Positions 1-64,000 of a stretch of 64,000 nucleotides of DNA are shown here, piece after piece (positions within the stretch are counted from its first letter, which is position 1; every line of letters begins with the position of its first letter). The stretch comes from Perna viridis (taxonomy: Eukaryota). A program made the translations under genes and the position numbers. The DNA is taken from NCBI GenBank assembly GCA_037379345.1, contig CM074513.1, forward strand, positions 40,234,885 to 40,298,884, in the 5' to 3' direction. Under the pieces are notes generated by a model. It had not been told where the DNA came from, searched no databases, and saw only the letters and a list, made by a program, of their open reading frames with translations.

Positions 1-1741
1 CAACATGACTTAAAAAAACTTTAAATCTGTAATCAGATATATGATTCTAAGTTCTAAGGGCCATCAGAACAGAGGTATGATTTGAACAACAGACATATAA
101 CTAATCAAATATGAAGTATCAAAATGAAGTACTTACTATGGGAAACACCGGATAATGCCATTAGAAGCCCCGCTGCTAGAGGTGAGGGACCACTAGGTTT
201 TAACTTGTCTAGAGAAAAAAATCTGAATTAGTACCTAGGTTAAAAATACCAATCATATGAAAATTGCACATTTCGGTATGCTGTACACGTGTTTTATGGA
301 TTAAGCTCTCATCATCACCATAAGAACCTAATTCGCAGCAGATATATTACATTGTGTTTAAATATCTTTAATCAAATCCTAAAAATAAATGTTGGGAATT
401 TATGTGCTGTTTTGTATTACAGTTTGGATTCTACTGCATTCTATTGGATCTATTTAGCAATATGTTTCAGCTGCAAAATGTTGATTTAACCGATATACAT
501 AAATCTTTAGTTAATATGTTACCGATTGCTGTTCTGATTTGGTTATAATCAATAGTTGGTTTTAATATCAACTTTGTTTCATCTCCAAAACAGGCCAATC
601 CTACATTGTCTTGAATACCCACTCGTGAGAAGACTTGCTGTAGACCTGAATAAAAAACGTAAATGACAAAAGTAGTTCTGACACATGTTGCAATGTATCT
701 TATCAGATTTAGTTCGTGTTTTTATTTGGTAAGCAATTACTAAGCATTCTCTGATTTTGATCATTATTTAATTATGACTCAAGTCACGCAATAGTAAGTT
801 TCAATGTTCTCGTAAAAACTTATTATGAACTGAAGAATAAAAGAAGAGGACATGCATGGGCAATCAAACTGAAACAAAATGTATGAAATCACAAATTCAA
901 ACACTGTTGAATCCGATCTATATTCAGATCATTGTCTACTTGAGCATGATAAAATCTTGAATGATAAACTATTACAAATGAACGTGATGGACATTTATTT
1001 TGTTTAAATATAAAATCGCACACAAGAGCAAAAGCGTTTTTTTTTATTGAAGGGTCACGAACCGTCTAAGTAGCTTTTAGTTATCTTCAACATAGTGGAG
1101 AATTTTTCCCCACGCATGCTGTCGGAGACATCTAACAACAACATGTAATAATGGCCACGTCCGCCGCTTTGTGTCAATGAATTCACAAGTCCTCCAAAAG
1201 CAACTGAAATGATAAATTAAAATAGCAGAATACTGCTTTAAGGTTAAGTTCATATTGAATTTAATCAGGTAATTGTCCATATATTATGATGAAACGAAAA
1301 GAAGTGGGTTCTTTGATCGATAAATTCTAGTGTTTGAAATAAAAATGGCATGTACAACAATACAATTCAAAGAACTCTGTGTTGTTATTGATAACAATAA
1401 CAATTAAATAAGGATACCTTGCAATTCATTCATTAGGAAAACTTGATGCCACTCCATCAGACTTCGAACTTGTTTTTTACCTTCAAAGTCTGAAAAAAAA
1501 ATGTGTCTTACGTGGAACCTACAAAGATATTTTTTAGATACTGGATATGATATATACATTGATGGTTAATTTTTTATGGTTAAAAAAAACTTGGAAAAAT
1601 AGTAGAAAACGGAAATAAACAAAAAACATGCACAACTAAAAAGAAAGTCATGATATATACTGAAATTAAAAACGAAATAGAACAGAGAAAATAAGCAGTT
1701 AAACACCCATTTAAACTCGAGGCATTTAAAAAGTGCATCGT

Positions 1742-2101
1742 AATTTTTTGCATAAACATTACCCTTCGAGATGCTCATGTTTGCTAGCATAAAGACGGAG
1801 ATCGACAAAACTTGCCTTAAAATAATCCTTTCAACAGTTAATCGAATCAAGTTTAGCATTATAAATGAATAATATAACGAATGTACATTAAGCGTCTTAT
1901 GATAGTTTTATTATTGATGCATAAATTTTTTGCATAAACATTACCCTTCGAGATGCTCATGTTTGCTAGCATAAAGACGGAGATCGACAAAACTTGCCTT
2001 AAAATAATCCTTTCAACAGTTAATCGAATCAAGTTTAGCATTATAAATGAATAATATAACGAATGTACATTAAGCGTCTTATGATAGTTTTATTATTGAT
2101 G
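1742..2101. repeat. Tandem duplication of ~178 bp (period 182)
   Basis: 1742-1919 is repeated, apparently exactly, at 1924-2101 with a CATA spacer. This explains the twin spurious ORFs 1566-1859 and 1859-2041. Confidence 0.95.
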
Positions 2102-2491
2102 AACAACCCACCTCTTTCAGCAATATCAGCCATCGTCATCATCCTTGACGGCATCCTTGCCCCAGGAATATTGTCCTTGGATGAACTGGAAACACGGGGA
2201 ACATTAGCATGACGAGTGCAAAGTATAGTTGCTCGAATCTTTCAAAATGATAATTATTATGAATTCTATATAAAATACTTGATATTGACGACTACTTATG
2301 ATGTCTAGGTGTTGACAAGTTCCTGTACAGCTTTAAAAAGTTTTGTATCACGAAGAAGGCTTACGTTTAAACGTTATAAACAACTAGAAAGACTTGAAAT
2401 CTTTCAATATACTAGTAAATCATTTATATCTTATGATTAATACTTAAAGATTTATTATTAAAAAAAAGATAAATTTAAATAAAACCAATCT

Positions 2492-4783
2492 TTAGATAAC
2501 ATAATGATACCTGCCACTAGGTTCCACAACTACAATATTAGGAGGATCTTCTAAGGTTTGGTTGTCCGGTGTCTGTAAGGCAGAGTCTACTACGTTACCT
2601 TGGAAACATTCAGCTTTCTTGAAGAAACAACCCCTATTGTCATAATTATCATGGGTAGTCCGTCGTTTAAATCCATCAACAGACCTTTTAATCGGAGGAA
2701 GTAAGGATGTATCAATTTGTAGCTTGAGGATTCTTCTTTGACTGTTATTAACTGACTTTTTCGGTGGTGATGTTGGTTTTGGTGAAAGTTTCTTGATATC
2801 ATTTCCCAACTTGAGGCTTTTCGTCACCATTCTCGTTTCCAATGAATGAATCTGAGTATTTTCTCTTTTCTCAATTGTTTCTTTTTGCTTAGTTATTTCT
2901 TTTCTACGATCATAAGATGGTTTATTGTCGTTTTCTTGCTTTTCAATACATATAGTGTCTTCAGGAATGTGGATTTGCATAGCAAGTGTATCAACTTTAT
3001 CTGATATTGACTTCATTATACTTAGGAATGATTTAAGTGTGGTCGAGTTGCGTCGTTTTCTTTCCTCTATCTTTGCAACGCATTTTTCAAAATCTGTTCA
3101 TTAGAATAAAAATTGAACACCCAATTGTGTTGAGAATCGTCATGCAGGATTGTGTTGACGTGTTTGTGGAGAAGAACATATTTTGTTCAATTATAAATCT
3201 CAATTTATTTTTTTAAATACCCGAAAATAAAATTTCTATTTCATTTCATAAATCGAAAAAATGAAAGCTTTTTAATGCATAAGAAAATAACTAACTGTAA
3301 AGTCAAGTAAAACACGTCTTTATAGGTTATAGAGGTATCATATCTACAAATACCGAATGTGAAGTCTACTCTACCAGACAAGTGATCGACGATCGTTAGT
3401 AAATGTAACGTTCCAGTCTATGAGGTATCCAAATCATAAAAATTCATCTACGATCTTTTCAATAAAAAACAAAAAGATAAACATGCAATTGATTATAAAA
3501 AAACAACATTAACAAACCTTTTATTTTCTCTGTTCCCATAGACAGCATGCTATTTCTGAAATACATATCAAAGTTCAAAGGAAATAGAATAAAATAAAAT
3601 GATTATTAAACACTATAAATAAGACAATTACTACTCTCTTAAAACAAAATGGTTTCAAATTAGAATCATACATTATACTGTCACAAATATTCCCGAGGTT
3701 AAATTTAACCATATTTATATAGATAATATTACTAATCCATAATGTATGGGTACAATACTAACCTAGTTGTATTAGAGGACTCAATTCTGTTTTTTATCTG
3801 TTGATGCTTATCATTTACATCGTCCAGCATCACGCTGATATTTTCAATCTTTAAAAGAAGGCACATTATTCCCCAACTGACGAGTGACCAAAAACGTCAA
3901 ATCATCTGATAACTGATGTATAGTGTCTGCCAATATTTTGACTAAATTTAAATAATTGCACATTAAGATCATTCTTTTCGATGACTTATTCATATTATAC
4001 TATTAAATACATTCTGTGTAAGAATCAGGCAATGGATGGCACATCATAATTTTCAATTCTTTTTTTTTGCCTTAAATATATTCAATACATCTAGAAAACA
4101 ACTGAACAGCTATTTAAATTTATCCCGAAGCATCTGTGACATAGATATGTTTTGACTGATTATATAAGGAAAACGTGCAGGAAAATTTTAGTGAATTTAA
4201 ACTAAATTTGACCTATCAATGTTTTAAAAAGGCAAACTTTAAAAATACTTTGACAGTGATTTCTTGGGGTTTCGAGGTATAAATACTTGGATAATGCAAT
4301 AAAATCTCTGTGTATTTTTTCTTCCTGTGCCACACCTTATACACATTTTGCCTGATTCTTAGACGGAGGAGTACTTAAGTACTATTGTCATCACCATGAT
4401 ATTACTGACCAATAGAATTTTCATTATAGTGTTTTACTATGATTAGCGTCCCCCAATTGCACGTTTAAAACTTATAGATGTCTTCCACCGTACTTTATCT
4501 TGAGCAACGACTTCTTACCCTTCTGGAACACTTAAGTTCGACTAGGGTTCGTTTTTTATTCTTTTTTATTGTACGTTTTGTTTTTCATTTGTTTTAATTT
4601 TGGTGTGTCCGAACTTACATAATTTGGTTTTTTTTTGGTATAGAAAATTGCCGAAAGATTAACTAAAGATTTGATGTCAAAGGTCATATTGAAACCCATG
4701 AAAACGCTGTCTTCTCGTTTGTGATTTTGTTTTTATTTATATATATATTAAACGTTTACCGTTTCTTCGATGACGGAAGTCAT
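2492..4783 (-). CDS. Spliced orphan gene, 249 aa, N-terminal coiled-coil-like region and low-complexity C-terminus; coding exons 4783-4760, 3848-3763, 3555-3518, 3093-2492
   Basis: All introns are GT-AG with compatible phases (0, 2, 1). The joined frame is open: MTSVIEET-IENISVMLDDVNDKHQQIKNRIESSNTTR-NSMLSMGTEKIK-DFEKCVAKIEERKRRNSTT... and continues into the 174-aa ORF. Confidence 0.8.
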
Positions 4784-6020
4784 TTCATTTTATTTCCATC
4801 CGCTCCAAGTTAAATAATGGAAAACTGTCACTTGAATAAAAAAGGAATCACTTAGAATTACTAAAAATTTATATAATATGAACATGTATGATATAGGAAA
4901 GCATTAAAAAAATAATATAATGTTCTAATAGTCCCCATGTTAAATTATAACGATAAAATGGCGTTAATATTTCAATTATATTAACATGTCAATAAAATTA
5001 AAATAATGAATATTATTACGCGTAAGACATGACTTAAACAGAAAACAACGATTTAACATATAATGGCGTGGTCTGATTTCAGTTCTGCTGTTTGCTCAGC
5101 CGAAGTAGCTTAGCTTATCTTATGTCGATTGCTCTATATCATATTTACACTTTTCCTTTAATATTTGAATATAAACATGAGTCATGACAATTGACTTTCG
5201 TTTTTGTGGAAAATTTAATTCCCCATCATAAGTAACTTATTATCAAATTGGCCTTTTTTTCGATATGTTTTCATAAGAATTTAATATGTACATTTAGACC
5301 CACATGTAAATTTGCAATTACATATCTTATAGAAGAAAATAACTTACAATTACATTCATAACGTTTTTAAGTTATACTTCCTATTTCCTAAAATAGTTTA
5401 TAAACTTTATACGTGACGTCATAGCTTATTATATATGGTTTACTCACAAGCTTTTCAAAATATTTCTTCGAATTTTAGTGAAATATGAAAGAGGGCAACC
5501 ATTTCAAAATTTAAGGCACCAACATTATAAATATTGGTACGTTGAACTGATTGTGTTAGACTGCTTTAAAATTGAGATAGGCCACCGAACTTCATCTTGA
5601 CATAACTAGTGTTGAAGCATTTTATTTAAAGATATAGGGATATATTTTTTCAAACTAAACGAATTATTTCCATACATTCATGAATAAATTATGAAAAAGA
5701 ATTGTTATATCACATAATTTCATGACTGCAAAAGAAATTATGTTGATCTTATAAACAAATATTACCAGTACAAATATATAGTGCCGAATACATTAATATC
5801 TCTTTTGCAAAAAGTTTATATATTTTGTTTATCTTTTGGTAATTGTAATCCTACATGTTTTATGTTTTGTACGTCATTTATCGTACTATCTAGATGACAG
5901 GTGCGTAAGAAATTGCCACATTGAGGGTTGAAAAAAACAAATGTATTCTGCTGTGCTACTATTACGATTAAGAAATAAACTTTCCAAATATTTGATTCTA
6001 ATGCTGCTGATGAGAAAGGG

Positions 6021-6720
6021 TAATCAAGGGAACCAATATTCTAGCGGAAATCAAAAGAATGTAATCCAGGGACATAGATTAGACATGGAAAACAGACACA
6101 CACAACAAAGAACATAAAATAACCAGAATAATATGTACAAAGCAACAAAAGTACATGAGCAACTCGGACTCCACCAAAAATTGGGGGCATGGAGCAGGTG
6201 CACCTGTAGGGTTAGTTCCGAGCTGCTCATAAAAAGTCAAGTCCTATGTAGACGGATGAGGAAAGGAAAACTACGACACGTTGAACAAGTCGATTCTCAT
6301 GGTGCATATAGATACACTGTAACGCTCCATAAAACGTCTGTGGTGATGATTTCAATCTTGTAATAACATAATCCTGTTCCAAAAGCCTTATTGTTAGAAG
6401 TCGTGCGCGGTACTAAAAGTCTGCATTAGTAGTACAAATCCAGTTTTGTTAAAGGCTTTGTACACTGGGACAACACATTTCTCATGAAAGTAGCAAATAC
6501 AAATTCTGGCATAGCGTATGAGTTGTGATATGAATACCCCATATGCAGGTCCTTGAAGGATATTGCCACAGATGAAAGGAAAGTGGAGGATACGGAATCA
6601 AAAGTCATTTGCCGTATAGTTTGGTCAATAGTTTTTTCTTTACCATTGATCTCTTAGTGTAGGTAAAATTATGAGGCAGTGTCTGTAGTATCCTTTGTCT
6701 CAAGTACTTCGGGCTAGATG
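6021..6720 (-). mobile_element. Decayed Penelope-like retroelement: RT C-terminal remnant plus 3' tail
   Basis: Frameshifted minus-strand remnants resemble the PLE RT thumb (KDTTDT...KLY.K.DDFD....FPFICGNI...AYGVFISQLIRYAR...TRLKSS.Q.F). They are followed by the AATCAAGGGAACC-type tail seen at many other sites. Confidence 0.7.
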
Positions 6721-9634
6721 CGATGTATAATTATTCTTTGAAAACTGGGTACAGTGTTGCAATATCTATATGATTTGTATGATTTGTTTTTTATTCAACA
6801 TTAGTAGTACAAATTCAGTTTTGTTAAAGGCTTTGTACACTGGGACAATACATTTCTCATGAAGGGAGCAAATACACTTTGAAGCGTCTTTGCCAATGAA
6901 TACAGACTTAGGTCTATCAGTCCTCCAGTGTTGCAGGTTTAAAATATGACCGTTCTACTGAATACTTAGCTGCTTTTACCCATCAAGACAATGAGTCAAT
7001 TTCTTGTTCTTATATAGGCTCTTGAATAACCATAGACTGCATCCATGATTTTTTAACTATGGTGCCAGTTTATTTGTTACTGTTATCTGAACTTCGAGGG
7101 TTAAGAGGTATGCCTCTTTTTGTTAGTACTGTGATGTTTGTTTATAGTTGAAAATTTAACAGGCAAATTGTGTTATTGTAACTGTAGGAGATTAATAGGA
7201 AATGATTGATTTTTTAAATAAGACAGTATTTTTTTCATTATTTTTTTTCGTATAGAATTTTGCTGATGTTGATCAAAACGATACCTTTATTTTCGAATGT
7301 ATAATAAGTATACGTTGAAATTCGGATATTTTAAATACCAGTTAAAAGAAAGGAACAAAGGAATTATGAAATTTAAGTATGGTTCTGTCTAAAAACCAAG
7401 TGTTAATATCTCAAATGGACAACTTTCATTTAAATTTTTATAATTGAATACAGTTTGTATGAGGCCTTCTCAAGGATTTCAAATAAAACATATTTGGTAT
7501 TTAAAAATTCATAAATCACTTATTATAAGCTTCTGTCTGGCTTTAAGGCAGAGCTACACTTAAGATTTCTATAAAAGGTGTATGAAAATTCATCCACATA
7601 TCACACAGTCTCTGTATTTAGTCTAACTCATCCCCAAGGAATTCATCCAAATAGTTTTGAAGATAATCGTCTGCTGCTCTTAGCATTTGTCGCAGATTGT
7701 GAAGCGCGAGAATGTTAATGTTAGTCGTAATTTTCTGTTCATGATCGATGTTTTTTATTGGAAGAACCGTATAAGGTGTTAGTCGAAGAGCATGCGCCAA
7801 TTTTTCAGCTCTTTCCTTGACTTCTTGACTGTGGAATACTGTGGAAAGATCTCCTTTAACCGATTCAGATATACCGTCGATTTTGTTCATCAAAATAAGC
7901 TGAGGAATGCCTAAATAATACAAAAAATTATAAACAAAGCAATACCTCTTATAATTTTTTTATCCAAGATTAATAAGAAATATAGTATTTTGTTTGAAGC
8001 ACACATTCAGTTTTAATGGATTATAATGTATCATATTCAGCATAGTTTGAAGGCAATTAGACTTCATATATTTTCTAAGAGTTTAATGTATTCATTAGAG
8101 TGGCGTATGCAATTTCTGTCAAGGATACGTCAAGATTTCGTAGACGGACAGACGTAAAAGGTACAAAAATGTTCTTGTTTTACATATTTCTGAAAAAATA
8201 ATAATATTTTACCTTTGAGATTCATCAAATCTTGTATTTTCTTTATTTGTTCATGCACGTGTTCTGTCGTAGGATAGTCAGGATCGTTATTAGCATCAAC
8301 AACAAGAGCTACACAATGAATTCTGTCATGCATCTTAGGGTCCCTTCTGTAGTATGGATTTTCTTTAGTGATATGCATTTTGTCTGTAAACTACAAGTAT
8401 GGTGTCAAAACATCTTATTCAAACGTCGTGTTATGTTGTTGTTTATAATTTTTCCCCAATTTTCCTTTCATAACAACATAAACGCATACCAGGAAATTTT
8501 GCTAAATGTTTTAAAAGAAAATTATCGAACGTTTTAAGTTAAAGTTGAGAGACTTTGGGCTTTCCGAAATTTTTATATAAAAGTATATACATATACATAA
8601 ACAAACAAATGTATAATCATAAATTACTTTATTCTCTCTTCACATAAGTTTTCCGTTATGCATAATAATAATTTCTCATCTCAACGAACTTCGACAACTC
8701 AAAGTTTAATATAGGGGATGACTTTTGACTACTAGAATTCAACCCCATTTATTATGAACTATAATTGTATTCTCCTTTAACCTGAACAAATACATTTTCT
8801 CTAAAACTGTGAATAAATATTCCGAATTTGTTTACAAAATTGCGACCCCTCTGAATATCAAAAAGTCCTTGGCTTTGAACTTAATGTTTTCCAAAGAACT
8901 CGCATGTCATGGTTAATATAATGCATATGCAAAACAATGTGCTTATACTGAAGAAGTTTGCAAATGTATTTATATGCCCAATAGGACAAAGCAACCTGCA
9001 ATGAATGTGTGTCTTCTAATCAGTATATTCCTTTAAAGGAAAAATTAGAATTAAAATAATACAGATCATCTCGAAAAGTTTACATATACAGAGCTGTATC
9101 ATTTACCATGTATTTATTCTTTACATGTCCATCAAGGATGCATTCTATATCATTCAGCTCTCTACGCCTTGAGCATCTTCAAATCCTTTGCAGTCACATA
9201 TTCTAAATTTCAATCTTTTCCCGTTTGAGACTATTGGATAAACATTGAACTACAAAAAGGAATATGATAAAGACTTCACCAAAATTAAGCAAGTAAAAGA
9301 AATCATTTGGTTTTGGTAAAAAGTTATAGACTTGTTACAATTCAGGTGCCTCGAGTAGGTTGTATTTCAAAAAAATATCAAATGAAATGCGTTGCTTTTT
9401 GAAATACGGGCTAATTATTTAAACGAAGGTGGCGCGAATTACAATGACTGAACATGAATGAAGCACTCACAAGATATCATCAAACTTAAATAGAGACTGG
9501 AATTCACAATCAAATAATGCGTTAAGTTTATCGTAAAGTTAAGGTGAAAAACAACATGTGTGAATATGTTTAAAACAACCAATGCCATATCTAGCGTGTG
9601 TCAAAATGGTGTTACAAGAAATAAAGCAGCTCAC

Positions 9635-9847
9635 CGCTTTTGTAAGACTCGTATCAGAACTGCCTGCACGTGCTTGAATCGAGAGTCTTCCACGGAAGAA
9701 GGAATTAATGGTGTTAAAGAAACTTGACTTTCCTGCACCAACAGGACCAATTAACAGTATATTGACATATTGAATAGCATTTTCGGCGACTCCCATTTCT
9801 TTAAGTGGCCAGTATTCGTCGATTTCTTTTTTGATACTCTGAAGCAA
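9635..9847 (-). CDS. IFI44L: IFI44-like P-loop exon
   Basis: Walker A GPVGAGKSS; cag| acceptor and |gtgag donor; 71 codons. Confidence 0.9.
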
Positions 9848-10929
9848 CTGAATAAAACAAATATTTAATAAATTACTTGATTACTAAACAAAAGGTGATA
9901 TGTACATTGCTGAAGATGGATCATGCCTGGTTAAATCAACAACAGTCCTTCATCATAAAGATCTTGGAAATTTGATTTTTCTAGCTACTAGATTTCATTG
10001 ATAATCATTTGCATGATAGTCTAAATAAAATGTAATTTGCGTGATTATGTACAAATATTAATCATATGATAAATCGATTCAATCATTTTTGTTAACAATA
10101 TAATTTTGTAAGTAGAAACATACAAATATCATATCTAAATGATGCGGAGTCATACTTCATTACATTTTGCACATTTAGGTTACATTAGGCAATTGTTACC
10201 TGGATGCTGGAAAATGTCAGATGACGTTCTACAAAAAATATTCTGAAATTTCCAAGAAGACCTGATTTTATTATAAGGCGGGATATATCGCTTTTTTTGG
10301 AAAATTATTCCACAAAGGAGTAAAATAACCGTAGCAAAAGTACAAGGATTTATGAGCAGATCAGAGTGTTACAAATGTCATTATAGAAAAAAATTCATTT
10401 TTTTTATTTCGCTGTTTGATTCTAAAATATTAATGTAGATGATACCTGTAACACTATTTACGAAAAAAAATATATACCGTGACCTTTTTCAGAATTTTAG
10501 AAGTTAATAGAGGTTTTTGCGCCTAAACCTTGTTTGACCACCTTTGAGTAATGACAGATACAACTACTTTGTTAATGCCATGATAAAATGTACAGAATAC
10601 TTATTTTTCTATTTAAGGAATCGTACAGGAGCCAACCACGGCTTTTATACTTCGAGGTTATGGACAAACCGTTCTTCGAATTAGAGTTTTCCGAGTCAAG
10701 TAAAACAAAATATCCTGAGGGTATGGGGTCTATCATCACACATTGATCGTTGATGTTTTTTTCCATGACCTGATCACATTTCCCTTCGAAAGGATCAGAG
10801 ATTAATTGAAGAACGAAAGTAATAATAAAAAAAACATTGTTTTAGTAAGGGTTTCAATACTGCTAAATAAATTGTTACCTCGGCGTTCCAAACAGGAAAA
10901 TCAAGTTCTCTCCAAGGTCTCACCATTTA

Positions 10930-11396
10930 GGTTACAGACCACCAATTCAACCAATGAGCATTCGGAACGTACGCAAAAATAGTCCTACGCAGAAATTACC
11001 CCTGTTCCTCATAGTGCTGTGAAAAAAGTTCTCATCTCATTTAAAAAATTTAAACAGTTTCTGAAAGGAAAAACATTTCTGTACATTTTATATGTGCATT
11101 TTGCTTCTTGTGATGTGAAGCCTAATCTCCATAATGATTTCTAAATATACCCTTATCTTGTGAAAACACTGGGATTTCCCATGCTATTTATAGACACTTC
11201 ACTTCCGGTGACCAGTACTGCACTGCAAGTCTGCTAACCCCACATGCCATTCTGAGGATTGTGAGCTGACATATGTAGAATCATGCTGATATATAGTCAT
11301 CTGCAGGTTAAAGTTAAGGTAAAGTCCAGAGAAGCCATTGAATATTGTGAAATTAGCATAGAAGCCTATGGGAAGTGGAATTAGTGGTTTTTAGCC
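10930..11396 (+). repeat. Long terminal direct repeat 1 (467 bp)
   Basis: Matches 12271-12737. Confidence 0.95.
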
Positions 11397-12270
11397 TTAA
11401 GCAGAGGACATGGCAAAATGATAAGTTTCTTGGAATAGCTTTAAACTACTTGGAGATCTTGTAAACTTTGCTATGAGAGGAATACACTACAAAAATCCTT
11501 CAAAATATGCATTTTTTTAAGTTATTGGTCCAAATTATGGAAAATTGGTCTTTTTGGCTGAATTTTATGTCCTATCTTGTGAAAAGTGTAGAAAATTTAA
11601 TGAAAATATCAAATATTTAACTTTGAGGGCTATATTTACTTAAATATGGTGGTAATCAGCACTTGAAATCAAGTTTTGTGTAAATTTGAGCAAAAATTTG
11701 ATTAGAAATGAGGAAAAACTCACTTTCATTACTGCGGTTAAGGACATATAAGCATTTCCCTATGACAACATGGAAAATGCAGTTTTGAGTACTTTTTTTG
11801 CTTTAGGTGCCCTTTACTTGTCATGTTTTATTGTGAAAACACTGTATTTACAAATTTAAAGCCAAAGATATCACCTTTTGCGAAAATTTAAAGAATTAGG
11901 GTTTTTGACATGTGATCAAGAAAAAGGGGGAGGCATGTCAGACATAAATTTTTAAAAATAGACTAATTTTTCAGAAAATGACTACTTTTAAAGGCTATCT
12001 CTTTATTAATATTGTAAGAAAACAAGTTGTGATTGATTTTTTTTATTTGAAAAGTCAGAAAAAGTTCTTTGCAAATATTAAATGCATTTAAGTATGGTAG
12101 AATATTGTCACTTTTTTGCTCGCGCAACTTGGTTACCCTATATTTAAAAATCAAATATTTAAAAAAGTGCTTGTCACATTTCACTGAAACTTTGCAAATG
12201 CATTCAGTATGTGTATAGGAAGATACTTGTGTAGTTATTTATTTTTTCTAAGACAGAAAGTGACTCTTTA

Positions 12271-12737
12271 GGTTACAGACCACCAATTCAACCAATGAGC
12301 ATTCGGAACGTACGCAAAAATAGTCCTACGCAGAAATTACCCCTGTTCCTCATAGTGCTGTGAAAAAAGTTCTCATCTCATTTAAAAAATTTAAACAGTT
12401 TCTGAAAGGAAAAACATTTCTGTACATTTTATATGTGCATTTTGCTTCTTGTGATGTGAAGCCTAATCTCCATAATGATTTCTAAATATACCCTTATCTT
12501 GTGAAAACACTGGGATTTCCCATGCTATTTATAGACACTTCACTTCCGGTGACCAGTACTGCACTGCAAGTCTGCTAACCCCACATGCCATTCTGAGGAT
12601 TGTGAGCTGACATATGTAGAATCATGCTGATATATAGTCATCTGCAGGTTAAAGTTAAGGTAAAGTCCAGAGAAGCCATTGAATATTGTGAAATTAGCAT
12701 AGAAGCCTATGGGAAGTGGAATTAGTGGTTTTTAGCC
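12271..12737 (+). repeat. Long terminal direct repeat 2 (467 bp)
   Basis: Matches 10930-11396. Confidence 0.95.
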
Positions 12738-13009
12738 TTAAGGTTTCTTCTGTTACATCTGTTAAATTAATCAAAGGAAAGTATTTGTCATAAATGATTT
12801 TATGCATGATATCGTTATTGCATTTAAGTACAAAGCCATATCAAATTCAAATACTCCCAAATATTAGTTGTGCAGAAACCCCACCAAACAATCGATGTGT
12901 TTTTTCAATCTAAACACACTATATTGTTATGTAACTATGGTTCTTTCTGACCACAGATGTGTATTTTTTTTTGTAGGGGGGGGGGGGCACTCATTCATTT
13001 CTCAATTAA

Positions 13010-13221
13010 GGAGGTAGACTTAGGGTAAGGGACAAAATTCATAAAATTAAGGTTATGTTTGTATCATATTCAATTTCACCAAAGCCTTCCAAGCTTTCAT
13101 TTGAAACAGAATGAAATTAATCCAAGTTACTTTGGTGCTTACATGAGATTGAAGTAAAATGCTTAATATAAACGTTCCAATTATTTGTAAGAGTTGAGTC
13201 CCTTACCTTAGGTCTGCCTCC
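13010..13221. mobile_element. TTAA-flanked MITE, 212 bp (Kolobok-like termini)
   Basis: 24-bp TIR GGAGGTAGACTTAGGGTAAGGGAC / GTCCCTTACCTTAGGTCTGCCTCC (21/24 match); TTAA at 13006-13009 and 13222-13225. Confidence 0.85.
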
Positions 13222-14305
13222 TTAAATCAACCAAATTAATAACGAAAACTCTTGCAAAATGCATATTTCATGTACAATCTATGTACATGTACTTATACTT
13301 CTACACTGCAACAACTGAATGTAAAGTTAAGACTAGTTAGGTGGTCTGTGACTGTCTCCGAATAAGAAATAAATGTGAATTTGAATTTTTTTATCTAAAT
13401 GAATGAATCATCTCCTCCAGTCTAATCTTTATAATGATCAGTAAAGAATGGTCGTCATCATATTGAACAGCGATATCAGGCTCAATCGTTAACTACATTA
13501 TTCAGCTCAATCGAAAACATATTTCAAACACAACGTGAATTACAAAATGGAAATCTTCTTTAAATAGAATTGACGTGGCTAAATATAATACATATGCATA
13601 AACATTGGTTAGTGCATTCTCCATGAATAGAGATAAAATGAAGGACGAGACAATGCTTCGGATGATACAAAATGACGATCTTTGTACATTAAGGGCAAGT
13701 ACAAACAATATGCGCAGCCAAATACATCGTTTAATTTGCGATCTGATACATTATTTTAAAATGTTAAAGTTTCTGATACAGTTAATATTATTTAAGATTT
13801 TTTGTACAGCTTTATGTTTTAAAGTTCAATGAATGAAATTGATATATTGACTTTTAAATGCCTTTTACTGCCTAGATATTTCGATGTATTACTTAAATGA
13901 TGCCATGATAAAAACTATCTAAAGGTTCCAACAAATAAACTTTTTATCGACATTGTTACTTTGCTTTTCTATTTGGATATACAGCTTCTTGATATTTTTG
14001 TCTTAAAAACTTTCAGTTCATCCTTAATATTTATTACTTTGTACTTTTCAAAAAAGTGCTCTTCGACTTGTAACATGTAGTGCATATTTTTTCGTTATAT
14101 TCATTGCTTACAAAATATATTTAGTTACATCACAGGAAACAAAACCATTCCATTGCAACGTTATAATGTTTCGTTTTTTATGGTTGATAGTAACCTACTA
14201 TTAAAATATCTATCAACCTATAAAGATCTTGATAAACCTCTCTTATGAGGCGGGGAGATGTAGAGGTCTCGTCGGTGGACTTGTGTGATTATAATTCATT
14301 TATAC

Positions 14306-14831
14306 CTTCTACTGCGTACACCTGCACATCCAAAGCCTCAAACGTCCCATTTGTCAAAGCTGTTGCGGTTTCTTGGCTCCACTGATAACTTTCAGGAGTC
14401 ATTGCGCTATTAAGAGGTAAGCCAGTCGTCCCCTTTGTGATAGTATCTTTGAATACCATGAGGTCTGGTCCATTTCCAAAAACGGGTCCACATGTAGTGT
14501 TCATCATAAGTGCATTTTCAGGAATTCTAACAGAAAATTTACCCGCGTTTTGCATCGTTCCTCTTTCAAGAACAAACAAGAATGCGTCGGCGTCATAGAC
14601 AGATTCACCACTACCAGGCATCCAGCTAACTCGTGCATATCCACCATAAACATTGCCGTTACTGTGGAACACAAGTGTCAACGTCGGGCCCTTGTTATTA
14701 CAATTTTGGTGAAAAGTTGCAGCAGAGCATTCCTGTTCGGAGGCGGAAAACAAACGCGTATATCTCTTTTTTCTTCCCCCAATCCACGCTGAAATCAATA
14801 CTTGTTCACGGAATGTTAATTCGTTCGCCAT
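14306..14831 (-). CDS. IFI44L: IFI44-like first coding exon (TLDc domain)
   Basis: Open frame with an AG acceptor directly before the ATG at 14831 and a GT donor at 14305; TLDc motifs present. Confidence 0.9.
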
Positions 14832-15228
14832 CTAAGACAAATATATAGAAAAAGGTTATTTTCAATAACTATATGTACTTGTATAAAGAGTGGAATTTTT
14901 TTTCATATTTGAACGAAAAACAAACTTTGGATCTAGAAGAAACTCTTCACCTGATATGTCCTTGTTTCCGTTTTTTCTTCATATGCAGTTTAGTACCTTA
15001 CACAAAGCAGTCACGACACTACTGGGATCTGACACGACTTTGTCAAAAATTTAGGACGTTATACAGTCGTAGCACACCCACACTTACCCTTTCACAGTGT
15101 AGTGATCTGTGGGTGTGAAATTTCTTATTGCCGTATCTAACTTTGGGCTATTTGCCGTTTACCACAAAAATATCGTGAAATCGGGTGTAAGTAGGTAAGT
15201 GCTTTTGGTCGTTATTCTGATAATAGTT

Positions 15229-15238
15229 GGGGAAACCC
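15229..15238. promoter_or_regulatory. Possible kappaB-like site upstream of the IFI44-like gene
   Basis: GGGGAAACCC is near the Rel/NF-kB consensus. It lies ~140 bp upstream of a candidate 5'UTR-exon donor (minus-strand GTAAGT near 15087). Confidence 0.25.
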
Positions 15239-15484
15239 TGTGGAATTAGGTAAAACTACAAAGAAAGTGCATATGATTGTGTCAGTGCCGTTTTTTTAAT
15301 TGTTTGCTCCCGTACCCAGTTATACGTGGAATTTAAAAAAGTGATATTTGGTTTTAAAATATAACCAAAATTAGAAAAATAAAAGAAGAAGTAACAGATA
15401 AGAGATGGCTCCCACCATGTCCCCACATTCATAGATGACAATTCCATGTTTTCCTATATGAAACCCTATATTGATTCTGACCAT

Positions 15485-15965
15485 TTTTTTATATTAGAAA
15501 ATATTTTTTTAATATTAGAAATTCATTTTGTAATATTAAAATTCATTTTCTCATATTACAATTTCCTTGTTTAGTAATATTATAAAATATCACACATTTT
15601 GTGATATTACAAATTGAATTTGTATATATAAGAAAATGAATTTGTAATATTAAAAAAATCACTTTGCAATATTGCAAAACCAGTCACATTTTTTAATATT
15701 AAAAATGATTTTCTAATATTAAAAAAAAACGCAATTTGAGTACAAGAAATCCATTTTCTAGTATTAGAAAATCAATTTCTAATATTAAAAAAATCAATTT
15801 GGAATATTAGAAATTCAATTGATTTTTTAATATAAAAAATGATTTTTTTAATATTAAAAATGGGTTTTGTAACATTAGAAATAGAATTTATAATATTAAA
15901 AAATGAATTTGTAATATTAAAAAATCATTTTTAATATTAGAAAACACTCATCATTGTAATATATT
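15485..15965. repeat. Degenerate AT-rich tandem array, unit ~21-22 bp built on TAATATTA(G/A)AA
   Basis: About 20 recurrences of the AATATTA core at roughly regular spacing. Confidence 0.8.
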
Positions 15966-16876
15966 TTTAGATATAATGACATTAAGCCTACTTTACCACT
16001 GCATTATTTAAAAACTAATAAAAATAAATAAATAAAAAATAAAATAAAAAAAATATAATATAAATTTGAAGGTGCAAAATGAGAATATGAAAAAAAAGAT
16101 TCCGTGAAAATATCAATGGATTCCATTCAGTGATGCAAAAGCAGTTACAGATACGAGATGGGTAACCCAGTGTCAGGGAATGACAAAGTCCATATTTTGC
16201 TAATGTGCGACCTCAAAAACATTCACATCAAAATCAAATATAAGGAGTGCACAATTGGAAGGAATAGAATGGACACCCTATCAATATATACAAATGTATC
16301 CCCACTTTCATACCCCACTTTCCAATTTAAAGGTGTAAAACAAGGACAGTGGTATTTTATACGCACCTTTCAACCATCGGTATATAACTTCCTACTTTCG
16401 TTATGCAAAGAAGGGTCGATTGTGACGTGATGCGGAAATGGAACCGAGTTTGTAGGGAATATTATAATTATCATTGCGCATGTTCGAAAGCTATTTTCAC
16501 TTTGACTGCATGAAGAACTTTAAGAAGCGGGCAATTTAATTGTAAAAAAAAAACCAAACAAGTAAGTTTGACGGCTTTTATACCCAATTATTTTTTATAT
16601 TTAATGAGAAGGATCAAAAGATAATAATGGGTGACCATCATTTTCATTAAATACATTTGGGTTGTGAATTTCCAACTTGAAATTTATTTGACTGAATTGT
16701 GAATATCATTTTCCCCTCCGACAGAGATTTATGGGAGCAACATAATAGATGTTCATTCATGTACAGATTCAACTCTTCGTTTAACAACACTTGTATATAC
16801 ATTTAAAGTTTTTTTAAAGGGTATGTCCAGCACTGCCACTGGTGATACCATTGATGAGGACATTCCATGATGCGAC

Positions 16877-19800
16877 TTGTTCATTAAACACACAAACCCT
16901 TACTATGGATGGGTGAAAGATCTGGAGACGGCTAATTCGGTTGTGGAGGAATTTTCTTTAGCTACCTCCACAACTTATGCAGAACCAAGAACTACCAAAA
17001 GTTTGGGAAAATTTTCCCTTAATGTTGAGGCATATTGTTTTGTAAATAAATATCCTTTTCCATATTTTCTTCTCAATGTGCAATTTATTTTTGTCAGAAG
17101 ATCTATTGCTGTGATTTATTTTGTAAATGAACATTGGTGTTGATTGTTCTGACTAATCTCTTTTTGATGGTTGAAGGTGGAAGGGAGGGAAAATAGAAAG
17201 GTCAAAAAGATGTAGCATTTTTGAAAACATAACTGAGATGATACTTAAATCCAAATACATATGTTTATTTGTAATTCTCTCATTGTTTAATTTTATTTCA
17301 GAACAATGCTTAGTGCAGCATTTTGTGCGCTGGGAAGATGATGGTGCTGTCACTCATGGCTCACACATTCCTGTACAGGATACCCCTTTCTTCATCGTTG
17401 GTAAGACAATATTTATCCTTTATGCATAAACTGATACAAAGATTTTGTAATCAAACAGTAGTGCATATAGTAAGTACTCATTTCTTATATACAGTGTGTA
17501 TTTTTTCTTGTTTTAGGTATTTTATCACTTTATAAATATTTTTTTTCAGTACCAGTACATGTATATCATCAGTATAAGATTTTTAATTTTAAATGTCTAT
17601 AAAGTTGTTTTATCATAATTATAAACAAGCAATGTATTAACTAAAAATATTTGTTCAAATATAAGAGAGTTACTTTTAATTTCAATCAACTTGATATCAT
17701 AAGAGGATGCACTCTGTTTATTGGTAGTGGCCTACCCTGCTAAGTGTGGAAAATCATTGGTGAAGTGATAGGCAATGCCATAAATGTGGAGATCGTTGGT
17801 TTGATATCAGACCTCATCACACCAAAGACTTTAAAAATGGTAGGTTCTGCATGCAGCTTTGTGAGGTGAAGTGATGACTGATTAAAGTAAAAAATTGTTT
17901 CTGAGTGTGGTAACTTGCCTTTCTTTGGGTTATTGCTTTTTTGAGCTAGTCCAGCACAGTTTGTCTAGTAAAAAGCTGAGTCTTGATTTGTACGAATGTT
18001 TTCGTACTAAAAATAACTAATAATCTGGCTACTACTTACATGTGAACCTGAAGAAGTAGAAGGTATGTAATATGTAATACTGTGACAAAAATGTATTATC
18101 TATCTAAAGATGTGTGATTTATATTTCAGTGGATGAGGGATTTTTTCAACTTGAAGTAGACCAAAAAGAACAGATGAACTTGCTATAAATGCTTTTGAGG
18201 ATCTTATGAAGTGTCTTACAAATCAAGGTGAGAACTATAAAACTTCTAATTTTTTTTTATTGCCAAATTTATCTTTAAAAGGTATTTCAGCAATTGTTTG
18301 GAGTGAATTTGGTAGCACATTTTTGTCATATGACATTAATATAATATTGCATAAAATATTGCGGTAGACATGTTTTGAAAAGCATTAGTGAAGAAAGATA
18401 CGGGTTAAGAATATCCAATATTTTATAGGATATCTTGGATTCTTGACTCCTTAAATTTGTGAAATGGGTTATGTTTTCATCTGTTCAGTGGCTGTTTATG
18501 TTTTAACTCAACAATGAAAAGTAATTTTGATCATTTGTTGCAATTTTTTTATTAGAATGTCACTGTTCTGTTCATATACTGCAAAATGATGTATGTATGA
18601 TGAATAAGTAACCGGTTACATGATATTGATAATGATTTTTATTTCCTTTCTAGACATAAATGATACACACCAGGAATGTAATCTTGAAGATGTAGAATGT
18701 AAGATACAGAGGTGATGTATGTCATTTATAAGCTCTTATACTTTGTTGTTTTATTTGCATTAAGATTTGTTTCAGAAAAATTAACAAATTATCTTCAATG
18801 TAAATTTGAACCATTAATTTCACTTATATCCTTCATTTATAGTTATTCTGATTTGTTTTTAGGGAATTTCATAAAAGACTTGAAATGTGATGGACTTCTA
18901 AAAACCTCCCCATACATGTTGTACAAAAAACAGATCAGTTAGGTATGATGTTGGTGGTGAAACTTTAGAGGGGAAAGATCTGAGCACATTACAAGGCTCC
19001 AGTTGGCTTAATGATAAGGTAAATGTATATTCCCTTGCAGAGTAGTGTTACATTCGTAGTATATATTCAGCAGAGGAAATCTTTCTGAAAGGAGTGCAGT
19101 GATATGTAGAAGTAGGACTTATAAATCTTTATACTTTTGGCTGCAAAGGTTATGTGTTTATGCAGAATCATTTCTGTCTGATGCAGTTGTTATATTTTCA
19201 ATTTTTACCCTTTGACCTTAAAGACGCTCTTCCATGGAAACGCAAGTTACCTGATCGCAATTCTGTTTCCCCATTGGCCAAATACTGATAACTTAGTGGC
19301 TTTCAAAAAAAAATGTAGCGAAATTGTGTGTCGTGTTATTTTCTGAATGAAATGTAGAAAATTAATAATAAGGAGAAAGATCAAAATTTTATCGTGTTTT
19401 TAAAAAGTGAAAACAATTTAGAACAAGAGGGTCATATTTTCGCTCTGCCATCATATATGGCAGTCCTTTGGGAGCCAAAACGGTTCGATACTTGGTTTTA
19501 CAGTAAGGTAAGTATTTCATTTTTACAACATGTATTATTTTAAAATTTTAAGATAATGACTACGAGTTATGCAGATATATTAACTGCCAGTTACCAAATG
19601 AAACAAAGAAAAATATTTTGTATGTAACAGTTACTGGTTAAGTGCAACGGAAGTCATGGAAGGCAAAACTTATGTTTTCTATTCCAGCGATGACAGCACC
19701 TACAAACTTCACTTATGTTTTCTGATAAGTTAATTTCAACTTGAACCCCTTATGCTCGGTCAATGATATTTGGTGTGCAGATGCATTACCATCATTTCAT

Positions 19801-22658
19801 CACAAATTCATGCCAATTTTAGGAATAAACTCCACAGTCATGGTCTGTTGAAAATTCAATGTTAAAGTTTCATGTTGTTTTGCATTTATAACACACATGC
19901 TGAATTATATTTGGTTCTTGTAGGTTAAATTCGCAAGATACACTTGCATTTTCGTGCCAATCAACAAGTGTCAAAACCACTGGATATTACTGGCAGCAAA
20001 TATTCCATGTAAATCAGTATCAATACTGGATTCCATGAATGGGAACAATGACAAATATGTACAACATTGGAGGTAATTCAATTAATTATCAGTGAAAATG
20101 AATGAAAATCAAATAAATCTTTATTATGCATTTCCTTTAACACAACACCCTCATATAAGTGCATTTTACCAATGTTTTCCATGAATTATGAACCAAAAAA
20201 ACTAAGGGAAATAATGAATTATCCATTGAAAAAAATGAAAAACATGTGAAAATTTAAATAATCTTTAATGCAACTGATACATGTTCTGAATTAAAACATA
20301 ATTAATTTTCATTATGTAAAGTGTTTTATTTAGATATAGAAGGTAACTCTTAATGGATTTTGAATAAGGATCTCATAAATTTTATCTTTAAAATATATAA
20401 TATACTATTATATTTGTTTATTTTATGTTCTACCAACTGTTTGAGGGATACTTACTTTTTAAACAGGCATGCATCTAATACAGGACTGATTATGCTGTAC
20501 TGTTGCCCATTAGGCCCTTGTAAAAAATGACACCAATTTTCTTGAAACTATGCTGAATTGAATATCACATTAAAGACATACAAATTTTCATGAATTTTGG
20601 TCTCTATAAGTTTTGTAAAAATATGTCCATGTGATCAGGCATATCACATCTACTGTAGCACAGATATGTAACATATGAATGACAGTCTTAGTTGGTTCTC
20701 ACCTAACACTTTTGGGTCAACAGCCACATCCCTCTTTCAATGTAGTATCAAGAACACACAAGACTAGTTCTATGCATTGTATAATGTAAGTGCATATGAT
20801 GTTTGTATGTTGATCACATTAATCATAATAAAGCTGAGAATGTGTATTTGTAATTTAGTACAAAGTGTATGAATATTGTGTGATTAATTTGTCTCCATGC
20901 TTCAGATAGCAGGCAATGTAAAAATGTGGATTTTCAATATTATTATTTATTCAAGCTAAATATCTGAGAAAAAAAATTAATGATCATCCTACCTTTAGTA
21001 TACTGATTTTGAAAGCCCTTTTCCCAAGCTTTGCAGTGGTTGCAACTTAACCCTTGTCATGCTACGCCTGGATCTGTTCGGGATTGGACCTGGTTCTGCT
21101 TTATCGCTTCTGGCAATGTAAATCTTAGTTTAGGAAAGTGCATTTTGTGACCATCTGCTAGCAGTGTGACTGTGCTTTAAAATGAGGCTATCTGATATAT
21201 AGTTTGTTAATAAATAAAGACTTGAAAGCTAAAAGAGGAGGTCACAAGTTTCCACTGTCGAAAAAAAAATGAGATTTTGTTGGTGGTAGGGTTCATTTCT
21301 TGGCCCCTTGCCAGAGCAGAATTGATCTGTAGTACTCTATTTTGCCTGGAAACTAAATAAGAGTGATTTTTGTTGCCACCATTTGGATGTCAATCCCTTG
21401 TATTGACTACTACCGGTTTTAGGACAGAGGCAAAAAATTGGAAAAAATCCTCATTTTTTCACAACTCGTGACCGTAACACATTTTATTTGGCTTCAGTAG
21501 CCTTCACAATCTACAGGCTGTAGGATGAATGTGCTTTGGTTCCTGATTCGTTCCAGTTGAACCACACAAGTTCCAGTTGAACCACACAGGTAGCAAATAA
21601 TGACCAGAGATGGACAAAACTGACAAGTGACAGACCAATTTTCAGCATAACAAGCATTAAAGGTGTCATTTGTACTGAGACATTTATTTCATTTTTTTCA
21701 TTTTCATGTACTTGCATTTGTATTATAACTAACAAGAACATTTTGCAGGAACTACATGAAAATAAGAGGTGAGAAAATAAAAGATGATATTGATGCTAAT
21801 TGGAAGAGTGGAAATTTAAAATCTAGTCAAAAAAAAGATGGCCATAGCTGTGGACTGTTTATACTTATGGTAAATATAACCATGATATGATTTACACATG
21901 CAGATAAATTCTTCTTGGGTGCCAGTTTATTAGTGTTTTGTGTAGAGTATGGAACAATGAAACAAAGAATGCCCCAACAAAAATCTGTGTACAATAGGTT
22001 TGATATTTTGACTTAGATGTTTAGTCCTGTTAAATTTTAGGTTAAGGACAGAGGACATAATAATGTACATAACTATTAACATTCTTCACCATATTGATTT
22101 TTTAATTGTGCCCTTCCCATTAAGAACTGGCTCAGTGTGTTGGTTAGTATTCATTTATTATGTTTATGATCTTGTCCTTAATATGCATCTGACCTGTCAC
22201 TGAACATTAAGCAATCAATCAATTCAGAAAAAGGCTGAGTCAAATGTATAAGTATGGAATATAACAAATTAAGCATAAAAACAATTAACAATGAACACAG
22301 TACTAAACGCAACCACTGACAGCTTCAGACCTGAATTAATCCGAAGAGAATGTCTTGCTATATTAATTGTACAATTTATGTTTCATAATGCACTAGCTTT
22401 AACCAAGGGTATTCAACCAATGCAATTGACCCAAAAGGCTGCTCTGGTAATCAGAGAATATGTCACAAAGAAAATCATAAAAACATCTAGAAAACCAAAG
22501 GCACAGACGACAATTTGTGACATGCTTGATTGTCAAAAGCCAATTAAAGATGCATGGGTGCAGTGTGTGGCCGATGGCTGCACTTCAAATGCATTGGACT
22601 GAACAAAGTGCCAAGAAATGATTATGTGTGTATTGTTTGTGAATCACAATATAGATAG
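16877..22658 (+). pseudogene. Decayed spliced CaRF-like / Ulp1 (C48) SUMO protease / PHD finger gene, probably transposon-associated; exons ~16877-17006, 17302-17400, 18130-18227, 18654-18711, 18863-19018, 19924-20072, 21749-21869, 22387-22658
   Basis: Ulp1 motifs DLSTLQGSSWLND, IFVPINKCQNHWILL...ILDSM, Q.KDGHSCGLFIL. PHD finger CDMLDC...WVQC../WLHFKCIGL...YVCIVC contains a frameshift. The last acceptor reads CAT instead of CAG. The N-terminal exons (GWVKDLETANSVVEEFSLATSTTY; IPVQDTPFFIVG) recall CaRF-like domains. Confidence 0.8.
17757..17985 (+). mobile_element. Degenerate tRNA-head SINE remnant in an intron
   Basis: Decayed A-box-like and B-box-like head followed by CACACCAAAGACTTTAAAAATGGTAG, a body motif I recognise from mollusc SINEs. 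Confidence 0.45.
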
Positions 22659-25047
22659 TTATACCCCATGCATAGAAGAGCCTGTCCATCCTTAAGTGTG
22701 TAATAGTGTGTTGTTGCCTGGAGAGTGCCTTCATTTGTTGAATGTTTTTTCTTCAAACTTTGTTGAATGATTAGTTAACTGTAACAGCTGGATATAATTT
22801 ACTTTCCATTTATCTTGTCACATTTTGAGAGGGTCAGGCTTGCGTTTTCAAAAAAGTGCAAGTGTTGTGATGTGGGGTATTGAGAGGGAGGTATCTAAGG
22901 TTCTGATTGGGTTGTTGCCTTTTAGACACATTCCCCATTCCCATTGTTTATGAATTGTACTTATTTAAAGCTGTTATCAAAAACATGCATTTACAGATTT
23001 TCAATATGAGTCCTTGAGATTATGAGTTTCTACATGAATAGTGATTGTTAACAAACCATCAACAGACTGTTTGTGTTAAAAGTATTTCAACATGGATTTG
23101 AACTGAAAATTAATAAACTATAGAGTTTTGTTTGCCTCTATGCATTAGTAGCAACAATTTTTTAATACATTTTGTTATTTTGATAAAAAAAAAAGGCATT
23201 GATGAGATTTTCGCGCTAATTTATTTTGAACATTATTTACAATTAGCTATAGTCAAGCTTTATAATTAATAAAAAGGGTTTCAGTATTAAAGTTATAATA
23301 GTTTTTTGGTTGCCCCATGGTTTTAAATTTTATGAAATACTAATTTCACAAATTTAATCCCTGTGTTCATTGATCAAACTTTATCCTTTTAAAGAGATGT
23401 TATCATATTTAGTATCTTTCTTCTGTAGGAATCACATTTATGTTTATTGAATTGTATTATTTGGTTCCTTAAGGTCATCAGTTATCGTACCATTTGCTAG
23501 AATTAGTCTTTTCTACAATTTAACAATGTTATGAAATTTTAGAAATTAATTGTACAATATTCAAAGATATGCAGGAAAATGCATTCAAAAGATAATAACA
23601 CAGAGTTTTTTCAGGCCAATTGCTATCTTATTGTAGGTAATGATTTTTTTTATGCATAAAATGCATATATATATTTTCCTGTTCGTTACTCATTTGTACC
23701 AAAATAAAAACCAATGAAGAGTGAATAAAATTAGTATTCGTACACAGTATTTCTGTTCTTTTTATATTCGCATAGCATGAAAGTTTGGGATAGACATGAG
23801 TTCAACATTATGCTCCTTTGCCTAGCACCATGGACATAAAAACAAAGGTCAATCAAAAGTTCTTCATAGAAAAGTTAATACTAGAAGGCAGTACCAATCA
23901 AAACCAAGCGAAACAAGGACTCATAAAATCAAGACATTAACAGCAGTTGAAACTAACACAAAAAGATACAGCACAAATGCCACTAAATAAAAGGAGTGAA
24001 ATCAGAAAGGTATTGGCAATGTCTTTGCTCAGTCCAGTAAAGGTGAAAAGTTACTAAAGGCTGAGCAAGGAAGAATATCAGATACAATTTCTGAAATGCT
24101 TTAGTCATGATGGCAACATGACATTTCTCGAATGCTGACTTTAATTTGACTGATTCATACCCTGTCTAAGCAACTTTTAAGAAAGCATAATTTCTCTCTC
24201 AACAAAATCAATGTTCTTAGAACTTAAACTCTTAAGTAATGCATCAGTTGAGACACATATACTCCATAGGCTGGTTTTGCTGGTATGTTGCTACTCAAAA
24301 GTCAAAAGTTAACTATAAAAAATTAGACAACATGTGTTTGCCAATATTCTCAGGTGTCTGTTAAATGTTGACATTAGTTTCATAAACAAGATTAAATTAT
24401 TAATAAATATAAATTCTAAAAGATAAAACATGTTTGACAAAAAGTATAGTTTTCGTACATTTTGTACATGTAAAAAATATATATGCCAGTGTGAATTATG
24501 ACATGACATTTTTCTCCATATCATATCGCATTTTTGTACGTTATTTTCCTCTGAAATTATTTTGTGGTATTCAGTTCCTTTCTAATTATTTTGTGGTAAT
24601 TAGTTCCTTTTAAATCAAAATTGAAAGTAAGTTTAGCGCATGCGGGCAATAATGACTTCCGCTTCACAATCGACGCCGTCGATTACTTGTCGCTAGTTTT
24701 ACCGAAGCGGATGTTCTTTTAAACGTCTACTTTTTGGAAATTGTATGTAGTTTGAAACGGATATTTATGTAAAAAAAGACGTTCAGAGCTGGTAATGGGA
24801 CAAAATAATGCCAAAGATGACAGGGAGGGGAGAATCAATGCTGCAATAGATAACTTAGAAGTACGTTATGTTATTTTTGATGAATGCGTTCATGTTTATC
24901 TTTTATAGACTAGTTTTTAAATATTTTAAAATTTCACAGTTTTGATACTTAGTGCTGTTCGTATTTATGTTTGTTTACATTTTATGTTGTACGTTTTTCT
25001 TCTCGTGGTTTGCAAGTAAAAAGTAAAGAGACCATGATTTGAACGAA

Positions 25048-25340
25048 GGAGTAATCAAGGGAACCAAGGTTATAGCGGTTATCAAAAGAATGTAATCCAG
25101 GGACAAAGACCAGACATGGAAAACAGACATACATTGATACACAACAAAGAACATAAAAGTAACTAAAACCATACAAAAAAAGTAACAAAAGCAAATGAGC
25201 AACTCTGACTCTGGGAGCATGGACCAGGTGCACCGGTAGGGTAAGGGTCCTCTGCTTTTCTAGAAACACCCGCCGAGTTGCTCATAAAAAGTCAAGTCCC
25301 GGGTAGACAAACGAGGAAAGGAAAACTATGACCCGTTGAA
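25048..25340 (-). mobile_element. Penelope-like element 3'-end fragment
   Basis: GAGTAATCAAGGGAACCAAGGTTATAGCG... tail plus the ATGAGCAACTC...GAGTTGCTCAT stem; same family as 6021. Confidence 0.75.
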
Positions 25341-25345
25341 TAAAT

Positions 25346-25848
25346 TAGATTGATTGATTGATTGTTGGGGTTGAACGTCCAAGCAGCAATATTTCAGCTA
25401 TATTCAGACGATGAACATGAAATGGATGATAAAATGAACATGAAATGATGATAAAATGAAAAAGGGATGGGACACAAAGATAATGGGGTCGACAAATTTT
25501 GATTGCCACTGGAAATAGGGAGAGGTGGGTAGGGTCGGGCAATTTAGCCTCCTGTGGTGGAGCCATATGGTTCCTACTCCGGGAGAATACCACAGTAGGT
25601 TTCTTTAACATGCGAGGAACGTGGCATCTTTCCCAACACGGTGCACCACTATGGTTTGCGGTCAGGTTTTCCGCATTATAGCCTGACAACCCCAGCATGT
25701 AACACGCCAGGGGTACCCCATTCCAGTTGCTCTGTGGGCAGAGCGCCCTAGCCCTTGGCTAGGGTTCTGAGCGCTATTTAGTCGCCTTTCACGACAAGCT
25801 TAGCGCTGCTGCAGGCCTATTCTTTTAACACCCGGACCTACACGGGGC
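25346..25848 (-). mobile_element. ~500-bp SINE-like retroelement, copy 1, (CAAT)n tail, ~20-bp internal deletion
   Basis: Highly similar to the copies at 32298, 56735 and 60892; no clear TSD. Confidence 0.9.
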
Positions 25849-25879
25849 GAAAAGATCAGTTTTCAGTTTTTTATGGCGC

Positions 25880-26045
25880 AGATGGATACCATGATATTCA
25901 TGATCCGGAGACAAAGACAACTGGACAGCAGAAAACACCATATAAACAATACAAATTAACAAGAATGAATAAGCAATCTTATACATAAGACTCCACAAAA
26001 TCCTTGGAGTATGGACCAAGTGCACCGACAGGATAAACATCCTTT
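25880..26045 (-). mobile_element. Diverged Penelope-like 3'-end fragment
   Basis: GACAAAGAC...GGAGTATGGACCAAGTGCACCG match to the family. Confidence 0.6.
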
Positions 26046-28580
26046 GTAATTCTTGAAATATTTTGTTATTCCTGATAATGTCATGTCAAAAATGTCCTTG
26101 GGTTTGCACCATTGATATTACTACGCATCTTATTTACTTACATCTCAAACTGCATGCTTTTAGAAAGTTGAACGTTTCTCTGTTCTGTAATTTGGTATTC
26201 CATAAATGCTGACCAATAATAAAGGCAGGCTGTATGCTTTTGTTTATGTTTGATGGAGATAACTTTTCGCAAGGGGTATTACATGGCTTTTCATATAATT
26301 AGGATTTATATAAATAATATGGTACCAAAGTTATATCTGCACAGAGATGTATCCGGATCGAAAATTTGGATTAGCACACTTGAAGCAGAACTTTTCCCAG
26401 CTTCTATTGAAATTAAAATTTTATGTTATATTGTGAAAAAACTTGTTCTTGTGATCATGATTAACTGTAAATCCATATGCGTTAGTGTGTCAGATACTAA
26501 TATTGTGTAAACACTTGCCACCAAAGTTCGATGTGCTGCGCCCCACGAAGCTCTGTATTGATAATATTCAAACTATTCTCTATTTAAATTATTATTTTTA
26601 ACTGATCAAGAACCAGTTTTGCAATTTTGGAGTATTCAGGACTATAGAGTCTGACTTGAGCCTGTACGACCGTTTACCTTTCACCAATATCAAATAAACC
26701 GATCTCGAAATTGATCCAGTTTATAACGACGGCATGTTCTCCATCAGGACGCGATTCATCATTTCACAAGAGCCGGTTATGATTTTCTTTAGTTATCACT
26801 GCATTGTAGTGCAGCAGACTGTTAAGGATTTTAAAATTTCAATGGGCTTAGATGATATACAGTAATACCAATTGTAAGATTAATTACTTAGTCTTTGAAT
26901 TTTCAGCTTATTTGTATAAATTAGAAGAGAGCTGAAAAGTCAGTCGAACCCAATACACTTTCACTGGAAATTTAATTGAATTCAAGTATTGTAGGCATCG
27001 GGAAAAATATAAAGATTTAGTGTAGAATTTTAAAAATGCACAAAAGAATCAACAGATTGTACAACAAGATTAAAGTCATCAATACGGAAGATAAATGGGG
27101 AATTAATTAAACATGAACCTGACTGAATGAGCATACATATATTCATTTTATAATTTATTTCAACCTCTATAGTGCATTTTTAATACCTGTGAAATAATGA
27201 CACAACCCAAAATACTACAATGCATATCTTCATATTCTATACTGAATAAAAAAAAATTATACAACGTTTTCGAATCTATCTGCAACGGAAGCTTTGGAAA
27301 ATGATCTTGAAGTTTCAGTATACTAAAATTGTACTAATATATAAAACAGAATTGGGTAACATGTCTAGTTTATGTACTGTCGTTAGTACACAGATACATA
27401 TATAGTATCGAAAGTACTTTTGGGGAAAAAAAATTCTGAAATAAGAAATAAGGATATAGTGACTTAGACGTTTTTCACACGGCTGGATTAAAAAAAATAT
27501 ATTTTGTGATAAATTGATAATACAAATACTATGAATTTTGAAGCATATGCATACATATTTATGTTTCACTAAAATCGGAAGCACGAGTACAAAACCCATG
27601 TGTAAAACCCAGACACTTCTGGACAAAGAAATGTATGTCAGGAATGGCTTTTGCAAAAGTGTTTTGAATGTATGATTTTAGTTGTTTTATGTTCTTTGTT
27701 GTGTATGTCTTTTGATTTGCGCTATAACTTTGGTTCCCTTGATTACTTTTTAATTCTTATTATTTTTTTTAAATTTATGGTGCTTTGTTGATCTAGAATT
27801 TACCGTGGATTATGGATATTACCTTATTCCATTCATTACCTCTTTGCTTTTATTTTACAACGATCTTTATTAAAAATTCATTATTGTACAGCAGAAAAAT
27901 GTGTACAATTATCATTAAATGTATATGCATGAATAATTTTAACATATCGATCACGTCATAAAATAAGCTATTTTCGATTATATGCATGCTTTTCTGTTAT
28001 AACAGCTGTCCGGAACCTGGAAAGGTTGTCCTAAAAAACGATTCCGGTAATACAATTTTTGGAAAAAAAGTGGTTAATATACGTCAAAATTTGCAACTTT
28101 AAGCTAATCTTTTAAAGCTATCCTTGTAGATCGATTGATAACGATGTGTTTTTTTATTTCTCATTCAGTACAGAATATTAAGATATTCATTCTTACATAT
28201 TTTGGTGTGTCATTATTTTTCATTTATTGAAAATGCACGGAAATGCAACCATATTCAGAAGCAGGACATTTTTGGTGAGTGATAAAATACTCGAAACTTT
28301 TGTCGGAAATAAGTTCTTTAGTGCATTTTTCTCATCGATGCGCGATATCAGTTAAACCACCCGTTAAAGTATATCGTTGGCCTTCAAAGAATGCATTATA
28401 GCAGAAAACTATACCGTGTTTCACTTAGATAAGTATGCTTTTGAAAGAAAAATGTGGCAATTTTTTTCATTCCAGTAACAAATGATATAACTGTATACTC
28501 TCTAGGCCAATTAAAGTCGAAAACTAAAGCATTTATTGATACCTGTCCGCGGCACTATTGAATTGAATATTTTGTAGTCT

Positions 28581-31301
28581 ATGGTTGAAAGTGCAAAGTG
28601 CAAACTGAAGGATTCGACCATTATGATTGAGAACATAGAAAAAGAAGTACATACAATAAAGAAGGAAAAAGAACATTTTCGAGAGATGATACTTAGTAGG
28701 GAAGGCAATATCCAAAACCCTAATTTGAATTCTAAAGGATTTCATCTTCAAAACAGAAGTTCTTTATCTACTGCTTTAATAACAGATACTGTAGAAAGCG
28801 ACGGAACAATAAGGAGTGCCATACTTACCAGTTATGAAATATCAAAAGAAATACAAGTAAAAGAAACACAACATAAGGATTTAGAAATGAACATAGATCA
28901 ATTAAAAGACAAAAGTAAATTAAGTCTTGGGATGATTGAAGAACAATCGGCAGAAACAGACCGACTTCGTCTAGATTTGTCCAATTTACGGTGTGAAAAC
29001 AAAAAATTGCAAGAAAAATTGCAAGAAAAATTGCAAGAAAAACAGTTAGAATTGGAAACGATTGTCCAAAATGAAAAGACCCGCTATCAGGAACTCCTTT
29101 CAAAATATAAAAACGCTGAGGCCAAAACCGAAGATATGAAAATCAGATTGAATAAGTATGAAACTGACTTAGCGTTGAAGGAAACCCAGTATGAGTACTT
29201 GGAAAGTACGATTCCTATTACATAAATTTGTATCTGTCTGTCCAACCATTACAAGATATTTTTTCTTTATTCTCGGTTACACTCTTGTAAGGTTTTAATG
29301 CTACTAACCAGAGTGCTCCGAATGAGTTAAGTCTACATTGTTAAAAGTATGATTAATTATGAGATGAAACACAATAAAAAACGTGTAAAAAGCATCCATA
29401 TCGTAATGCAATCAAAAGAAAACAAAAAATCTAAAATACACAAATGAAAAAAGGACGTTATTTAAACATTATTCAGAATGGATACATACTTGTGTAACAT
29501 TTAATCACTCACTTCTGAGGTGACTGATGACAGACTATGGAAAACATAATTTTCTAAGTGGATATCATATTGATCAAAAAACGTTTATGCTTTAGCAGGC
29601 TTAATATTGTTAAAAAGACCAAAGCCTACATAAAATACATGATACTTATATACCATTCATTTTATAACTGATATCGATTTTCTTATACAGACTCTGTAAA
29701 TGCAGAATTAAATGCACTGAGAACCGAAAAGGAAAAGTCAAAACAAAAAGTTCAAAGAAGTAAGTAACACCATTATTAAGTATGGTAAATTTGTTTGGAA
29801 AACTGAAATAGTTGAAAATCTCATCCATTAGCAATAATAGTTCGACTATGAAGACTTAAAAAAGGCAAGAATGATATGCGTTAATGGACAAAACAATAAT
29901 AAAACAACAATTTTGTTTTATTTATTTTGTGCAAGATAATTTTTGCCATATTATGAATTATACAGGCGAGAACAACTAAAACAGCCAAAATGCACGTCAA
30001 TTAAAATAGCCAGTTAATAGTCTTTCTGATAGAAACAGTTTTCCAAATGTAACTATTTCAACCGTGTTAAAGATACCAAAAAGCAAAAATCCTTGATTAA
30101 CGAATTTATTGTGGACTTGACTTGATAATGGATTAGTGTTTGATAATTTTGTTGTTACCCATATTTACGCTTTCGGTGTAGGAAGTCTTGGGTAACAGTA
30201 AATCAAATTATATTTTTTAAATAAAGTTATTAGTTTAAAGACAAGCTTTACGTTCATTACAGAGATTGCCTTTCGTTGTGTCTTAAAAAACCCACAATCC
30301 GACCAGGCCATTTCCGGCATAGTATCTTTACTGCAAGAGAAGTTATCAAACATTGATTTAGTAATCATACCAGAGTCGTCTCGAAGCAAAGATATTCCCT
30401 TAATTGTTATCTTCTATCACCTGTCAAGAGTCACAGACGATGCTAAAGGTGCTCTAAGTGGACTAGATGGTATAGATTTTATATTTAGTTTTCTAGACAA
30501 AAGTCGTCAACGTTACAACGTTTGAACATAGAGGACTTTTATTTGTTCTCGAACTAGTATTTATTTATGTACTAGTGAAAGAGTAATCAAGGGAACCAAG
30601 GTTATAGCAGTAATCAAAAGAATATAATACAGGGACAAAGACCAGACATGGAAAACAGATATACACAACAAAGAATATAAAGAAAGTAAAAAAAAATACA
30701 TACAAAATAACAAATGCCAATGGGCAACTCGGACTCCACTAAAAACTGGGATCATGGACCAGGTGCACCGGTAGGGTAAGCGTCCTCTGCTTTTCTAGAA
30801 ACACCCGCCGAGTTGCTCATAAAAACTCAAGAAAAGAATGTTAGCAGCTAATTGTTGATATAAATCAATATAGTAATGTCCTCGCTATGTGGATAGAAAA
30901 TAACTGCGCGTTTTGATAACCAAATCTAAATATAAATAATATTTGTGAGCCCTTTTTCTTTCTACAAGAACAAAGTTAGGCTTATGTGTGTCTTTTTGTA
31001 AACCAATACATGTGAGCGATATATATATGATGCATCAACTCTCACAATTAACTAATATAGTAAGTAAAATGTAGTCGAAATTATTTTTTCAGCTTCTCCG
31101 GACATAGCTCTTGTAGCTTTACACCCAAAGAGGGAATTACAATCCAGCCATGAAGCGAAAAAAATGCTTGCTGCCCCGGAATTTAAAAGACTTGGAGTTA
31201 TAGTAGACATCAGTTTTCTTTCTGCGAATGGAATAATACAAAATGAATTAACTTCAACGGCTGTGGATCAATTAATTCAATTTATAAACAATTTCGAATA
31301 G
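28581..31301 (+). CDS. Spliced uncharacterised gene: long coiled coil plus C-terminal alpha/beta domain; exons ~28578-29205, 29691-29759, 30263-30469, 31093-31301; 5' end uncertain
   Basis: Three phase-1 GT-AG introns join in frame: ...YEYLE-NSVNAELNALRTEKEKSKQKVQR-KIAFRCVL...PLIVIFYHLSRVTDDAKGALSGLD-ASPDIALVALHPK...IVDISF...QFINNFE*. Confidence 0.75.
30577..30830 (-). mobile_element. Penelope-like 3'-end fragment (intronic)
   Basis: Family tail and stem-loop present. Confidence 0.75.
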
Positions 31302-32297
31302 TTTACCCTAAATCCGTTACAAATTCGATATTTTACTTAGTTCAATGTGCTTTTTTTTCAAAGGCTCTACAATTTGAATGTATTATAACGACTTGGGTAG
31401 AAGCGTAGTTAAGAAAGTGCTGGGAAGATTTATAGGTCAAAATGTCACATGTTTTAATTTTAACATGATGGTTCGAATGCTTTGAAAATAAAATTTAACA
31501 GAATAAACAAAATGAAATAAAAGAAAAGTATGGATTTGCTTTTAAGGGGTAAGCCTTAACGTTTCACGATCTGTTAACATATCTAGGATGAGGGCTATTT
31601 ACTGCAGATTTAAGAGAAGAAATGGCCCTCATGTAGTTTTGAAGTGTCCCCAAATCAAGGTACCCATTGTTATGTTTGATGGTTGACACATACATTAATT
31701 TGCTTCCTTCACAAATATAGGGAAAACTCAAAATATTATATACATTTCAAAATATTCTTTCTGTAATAATATTTATTATTTTATTTATTATTATATGTAC
31801 ATTATGATATGTTTTTCTAAAGATATAAAACTTTAACTAAAATATGATTTTTAGGGGAAAAAATGAATTAGGTAGGTGATTCAGGTTCATGGGAGTCTCT
31901 TTTATTCTAAGTTTTTTTTTATGCCAGTGTGGGTTGAACAAGCAACTGGCTTTGTATCACAGCTAGTTGCAGTAATTAACAGATATGTTTAAATTTATTT
32001 CCACCCCTAAATACTTCATAGAAAATACACGTTTTAAAAACATTATAAAATATTATGAAAAAAAAAACAACATAAATGATAACTGTTTATATATGCCCTG
32101 TAATCATTTCAATAGAAAGTATTAAGTATTTTCATCCGTAGAATTGAAATAGATTTCAATAAATTAATACGTTACTTGTTCCGTTTATAATAATCTTTTC
32201 ATTAACAATAATAAAGCTGGCTATAAATTTCATGGTCAGTGATTCCATTGTCTACTTTGTTTTTATGAAACTTAAATAACTTGTCCAATTAAATCTG

Positions 32298-32805
32298 GCC
32301 CCGTGCAGGCCCGGGTGTTAAAAGAATAGGCCTGCAGCAGCGCTAAGCTTGTCGTATAAGGTGACTAAATAGTGCTCAGAAACCTAGCCGGGGGCTAGGC
32401 GCTCTGCCTACAGAGCAACTGGGATGGGTGCCCCAGGTGGTGGAAAGGGGTATCCCTGGCGTGTTGCATGCTGGGGTTGTCAGGCTATAATACGGAAAAC
32501 CTGACCGCAAACCATAGTGGTGCACCGTGTTGGGAAAGATGCCACATTCTTCGCACGTGAAAGAACCCTGCTGTGGTATTCGATAGGAGTAGGAACCTTT
32601 GCGCTCCGCCACAGGAGGCTTAATCGCCCGACCTTACCCATCCCCCCTTTTTCCAGTGGCAATCAAAATTTGTCGACCCTATTATCCTTGTGATCCATCC
32701 CTTTTTTTCATTTCATGTTCATTTTATCATCCATTTCATGTTCATTGTCTGAATATAGCTGAAATATTGCTGCTCGGACGTTAAACCCCAACAAACAAAC
32801 AAACA
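32298..32805 (+). mobile_element. SINE-like retroelement copy 2, full length, 14-bp TSD
   Basis: Starts GCCCCGTGCAGG and ends GGACGTTAAACCCCAA(CAAA)n; TSD TCCAATTAAAT(C/A)TG at 32284-32297 and 32806-32819. Confidence 0.92.
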
Positions 32806-33169
32806 TCCAATTAAATATGGGAAAATACTAATGAGATCTACATCGTTTAGGAGGAGTGAGAGAAAGAAAGAAGGTAGATTTTTACCATACCTGACCCCCA
32901 TTCCACATTGAAAATAATTACGTGCATTATGATCTGGTACAAGTTTATATGATTCATGAATATTGGATTTGATAATCACTATAAATAATTTCTATACATT
33001 ATTCGATTTTGACTAATACTATATCCAATATAATTTCGCCATGAACCATATCTTTCTAAAGATTTATTGGGCACCTTTTCGAAATCAAAGAATGCATAGT
33101 ACAATTTTCTTATTCCATGGTTGAAGAATTACAAAAAATATAATAAATCAGTAGTGGAATATACCAATA

Positions 33170-33326
33170 NNNNNNNNNNNNNNNNNNNNNNNNNNNNNNN
33201 NNNNNNNNNNNNNNNNNNNNNNNNNNNNNNNNNNNNNNNNNNNNNNNNNNNNNNNNNNNNNNNNNNNNNNNNNNNNNNNNNNNNNNNNNNNNNNNNNNNN
33301 NNNNNNNNNNNNNNNNNNNNNNNNNN
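33170..33326. other. Assembly gap (157 N)
   Basis: Run of n. Confidence 0.99.
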
Positions 33327-33992
33327 TTCTTTGATAATCAATGAACTCCCTGACAATTTAATAGGTCTATCAAAATGGGTGTAAAAAGTTTGCATAAAAC
33401 AATATGCTAGAACAATATAATTAGAAAAAAAATGAAGGGCCAGTATTTTTATTTTTGAGATAGAAGCATTTGAAATTTTGTCGGGAAAAGGATTTTTTTT
33501 AGTTTCCATACGTTTTGTTTTAGTAGGTTTTATGTATCAAAAGCACCGAAAAAATAACGATGATATCATAAAAACTAATCCAATAACATTTAAAGGTGTG
33601 TTAAATGACATTTCTGAAAGAAAAGTGAGGGTCACTGGGCAAAACCTATTAATACTATGAAATGAATAAAATAAGAAGAGTAAGAAAAACTGACAAAAAT
33701 GACTGAACATGAGCAGAGAAAATCCTTTGAAAGTATCTTGTGTAGAAGGTGTTCTTGATAATGACATGAAAATACATTTTAGAACCAAAAAAAAAAAAAA
33801 TACCAAAAACAAAAACGAACAAACAAAAAAAAAAACAAACAAAAACAAAACAACGCTGGCAACAAAATTTCAGGAAGATTTTGCCTACGATAAGTATCAT
33901 TAGTCACACAGAAGTTGTCTAATGGCTTTAAGATATTTGCAAAAAAATAACTCGCTTGACCCATATCGGTGAAAAAACCGGACGTGACATTT

Positions 33993-34238
33993 TATGAGCA
34001 ACTCGGAGGGTGATTCTAGAAAATCGGATGACGCTTACCCTACCAGTTTACCTGGTCCATTCTCCCAGTTTTTAGTAGAGCCAGAGTCGCTCGTTTACTT
34101 TTGTTTCTTTTTTACATGTTATTTTGGTTATTTCATGTTCTTTGTTGTGTGTGTCTATTTTTCATGTCTAGGCTCTATTCTGGAATATGTTTTTTTTTCT
34201 GATTTCCGCTCGAACCTTGGTTCCATTGAATACTCTTT
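33993..34238 (+). mobile_element. Penelope-like 3'-end fragment, opposite orientation
   Basis: ATGAGCAACTCGG...GACGCTTACCCTACC...CCTTGGTTCCATTGAATACTCTTT. Confidence 0.7.
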
Positions 34239-34506
34239 CAGCAAGTACATTCTAAATATAACCACCCATTCTATGTGCATTCAAAAAAGTAAATAAAAAT
34301 AATAGCAACGCAATAAGTGCATTTATATCTTATGATTGACAGAAATTGGGCTGCTTAAATTTCGGTAATTACAAAATCGTCTGAACGTTATGCGATTAGC
34401 GGATACACTCTGATTGACATTTTCATAAAAGAAAATGAATTACCACGCTTAAAACGTCCTTCCAAAAATTAAAATTGCATTTTTCTTTGGGAATGTTCAT
34501 CAAGTT

Positions 34507-34681
34507 CAGGGGTTGGGAGGGGAATTTTGAGAAAGGGCCACTTTCAGGTATTTTTTTTCAAAGATATTCAAAATTTGAAGGGCCATTTGTCAACAAACCA
34601 TATAGATTTCTTTTATTTGAAGTGGCCATTTTCTGAAAGAAGGGGCAAATGGCTCATGCCCCCTTGCCTTCCCAACCCCTG
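34507..34681. mobile_element. 175-bp MITE with CAGGGG termini
   Basis: TIR CAGGGGTTGGGAGGG / CCTTCCCAACCCCTG (14/15 match); CAAGTT directly repeated on both sides. Confidence 0.75.
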
Positions 34682-37600
34682 CAAGTTAATTCACACATAC
34701 ACTTTTAGGCAGTAAGATTATTAAAACGGTACAAATTTATTTTGATATACAGATGGATAACTTTTTCGTTTCATATAACTTGACGTTTTTCCAAGTAAAA
34801 ATCTAGGACGCACATATTCACACATTATTTAAGATGTCAGTATATCAAATATTTCAATACATTATCTGAAACGTTTTGTAAAGTCTTATACTTCGAATAC
34901 TTCATATCTTAATTATCTCAAATAAATGTGAAATTGTGTTTTTTATGCACATACATTTTTTTTTGAAATTTAGATTAAAACAAATGTACAGGCATGGGAA
35001 ATAGAAGTTTCATTCCCTATATTTGTTAAGTGTCCCTTTAGCAGATGTCTTCTCAATCTTGGTTTAATTCAGTGCAATATGTTTTTCTTTTCAAGATTAC
35101 ATCAATTTTGCCATGAAATATGTATTTTCCTTGACTGTGAGGTTTTTTAAATAGATTATTTAAAAGAATGTACCATCTCCAAATACCGTAATTTCATACA
35201 CTTCGGATCAAGAATAAATATAGAAGTATTTTATAGAAGGCTTTGGTCTATGATTCATTAAAATAATGAAAATATTGACAATTTTATATGTATATGTGTA
35301 TGTCCTAATTTAGGTTTTGGGCAGAACCATAATCAAAGTATTGTGTAAAGACGTTATCTAAATTTAGACCAAATAGAACCGGCAATTGTCCATTTAATGT
35401 TTTGAAAAGACAATTTATAAGAACGACTTATTTTGCGAAAACTGATCTGTCATAGAATACATAAAGACTTCTTGGTATACACCTTCAGACTTAAAAACTA
35501 TTCAAAATAAGGGTTAAGTCATGACGAAGCTAAAATCTATGCTATCTTCTTTAAGTGGCGACCTTATGCAAAAACACTTAAGTTAAAGTATGGTGATATA
35601 TTACAAATTTTAAACGCTTTTTTCTTTTATAGGCAAAAAGTAGCCGAAGGATATCAATTGTGTTTAGACGTTTTATTTTAATATTGATGATATGCAGATT
35701 TAGTAGGAGTTAAGTTCATTCGTAAGGAATACTGATTTCTGTACTTTTTAAGTAACAAATAATTAGAGTTCAGAGCATATTCAAGTCGTGCTGACAGAAA
35801 GATTTATTATTTTATTCGTAAGACATATGTAAAAGACGATTTAAAAAAAAAAAACTGAAAAGATTATTCACAGTTTTAACAGATTGTCGTTTTTTCCCAG
35901 TCGAACAAGTGTGGACACAGACTGGTATTGCCCGAGGGGCAAGTATGGACGTAGACTGGTATTTCCCGAAGAGCATATTTGATTGAAGATACATACGTCT
36001 TGCCTTGAATGTATTTGCATTGTCTAGAAAACTCCTTCATTTATTGATATCAATAATTGAATAGTGCGTATGTTGATAAATATTCATTAACATATGTTAC
36101 TAAACATCTAAATGTCTTGCCATAACCATAAGACGAGTCACATACATATAACAATGCTTATTTCTAGAAGGTGTACTTGTATGGATATGTTGAACTTGAT
36201 ATGTCATGTTAAGGATTGACCATTTCACTTAATGTACATTAGCTTAGTAAAATTCTGGTCTCTCAGTTTTGTTATAGATTAACAGAAACTAACAGTGTGG
36301 TATCTGTCAGTTACATTGGTGGTCATAATTTGAAAACGGTAGGGGTCATTAACTAAAAATAAAATAGGAGCATTCCTTTAGTAGTTAGTAAAATATATGT
36401 CAAAGTTTCATAACATTTGATCAACCATAACTAAAGTCATCGCACGAAAACCAAGTGAATATGGACGACGATGACACGGACGCCGCTGTCAGCACTATAC
36501 CAATATACGACCGAATTTTTTTTTTTTTTTACATATATCAGGTCTTGGTTTTCACATTAGTCCTAGTTAAAGATTTCTCTATCAAAAGAGAATAAAACTG
36601 CAAAACTGTAAAGTTTTCCCACTAACAGTCATGTACTCAACAGAAAACATTAAAAATTCTTATGAATCAAAATTACAATTACGATATACGAAGGACTTTA
36701 AGGCTAAATCCATCGATATTGGCTCACAGTTAACACTTCAAAATCAATATCATAAACTAAATCTTGTATCAAACAATTTTATCAACTTCCAAATAGCCAG
36801 AAAAGAGGTCTTCTATAGTATAGTTCTTGTTTCAGAACCAACATAACGAGTATGTACATTCAGTACATCACAACACTGTCATTAACTTTAGAATCACTAT
36901 TTCATTTAATCCTGCAAATCTTCTTCACAATTTAACAGTGTAGTATTAATGGCGTGATACTTAATAAAATCCCCACCCTTTTAACAAATGTTTACGTCTG
37001 AATATGACTAAAATTATATTTTTATGCACATGTACAAACTTCACTTTATTGGTATGAAGTCATAAACAACAAATGGTTTAATTAAAAATCATATTAAGAG
37101 TTGTCAATACATGCAGTCTGACATATACATATATAGCAAAACTAAAAATCGTTGGAGCTCCTCGGGAATGTACTTACATGTACATTGTACTTTTACGTGT
37201 ATAAAATGTTTATATGTTTAATGTAGAGTCCCCGAAACTTCAGGTTACAGTAATGGGCAGCTAATTGGACCACCCCAACTCAAAAGATTCCTCAATTACA
37301 TGTGTTTTGCTACAAAAATGCTTGCAAGACAACCTCTAGCACTGCTGGAGTGATAAATAGACCATCCTATTAGGCCTAAAATGTGTTATGTTTCCGGTCA
37401 CCCTACCGACCCTCCTTCAGACCCCTATCCAAAAGTTTTTATTAGTTATTTAAAAAAAAATAAGGATAAAGACTGCCGATCGTCTTTCATAAAAAGTAAA
37501 AAAATAAAGCCATAGATTTTTTTTCTATCCCAGATGAAAAACAAAGAGAAATATTGGTTGTTTATATTTAGATTCGATTGTAATCACACATGGCATGAGT

Positions 37601-39269
37601 GTGCACTTTGTCGTGGATAATCTCTTTTGGGATGCTTTACACTGTGTGTTAGAGACCCCAAATGACAGCCAATGGCGTTAAGAAACCCTTCTGCCCGTCA
37701 TGTATTACAAATACCACAAACCTAACAGTATTGAGTATATATGTTAGCACGGAAACGAAAATTAAACCAAGTATAGGAACAGTCAGCTGATGGTCAGCGT
37801 CACCCATATTGTGCAAATGATTGGCTGTAGATTTTTGGGGATTTTAGTGGTTTATTTCCACAAAGATAGTCGAATTATTTGCTCAAAGCAACAATGTCCT
37901 AGCTTTATAATGAAGGGTGTAACGGATATACGGGAAGTGCTATCATTTTCAACTTCATTGTTATAGTGTTATTTAATAAATCATGATCAACTCGATGTAT
38001 ATTTTTCATGATTGGTTTTGCGTGTTAATGTATAGCAATGAGTAGTAAATTAATTTCTTATATATGAACTTTATTTTTAATGTAACTTTGATATGATTAT
38101 CTGATATAGTGACACAACTTGCTTTACTAGATATTCGTCCAATAGTAAATTATCATCCCTTTTGAACTGAACAATATGGTTTACAATTAACTACAAATAG
38201 GGAATGATTCACAGGGGTTAAATTGTTATGTTAATATATTTACAAATGTGGGCGAAAGCGCATTTTGTCTATATAGTTCAATTAGAAACAGCATATTTTA
38301 TGAGATTAAAATGTACACAGATGTTAAAGCTGCTAAACAATGCTAAACAATCCAAACGTCCGTTTTATTCAGACTTCTTTTGAACTTCCTTCATATCAAT
38401 TTATGTGCAATTTGTATTAAACCTTTAAATACACTTGCATAAACATAAAGAATTCGTCAGCTATAAGCGGTGTTGTTTTAAACAGTTATACTTCATCTTG
38501 GACATTTGAAAGCAATGAAGAAGCAACTCAGGTAACTAATCATAAAATCTTGACCGCATTTATCACAGAGAAAGTATAGTTTTGCTTTATTTTTTGATAC
38601 ATCAATGATATGAAAAAATTAGGAGATGTGGTTTGATTGACAATGAGACAGTCATCCACCAAATAGCAAACAACAAACAATAAAATGTCTTCAGGTCACC
38701 CTCCTGTTTTGGATGATGTCCAAAATAGATGTTTAAACAATACATATGATTGAAATTTTCATCATAATGGAAACATTATAACAATTTAACAATAAAGAAC
38801 ATAATCCAAATGAAACAGCAAGATATGAATAATATAATTCTAGCAGATTTTATTTTGACTAATGTAGCATGACTCATCCTAAAACATATAACAACTTTTT
38901 TTTTGTTTTTTGTCTCTGTGTAGTAAAGCAGCTACTGAAAACAAAAATAGAAAATGTTAATGTTTATATTTTGTATTCAGCAGGGAATTTTAAAACAGTA
39001 GAGGTATTCCAAACGAATTGCCAAAAACAGCAATTCCTTAAACAAACATTTTGATGGATTAATGGATAACAACGACTTTGATGTTTACGACAACGCACTA
39101 TTGATTTTTAAAACTGTAGATCACCAAGTGAGGATCATAGCAAGTCATGTGCTAAAGTTTTAAATATGATATAGTATCGTAGATAATCAAAAATTCTCTA
39201 ATATTTGGTTGTTGATTGTAGATGCAGAATGTCAGGAAGCAAAGAAAAAAAATGGAAATCAAAATAATT

Positions 39270-39441
39270 TAATCCAGGGACAAAGACCAGACATGGAAAA
39301 CAAACACGACAAAGAACACGAAGTAACTAAATTTATACATACAAAGTAACTAAAGTAAATAGGAAACTCGGACTCTACTAAAAACTGGAAACATGGACCA
39401 GGTGCATCGGTAGGGTAAGCGTCCTCTTCTTTTTTAGAAAC
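39270..39441 (-). mobile_element. Penelope-like 3'-end fragment
   Basis: AATCCAGGGACAAAGACCAGACATGG...GGACCAGGTGCATCGGTAGGGTAAGCGTCC. Confidence 0.7.
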
Positions 39442-42400
39442 AAAATTATTATATTTTATGATTTTATTATGATGAAATTGCAGGCATGGAAATGTAAAAT
39501 TGCATGTAATTTATGTGATAAATAGCTCTTTAAAAACTGCATTACTTTTATTCATTATTTCGCAGACAGAAACTTTAGAAGACAACTACTTAAAAAATCA
39601 GTATCTTACTGGGTTCCTTTCAACATTATCAGAAAAGTACACTCCCTTATTGAAGAAGAAAGGTAGCAAATCTGAAGGTAGGGAATAATGTAAAATTGTG
39701 AACCAATTTATATAAGTATAAACAAAAGTATTGCGAGTAAACTTAATATAATCCTTTCCAGAATAATCAAGACTTCAAGGACAGGACATAGCAGAACAAG
39801 ATGACAAAAACAACAATCACAATAATAGGAAAACCAGTAAATCCTATATTTTTTTCTTATTTGTCAATGGATTTATACATAAATGTCTCAAGTTCTTGAA
39901 AAAAATTAAATTTTTTTGCTGAATGCGTAAAAATATTTTAGACTTGCAAGCAAATTGACAAGGCGAAGTTTTTTCTCCCATTGCTAATATGACATAACAA
40001 CTGTCAAGTAAACTGTCCTAAAATCTAATCGTATACTTCATGTAAAAAGTTCATTATTACATTTTAAAAACTGTTGGCTTAATTTTACAAAACAAATCTC
40101 TCTGATTATTGACAAGGCTATGAATCTAGGATGGTTTTTTTATATATGAAAAAGACACATGAATAAAGAAAGGCCTCTTGTGCTTTGCTTAATATGATGC
40201 AGTCGTTAACTCACTTTGGATTATATGTTGTGTACATGGTACTTTTTCCTTCTATCTACTGATTAGCATGCCAATTTGAGTCATATGGTAAAAAGATTAA
40301 CATATCATTAAAAATGCACAAACATTAGAAAATGTTTAAAAACTACGCAGAAACCAAATAATCCCAGAGGAGCATCGTATTTCATAAAATAATCGCTATC
40401 TTTGCGTCTATACATCTCTAATGAACTATATGCTATAGCGGTTAATTTTACCTTGATTCTAAACCATGACAATTATGTATTGCAGGTTACTATATACGAC
40501 ATGGATGGCATGTCTGATGGATGCATGGAGGACTTATCAGTTCAAGCTATTATAAAAGGATGGTCTCTGAAAGATATAAAAGGTAAAATACACCGAATGT
40601 TCTGTCATTAGAATGTTACCGAAGAGCATATGTCCCCTCACAAAATTATACTTTATGCCACGGAGGATCAAACCCTCAGGAACAGTCAAGAGACGAAAGA
40701 ATTTGACATAATAAATAATCTTTTAGCAAAATTTATCAGGTGGTAATTTAAATCCAGAATCCACTACAACACAGGTAAACCTTCTTACCTCGCTTTCCTC
40801 TCCTCAAGAGCATCCATACAACGACTCTTAACTTGCCTTCCATATCATGTTATGTATGTATGATTGGCACCAGTTGTAACCAGAGAGCATGGTATACCTC
40901 CCAGATTATATACTATACGTAACCAACAGATCGAATTTCAAACGTCTCTGTGACAAATTTGATAAACTACATCGGTTTACTATTCAAATGTACTACCCAT
41001 ACTTGAAGTAGCTGTTCTACCACACGAACATGCTGATCGTATTAACTTCAAATGAGTTCTTTGGGTTTCTTCAATATTTGAGCCTCTGAATAATAATATT
41101 GCCTTCAGAGCTATGCTGCAAAAGTTCTTGATAAAATCATATCTCTTCCCAATCCTTTCTATTTCAAAAATATACCACCAATATTTAAAAATAAGTCTTT
41201 AAGAGTCAAATCATTCTATAAATATCATTTTTTGTTTGTACTTTTAGCCGTTTTTTCATTGCGCTTATTGTTTCTATTTTTTGTTGAATTTCTTTCCTGT
41301 AGACAATCTAAAGTTGCAACCTTTGATACACTATCAGGTAGTAGGCCAAGGGTGTCATCGGCAGTTCAACCTCGGATATCAAATGTAGAGTGTACCAGAG
41401 GAAAGACAGTCACCTTTAATATAACACATGATATGAATTGTAAGTCATTTTTATGAACATAATACAAATCTCAAAGAATGCGAACTATCTGTTTCTACAC
41501 AAGAATTTACGAAAAGATAAAAAAAAATAATCTCAATATTGTTCATGCATGTTTCATATCGCGAAAAATGGTAATATTTTTCCTAATAGTAGACAACAAG
41601 CCTTAATAGAAAAGCTTACAGACAAATAATACCTTTATGCCTTTAAAGTTTAACAAATATACTAGGGAAACACTTAAGACGAAACTTGTAAAAGAAATTG
41701 AATATAAAAGTATTCTAAGGCGAAATAAGTAAAACAAGACACACACACACACAAACTCGCGCGCGGTTCAAAATGATATAATGATCAGAAAAAGTAATTA
41801 TTTATTCCTTCAAGGTAAACTTGAAATGGAAAGATACAGACTGAAATTTAATCCGGGTTCGTCGCCTTTGTATTTCTTCTTAGCTTACCAACACATTCAA
41901 GAAAATGGCGGTCCTGACAAAGACACGGTAAGTAATTGTTGAATGCTTAGATAATTTCCCTGTTAACCAATCATTTTCCATTATTGCTATTTCTACCTCT
42001 GCTTTATCAAATACAAATGTACAGAAACGTCATGATAAAATTAGCAGTCATAAATTGATTAAACTTAGTAGTCTTCACCAGCAAGGGCATAGAGAATTAT
42101 AATAGAACTACATACAGATGTTATATATATGTTGTGTTCAAGTTGCAACATGTACAAAATTATTGTACATGTTGCAATTTGTATGACACAAAAATACAAG
42201 TTGCAATCTGTAAAATTATTTCTGTACAAGTTGTAATTGTACAACCTTAACCATAAAATTGTTTGCACACTGTATAAACCTTTCTTCTCGACATTTTAGT
42301 ATCAAAATATGTAAAAAAAAGAATGGAAAATTGTAAGTAATTTTTATACATTTTTAGTATTGATTTGTTAATCATTTGAGCAGTTACCGTATTCTTACAA

Positions 42401-44739
42401 TTTTTCAAAATTATCAGTTTAAGTGTTTAGAATAAATTTGGCAGTACAACTTTTAAATAAAAATAAGAAACCTGAAATGGAAGGGTTTGTACTATTTCCT
42501 ACCAATTTCATGATAAAGGATATTCAAGTTGCAATATTTACAGAAATATTTGTACATGTTGCAACTTGTACACAACAAACATATTTTATTTTTTTCCTAA
42601 AGATACACATGCATATGCCGATCGTTAAATTCAAATACTGTAAATACTCTCAAACAATGGAAAGAGAAAGAACCAATGTAAAGAAAACAAAACAAATGTC
42701 TTTGATTGTATATTACAATTTAATATATAAATGTCTGTAAAATCGTAGAAGAGGCTGTTACAATATTTTCTGAATGTTCTAGTCCTAACAGTTACATCTT
42801 GCAATGATCTGAAACAAACTAAAGCTAAAAGATTTAATAAAATTCTTTAACAAATATTATGTCTGATATTGAATTAGGATCTGAAGCTATTACTATTGGG
42901 GGCAATAATTGCAAAAAGCGTCAAGATAAACTTGAGAAAGTACACATAGTGAGGTTGTTCAGACAGGTAAGCTTTCCAGAAATGATCACAGTATTTTTGT
43001 GATCAGAAATTAAGTAAGTTATTATGGGACTTGAAACATACTAAGACAGCTGAATCGTTTGGACACGATTTAAAATGAATATTTCTAGTGTAAAAACATA
43101 TGAACTATATCGCGGTATTATTTTAAATACTTTCAGTGCTGTCTTCATTTCTGTACATTTAGAATTATTTATAAAAAGTTACTCGTAAATTAATTGAACT
43201 TAAAAGTATCAAAGTATTGATTTGTGAACATTATTTTTTATCTTATTTTGAGTCTTATAACTTTTGCAATTGAACCTGTGTGGGTATAGTGCTTGAGATA
43301 TCCGTATTTGTCTAGACGCTTCAATGTGAGAAAAATTGTGATCCAAAAGACTGCAGATGTATTCACGCTATTCGTCAAGTAAATTTTTTTCTGTTATAAA
43401 TATAGTATTGCAAATTAAAACGAAGATAATAATTGAAAATTTGTTCTAATCAGAGGAGAAAAAAAAGAGCCAGTATGGTAAAAAAGCATAACTTTTAGTA
43501 AAAATAAATGTTTTTATGGCAAGTGATGTGTTGGAAAATTCATCACATTTTCAATTTATATTCAAGATTTTTAATTAAAATGTTTTATTGTAATGCAAGT
43601 TTTTTTTTATTTTTAAGGAATCGTTTTTGTTTTTTTGTTTTATTATGCAATCTTTTTTGTTCATGTTTCATTATGTTTATTTATTAATACCATGGACTGT
43701 AGAAGTAGGTCCGGTGTAACGCTTATTTCCATTGGCTTTTAGTTAATAGTGGCAGTATCCTGATAAAATTGAGTGTTCACATAAACTCCGAACAGCTTTT
43801 GACGATTGACGTTTGAAATTTACTCTAGACGCTAAAAAACTCACAACAACATTAAAATAAGGAATAGCTGTATGTAAAATATTAGTAAGATACTGATGAT
43901 AAACTGGACGACTTGCTTCGTCGACTATCTTTAGCATTTATTCCTTTTCATGGTGGTAATGCTGTCCTTATATGGAAATTACAACTGCGTTTTATGAATG
44001 AATCAATTAACTTGTTTGGGAGTCAGATCCAAACAAAGAGAACCCAGACTCTGATTTGATCAGAACCCAAATCAATCCGCAAATGTACTTATTAGTTCGT
44101 CTCATACATCGAAGTTACCTATATACAAATGTACATTACTCGTGTAAAATAACAATACGTAAAAATTAAACAAAATCTACATTAACTTCATGGACTTTAA
44201 CTTTTAATACGAGTAATTATCGCGGAGAGTGCTGACAAGTTTTATAAATCTCTCAATTCCGGTCTTCGATCTTAATTGACAAAAAATGATACTCTGATAA
44301 TATATCATCGAAGTTGTGCGACGTTTCATATTTAGATATTTATGTAAACTTGTAAGTATGCACTTGTAATAACACACGAAAAATTCTCCCAAAGGCAAGC
44401 AACAGGGTTCGCATTGTACATCGTTAATTACCGTATAACTTATCATACCGAAAATTTGGGCCGTTGCTAGGCTAAATTGCACTTATAAAGCTTGGAATAA
44501 GTTTTCCTGGAACGCGCGCAAATACTACTTGATTTCACTGTATAAAGCATGTGTTAATACACAGGCGGTAAGATTAACGGGTGAAGAGCCATTCATTAAT
44601 GGAACATATAGACTTTTATTTGTGAGTCCGTTAGAATGAACAGCCAAGTGAATCACTGACTTTAATTACAAATGACATTCAAATGTTAAAAGGCACCAGA
44701 CCTCAGTCTGCAGCTAAGCGCAGCCCAGATCAAGGCAGT

Positions 44740-45760
44740 GAACAGAAAATGTTTGACCAAATATCTCTTGCAGTATGTTGGATAGCTGAAAATGTATTCA
44801 AAGTGAATAACATTTTACATTCTTAGATGACCTCCTTACAACTTACCCTTCAAATTACACAGCTGATATGACTATGGCAATATTAACTTTGTTATTGAGG
44901 AAGTTGAATATTCCATTTGTCTGCATATGACTGTTGGAACGTTTTATTTTCTGGAATATTTAGGTATTAGATAAAAACTATATGGACGGTGGGTTACACA
45001 AGGAAAATTCGAAAGGACTTGTGAAATCATAGAGATATTTCTGACATCAAAACCATTTACAAGGAGTATTGGGTCATCTCAATTTTGCATACAGAGTAAT
45101 TCATCCTGGACGTTCATTTATTTCGTGTCTAATTAAGCTTAAAATTCCTGTCTGGATGGAATGGCGTTTCTTTCTTTCTAAATATTAATCTTACTCCAGC
45201 ATCTGACTTGCATCTTTTCACTGATGTTACAGACTGCGCTTTTAGGGGTATTTATTACACCAAGGGGTTCCAAGGGAAGTTTCCTTCTAATATTTTGCAT
45301 AACAAAGAAGCTTCTATTGCCGTATTTGAAATATATCCAAAATCTATGGCTATAGCCTTTGTGGAGTAGTACTTGGGCTAGGCGTAGAATTGTGTTTTCA
45401 CTGTTGAAATATTTCTACAGTAGCGATTATAAATAAAAGTAGATATCGAGTTTCTATTATAATGACTTTATCGAGGAGAATTACATGGTGTGCAGCATCT
45501 TACAATTTCTCTATTCATGCAGAGCATATACCAGGGAACGTTTATTCAATTGCAGATGAAATATTTCGTCGTCAGACTGCAAAATATCGACAGCTAGCAC
45601 CATGGGCAGATCAACTTCAAACATCTTGTATTCAGTGGAAAGATTTGATGATTTGAAGAAACGATTATGGAACGCTTCTATTAGTGCAAATACTGCAGCA
45701 GCTTATAATGTTTCTGCCAATTTATTACATCGTCGGTTATCGCTAACCAGCCTTAAAGGT
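44740..45760 (+). mobile_element. Decayed tyrosine-recombinase retrotransposon (Ngaro/DIRS) RT-RNase H remnant and start of YR
   Basis: Remnants of the DD motif, LEYLGI, LFTD, IAVFEIYP, STVAIINK, and ORF MTLSRRITWCAASYNFSIHAEHIPGNVYSIAD...YRQLAP (DIRS-type RNase H). These overlap LWNASISANTAAAY, which resembles a YR N-terminus. Confidence 0.75.
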
Positions 45761-46117
45761 GAAGCTGGAGATCTGTTGAGTAGAAAAAAAAACTTTGAAA
45801 AAATATTCCAAGTTAGTAAAATAACTTAAATATAAATTTGGTTCATTTGAAACCAAAAGTACATAAAAAGTACAATTTGAAAGAAGAAAACAAAAAACCA
45901 AACGAATACAAAGCAGAATATGATGCTGAATTAAAACGTTTATATGACAAAGCATACTCACAGAGAGATGCCCAAATCTGGCAGGAAGATCTGCTTCAGA
46001 GAAGTTTATAGGGTATATCAGACCATAGTGCTTGAGTGTATCCAGAAGTAGTAAAGGCATCTAAAATCATTGAAGAAGCTGTGCAAGAAGTTATAACACG
46101 TACATATAAACCAAGGA

Positions 46118-46385
46118 AAGAGTAAACAAGGGAACCAAGGTTATAGCGGTAATCAAAAGAATTACAGGGACAAAGACCAGACATGGAAAACAGACATACA
46201 CAACAAAGAACATAAAGTAACTAAAATCATACATACATACACCGTAACGATCCACGAGTTCACGATGACGATCACAACACTTCTGTATTGATGACTTCAA
46301 TCTTGTAACAATATCACCCTGTTCCAGAAGCTTATTTGTTTGAATTCTAGCCTGATACAAAAGCTCTAGCATAAAGTAAGACAAA
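46118..46385 (-). mobile_element. Penelope-like fragment: RT C-terminus fused directly to the 3' tail
   Basis: NKLLEQGDIVTRLKSSIQKCCDRHRELVDRYGV runs straight into the tail; the stem-loop segment is missing. Confidence 0.75.
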
Positions 46386-46479
46386 TCAAGAAAGATGACA
46401 CAAAAACTGTCCCAAAAAATTTACATACATATAAGAAAAGGCCCAAACAGGTACCAATATAGTTCTAACAAGGAACTAC

Positions 46480-49400
46480 TCACAATTGCCAAATATGAAA
46501 TCCAAGAAATGTCTGACAAAATTTATGAAACTGATAGAAAAAAGTGAAGTTCAACACCGGCAAATGATAGAGAACCAAAATAATGAAAGATTGTCCGTAC
46601 CAAGTAAGGAATACAAACAAAACAACAAAAGTTATGGAAAAACAAATACAGAAGTTAGAAATCAAACTCAGGGGAGTGTCAAAATTTGCTACTTTTGTGG
46701 CCAGTCTGGGGATTTTGCCCGAAATTGTTTCAGTAACCCAAATCGATAAGTCACAAATTATAACAGAGCCACAGGCAATTTTGAAAATAAATCACTTTCA
46801 GCTACCCCACAAGAACAGTCGAAACCAGAAGAATTATCCTTACACTAAAGCGGATTGTCCTCCTTGACTAGGATTTAGCCCAACATTTTATTGAAAATTA
46901 ATGGTAAATAGTTTGAAAACAATGGAGTTCAAGATCCAACCAGCAACATAAATACCAAAGGTGGTAAAGATAGCAAATTCTCAGAAGTTGTTGTAAAAAG
47001 TCAAGATAGTAATGAAAAGGTAGTAAGCAGTAAATATAATAATAATAATCATTTATTTGTTCAGACCCGGTGTTAGGGATGAACAATTACCTAACGATAA
47101 AGTAGTAAAACGTCAAGTACTCCGAAATGATGGAGTCTACATTGAAGTATATATCCAAGGGTCAATGGTTAATTTGCTGTTGATTCTGGAGCAGTCAGAA
47201 CATATTTATCTGTAAATGCTTTTTTTTGTAATAAATTCCTCAAGAGAGAAGACCGAACTTGGTTAAGTCAGATACTTTATCAAATGCTGATGGCAACCCC
47301 CTAAAAGTATTTCGGAAGGTCACTTTTGAAGTGATGTTTCGAAATTCATGTATAGAAACTGAGCTAGTTGTAGCAAATATTGAGGATAAAGCACTGCTGG
47401 GTTTGGATGTGTTGATGAAATTCAGTTTGGACCAGTAGAAATTAATTTACGTGTTAGAACTATGTTGCTTGATGTACATGCCATTCAATGTACTCAAAGA
47501 AATCAAACTGACAGCCAAGTCAGACAAAATTTTGTGGCTGAAAATTATGAGATTCCTCCTAGATATGAAATATGAAAAAATATTGGAATGTTAAGACAGT
47601 ACAGAGACTGAAAATCAAAGCCCTGTCATAAGACTTAAATTCCAGGAGATCAAACCCTGTTAATTGTAAATAAATGAGTTGATAATTAGAAGTTTTAACT
47701 TAAAACGGGACACGTGGTGGTGGGAAAAGAGGAAATGTCCCCTTATATTTGAAGGAAATGTATGAAAACATAGGTTCTTGATATGACAAAACAGAAAAAG
47801 TTGCTATAACTTGCCTTTTAGAAAAAATATGCAACTATCTTTTCAAAAGATGAGATTGACAAGGACCGGACTAACCTTATTGAGTTTAGTATTGAAACTG
47901 AGGTAGCAAGGCCGATAATATACCCCTACGCAGAGTCTCTTTGGCCTATGCAAAGGAAGAAAAGAAGCCGATCGAACAAATGGAGAAAAAAGGAATATTT
48001 ATCTCACCATGGTCCAGCCCATTAGTTCTGGTTCTGAAGAAAAGTGGTAAGATTACCGTCAACTCAATGCTGTTTCCCAAAAATGGGCATGATTTTTCCC
48101 CAGGATTCAAGACTGTTTAGATACTTTGGCAGGGGCTTCCACATTTAGTGTCTTTGACCTTACCAGCGGTTTCAATCGAATTCCAGTCAAGGAAAATGAT
48201 TTTTCTTAAAACAGCATTCGTGACGAAGTATGGGTTTTATGAGTGAATTACTTTACCCTTTGGTTCATAAACATGCATGTTGTCAACGGCTGATGGAATT
48301 TATCCTAAGGGATTACAATGGGAAATTTTATTAATTTATTTGGATGATATAATCATGATCTCGTCATTTTTTTCAAAACACTTTAAAAGACTTGATTTCG
48401 CTCTGAAGGGAATCATGGATGTGGGTTTAAAGTCAAAACTTAAAAATGTAGAATTGTTTAAAATGAAGTAATCTTTTTGGGTCATATTATTTAGTAAAAG
48501 GGTATACATACAACCTGACCCTGACATTATAGTAAAAAAATTGCAATGTTCTGTTCGAAAAACTGTGAAAGACGTAAGGCATATTTTAGGCCTTGGTAGT
48601 TACTACTGCATATTTATAGACCACTTTTCAGAGTTGGTCAAACCCTTGACTGAATGAACAAAAAATCCGCAAAATTTGTTTGGACAAAAAAAAGTCAACA
48701 GACTTTTGAAAAATTAAAAGTTTATTTTGTTAGTGCTAGAATATTAACGTATCCTAAGGATGAAGGTGCATACATACTGGATACGGATGCTAGTGATGAT
48801 ACTATTGGTGCTGTCATGCAAACAGATTCAAGATATATTCTAGGTATACCTAGAGTCATTGCCTATGGCAGTCGAACCTTGAAATTACTGCATAACGGAT
48901 AAAGAATTACTTGTAATACGATACTTTGTTGAGTACCATAGACAGTATAATACAGGAATTTTTTACCCCCAGCAAGTTTATGGCTGAGATATTACAGAAT
49001 ATGCATGACTTACCAATTTCTGGTCATTTAGGAAAAAAAGACAAAACTGGTGAAAAAAACTATCCAAAGGTTCTATTGGTTTGAACTTAAGAAAAGTGTA
49101 AAAATTTGGATAGCAAAATGTGATGCATGCAGTGTAAATAGACCACCCCACAAAACAACTCGGGCTCCACTTGGTAGAATGCCTACATGTGCTCCTTGGG
49201 ACCAACTAGCAATGGATGTATTAGGAACAATTCCCCTAACACCAGATAAAAATACATATCCTTACAATTTCTGTTTTTTTTTCTGAATGGGTTGAAGCAT
49301 TGCCATACCTGACCAAAAAGCTGCCACTTATGCTAGCATTGTTTTAAAATTTCGTCCATTGTACCTGCACATGGATCAGAGCATAAACTTTGAATGGGAT

Positions 49401-49995
49401 CTTTCGAAAGAGCGAATTGAGGAATTAAAAAGACCAGAACAAGTCCTGAAACCCCGAAAGGAAACGGACGATGTGAAATATTTAATCGAACTTTCCTTGG
49501 AATGACTAAATCTTATATTAAAGGGAAACAAACTGATTAAAACTTGGGATGTTTGGCCGGATAATATCGGGCCACTCCTAATAATGAGACCACCACATTA
49601 ACACCCGATCTAACGCTTTTAGGCTAAAAGATAAGATTACCATTTGAGGAGTTGGATTGGGGTATACCTCTATCAACAGACAAAAACGTGTAACTTAACA
49701 GGCGGGAAGATACTTACAAAATTAGACAAAACCTGGAAAAACCCATAAAGTGGCTAGAAAACATCCGCAAGGCAAGCAAATGCAAAACGCAGAAAATATT
49801 GTTATGATAGAAAGTCCAATTTCAAAATTCTTTAAAAGGGATTCAAAATATGGTACCTATCTGGTCCACAGCTTCAAACTTTGAACAAATAGATGAAAAG
49901 GGTACAGAAAAGGTTGTTAATCATGACAAGTTACAATTGTATAATTGGGAAAGTGACCCGAAATTGATCAAATTAATTATAAAGAAACTGTAAAT
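46480..49995 (+). mobile_element. Degenerate Ty3/Gypsy LTR retrotransposon internal region (gag-PR-RT-RH-IN)
   Basis: Zinc-knuckle remnant CYFCGQSGDFARNC; protease VDSGA (~47180); RT SPWSSPLVLV, FDLTSGF, YLDDII; RNase H ILDTDASDDTIGAV, VIAYGSRTL; integrase QRFYW...CDAC, PWDQLAMDVLG, GNGRCEIFNRT. Domain order is Gypsy-type; many stops and frameshifts. Confidence 0.9.
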
Positions 49996-52089
49996 AAATT
50001 TTGTAAAAAAGTTCCAGTTGATAGTTGAATGATAACGACTAGAAGTTTTAGTCTTCATTTATAGTAAAAATATTGCTATCTTCCATTGAAAGTTATTTTT
50101 GTGTCTATGGAAATTTAACCAATGTATGAAATGTATAAACTTAAACAGAAATGTGATTTTTCTGCATATAATTCTAATCTGCATAATTATAAATACTGTG
50201 CGTATATACAGAAATAATTTTTTTTTATAAATTGTTAATTTGACTAATTAGTCGTCAAAAGTCCTCCAGAAGTTAGAGCTAAAGTCTGCAAGTTTAGTTC
50301 ATCTGGGTACAATTAAAATATAAAAAAAATGTATGTAATAAAATTTTATGAAATATGATGACAAGAGTCTGTCGATGAAAATAGAAATAGAAATATGATA
50401 TCACATCGAAAGAAATGTAACTATTAAATAAATAAAAATGGGAGTGATTGTGAAATTATATATTGGTCAAATCCAAATTTGGAGTGTGGAGGAAAGATCC
50501 TGGGTTGAGTCTTTGTAAAATTAATTACAATAGACACATAGCCCATCTTCTTTTGGAGGAATTACCTGAGTCTTTCCTGGGGAATACTTACTTGTATAAA
50601 TGTACCCAGCCACACCAATTTAACGTTTAGACCTCAGATTATGAGCCATTGTCATCTATTGACAGTGCTCAGTATTGGACATCTATATCTAGGACTGCAT
50701 TTTATACAGTTTCCACAAATCAGTTATCTCAACCTGTTCCAGCCATCTCCCTCCCAACTTAGTGTACTCAGTCTGTTCCTGTTACCTCTCATTACCAGCA
50801 AAGTGCTGCTTTCTTTGTCACACCTGCAGTTTCAGTGGCTTCCGGCCACTATGGACAATGCTTGGCAGAACCTTATTCATCTCAGTCACTGTGCAACCTT
50901 GTCAAGCTGTCATCCCAACGTACACGCCAACTCCAATTCATCAGACAACTGCCATCATCACCTCACCAGTCACCACCACATCTAGGACTACACGGCAATC
51001 ACTTACATACCTTCTGCCGAGATGAAAAGGAATTCTCCCCTAATGCAGGCTCTTAAAAATAACAAGGGAGATAAAGCAATTAAATTTTTATTGCCTCAGT
51101 TGTTAGGGGTAAAGGAGTCGGCCCCTCCCCCTTAGATTTCCCGTCCGTTGACATCACAACCTGTTGGACAGGACCAACCTTTCATACATAATAGAACAAG
51201 GTACATATGAGCTGAAACTCACACTGTAGTGAGTGCTTAAACCTATAATCACTAACTTCCGGTGTTGAGAGGTAGGAATATTTGTCAAACATAGTAGTCT
51301 ATAGATTCTTGTCACTCCTTTGTGAATTAAGTACTGTTTTAATATAGAATTACAGTAATACTAAAAATTAATAAATTGTAGAAATTAATATGGTTTCTGA
51401 AACAATGGCATTGGTCTACCTACAACAAAACTGATACCCCGTTTCACAATTACATATAGACGAAAAATACACTGCGTTCATACTCTGACCGCTTCATATA
51501 CAATGCATTTAAATCAAGAAACCTTTAAATGTGATCGTACTTTTTGGATATCATTAGAAATTGAGCTGCATGAGGAAAGCAATATGTGTTTATTTTCTTC
51601 ATGTGTAACCATGTATATCACAGGATGATTTAAAATTTCGAAATAACAAAAATATGGGGTTTAGTATTTTCAAATAAAAATATTGATTTCGGTTACTGCT
51701 GATACATAGATAAATATTTTGCGCTTGCACAAAAAATATCTTATGTTACATCCAAAACCCTACCCCCCCCCCCCCAAGATAAAATGGTCGGTACCTTATT
51801 CCAAATTAACAACTTAAATACAAAAACCAAATTAATAACAACGATTACGTAATACATGTATTTATTGATCAATCAGAATTGTATATTACGGTTATTCTGT
51901 TCACCATGGTGACCTTATTTGACCTGAACAACGAAGGGGATCTGTCCAAAGGTTCATCCTATGGTGTGTTCAGGAATGTCGGAGCCTGGGTTTTCTTTAT
52001 TCAGATATGACGCTTCTCTTTAAGCTTATTATAGACCAAGGAAAATATGAATTACTTCAGAGTACATCATATGGCATGAATGAAAAAAA

Positions 52090-52260
52090 TAATCAAAAAG
52101 ATTGCATAGTTATAAAAAAAATGATCTTGCATTGTTAAAAAAAGATTTATATATTAATTTACAATCTCACATATTAATAAAAGTTTCTTGCCTTTCAATA
52201 AAAATCTTGCATTATTAAAAAAAAAAGATTGCATATTATTGAAAAAAAAATATTGTATTA
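52090..52260. repeat. Degenerate TTGCATTATTAAAAAAA-type tandem repeat
   Basis: Several ~20-25-bp units. Confidence 0.55.
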
Positions 52261-53260
52261 TTCATTTACCCATGTCTTTAAGTAGCTGTCTTTGTAAGAA
52301 TCATGCAAAATCTTTAAAATGTGATACACCCCAAAAAAGGCTACATATTTTTATCTTTGTAATTAAGTTATTCATGGGTCTATATTATGAAATGTGTTAT
52401 TATTCATTCAAATCTGCCTGCTCTTAGGAGATAATCAACATTGAAAATCCAATAGATTCTATTGTATTTGAGTGTCATTTACAGAGTTAACTCCCTTATA
52501 TAAACACTATCCCTTTCTGAGACACGCAAAGGGGCAGAATGTTTAAATAGTCCTGAAAGAATAAAAATAAAGCCAATTTATATCAGTGCAACAAATGAAG
52601 GAGCTTCAAACAATCCAATTCTATAATAGCAATCATAATTCGATGATCTTTAAATGTTATCAAGAGAGAGGACAGTACTTGCTGTGATTTAGTTTGGGCG
52701 ATTGGTGACGGATATGAAGAGGAAATTCAATACGACAAATTAACTGAAAAAGTGATGACACTTAGTGGTAAACTACTAAATTATCCTGGAGGTATTTACT
52801 ATTTTTTTTTATATAAATTATAATTAATACGCTCCCGAAGGGATCGTTTATGGTTGTATTATCAACTTGGTTCTGTATACTTATGGCAAGAAAAAGCATC
52901 AATATCCGGTTTGACCTGCATTTTCAGGAGCTGAAAAACAGCATAATGGCAGCTTCATTTGCGTATACTTGTATATGTGCGATTGAGAGCCAAACCAGTC
53001 TCGGAAAATATTTGTTAGTTTCGATAATTAAATACAAATCGAATCATAAATTTTCCAAGATAGGAAAATGAAAACGAATCAAAACCAAACGAAAATAATC
53101 GATAGAAGAAAGACTCGAAACGAATCAATTCGATGAAATTAATCAAATCGTTATAAAACATAATCTAACTATACAGAATGGAACAGAATGAAGCAGAATT
53201 AAATGCAAGTAAAGAAATCTTTAGACGTTTCGCAAGTATAAGAACCATAATGTTAACCAG

Positions 53261-53362
53261 TGCCGGACAATTCGACCCAAAGACATTTCGGAACATGACA
53301 ACCAATAATTCCTTATGAATGCCGGACATTTCGCCCAATAGACATATTAGACCTTGACAATC
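53261..53362 (+). repeat. Two ~59-bp imperfect tandem units (TGCCGGACA.TTCG.CC.A.AGACAT)
   Basis: Units start near 53261 and 53320. Confidence 0.6.
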
Positions 53363-55199
53363 AGTATAATACTTTAGGATAAATATATATCATTACAAAA
53401 TTAACCATACTTGAAGGTTATAAGTATAAAATATCAAATCAGAGCTGACAAAATTATCAAAGTTGTTTTTTTAATTAATTTTTCTTCGGGAGCGTTAAAA
53501 GGTTTCACCTTCATCATATTATTGCATTGTTGCACTTGAAACTACAACTACATCCAACAGATTTTTTTTAAATATGAAATAGTAACATAATTCATATTGA
53601 AACAAACTATCGTCACTTGATATGTGTTGGAAACAAAGATTGAATATATCTTAACCTTTTCCACATTTTCAGTGGTATCAAATGAAATTAATAGATATAA
53701 GACGCCATAAGCAAATATTACAGGTACAAAACAAAAGCAATCAGTGGGAAAAGGCGATACAGGTAAGAATTTAAGTCAATAAGTTTAGAAATAAAAACTA
53801 GACTTCAAAGAATCATTTGAACGAAAGTTTTCGGTAAACAAAGGCTATATTAGAGAAGAAAAAGTGTATGTATTCATAGTGGATAGATTCCTTTAATATC
53901 TTGAAAAATTCCAATATTTATTTTTAGCAGACTTCGCAGAATAACTAAAAAGGGTAGCACAATCTTTATGTCTTCTTCAACCTGCACATACATGCTGGAC
54001 GATGAAAGATTGGTAGAAAATCTACCTAGCAAATAACCAGCTCATTTTAAAGTTGCCTATTTAAAGTTTAGCCTTTGCTCCCGGACACACATGCTCCTAG
54101 GGAAGTCCTCCTTTAAGTGTTTTAGCTTAACAATTACGTTCATGTGGACTGCGGGGGCATTATTATCATTATCATCATCATTCATTTGTTTCCTTTTAAT
54201 TTTTATGAAAAATCTATCAAGTAATGTATTTTCTATTCTTCTCACATGTAAATATAACAGAAAAGATGATACATTTCATATGTTGCTTGCTTGGGCAGTA
54301 TTTACTGATAGACAAGATCTTGTTGGCATTTTTTTTTTTGGACAAAATGTGAAAATCACTGCGTAAGATAATTTTGGTTTTCTTACTATGTAAACCATCA
54401 TGGATTTTTGGATCCATGCTGTCCGATGAATACTGCTTTATTGCAATTGCACATTTTTTTCTTTTTTCATTACAGTAGAAAACCGGGAATAAAATGACCA
54501 GCTACGATAAAGAGAAAATACTTGCACTGACGGTGCATTTGATCTTTGCTCATTAATTTACCATTTTTATGTCTTTTCGGTTCCTGTAAGTTATTTCTGT
54601 TCACGTTCCATTTTTTCGTTATTGGCTCCTGGGTATTTTGTTTATATTTTAGTTGAACTTGAATTAAGTTTTATAAGTGGTGATACCTGACGGAAGTTCT
54701 ATTTATGTTTTAAACCGTTACGATTTACCACCAGAGTTGCTTCTCTTCTAATTTACATGAAGACAGTTCGATTGTTATGATTAGACGCAACAAATCCTTA
54801 TAATATCTGCCTTGTTTTCATTTTTTATTTTTATGTACACTTGTCAATGTTTTTTCAGTGAGGAACAGATCTATTAGTACTCAGAGAACATTGATTTGAC
54901 TTTGTTGATAATGCATCCCTATCTTGTTATAACGCTGTTGTTTTGACATACAGGGAGGTACGACACTTCATACAAAACGCTAAAAAAAGCGTCTGCACTA
55001 AAAGTTCAAACAATCTCTTCTCAACTGCATAAACCATTTCCTAAAAATGTCTCTTCCGACAAAACGGTTTTGTGCCATTCCTGCATTAACTACTTACCTA
55101 AAGTAGTAAAAAATTAAAAATAAGCATTGATCTTTTTCCAAAAATAATTAAAATGCAAATGAATACGAACATAAACTATTGGCAAAGAGTCGATTTAAG

Positions 55200-55410
55200 C
55201 AGAAATCAAAAGAATATATTCCAAGCATAAAGACTAAACAAGGAAAACAGACACACACAACAAAGAACATGAAATAACCAAAATAATACGTACAAAGAAA
55301 CAAAAGTAAACGAGCAACCCGGCCTCTACTGAAAACTGAGCGCATGGACCAGGTACGCAGGTAAGGTAAGCTTCCTCTGCTTTTCAAGAAACGTCCGCCG
55401 ACTTGCTCAT
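55200..55410 (-). mobile_element. Diverged Penelope-like 3'-end fragment
   Basis: AATCAAAAGAAT...GAGCAACCCGG...GGACCAGGT...CCGACTTGCTCAT. Confidence 0.65.
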
Positions 55411-56734
55411 ATATGCAAAAGATATAATACATTTGTACAGTTACATGATTTTTTTTCAATAACAGCAATAATGACGGCAGGGATATTAAAGAATATGGCA
55501 AGAACGGTCCATAATGCTAAAGACAGTAAACTTTACAGCGATCTACTGTCTCGCTCAAGGTAGGTTTTTCAATAAATCAAAATTGTACGTTCTGCGTCAA
55601 TCGAATGGGAAGCTTTACTCCAACCTCGGGGTTTAATCAAACTCTATAAACGAACATATTAAAAACTATTTTACTTTTGCGGCAATTCTTTTAATTGTTA
55701 AGAAAATCTGAAATTTAGTTGCAAAAACGTGTAGATGTTTGTACCTTGAAAGTTCATTTAAGATATTGTTTGTTGTATGTTTTAATCACACAACACACAG
55801 TTACACACTATAACACATAGTACATAAAGAAGTATTTAGATTATGTATTACTCAGTATAAGGCGGAGGATATTTCAACATAAAAAAACACTGAAAACTTT
55901 AAACTTGTTGGGTATTTTATTTTAAAGGAGAAAATATTTAGCTTTTATACTTGATAAATTGTGTGTAGAAAACGACGCAAAAATCCGAACAGTGGCTATT
56001 CGATCAAATCGTTTTGATCAGAATGATGATACAGGGTGATATTTAAGAAGGAGCTTCAAACAATCCAATTCTATAATAGTTCTAAATATGCTAATACAGC
56101 TAAAGAGAATAATGTCCTTAATAATAATCAACCATTGTACATATGAATGAATCTACGTAACTGGGAAATTCAATTCCAAGAAATGTACTGAGACACCCAA
56201 TAGATCAGAAAATAAATACTGATTCGTGTTGATTTTCATCGAAACTAAATTTCTTATTTCAAATTGCAAGTTGTAGAGATTTAGTAACACACATTAATTG
56301 TGAATCTTATTTGCATACCGATCTAGCCGATTTAGAGCTGTTTTGTGGAAGGTTTTACTTATCTCTCGGATCGACAACTGCTCCAAATATTTGGCCGGTT
56401 CTCTATAAATATATTTAGTACATAATTTGCTTTGAAGTGTAATTTTAGCCTGTTCAATCATTATGCTAGATTTTTTCTCGAGAAAGAAACATTCCCTGTT
56501 TAAATGTATTTTCTTAATGTTTATTTAAATATACATTCCTTCTTCTGAAAACATGTTATTGAATTTGTGATTTCACAGAATATTTGAAAACCGAGCCATT
56601 GATATGTTGAACCTTCTTTAAGGGGAACGTGAGCAAGATTGTATGAGTTTCATCAATACAGAAAATGTAACATGGAATGTGATGGTGTCACCAATCGAGT
56701 ATGCCTATGATAATGATATGAAAGACATTATAGT

Positions 56735-57254
56735 TTGTTTGTTTGTTTGTTGGGGTTTAACGTCCGAGCAGCAATATTTCAGCTATATTCAGACGATGAA
56801 CATGAAATTGATGATAAAATGAACATGAAATGATGATGTAATGAAAAAGGGATTGGACACAAGGATAATGGGGTCGATATATTTTGATTGCCACTGGAAA
56901 TAGGGAGACATGGGTAGGATCGGGCAATTTAGCCTCCTGTGGCGGAGCCCTATGGTTCCTACTCCGGGAGAATACCACAGTAGGGTTCTTTAACGTGCGA
57001 GGAACGTGGCATCTTTCCCAACACGGTGCACCACTATGGTTTGCGGTCAGGTTTTCCGTATTATAGCCTGACAACCCCAGCATGCAACACGCCAGGGGTA
57101 CCCCATTCCACCACCTGGGGCACACATCCCAGTTGCTCTATGGGCAGAGCGCCCTAGCCCCATGCTAGGGGTTTGAGCACAATTTAGTCGCCTTTTACGA
57201 CAAGCTTAGCGCTGCTGCAGGCCTATTCTTTTAACACCCGGACCTGCACGGGGT
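56735..57254 (-). mobile_element. SINE-like retroelement copy 3, inserted in a TRPM exon, 11-bp TSD
   Basis: TSD GACATTATAGT at 56724-56734 and 57255-57265; (CAAA)n tail. Confidence 0.93.
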
Positions 57255-60200
57255 GACATTATAGTACACCCCCTGCGTACAGAGGTCTATAAATAGAGTA
57301 TGGTACAACGGAACTGCAACAGTTTGTAATTGTAATACATAGCTTAGTTTGCGATTGCTCTATTTCGGTGGAGAAAGTGAATGCAAATTTTGCGCAGACG
57401 TAGAGGTGGTTTTAATCGTGAGTTGTCAATTTTGTATCTATCGAAGTAGTTTGAGTAGACATTTATCAACAAAGTCGCTTACTGCTTACAGATATCTTAT
57501 GACCTTTGAAAGAAAGTCTGTTAGGAATTGCCATTGTGCACTTGCTATTAAATGTTTGGCTTGAATGCATATTGGTTCTTTCTTTTAGCGAAAAAAGGAG
57601 CTTACGATTTACTCAGATGGGTTGTAGGGATACCCAATTTGTATCAACGACTCCCCTTACCGCTTGATGCATATTTCTTAATGTAACTCTCAGATCAGAT
57701 TGAAAAAGTCATGCATACCAAGCCCTTGTACACCCTAAACTTGAGTATTCCTCCTCAGTTTGAGATCCTCATACCCAAGACTCTATTTCGAAGTTAGATA
57801 TGGTTATGTTCTTTACACATGTAAATACGTTTAATTGTTAACACATCATGTATATAGGCCACACATGCACTAGCAAGTAATCACCTGAACATAGATAGTT
57901 TACTGGAAAACTTAAAGAAGCTGATTTTCATAATTGTTTTATCTTATTGTGCATAATTTTTTTATTTTAAAATCTAAATTAATTTGGCATTACCGCTCTT
58001 TCACTTCTGTTTCGCCATAGACTTAACTATAATTCTCATTCTATAGGTTTCTCGGTTTTTAACTTAAAGGTTCATAGAAAAATTCATATATATGCGAAAC
58101 GATATACGGTTGCATGATATCTTTTATAAAATGTGTTCACAATCGTTTTATCAAATGTTAAATTCTGTTAACAACTGAGATGTAATAGATTTTTTGGAAA
58201 TTTTGATGCAAGCCAAATAAGGTTTAATTAATGTGAGTATAGAGAAACATAAGTCTCACTTATATAATAATATATTAAAGACTTCTGTGCAATGTAGTTA
58301 AGATAAAAAAAATAAATACTTTAATGTACTAATCTAATTCATGGTTTTCAACCTTGTCAACAAAATACAAAACAAAATATAATTTGTTAAATTTGAACTC
58401 CCCACACCAATGAAAAATAGAATAGTCCAGGTAGCTGCTTCAGATTTAAATAACTAGGGGCTAACTGTGAAAAGATTCATAGGTGAGTATTCATAAACTC
58501 TTTCAATAGCAACTGGTCAGTTTAAATGTCCCAATAGCTTTGTCAATCCTTTGTTTTGTTCATCAGATTGGTAACAAAAGAGTGTCATGGTTGTAGGAAA
58601 GTCACTGCAATATATAAAACATTTTTTGTTTGTGACTTCATGCCAATAAAGAAAAGTTTGTACATGTAAGTAAAAATATAATTTTAGTAACTTTCATATT
58701 CATTTGTTAAAAGGGTGGGGGTTTATTAAGTATCAAGAAATTAATACTACACACGTAAAAATAACTAAGTTTTGTTAAATTGTGAAGAAGATTTATATAT
58801 AAAAAAATAAATAAAATTAAGATTTATTTTTTGCTTTATTAGCATGCATTGTAATCAAATTTAACTTCATAAAATACATTTTACTACGAAACTGAAATTA
58901 CTGTTGACCTATTCTAATACTGGTGCAGTGAGCAGAACGACACATTTATTCAACACTCACATAAAATGTCATCAAAGTCACAAGACCACAGCCTTCTTTA
59001 AACAAGATCCAGACCTTCTCCTAAATTTTCACGTTTTCCGGATAAACCGAAGAGGTACTCTACAGACTTACTTTACCGTCATAGACCATAGCAATAATTG
59101 GTAGAAGAGACAAGAAATATTTCGGGATAATTTTTGGATGAGAAATTACACAAACATACTGAATGTAAACCATCAGCTAAGCAACAAAATTATTTAGTGG
59201 TTAAGGTCAACAATTATATGTAGCTTCGAAATATGAGTGTGTGAAGGTCTTGAGGAATCTTGACAATTGGTCGACAAGATAAGTTATTTTCTAGTGTCAA
59301 GCGGAACGAAAGTGTATGGTAAAGTTTTTTGTAGTGCACTTCTTAGATTCTACTCTTTAGATAAGCCACTGTAGATAATTTTTTGATACTTTGTGGAAAT
59401 AAAGCTATATTGAGACATTCAACAAGCATATACAACCAATTTTTCCTGTAAAAAGTTCATATTTTTCAAATTCTTACATTATGGAGATCCATAAAAATGA
59501 TTGATATTCTCTTATATTTTGTCATAAAGTAATGTAGTTTTAGTAATATAATAGGGGAAAAACATCAGTTTTAAAATTAAGCGTTAAGACAGATTTCTAA
59601 AAATCAGACACTTTAAAACTGCAAGGAAAAAAGTAAGCAGGCATAGTATTGTTGTGAAAAAAAGTATGTGTACTTTTTTTTGTCCATTTGTTTATGAATA
59701 TATTTCTTGAAGTCCGTAAGTAAATTTTATTTTATATCCCTAATAATCGTAGTTTATGTGTAGTTTCATCAAAGATAGATTTTGAAATTCGCAAGGGATC
59801 TAGGAAATATATAGGATTCTGACCAAAAAAAGGTCAATTCCAAAAAGTATTCAAATGTCATTTTAATCGGTAGAAAAATATTGTACCTAAACATGTGAAT
59901 AAAATCGTTGTAAATACATATTGAAATTTTTCTTTGAATTGAACAAAATAACACATTTTTACACATAAAAAGATTGTGTATTATGGATTCAAAAATTTTT
60001 AAAAACCATATAAAATTATAGCTACTTTTGTGAACAAAATACTTAAGAAGTTGGTCTAAACCCTTTTCTTGTAGCAACATGTTCTTGTCCCAATATCTGT
60101 TATGTTAGTTATTGAATCCTAGAAAAAGATGTCATAGTAAGCACAAAGTAAAGTTAGCTCAACTGCATTGTATGTTTACGTGAAAAAAGATGGTCCTCTG

Positions 60201-60891
60201 TGATAATTGATAGTCAACTCGGAAAGGGTTCAGTAGAATGCACCAATAGCCTTATTAGGACAGTTCTACAGCAAGAAAATAAATTGACACTTATTGGGAC
60301 CAATAAGTGGAAATATATAAGCGTTTGGTATTAGTTAGATGTGGATTTGGTTACGTCAAAGGTTATGTGTGAAAATATTACCGCAATTCATAGAGATCTG
60401 TTGTATTTCCGGACAGTGTACACATTCTGAATTAGACCCGATGAAGCCAAAACGGATTTAGCTGAAGCTGCTCGTAAAGTTAAAATAAAAATGGGAATTC
60501 AAGAATGTTGAACCTCATCGTGCTCGCTTCTATAGGCAATGCATACGCCTACAACAAAGTAATTGTGCTAGTCACAATTTATAGAGAAGAGCAAAAACTG
60601 AGACAAAGATGACGAATCTTATAACATACAAACAAAGTCTTATTGACATTAGAATCCCACGAAAGCATATAAAATACCTATGACATCGTGCACTAAGTAA
60701 CAGAAATAATAATCGAAAACTGAAATTTGACTTATTAAGAATAAGAGAAACAAAACTTATTTATTGTATTACTACAATCACGAGAACTAGCTTTTAAATT
60801 TCTTGTCCGTTGCTGAAGATATTTAATAAAACTTGAAGTGTTTCCAAATTGTAAGCGAAAAAACCATTTAAAAAAAAAAAAAAAAGTACGG

Positions 60892-61394
60892 TTTTGTTTG
60901 TTGGGGTTTAACGTCCGAGCAGCAATATTTCAGCTATATTCAGACGATGAACATGAAATGGATGATAAAATGGACATGAAATGAAAAAAAAGGATGGGAC
61001 ACAAGGACAATAGGGTCGACAAATTTTGATTGCCACTGGAAAAAGGGGGAAAGGGTAAGGTCGGCCAATTTAGCCTCCTGTGGCGGAGCGCAAAGGTTCC
61101 TACTCCTATCGAATACCACAGCAGGGTTCTTTAACGTGCGAGGAACGTGGCATCTTTCCCAACACGGTGCACCACTATGGTTTGCGGTCAGGTTTTCCGT
61201 ATTATAGCCTGACAACCCCAGCATGTAACACGCCAGGGGTACCCCATTCCACCACCTGGGGCACACATCCCAGTTGCTCTGTGGGCAGAGCGCCTAGCCC
61301 CCGGCTAGGTTTCTGAGCACTATTTAGTCGCCTTTTACGACAAGCTTAGCGCTGCTGCAGGCCTATTCTTTTAACACCCGGACCTGCACGGGGC
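60892..61394 (-). mobile_element. SINE-like retroelement copy 4, 12-bp TSD
   Basis: TSD AAAAAAG(T/C)ACGG at 60880-60891 and 61395-61406. Confidence 0.92.
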
Positions 61395-62058
61395 AAAAAA
61401 GCACGGATAATAACACGTTTATGTAATGAATTTTTAAATAAAGACGGTCAGTTGAACATTCAAATATTCTACATTTTAGAGAAGCTTAATCCTGACCAGT
61501 GTAAGGATAAAACAACGTCACCAGTATCGCATAAGACACAGACTGTGGATATTTGTGACGTTCCCGTGGAACTGGCTGACAATATCCTCCTACATAGTAA
61601 TTACTGCTTCGTTAAACGTTCGAGTTTCTGTGACGAGAGACATTACCAGTATAGAACTAAGAATATACAGCTTTGGTCTCTTTATGGTCTACATGCGTTT
61701 TTTTTTCAGAGTACGATGGTTCTGACTTATTTTGGTCCAATTGTCATTATGATTGGTAACATGGTATGTTATTTTCAAATTGCTTATCTAAAGGTAACAA
61801 TAATTTTACTCAAAAAGCTTTTTTTAACATTTAAATTCTACAAACATTCAAGTCTTCCTTAATTTGTAATAATGTTCGTCTTTAATTCAGGCTTTTTAAT
61901 GGTAAACTTTCCCTAACAGCAAATATTGGAAGCAAGCACATTTGAATAAATCATATGTCGTGTTTAATTTATACACTCTCCCGTGTCATTCGTTAAATTA
62001 CGCGTCAAAAAATATTGATAAACATAAACAGACATAGAAAATATTTTGGAAGTATAAA

Positions 62059-62261
62059 ATTAAAAGAACTGATGAAGTTTAGCTGGATTCTCCTTGTATT
62101 CATCATGTGCTTTGGAGTGTTGTACTATACAAACATGTATCCAGAACATACAGACATGTGGCCAGGTGGTGGGTATAAAGTTGAACACTTGCGTTTATGG
62201 AAAATCATTTCCTTGCCTTATTGGCAAATCTTTGGCGAGTTATCATTGAATCAGCTGACAG
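62059..62261 (+). pseudogene. TRPM-like S5/pore-helix exon
   Basis: LKELMKFSWILLVFIMCFGVLYYTNMYP...LPYWQIFGELSL, ending at a GTAAGT donor. Confidence 0.85.
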
Positions 62262-62543
62262 GTAAGTTGCAATATTTTTACAACCCTGATTTTTTTGTGG
62301 TAATTAGAGAAATAACAAGGAAACAGTAATTGTTCATAAATAAATCTGCTTAACAATTTTGCATAGAATTTGCAGCTTTTTAGATCTTATTATTTACACG
62401 ATATTTACACGATATAATATTTTTTGATTATTTTTTTCATGTGGTAAAATGTATTTTCGGCTTATATTAGAGAGTTTTAAAAAAACATGTCTATTTTTTC
62501 TATTGTGTAGGATTGTAATAACTAATATGATCATCTGATTTGT

Positions 62544-62720
62544 AGAGTAATCAAGGGAACCAAGGTTATAGCGGTAATCAAAAGAATGTAATCCAGGGAC
62601 AAAGACCAGACATAAAAAACAGACATACACAACAAAGAACATGAAGTAACTAAAATCATACATACAAAGTAACAAAAGTAAATGAGCAACTCGGACTCGA
62701 CTAAAAACTGGGAGCATGGA
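62544..62720 (-). mobile_element. Penelope-like 3'-end fragment, 5'-truncated within the stem-loop
   Basis: AGAGTAATCAAGGGAACCAAGG...CTGGGAGCATGG. Confidence 0.75.
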
Positions 62721-64000
62721 AGCATGTATAGTGTTGTGCCTTTAATGTTGAGGCTTTGCTACCTTGATAATTATTGAAGTAACATAATATAGGTCACTCA
62801 ATGAAAAGTGGGTATTAACAGGAACATAGAATCTGGTTTCTCCTCTAGTGTTATATGTGTATTGATTACCTTAAGAATTGTGGTACTTATATAATTAAAC
62901 AAACAAAACAAAAAATCATTCATATAAAAAATCTGAAGAAATAGTTAGTGTCTAGAACATGGGATGCGATATCTCTTTTCTAGGCGAAAAGAACAGAAAT
63001 GATTCTTGTACTTTCATTGGGTCAGAATGGGAAAAAACCACGATAGGAAGAAATGTGTCGGACATTTTTTCGTCCTTTCATTCAGATAAAATTTTGTAGT
63101 TGGATTGGATTATGTTTTATATCCTGTAAAATAACTTTCCTTCGAGACGTGACAATTTAAAAGTAAAGGTTTTCTTCCAATGTCTCATTCGAAAGATTGT
63201 ATATTTAAAACAAAATGTATGCAAAAAAAAGTTGATAACAAAATTACCGAACTGATAATCTCTAGGGAAAGTAAAGAAGAGGAAAGTTCATATAACAAAT
63301 GGGAGTATCATGCCAAAATGGATATGTTGGAAACAACCACAATGGTCCTGACTTGGTACAGGCAAGAAAATGGAAATGGTTGATTAAACCAGGTTTTATA
63401 GCGCGCTAAATTTCCTGCTTCTATTACGGGTTATTGTTTCCGGTATATCGCATTACAAAAAGAAAAAATAGATAGAACGTGGCTTTTGTTGTTTAGGGAT
63501 ATACAAACATCTCAATCTAGAAAGAAAGTCTTAGCCGAGGACGAGCGTTATTTATCTTGTTAATTTAAACTTTTTATTGCTTATCGTATTTCATACAAAA
63601 GACCTGTTATGGTACCGTTAAAATTAACAAAGGTCAAATTTGCTTTTCTATGTTCTGAAGATATTGATGGCGACACAGGAATCGAATTACGTGAACTACG
63701 TCTTAATATGAACTAAAAATTACTCATATTGAATATTAATAAAAAGGCATTTATAACATTTGCTATTTTGAGTTCAAAGATATGGAATATTAATATTCAG
63801 ACATCACTTACTTGAAAATAGTATAGAATTGAAAGGTCTGCATATTTGTCAAGTTTCATGAAATCTGAATTAGACTTACTATAGGTCATATCAATGAGTA
63901 TGAAATCACAATCCATTAATTACAGTTGTGAACAATGATTATTTTCAGCAATGATGCACTTTTGTTTTGTTTTACTTTAATTTTTTTTTTTTGTATTACC

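Follow-up and report, generated by a model that had tools for sequence, protein, structure and literature searches.

In the parts of PMC9587614 on which we draw here and below, KolobokP transposons are defined by the arrangement LTDR-INT-LTDR, in which two direct repeats (LTDRs) of ~450 or ~660 bp enclose an interior (INT), and by short terminal inverted repeats (TIRs), RR...YY ends and target site duplications (TSDs) of 3-5 bp. Each LTDR carries one short set of TIRs, which may be perfect or imperfect, the short LTDR class runs from ~430 to 483 bp (Table S1 of that paper), and non-autonomous families are counted within the lineage. One member, KolobokP-1_BaPl from the mussel Bathymodiolus platifrons, is autonomous and 4169 bp long, with LTDRs of 470 bp, a TSD of 4 bp and TIRs of 20 bp (PMC9587614, Table S1 and Data S1). 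The transposition pathway is left undefined in PMC9587614, where a circular intermediate is only implied, and a 2026 review (PMC13565253) notes, in the passage concerned, that the KolobokP nuclease model awaits experimental confirmation. Here we describe an element of this kind that lies within a coding exon, from which its empty target site can be read.

An 1808-bp element with two identical repeats

BLAST comparison of the 64-kb window (the whole stretch of Perna viridis DNA that was analysed) against itself joined the two repeats in a single direct match of 476 bp, 100% identical, between 10926-11401 and 12267-12742. Within it the repeat cores (10930-11396 and 12271-12737) have 0 differences in 467 positions, and the identity continues beyond the core for 4 bp on the left (TTTA) and 5 bp on the right (TTAAG). 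An earlier, sequence-only reading had described two identical 467-bp repeats, each with imperfect TIRs of ~19 bp and without TG...CA ends, around an 874-bp interior lacking coding capacity, and this description is borne out throughout: both cores have GG...CC ends, which pair as inverted repeats at 15/19 and 17/22 positions, the longest ATG-initiated ORF within the element is 37 aa, and a Pfam scan of its stop-to-stop frames (21 taken from 41) gave 0/21 above cut-off. The span of 10926..12741 given in that reading encloses a real repeat block, but the element proper is 10930-12737 and lies on the minus strand, with the following parts.

10930-12737, minus strand: whole non-autonomous KolobokP element, LTDR-INT-LTDR, 1808 bp, oriented by its collinearity, judged by eye, with KolobokP-1_BaPl
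12271-12737, minus strand: 5' LTDR, 467 bp, GG...CC, with TIRs (17/22) at 12716-12737 and 12271-12292
11397-12270, minus strand: INT, 874 bp, non-coding, starting TAAA and ending TTAA in the sense of the element
10930-11396, minus strand: 3' LTDR, identical to the 5' LTDR, with TIRs at 11375-11396 and 10930-10951

A 15/19 inverted match occurs by chance at 355 of 19,098,450 position pairs spaced 400-700 bp apart in the same window (1.9e-5), and 27 of the 155,137 GG...CC pairs found there at 100-3000 bp reach 15/20. The TIRs are thus telling because they fall exactly at the repeat ends, and not on their own. The interior, with its terminal 4-mers included, has a GC content of 28.8%, and the 64-kb window holds no further copy of either repeat or interior. 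Three sub-threshold Pfam matches from the 21-frame scan (VraX, DUF565 and EHN) were rejected, as was a 14-bp word common to the LTDR (11158-11171) and the INT (11831-11844), which is not significant (E 0.30-0.56). CpG depletion was also set aside as a sign of a foreign INT (observed/expected 0.23 in the INT, 0.30 in the LTDR and 0.68 in the window), values as low as those of INT and LTDR being reached by 6% and 13% of stretches of the same size, which makes them suggestive only.

A non-coding interior between identical terminal direct repeats would also be seen in a non-autonomous LTR retrotransposon (TRIM or LARD), the repeats of which are made by reverse transcription. Against this, the ends are GG...CC with TIRs and not TG...CA, no TGG-starting primer site follows the first repeat and no purine tract abuts the second in either orientation, an Rfam scan at gathering threshold and ARAGORN gave 0 matches and no tRNA in the whole window, and the element is homologous to KolobokP (see below), so that we regard a retrotransposon origin as having a negligible probability.

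The element splits exon 2 of an IFI44-like gene

The ORF at 14292-14831 on the minus strand encodes a TLDc domain (Pfam PF07534, E 3.7e-14) and has eight relatives of 469-556 aa in the database, six of them named (34-58% identity), of which five are from Mytilus (one being interferon-induced protein 44-like) and one is from Pinctada. TBLASTN with these six named proteins placed exons at ~14831-14300, 9850-9623, 9249-9092, 8390-8211 and 7911-7621 and left ~20 residues without placement. In a three-frame scan the later part of the missing residues was found directly beyond the 3' end of the element, this being the top position for 3/3 peptides (scores of 62 against 23 for the next, 39 against 24 and 58 against 22). 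For the 5' half of the exon, the AG acceptor preceding 12758 was the best of the 186 AG sites in 10930-14300 when scored with four homologues (72, with 59 for the next and 27 for the third). The gene, read on the minus strand, is as follows.

14306-14831, minus strand: exon 1, TLDc domain (Pfam PF07534)
12738-12758, minus strand: exon 2, 5' half, preceded by an AG acceptor
10879-10925, minus strand: exon 2, 3' half, followed by a GT donor
9635-9847, minus strand: exon 3, P-loop GTPase motif, open
9107-9249, minus strand: exon 4, 143 nt where the homologues need 141, with a 2-bp excess in the AG run at 9158-9163
8213-8390, minus strand: exon 5, open
7618-7910, minus strand: exon 6 including the stop codon, open

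The reading frame is open through exons 1, 3, 5 and 6, and their AG acceptors and GT donors lie at the expected positions. The KolobokP element sits inside coding exon 2 of this IFI44-like (TLDc plus GTPase) gene, in the same sense as the gene. As the two halves of exon 2 abut the outer ends of the element, its interior is foreign to the site and is not host DNA, and as exon 2 is 68 nt long, skipping it would shift the reading frame, which means that the insertion disrupts the gene. This IFI44-like copy is a pseudogene with two lesions, although the 2-bp frameshift in exon 4 could be either a second lesion or a sequence error. Neither the insertion into a coding exon, nor the orientation of the element, nor the mismatch between its outer 4-mers described below had been noticed in the sequence-only reading.

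The same exon bears on whether a Kolobok MITE of 467 bp might have inserted twice independently, duplicating 3 bp (TTA) each time, with 874 bp of host intron between the two copies. On the plus strand a TTA does stand, formally, on either side of both repeats, and a canonical Kolobok-type MITE lies ~265-270 bp away, but exon 2 resumes only beyond the full 1808 bp, so the interior does not belong to the host; a duplication of 3 bp would leave the exon with a frameshift and a stop; and the ends of the INT match a published KolobokP INT. The joining of exon 2 across the block refutes two MITE insertions here, and we give them practically no weight.

Relationship to described KolobokP families

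The element agrees with the KolobokP definition in its layout, in the length of its LTDRs (467 bp), in having TIRs on each LTDR and in its RR...YY (GG...CC) ends. It is accompanied by a net 4-bp duplication, within the 3-5-bp range, the two copies of which match at 3/4 bases only, and it is homologous to KolobokP at the LTDRs and at the INT ends, as judged from blocks aligned by eye and two unique text matches. The ORF length and Pfam result given above set it apart from autonomous members.

For comparison with the KolobokP-1_BaPl LTDR the element was read on the minus strand and matches were counted by eye, ungapped, which gave blocks of 13/20 (5' end), 27/35 (74-108), 9/9 (168-176), 11/12 (203-214) and 41/56 (3' end). 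The start of the INT matches that of KolobokP-1_BaPl-I at 13/16 positions by eye and its last 5 nt are identical (5/5), while LTDR positions ~215-410 and most of the INT have no obvious match by eye to this consensus. In the consensus file of PMC9587614 (1,056,590 characters) an 11-mer from the 3' end of the repeat occurs once, in KolobokP-1_BaPl, and the first 7-mer of the INT, at the start of a line, likewise occurs once, again in KolobokP-1_BaPl. Other short words searched for in this file, ~9-10 in all, were less informative, ~6-7 of them having no match and the rest falling in other families: of a first set of five, four had no match and one occurred in six places (the two inspected being unrelated families); of a second set of three, one had no match, one lay in a Corbicula LTDR and one was in seven places; and both motifs of a third set, from the INT, were absent. 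As far as these words reach, the exact family appears to be absent from the consensus file. The whole of Table S1 of PMC9587614 has no family of 1808 bp with a 467-bp LTDR, and no non-autonomous KolobokP of ~1.7-1.9 kb from Mytilidae. Going by the best protein matches and the nearest KolobokP family, the host is probably a mytilid.

The matching blocks have diverged, and elsewhere in the LTDR and INT no obvious match is seen, so that this is a separate family and not a deletion derivative of the KolobokP-1_BaPl consensus. The element is therefore very probably a non-autonomous KolobokP of a family not listed in PMC9587614, closest to KolobokP-1_BaPl, which was mobilised into exon 2 of the IFI44-like gene. 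A non-autonomous KolobokP is what the sequence-only reading had proposed from the layout, and the proposal is now backed by sequence homology to KolobokP-1_BaPl as well. Its further expectation, that copies elsewhere with junctions lacking TTAA would speak against this identity, does not hold, as PMC9587614 states that KolobokP does not strongly prefer any target, and the TSDs in the junction lists of that paper are of many kinds.

Target site and 3' junction

The two outer junctions of the element are as follows.

12738-12741, minus strand: TTAA, the target 4-mer of the 5' junction, with which the 5' half of exon 2 ends
10926-10929, minus strand: TAAA, an extra 4-mer at the 3' junction that is the same as the four bases with which the INT starts, in place of the second TTAA to be expected

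The flanks had been given as TTTA and TTAA in the sequence-only reading, and the 4-mers are as it described them, but it overlooked that the outer two differ from each other (TTTA versus TTAA on the plus strand). When duplication lengths of 0-7 were tried, the reading frame was kept only by 1, 4 and 7, and a length of 4 gave the best score against 6/6 named homologues and restored the 10 residues before a conserved PW that 6/6 of them possess. The empty site written as TAAA gives an in-frame stop, and it was therefore TTAA, provided that the exon had an open frame when the element inserted. At its TTAA target the insertion thus left a net duplication of 4 bp, and a duplication of 3 bp (TTA) was rejected for the frameshift and stop already mentioned. 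The TAAA of the 3' flank equals not only the first four bases of the element's own INT but also those of KolobokP-1_BaPl-I. At the bound on LTDR divergence given below, the exact change from TTAA to TAAA by point mutation has a probability of ~0.001 and any change in the TSD one of ~0.026, which makes simple point mutation an unlikely source of the mismatch.

As suggested by what is described for the family (PMC9587614), a DDD/E transposase supplied in trans by an autonomous relative elsewhere in the genome would have bound the outermost TIRs and moved the whole 1808-bp unit, making a 4-bp staggered cut in the target. For the TAAA at the 3' junction the reading that we prefer, tentatively and at somewhat less than an even chance, is that it was carried over from the flank of the donor site. 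By analogy with asymmetric piggyBac TSDs, the non-transferred strand of the 3' end may have brought in four bases of the donor, TAAA, which would have paired, with one mismatch, with the TTAA overhang of the target before ligation, and the mismatch would then have been fixed in favour of the donor, leaving TAAA at the 3' junction.

Published junctions of another family allow some comparison. We tallied by eye the 162 rows for KolobokP-1_MeMe in Fig. S3 of PMC9587614, which are author-curated, cover part of one family and come without empty sites. An exact duplication of 4-6 bp is present in 137 rows; a one-base mismatch in which the 3' flank equals the start of the INT in 5; the terminal 4-5 bases of the INT between the repeat and a recognisable duplication in 3; another one-base mismatch in 7 (two of which are probably one repeated locus); no duplication in 5; and a partial or ambiguous one in 5. 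Among the one-base-mismatch junctions in these rows 5/12 are INT-like, all on the 3' side (binomial 0.002 against 2/24), and the other 7/12 are not INT-like; polishing of assemblies could give a signal similar to this excess. It is conceivable, if rather doubtful, that KolobokP transposition routinely brings along ~4 bases of the donor flank at one end, mostly at the LTDR's 3' end, and that these can be ligated into the new site instead of, or besides, the TSD. In this genome the evidence for carry-over comes from one locus.

The same element could also owe its TAAA, and the identity of its LTDRs, to gene conversion or break repair between the LTDRs after insertion, with a tract that ran four bases past the end of the repeat. 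The identity does run through exactly the junction 4-mers on both sides, PMC9587614 proposes nuclease-induced repair between LTDRs, and enough time has passed for the host gene to acquire a second lesion. Such a tract, if random, would however have to end within ~2 of 471 homologous bases, and two of the five INT-like KolobokP-1_MeMe junctions in Fig. S3 belong, by eye, to solo LTDRs that now lack a partner in cis, though they are perhaps derived from monomers. We consider conversion unlikely; if it did occur, this copy could be older than its 100% identity suggests.

Errors of assembly or polishing might have shaped the details, either because reads from LTDR-INT junctions elsewhere overrode the TTAA and homogenised the repeats or because a solo LTDR or a multimer was drawn as a monomer. 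A gap of 157 Ns at 33170-33326 and an exact 178-bp tandem duplicate at 1742-2101 (period 182) both suggest joins in a scaffolded assembly, and both outer flanks of the element equal its inner flanks. The insertion itself is nevertheless real, since it has the two parts of the exon on its flanks and requires at least one LTDR; the element contains no gap; and polishing would be expected to act on the two sides alike, whereas in Fig. S3 of PMC9587614 the five INT-like cases are, by eye, all on the 3' side. Assembly effects could thus alter the number of units and the 4-mer, but not the fact of insertion, and as the source of the odd junction they seem distinctly unlikely.

A stepwise origin, in which a solo LTDR inserted first and a circle of LTDR and INT later recombined into it, or in which a multimer collapsed to a monomer and left the first bases of an INT behind, would yield identical or near-identical repeats, and PMC9587614 documents solo LTDRs and multimers and proposes such routes. 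The same paper says that TSDs are unaltered on these routes, so that they would leave the TAAA unexplained by themselves, and the window has no direct trace of an earlier state, which makes this origin improbable in our view.

Age of the insertion

With 0/467 differences, the LTDR divergence is below 0.64% (95% bound). The element had been called young in the sequence-only reading, which fits this bound, but the inference is conditional, as conversion or an assembly consensus would give equal identity. By our own reasoning the identity of LTDRs is not an insertion clock, unlike that of retroviral LTRs, because a cut-and-paste element inherits the differences of its donor and conversion erases them; Table S1 of PMC9587614 includes some families in which the two LTDRs are of unequal length. 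Subject to these conditions a recent insertion is likely.

Other features of the window

A 212-bp element with GG...CC ends, a 17/20 TIR and an exact TTAA duplication on both sides lies at 13010-13221, in intron 1 of the IFI44-like gene; this is the canonical Kolobok-type MITE mentioned above. Long inverted arms at 42123-42584 (63 bp at 84%) and 27172-28238 (~150 bp at 75%) probably mark older MITEs.

Four copies of a repeat of ~510 bp, 85-96% identical, occur at 25343-25853, 32298-32812 (minus strand), 56731-57256 and 60893-61399; they share one sharp end and have a short tetranucleotide tail at the other, giving them a SINE-like look, and we presume that they are possibly of the bivalve Meta-domain type. 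A further repeat is present in eight copies of 120-300 bp, 73-93% identical, near 6014, 25045, 30577, 34239 (minus strand), 39254, 46116, 55198 and 62544, with one shared end and the other variably truncated, as would be expected of the end of a non-LTR or Penelope-like element. A degenerate AT-rich minisatellite (period ~21/69) lies at 15481-15945.

Open frames of 104-215 aa at 28578-29225, 30202-30525, 46435-46749 and 61997-62329 on the plus strand and 2492-3097 on the minus strand gave no Pfam match above cut-off. By eye, one of the five resembles a coiled-coil exon and another an exon of a membrane protein, a third may be an exon that stops at a splice donor, a fourth has a CCHC knuckle-like motif and the last is of low complexity.

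Implications and comparison with known systems

This type of element has been known since 2022 (PMC9587614), and what is new here is a family of the described lineage. The locus offers a concrete case in which an IFI44-like paralogue has had a coding exon split by a KolobokP, and it shows one way in which such copies are lost in bivalves. If the carry-over reading is right, it is also a rare case in which a coding exon fixes the empty site and exposes the carried bases. Junctions with an empty site readable from an exon frame provide a cheap genome-wide test of whether mismatched flanks correspond to the end of the INT or to the donor flank. Were carry-over routine, it would constitute sequence evidence for an overhang or a circle-spacer intermediate in the superfamily, and would mirror the one-sided loss of flank bases at excision sites, where, according to PMC9587614, 1-5 bases next to one side of the LTDR disappear with it. 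The same paper gives a 40:6 excess of 5' LTDR loss in one family. The parts of PMC9587614 used here contain no discussion of asymmetric TSDs, and none of the papers matched on this subject deals with it, going by titles and the openings of abstracts.

The nearest parallel for the junction is the asymmetric TSD of piggyBac (PMC8717057, in a passage citing Li et al. 2013), in which, as here, one junction keeps the target 4-mer and the other has a 4-mer brought by the element. There the asymmetry is attributed to the repair of mismatches once a 4-nt overhang has been ligated, and excised piggyBac ends are reported to carry such an overhang (PMC7351741, in the part drawn on). The piggyBac transposase, however, belongs to another superfamily: PMC9587614 groups Kolobok transposases with hAT, P and MuDR and not with piggyBac, so the analogy may not hold for carry-over, and for KolobokP a circle with a spacer has been proposed instead.

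In overall form the element resembles the non-autonomous KolobokP families of ~1.7-1.9 kb, such as KolobokP-N5_CGi (1738 bp), -N1_ParEch (1820 bp), -2N1_BF (1819 bp) and -5N1_OwFu (1797 bp), which share its layout, size and lack of coding capacity and none of which is given in Table S1 of PMC9587614 as 1808 bp with a 467-bp LTDR. The LTDRs of KolobokP-8DR01 and -8N1b_CorFlu from Corbicula fluminea are, by eye, very similar to it over the terminal 20-30 nt at both ends, but the inside of the repeat has no evident match, and the likeness is limited to the TIR and a subterminal motif. KolobokP-1_BaPl differs in its greater length (4169 against 1808 bp) and in the transposase and His-Me nuclease that the present element lacks, and resembles it in the length class of its LTDRs, the GG...CC ends, five collinear LTDR blocks (65-100% by eye), the ends of the INT and a 4-bp duplication.

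Follow-up and report, generated by a model that had tools for sequence, protein, structure and literature searches.

PiggyBac DNA transposons are characterized by YY..RR (CC..GG) termini and a TTAA target duplication. Another architecture, LTDR-INT-LTDR, in which direct repeats (LTDRs) enclose an internal part (INT), has been described for KolobokP by Kojima and Bao (2022; PMC9587614), whose families, including non-autonomous ones, have LTDRs of approximately 450 or 660 bp and RR..YY ends. According to the same source, solo repeats and multimers are frequent, target duplications measure 3-5 bp (3 bp in several families) with no strong target preference reported for the documented families, and excision mostly deletes 1-5 flanking bases on one side. 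The insertions published there include imperfect 4-bp flanks (judged by eye), and in several KolobokP-1_MeMe rows of Figure S3 the right flank starts with the INT 4-mer while the left flank differs (by eye, uncounted). With regard to the host side, IFI44 is among the OsHV-1-induced effectors of oyster (PMC4955271), and interferon-inducible GTPases are named among the families enriched in dispensable mussel genes, IFI44 itself being unnamed in the main text of that study (PMC7653742). It is commonplace for multicopy immune genes to be knocked out by transposons.

The window analyzed here, the whole 64,000-nt stretch of DNA from a scaffolded assembly (157-N run at 33170-33326), contains a six-exon gene on the minus strand (Table 1). 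Its N-terminal TLDc domain and C-terminal P-loop GTPase domain (G1, G3 and G4 motifs) are those of an IFI44-like gene, and its frame is interrupted by a stop at codon 197 with the transposon described below and at codon 301 without it. Exons 1, 3, 5 and 6 are open with canonical splice sites and the three GTPase motifs are intact, which argues that loss of the gene was recent. When exon 3 was used as the query in a word-limited search, 201 homologues were recovered from 274 candidates; among the best 120 of these 201, many are IFI44-like by name and none exceeds 85% identity. The gene is 62-69% identical to six mussel-type proteins, four of which are named Mytilus records, which makes a mytilid the probable source of the DNA; those six are 69-82% identical among themselves. 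In an 18-row tree, the gene and the six proteins group in one starred clade; its sister is a Pinctada protein, and most proteins with an IFI44-like name fall elsewhere. Comparison with solved structures gave a single weak TLDc match, for the homologue P0001. A word-limited search among proteins of 313-2000 aa (eight hits, 467 candidates) for an intact ortholog of this locus, or a protein derived from its transcript, returned none above 58% identity, and tblastn with eight homologues matched the window only at 7.6-14.8 kb (E<1), revealing no paralogue in it.

Among shorter proteins (97-312 aa; 15 hits, 68 candidates, word-limited), one 99% hit was obtained, P0009, which corresponds to exon 1 with read-through into the intron and shares 178 of 180 residues with the window product; this near-identity indicates that a second allele or a close relative exists, be it with or without the element. 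At position 34, P0009 and all eight homologues have Gly and the window gene has Glu, a substitution at an invariant position that, from sequence comparison, lends weak support to decay of the window allele; the other difference, at position 53, favours neither allele. Invariant columns are broken in 40 of 248 cases in the window gene versus 2-16 in the homologues; as no other row of the alignment is so divergent, this count is left out of the case for decay.

Table 1. Coordinates of the gene, the inserted element and a dispersed repeat in the 64,000-nt window
Feature	Position	Strand	Description
Exon 1	14306-14831	-	526 nt; TLDc; phase-1 GT donor; Pfam PF07534, E=3.6e-14
Exon 2, 5' part	12738-12758	-	21 nt; AG acceptor; 3' end is the target TTAA (12741-12738)
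Left LTDR	12271-12737	-	467 bp with GG..CC termini and an imperfect inverted repeat of its own
INT	11397-12270	-	874 bp; non-coding; TAAA start, TTAA end; AATAAA at 12243, 12047, 12007 and 11832
Right LTDR	10930-11396	-	467 bp; identical to left LTDR
Right flank TAAA	10926-10929	-	One mismatch to left TTAA; same as first four bases of INT
Exon 2, 3' part	10879-10925	-	47 nt; conserved PWR motif; phase-0 GT donor; tblastn E=0.038 with P0001
Exon 3	9635-9847	-	213 nt; P-loop (G1 motif)
Exon 4	9107-9249	-	143 nt; +2 frameshift; in-frame TGA; split tblastn match
Exon 5	8213-8390	-	178 nt; open
Exon 6	7618-7910	-	293 nt; G4 motif; stop codon
Dispersed repeat, 150-300 bp	6014-6288, 25045-25343, 30567-30831, 33980-34250, 39254-39442, 46113-46241, 55198-55411, 62544-62720		

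Several further features were recorded across the window. Approximately 650 bp upstream of the start codon, a palindromic AT-rich 21-bp minisatellite with long inverted repeats (15482-15944) might form the central part of a foldback-type element. Exon-like open frames on the plus strand between 16871 and 22602 (16871-17143, ~17300-17430 and 22279-22602, the last with a cysteine-rich end) may be parts of an adjacent gene or of a different transposon; Pfam searches with three pieces of these frames gave no match. A 182-bp segment at 1742-2101 is present in two exact head-to-tail copies, reflecting either a recent duplication or an assembly artefact. Repetitive sequences include at least eight copies of the dispersed repeat (73-93% identical) and four copies of a GC-richer 500-bp repeat (25343-25853, 32298-32812, 56731-57256 and 60893-61399; 85-96% identical), which looks SINE-like and carries a short microsatellite tail on one side; Rfam at gathering thresholds returned no match in the window, this repeat included. 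Short open frames at 46400-51100, which include a CCHC zinc knuckle and stretches reminiscent of reverse transcriptase and integrase, may represent a decayed LTR retrotransposon.

Exon 2 of the gene is interrupted on the minus strand by an element of 1,808 bp (12737-10930), whose direct repeats, already described as identical in the original prediction, match at 100% over 476 nt with the flanks included, the repeats proper being 467 bp long. The inverted ends of each LTDR are imperfect, with 14/18 and 15/20 matches, and the latter value was reached by only 1 of 20,000 random 467-nt segments of the window. A repeat start at 12738 was rejected, as it leaves no inverted repeat, which is revealed by the one-base shift to 12737. 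The LTDR-INT-LTDR layout, LTDRs of the ~450-bp class with inverted repeats of their own, and RR..YY ends are all features of KolobokP, and on these structural grounds the element is classified as a non-autonomous KolobokP DNA transposon. An autonomous KolobokP is ruled out by the 874-bp INT and by the longest stop-free stretch in the element, which spans 91 codons over six frames; an LTR retrotransposon or TRIM is ruled out by GG..CC ends with inverted repeats rather than TG..CA, and piggyBac by RR..YY rather than YY..RR termini. The transposase (DDD/E) would have been supplied in trans by an autonomous copy elsewhere in the genome; within the 64,000-nt window, no second copy of the element was found. 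When four supplements of PMC9587614 were searched for an identical described family, none of three motifs (13-15 nt) matched, and of six shorter motifs, two matched and four were without a match in supplement file 3. The element probably belongs to an undescribed non-autonomous KolobokP family, and a search of the open-access literature found no published account of this insertion. At a distance of 250 bp from this copy, intron 1 also holds a 212-bp miniature element (13010-13221) with GG..CC ends, inverted repeats (20/22) and a perfect TTAA duplication, that is, a canonical Kolobok-type MITE.

Joining the two parts of exon 2 yields 68 nt, directly preceded by a pyrimidine-rich AG and directly followed by GT. 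With the phase-1 end of exon 1 at 14306 and the phase-0 start of exon 3 at 9847, a 68-nt exon between them preserves the frame. As a control, 12 AG sites (13050-12738) were combined with 17 GT sites (10925-10600), and an open frame was found in 12 of the 204 joins, among which the 68-nt join ranked first against six homologues (mean score 146.8 versus 131.8 for the next). In a nine-row alignment, the rebuilt exon aligns without gaps to five of the eight homologues; within this segment, five residues are inserted in P0003, and the distant P0007 and P0008 each lack two. The 5' part shares 3-4 of its 7 residues with the six close homologues, and the 3' part 7-8 of its 16. These results bear out the original prediction that the transposon lies within a 68-bp coding exon with an AG acceptor, a GT donor and a phase-correct join between the TLDc and GTPase exons; the translation is as given there, and paralogues do contain a contiguous counterpart of the exon, on which that prediction had been made to depend. 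The partial Mytilus protein P0013 terminates where exon 2 terminates, and in eight products of genomic read-through (P0010-P0012, P0014-P0018) similarity ceases directly past the exon-1 donor position; judged from these proteins, the exon boundaries appear to be common to the gene and its homologues. Word-limited protein searches found no transcript, ortholog or second haplotype across exon 2 or exon 4.

The insertion had also been assigned to a TTAA site. The left flank is indeed TTAA, but the right flank is TAAA, so that the duplication is imperfect and the predicted join drops TAAA. The flanks can be read as a 4-bp duplication with one mismatch or as a perfect 3-bp duplication (TAA), and both repeats have identical four-base neighbours, since INT starts with TAAA and ends with TTAA. 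Three empty sites follow from these readings: one that keeps TTAA (68 nt, open frame), one that keeps TAAA (68 nt, stop at codon 182), and one derived from the perfect 3-bp duplication, in which the exon measures 69 nt and meets a stop at codon 191. Because only one of the three is open, the choice among them rests on an assumed working frame, and the claim that the empty site can be recovered from sequence alone needs correcting, in that the duplication by itself does not yield it; it is the reading frame, not a perfect duplication, from which the empty site is deduced. The homologues fix the length of exon 2 but not the base: opposite the codon concerned, the six close ones have Ser, Tyr or Phe. 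By parsimony, TTAA is favoured as the pre-insertion site, because under each of the other two readings a prior lesion must have fallen within these very 4 nt out of 1.4 kb of coding sequence.

It is very unlikely that the gene was dead at this site beforehand, through a stop in a TAAA target or through a 3-bp TAA duplication in a 69-nt exon, and that an open 68-nt exon never existed. Such a history would call for a mutation that preceded the insertion and lay no more than 4 nt from its point, and for an exon length other than the 68 nt fixed by the homologues in the case of the TAA duplication, while imperfect 4-bp flanks are present among published KolobokP insertions (by eye; PMC9587614). 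It would nevertheless suit the perfect TAA duplication, given that several KolobokP families have 3-bp duplications and that KolobokP is not TTAA-specific (PMC9587614), as well as the early stops of both non-TTAA readings and the presence of another lesion in the gene. On the favoured TTAA reading, the TTAA/TAAA mismatch could reflect a point mutation, conversion from the left repeat, or bases brought in by the element. The right TAAA would be a target copy altered at one base, most likely overwritten by the first bases of INT as the element inserted, or else converted from the left repeat at a later time. That KolobokP might carry some four donor-flank bases (here the start of INT) into a new site, overwriting one copy of the target duplication, is a tentative proposal and on balance a doubtful one; the intermediate that it would fit, either circular or with overhangs and excised from a multimer, is put forward with the same hesitation. 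If carry-over is true, this locus would represent a rare readable footprint of the KolobokP pathway, with a coding target revealing the pre-insertion bases independently of the duplication.

As for the transcript, splicing at the normal acceptor would read through exon 2 into the left repeat and reach the stop at codon 197, 41 nt into the left LTDR. Solo-repeat alleles are computed to have the same early stop (codon 197), and skipping of exon 2 is computed to shift the frame and produce a stop within exon 3. No frame-restoring AG that could serve as a rescue acceptor occurs in 11100-10879, which includes the last 170 nt of the element. When one-sided excision footprints of 1-5 nt were modelled, 2 of 10 reopened exon 2. 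Transcripts of the interrupted gene are likely subject to nonsense-mediated decay. A new product, in which transcripts end at an AATAAA of INT and a 196-residue TLDc-only protein escapes this decay while the GTPase exons are free to degenerate, is extremely improbable: although four AATAAA motifs lie in INT downstream of the codon-197 stop, with an open TLDc exon and a frameshifted GTPase half, this motif is common in 68% AT DNA, and the invariant Gly of exon 1 has been lost.

A second lesion is located in exon 4, which comprises 143 nt between canonical splice sites, whereas the homologues need 141, resulting in a +2 frameshift. The two surplus bases belong to the run (AG)3 (9163-9158), beyond which a TGA at 9156-9154 ends the frame at codon 301 of ~472. 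In tblastn, exon 4 is split into two frames at 9160, clearly so with six of the eight homologues and additionally with P0008. Because of this frameshift, removal of the element would not revive the gene: unless an assembly error is involved, the element-free form of the haplotype is still null, truncated within the GTPase domain. The possibility that a +1 at exon 2 compensates for the +2 at exon 4 was rejected, as that combination gives a stop at codon 191. The frameshift, lying in a dinucleotide run, could be an assembly error. However, the two LTDRs show no discrepancy at any of their five homopolymer runs (5-6 nt), which argues mildly against a high local indel error, although read collapse could mimic such agreement.

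The absence of differences between the 467-bp repeats places a 95% upper bound of 0.64% on their divergence. The original prediction took the identical repeats to imply a recent insertion; the insertion is probably young, as this bound suggests. KolobokP repeats would not be reset at insertion, unlike retroviral LTRs, and may be homogenised by conversion or read collapse, and identical repeats would be a less direct clock here than in an LTR retrotransposon. A segregating insertion is plausible, since the bound is lower than the mean heterozygosity of 1.73% reported for M. galloprovincialis (PMC7653742), a figure that may not be that of the source species. The series of empty, solo and full alleles envisaged previously corresponds to published KolobokP behaviour and is not a new property (PMC9587614).

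If the exon-4 frameshift were an assembly error, the insertion would be the sole lesion, and a working empty allele would segregate beside full and solo-repeat nulls. Such a state is compatible with the position of the frameshift in the (AG)3 run, the otherwise intact coding sequence, a divergence bound below a heterozygosity value that may come from another species, and the evidence from P0009 for another exon-1 allele; it is nonetheless unlikely, as no empty allele was seen and the agreement between the LTDRs suggests low indel error, read collapse being the alternative. We consider it probable that the window carries a recently disabled, doubly hit allele or a young pseudogene, in which a KolobokP element has inserted at a TTAA in exon 2 of a TLDc-GTPase IFI44-like gene, whose family turns over quickly in mussels. 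The lesion in exon 4 removes the idea of a reversible on/off switch for a working antiviral gene. Beyond this, the insertion offers a PCR-scorable marker both for gene loss in the kind of immune family that is overrepresented among dispensable genes of mussels and for the formation of KolobokP flanks, and the locus serves as a worked example of an apparently undescribed young KolobokP family in coding sequence of a probable mytilid.

In comparison with known systems, the host gene resembles bivalve IFI44 and IFI44-like genes in domain order and in its G1, G3 and G4 motifs, whereas it differs from the six mussel-type proteins in its two inactivating lesions and greater distance, being either a divergent paralogue or a gene of another mytilid. 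The element shares with TRIMs the identical direct repeats that flank a short non-coding interior and would share the solo repeats that recombination yields, but it ends in GG..CC with 18-20-bp inverted repeats instead of TG..CA. It shares with canonical Kolobok (Kol0) the RR..YY ends and the TTAA at the left flank; however, canonical Kolobok shows a strict TTAA duplication and no long direct repeats, whereas this element has long repeats and a right flank of TAAA. Its total length is near those of KolobokP-N5_CGi (1,738), KolobokP-5N1_OwFu (1,797) and KolobokP-N1_ParEch (1,820) and within the non-autonomous range (PMC9587614), and its termini are closely similar to those of KolobokP-8DR01_CorFlu, its 3' end also being similar to that of KolobokP-1_BaPl (compared by eye rather than by whole-length alignment). 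As in KolobokP families, the ends of INT have the look of a target duplication. Unlike the KolobokP families checked, the element interrupts a coding exon, and the probable sequence before insertion is thereby fixed.
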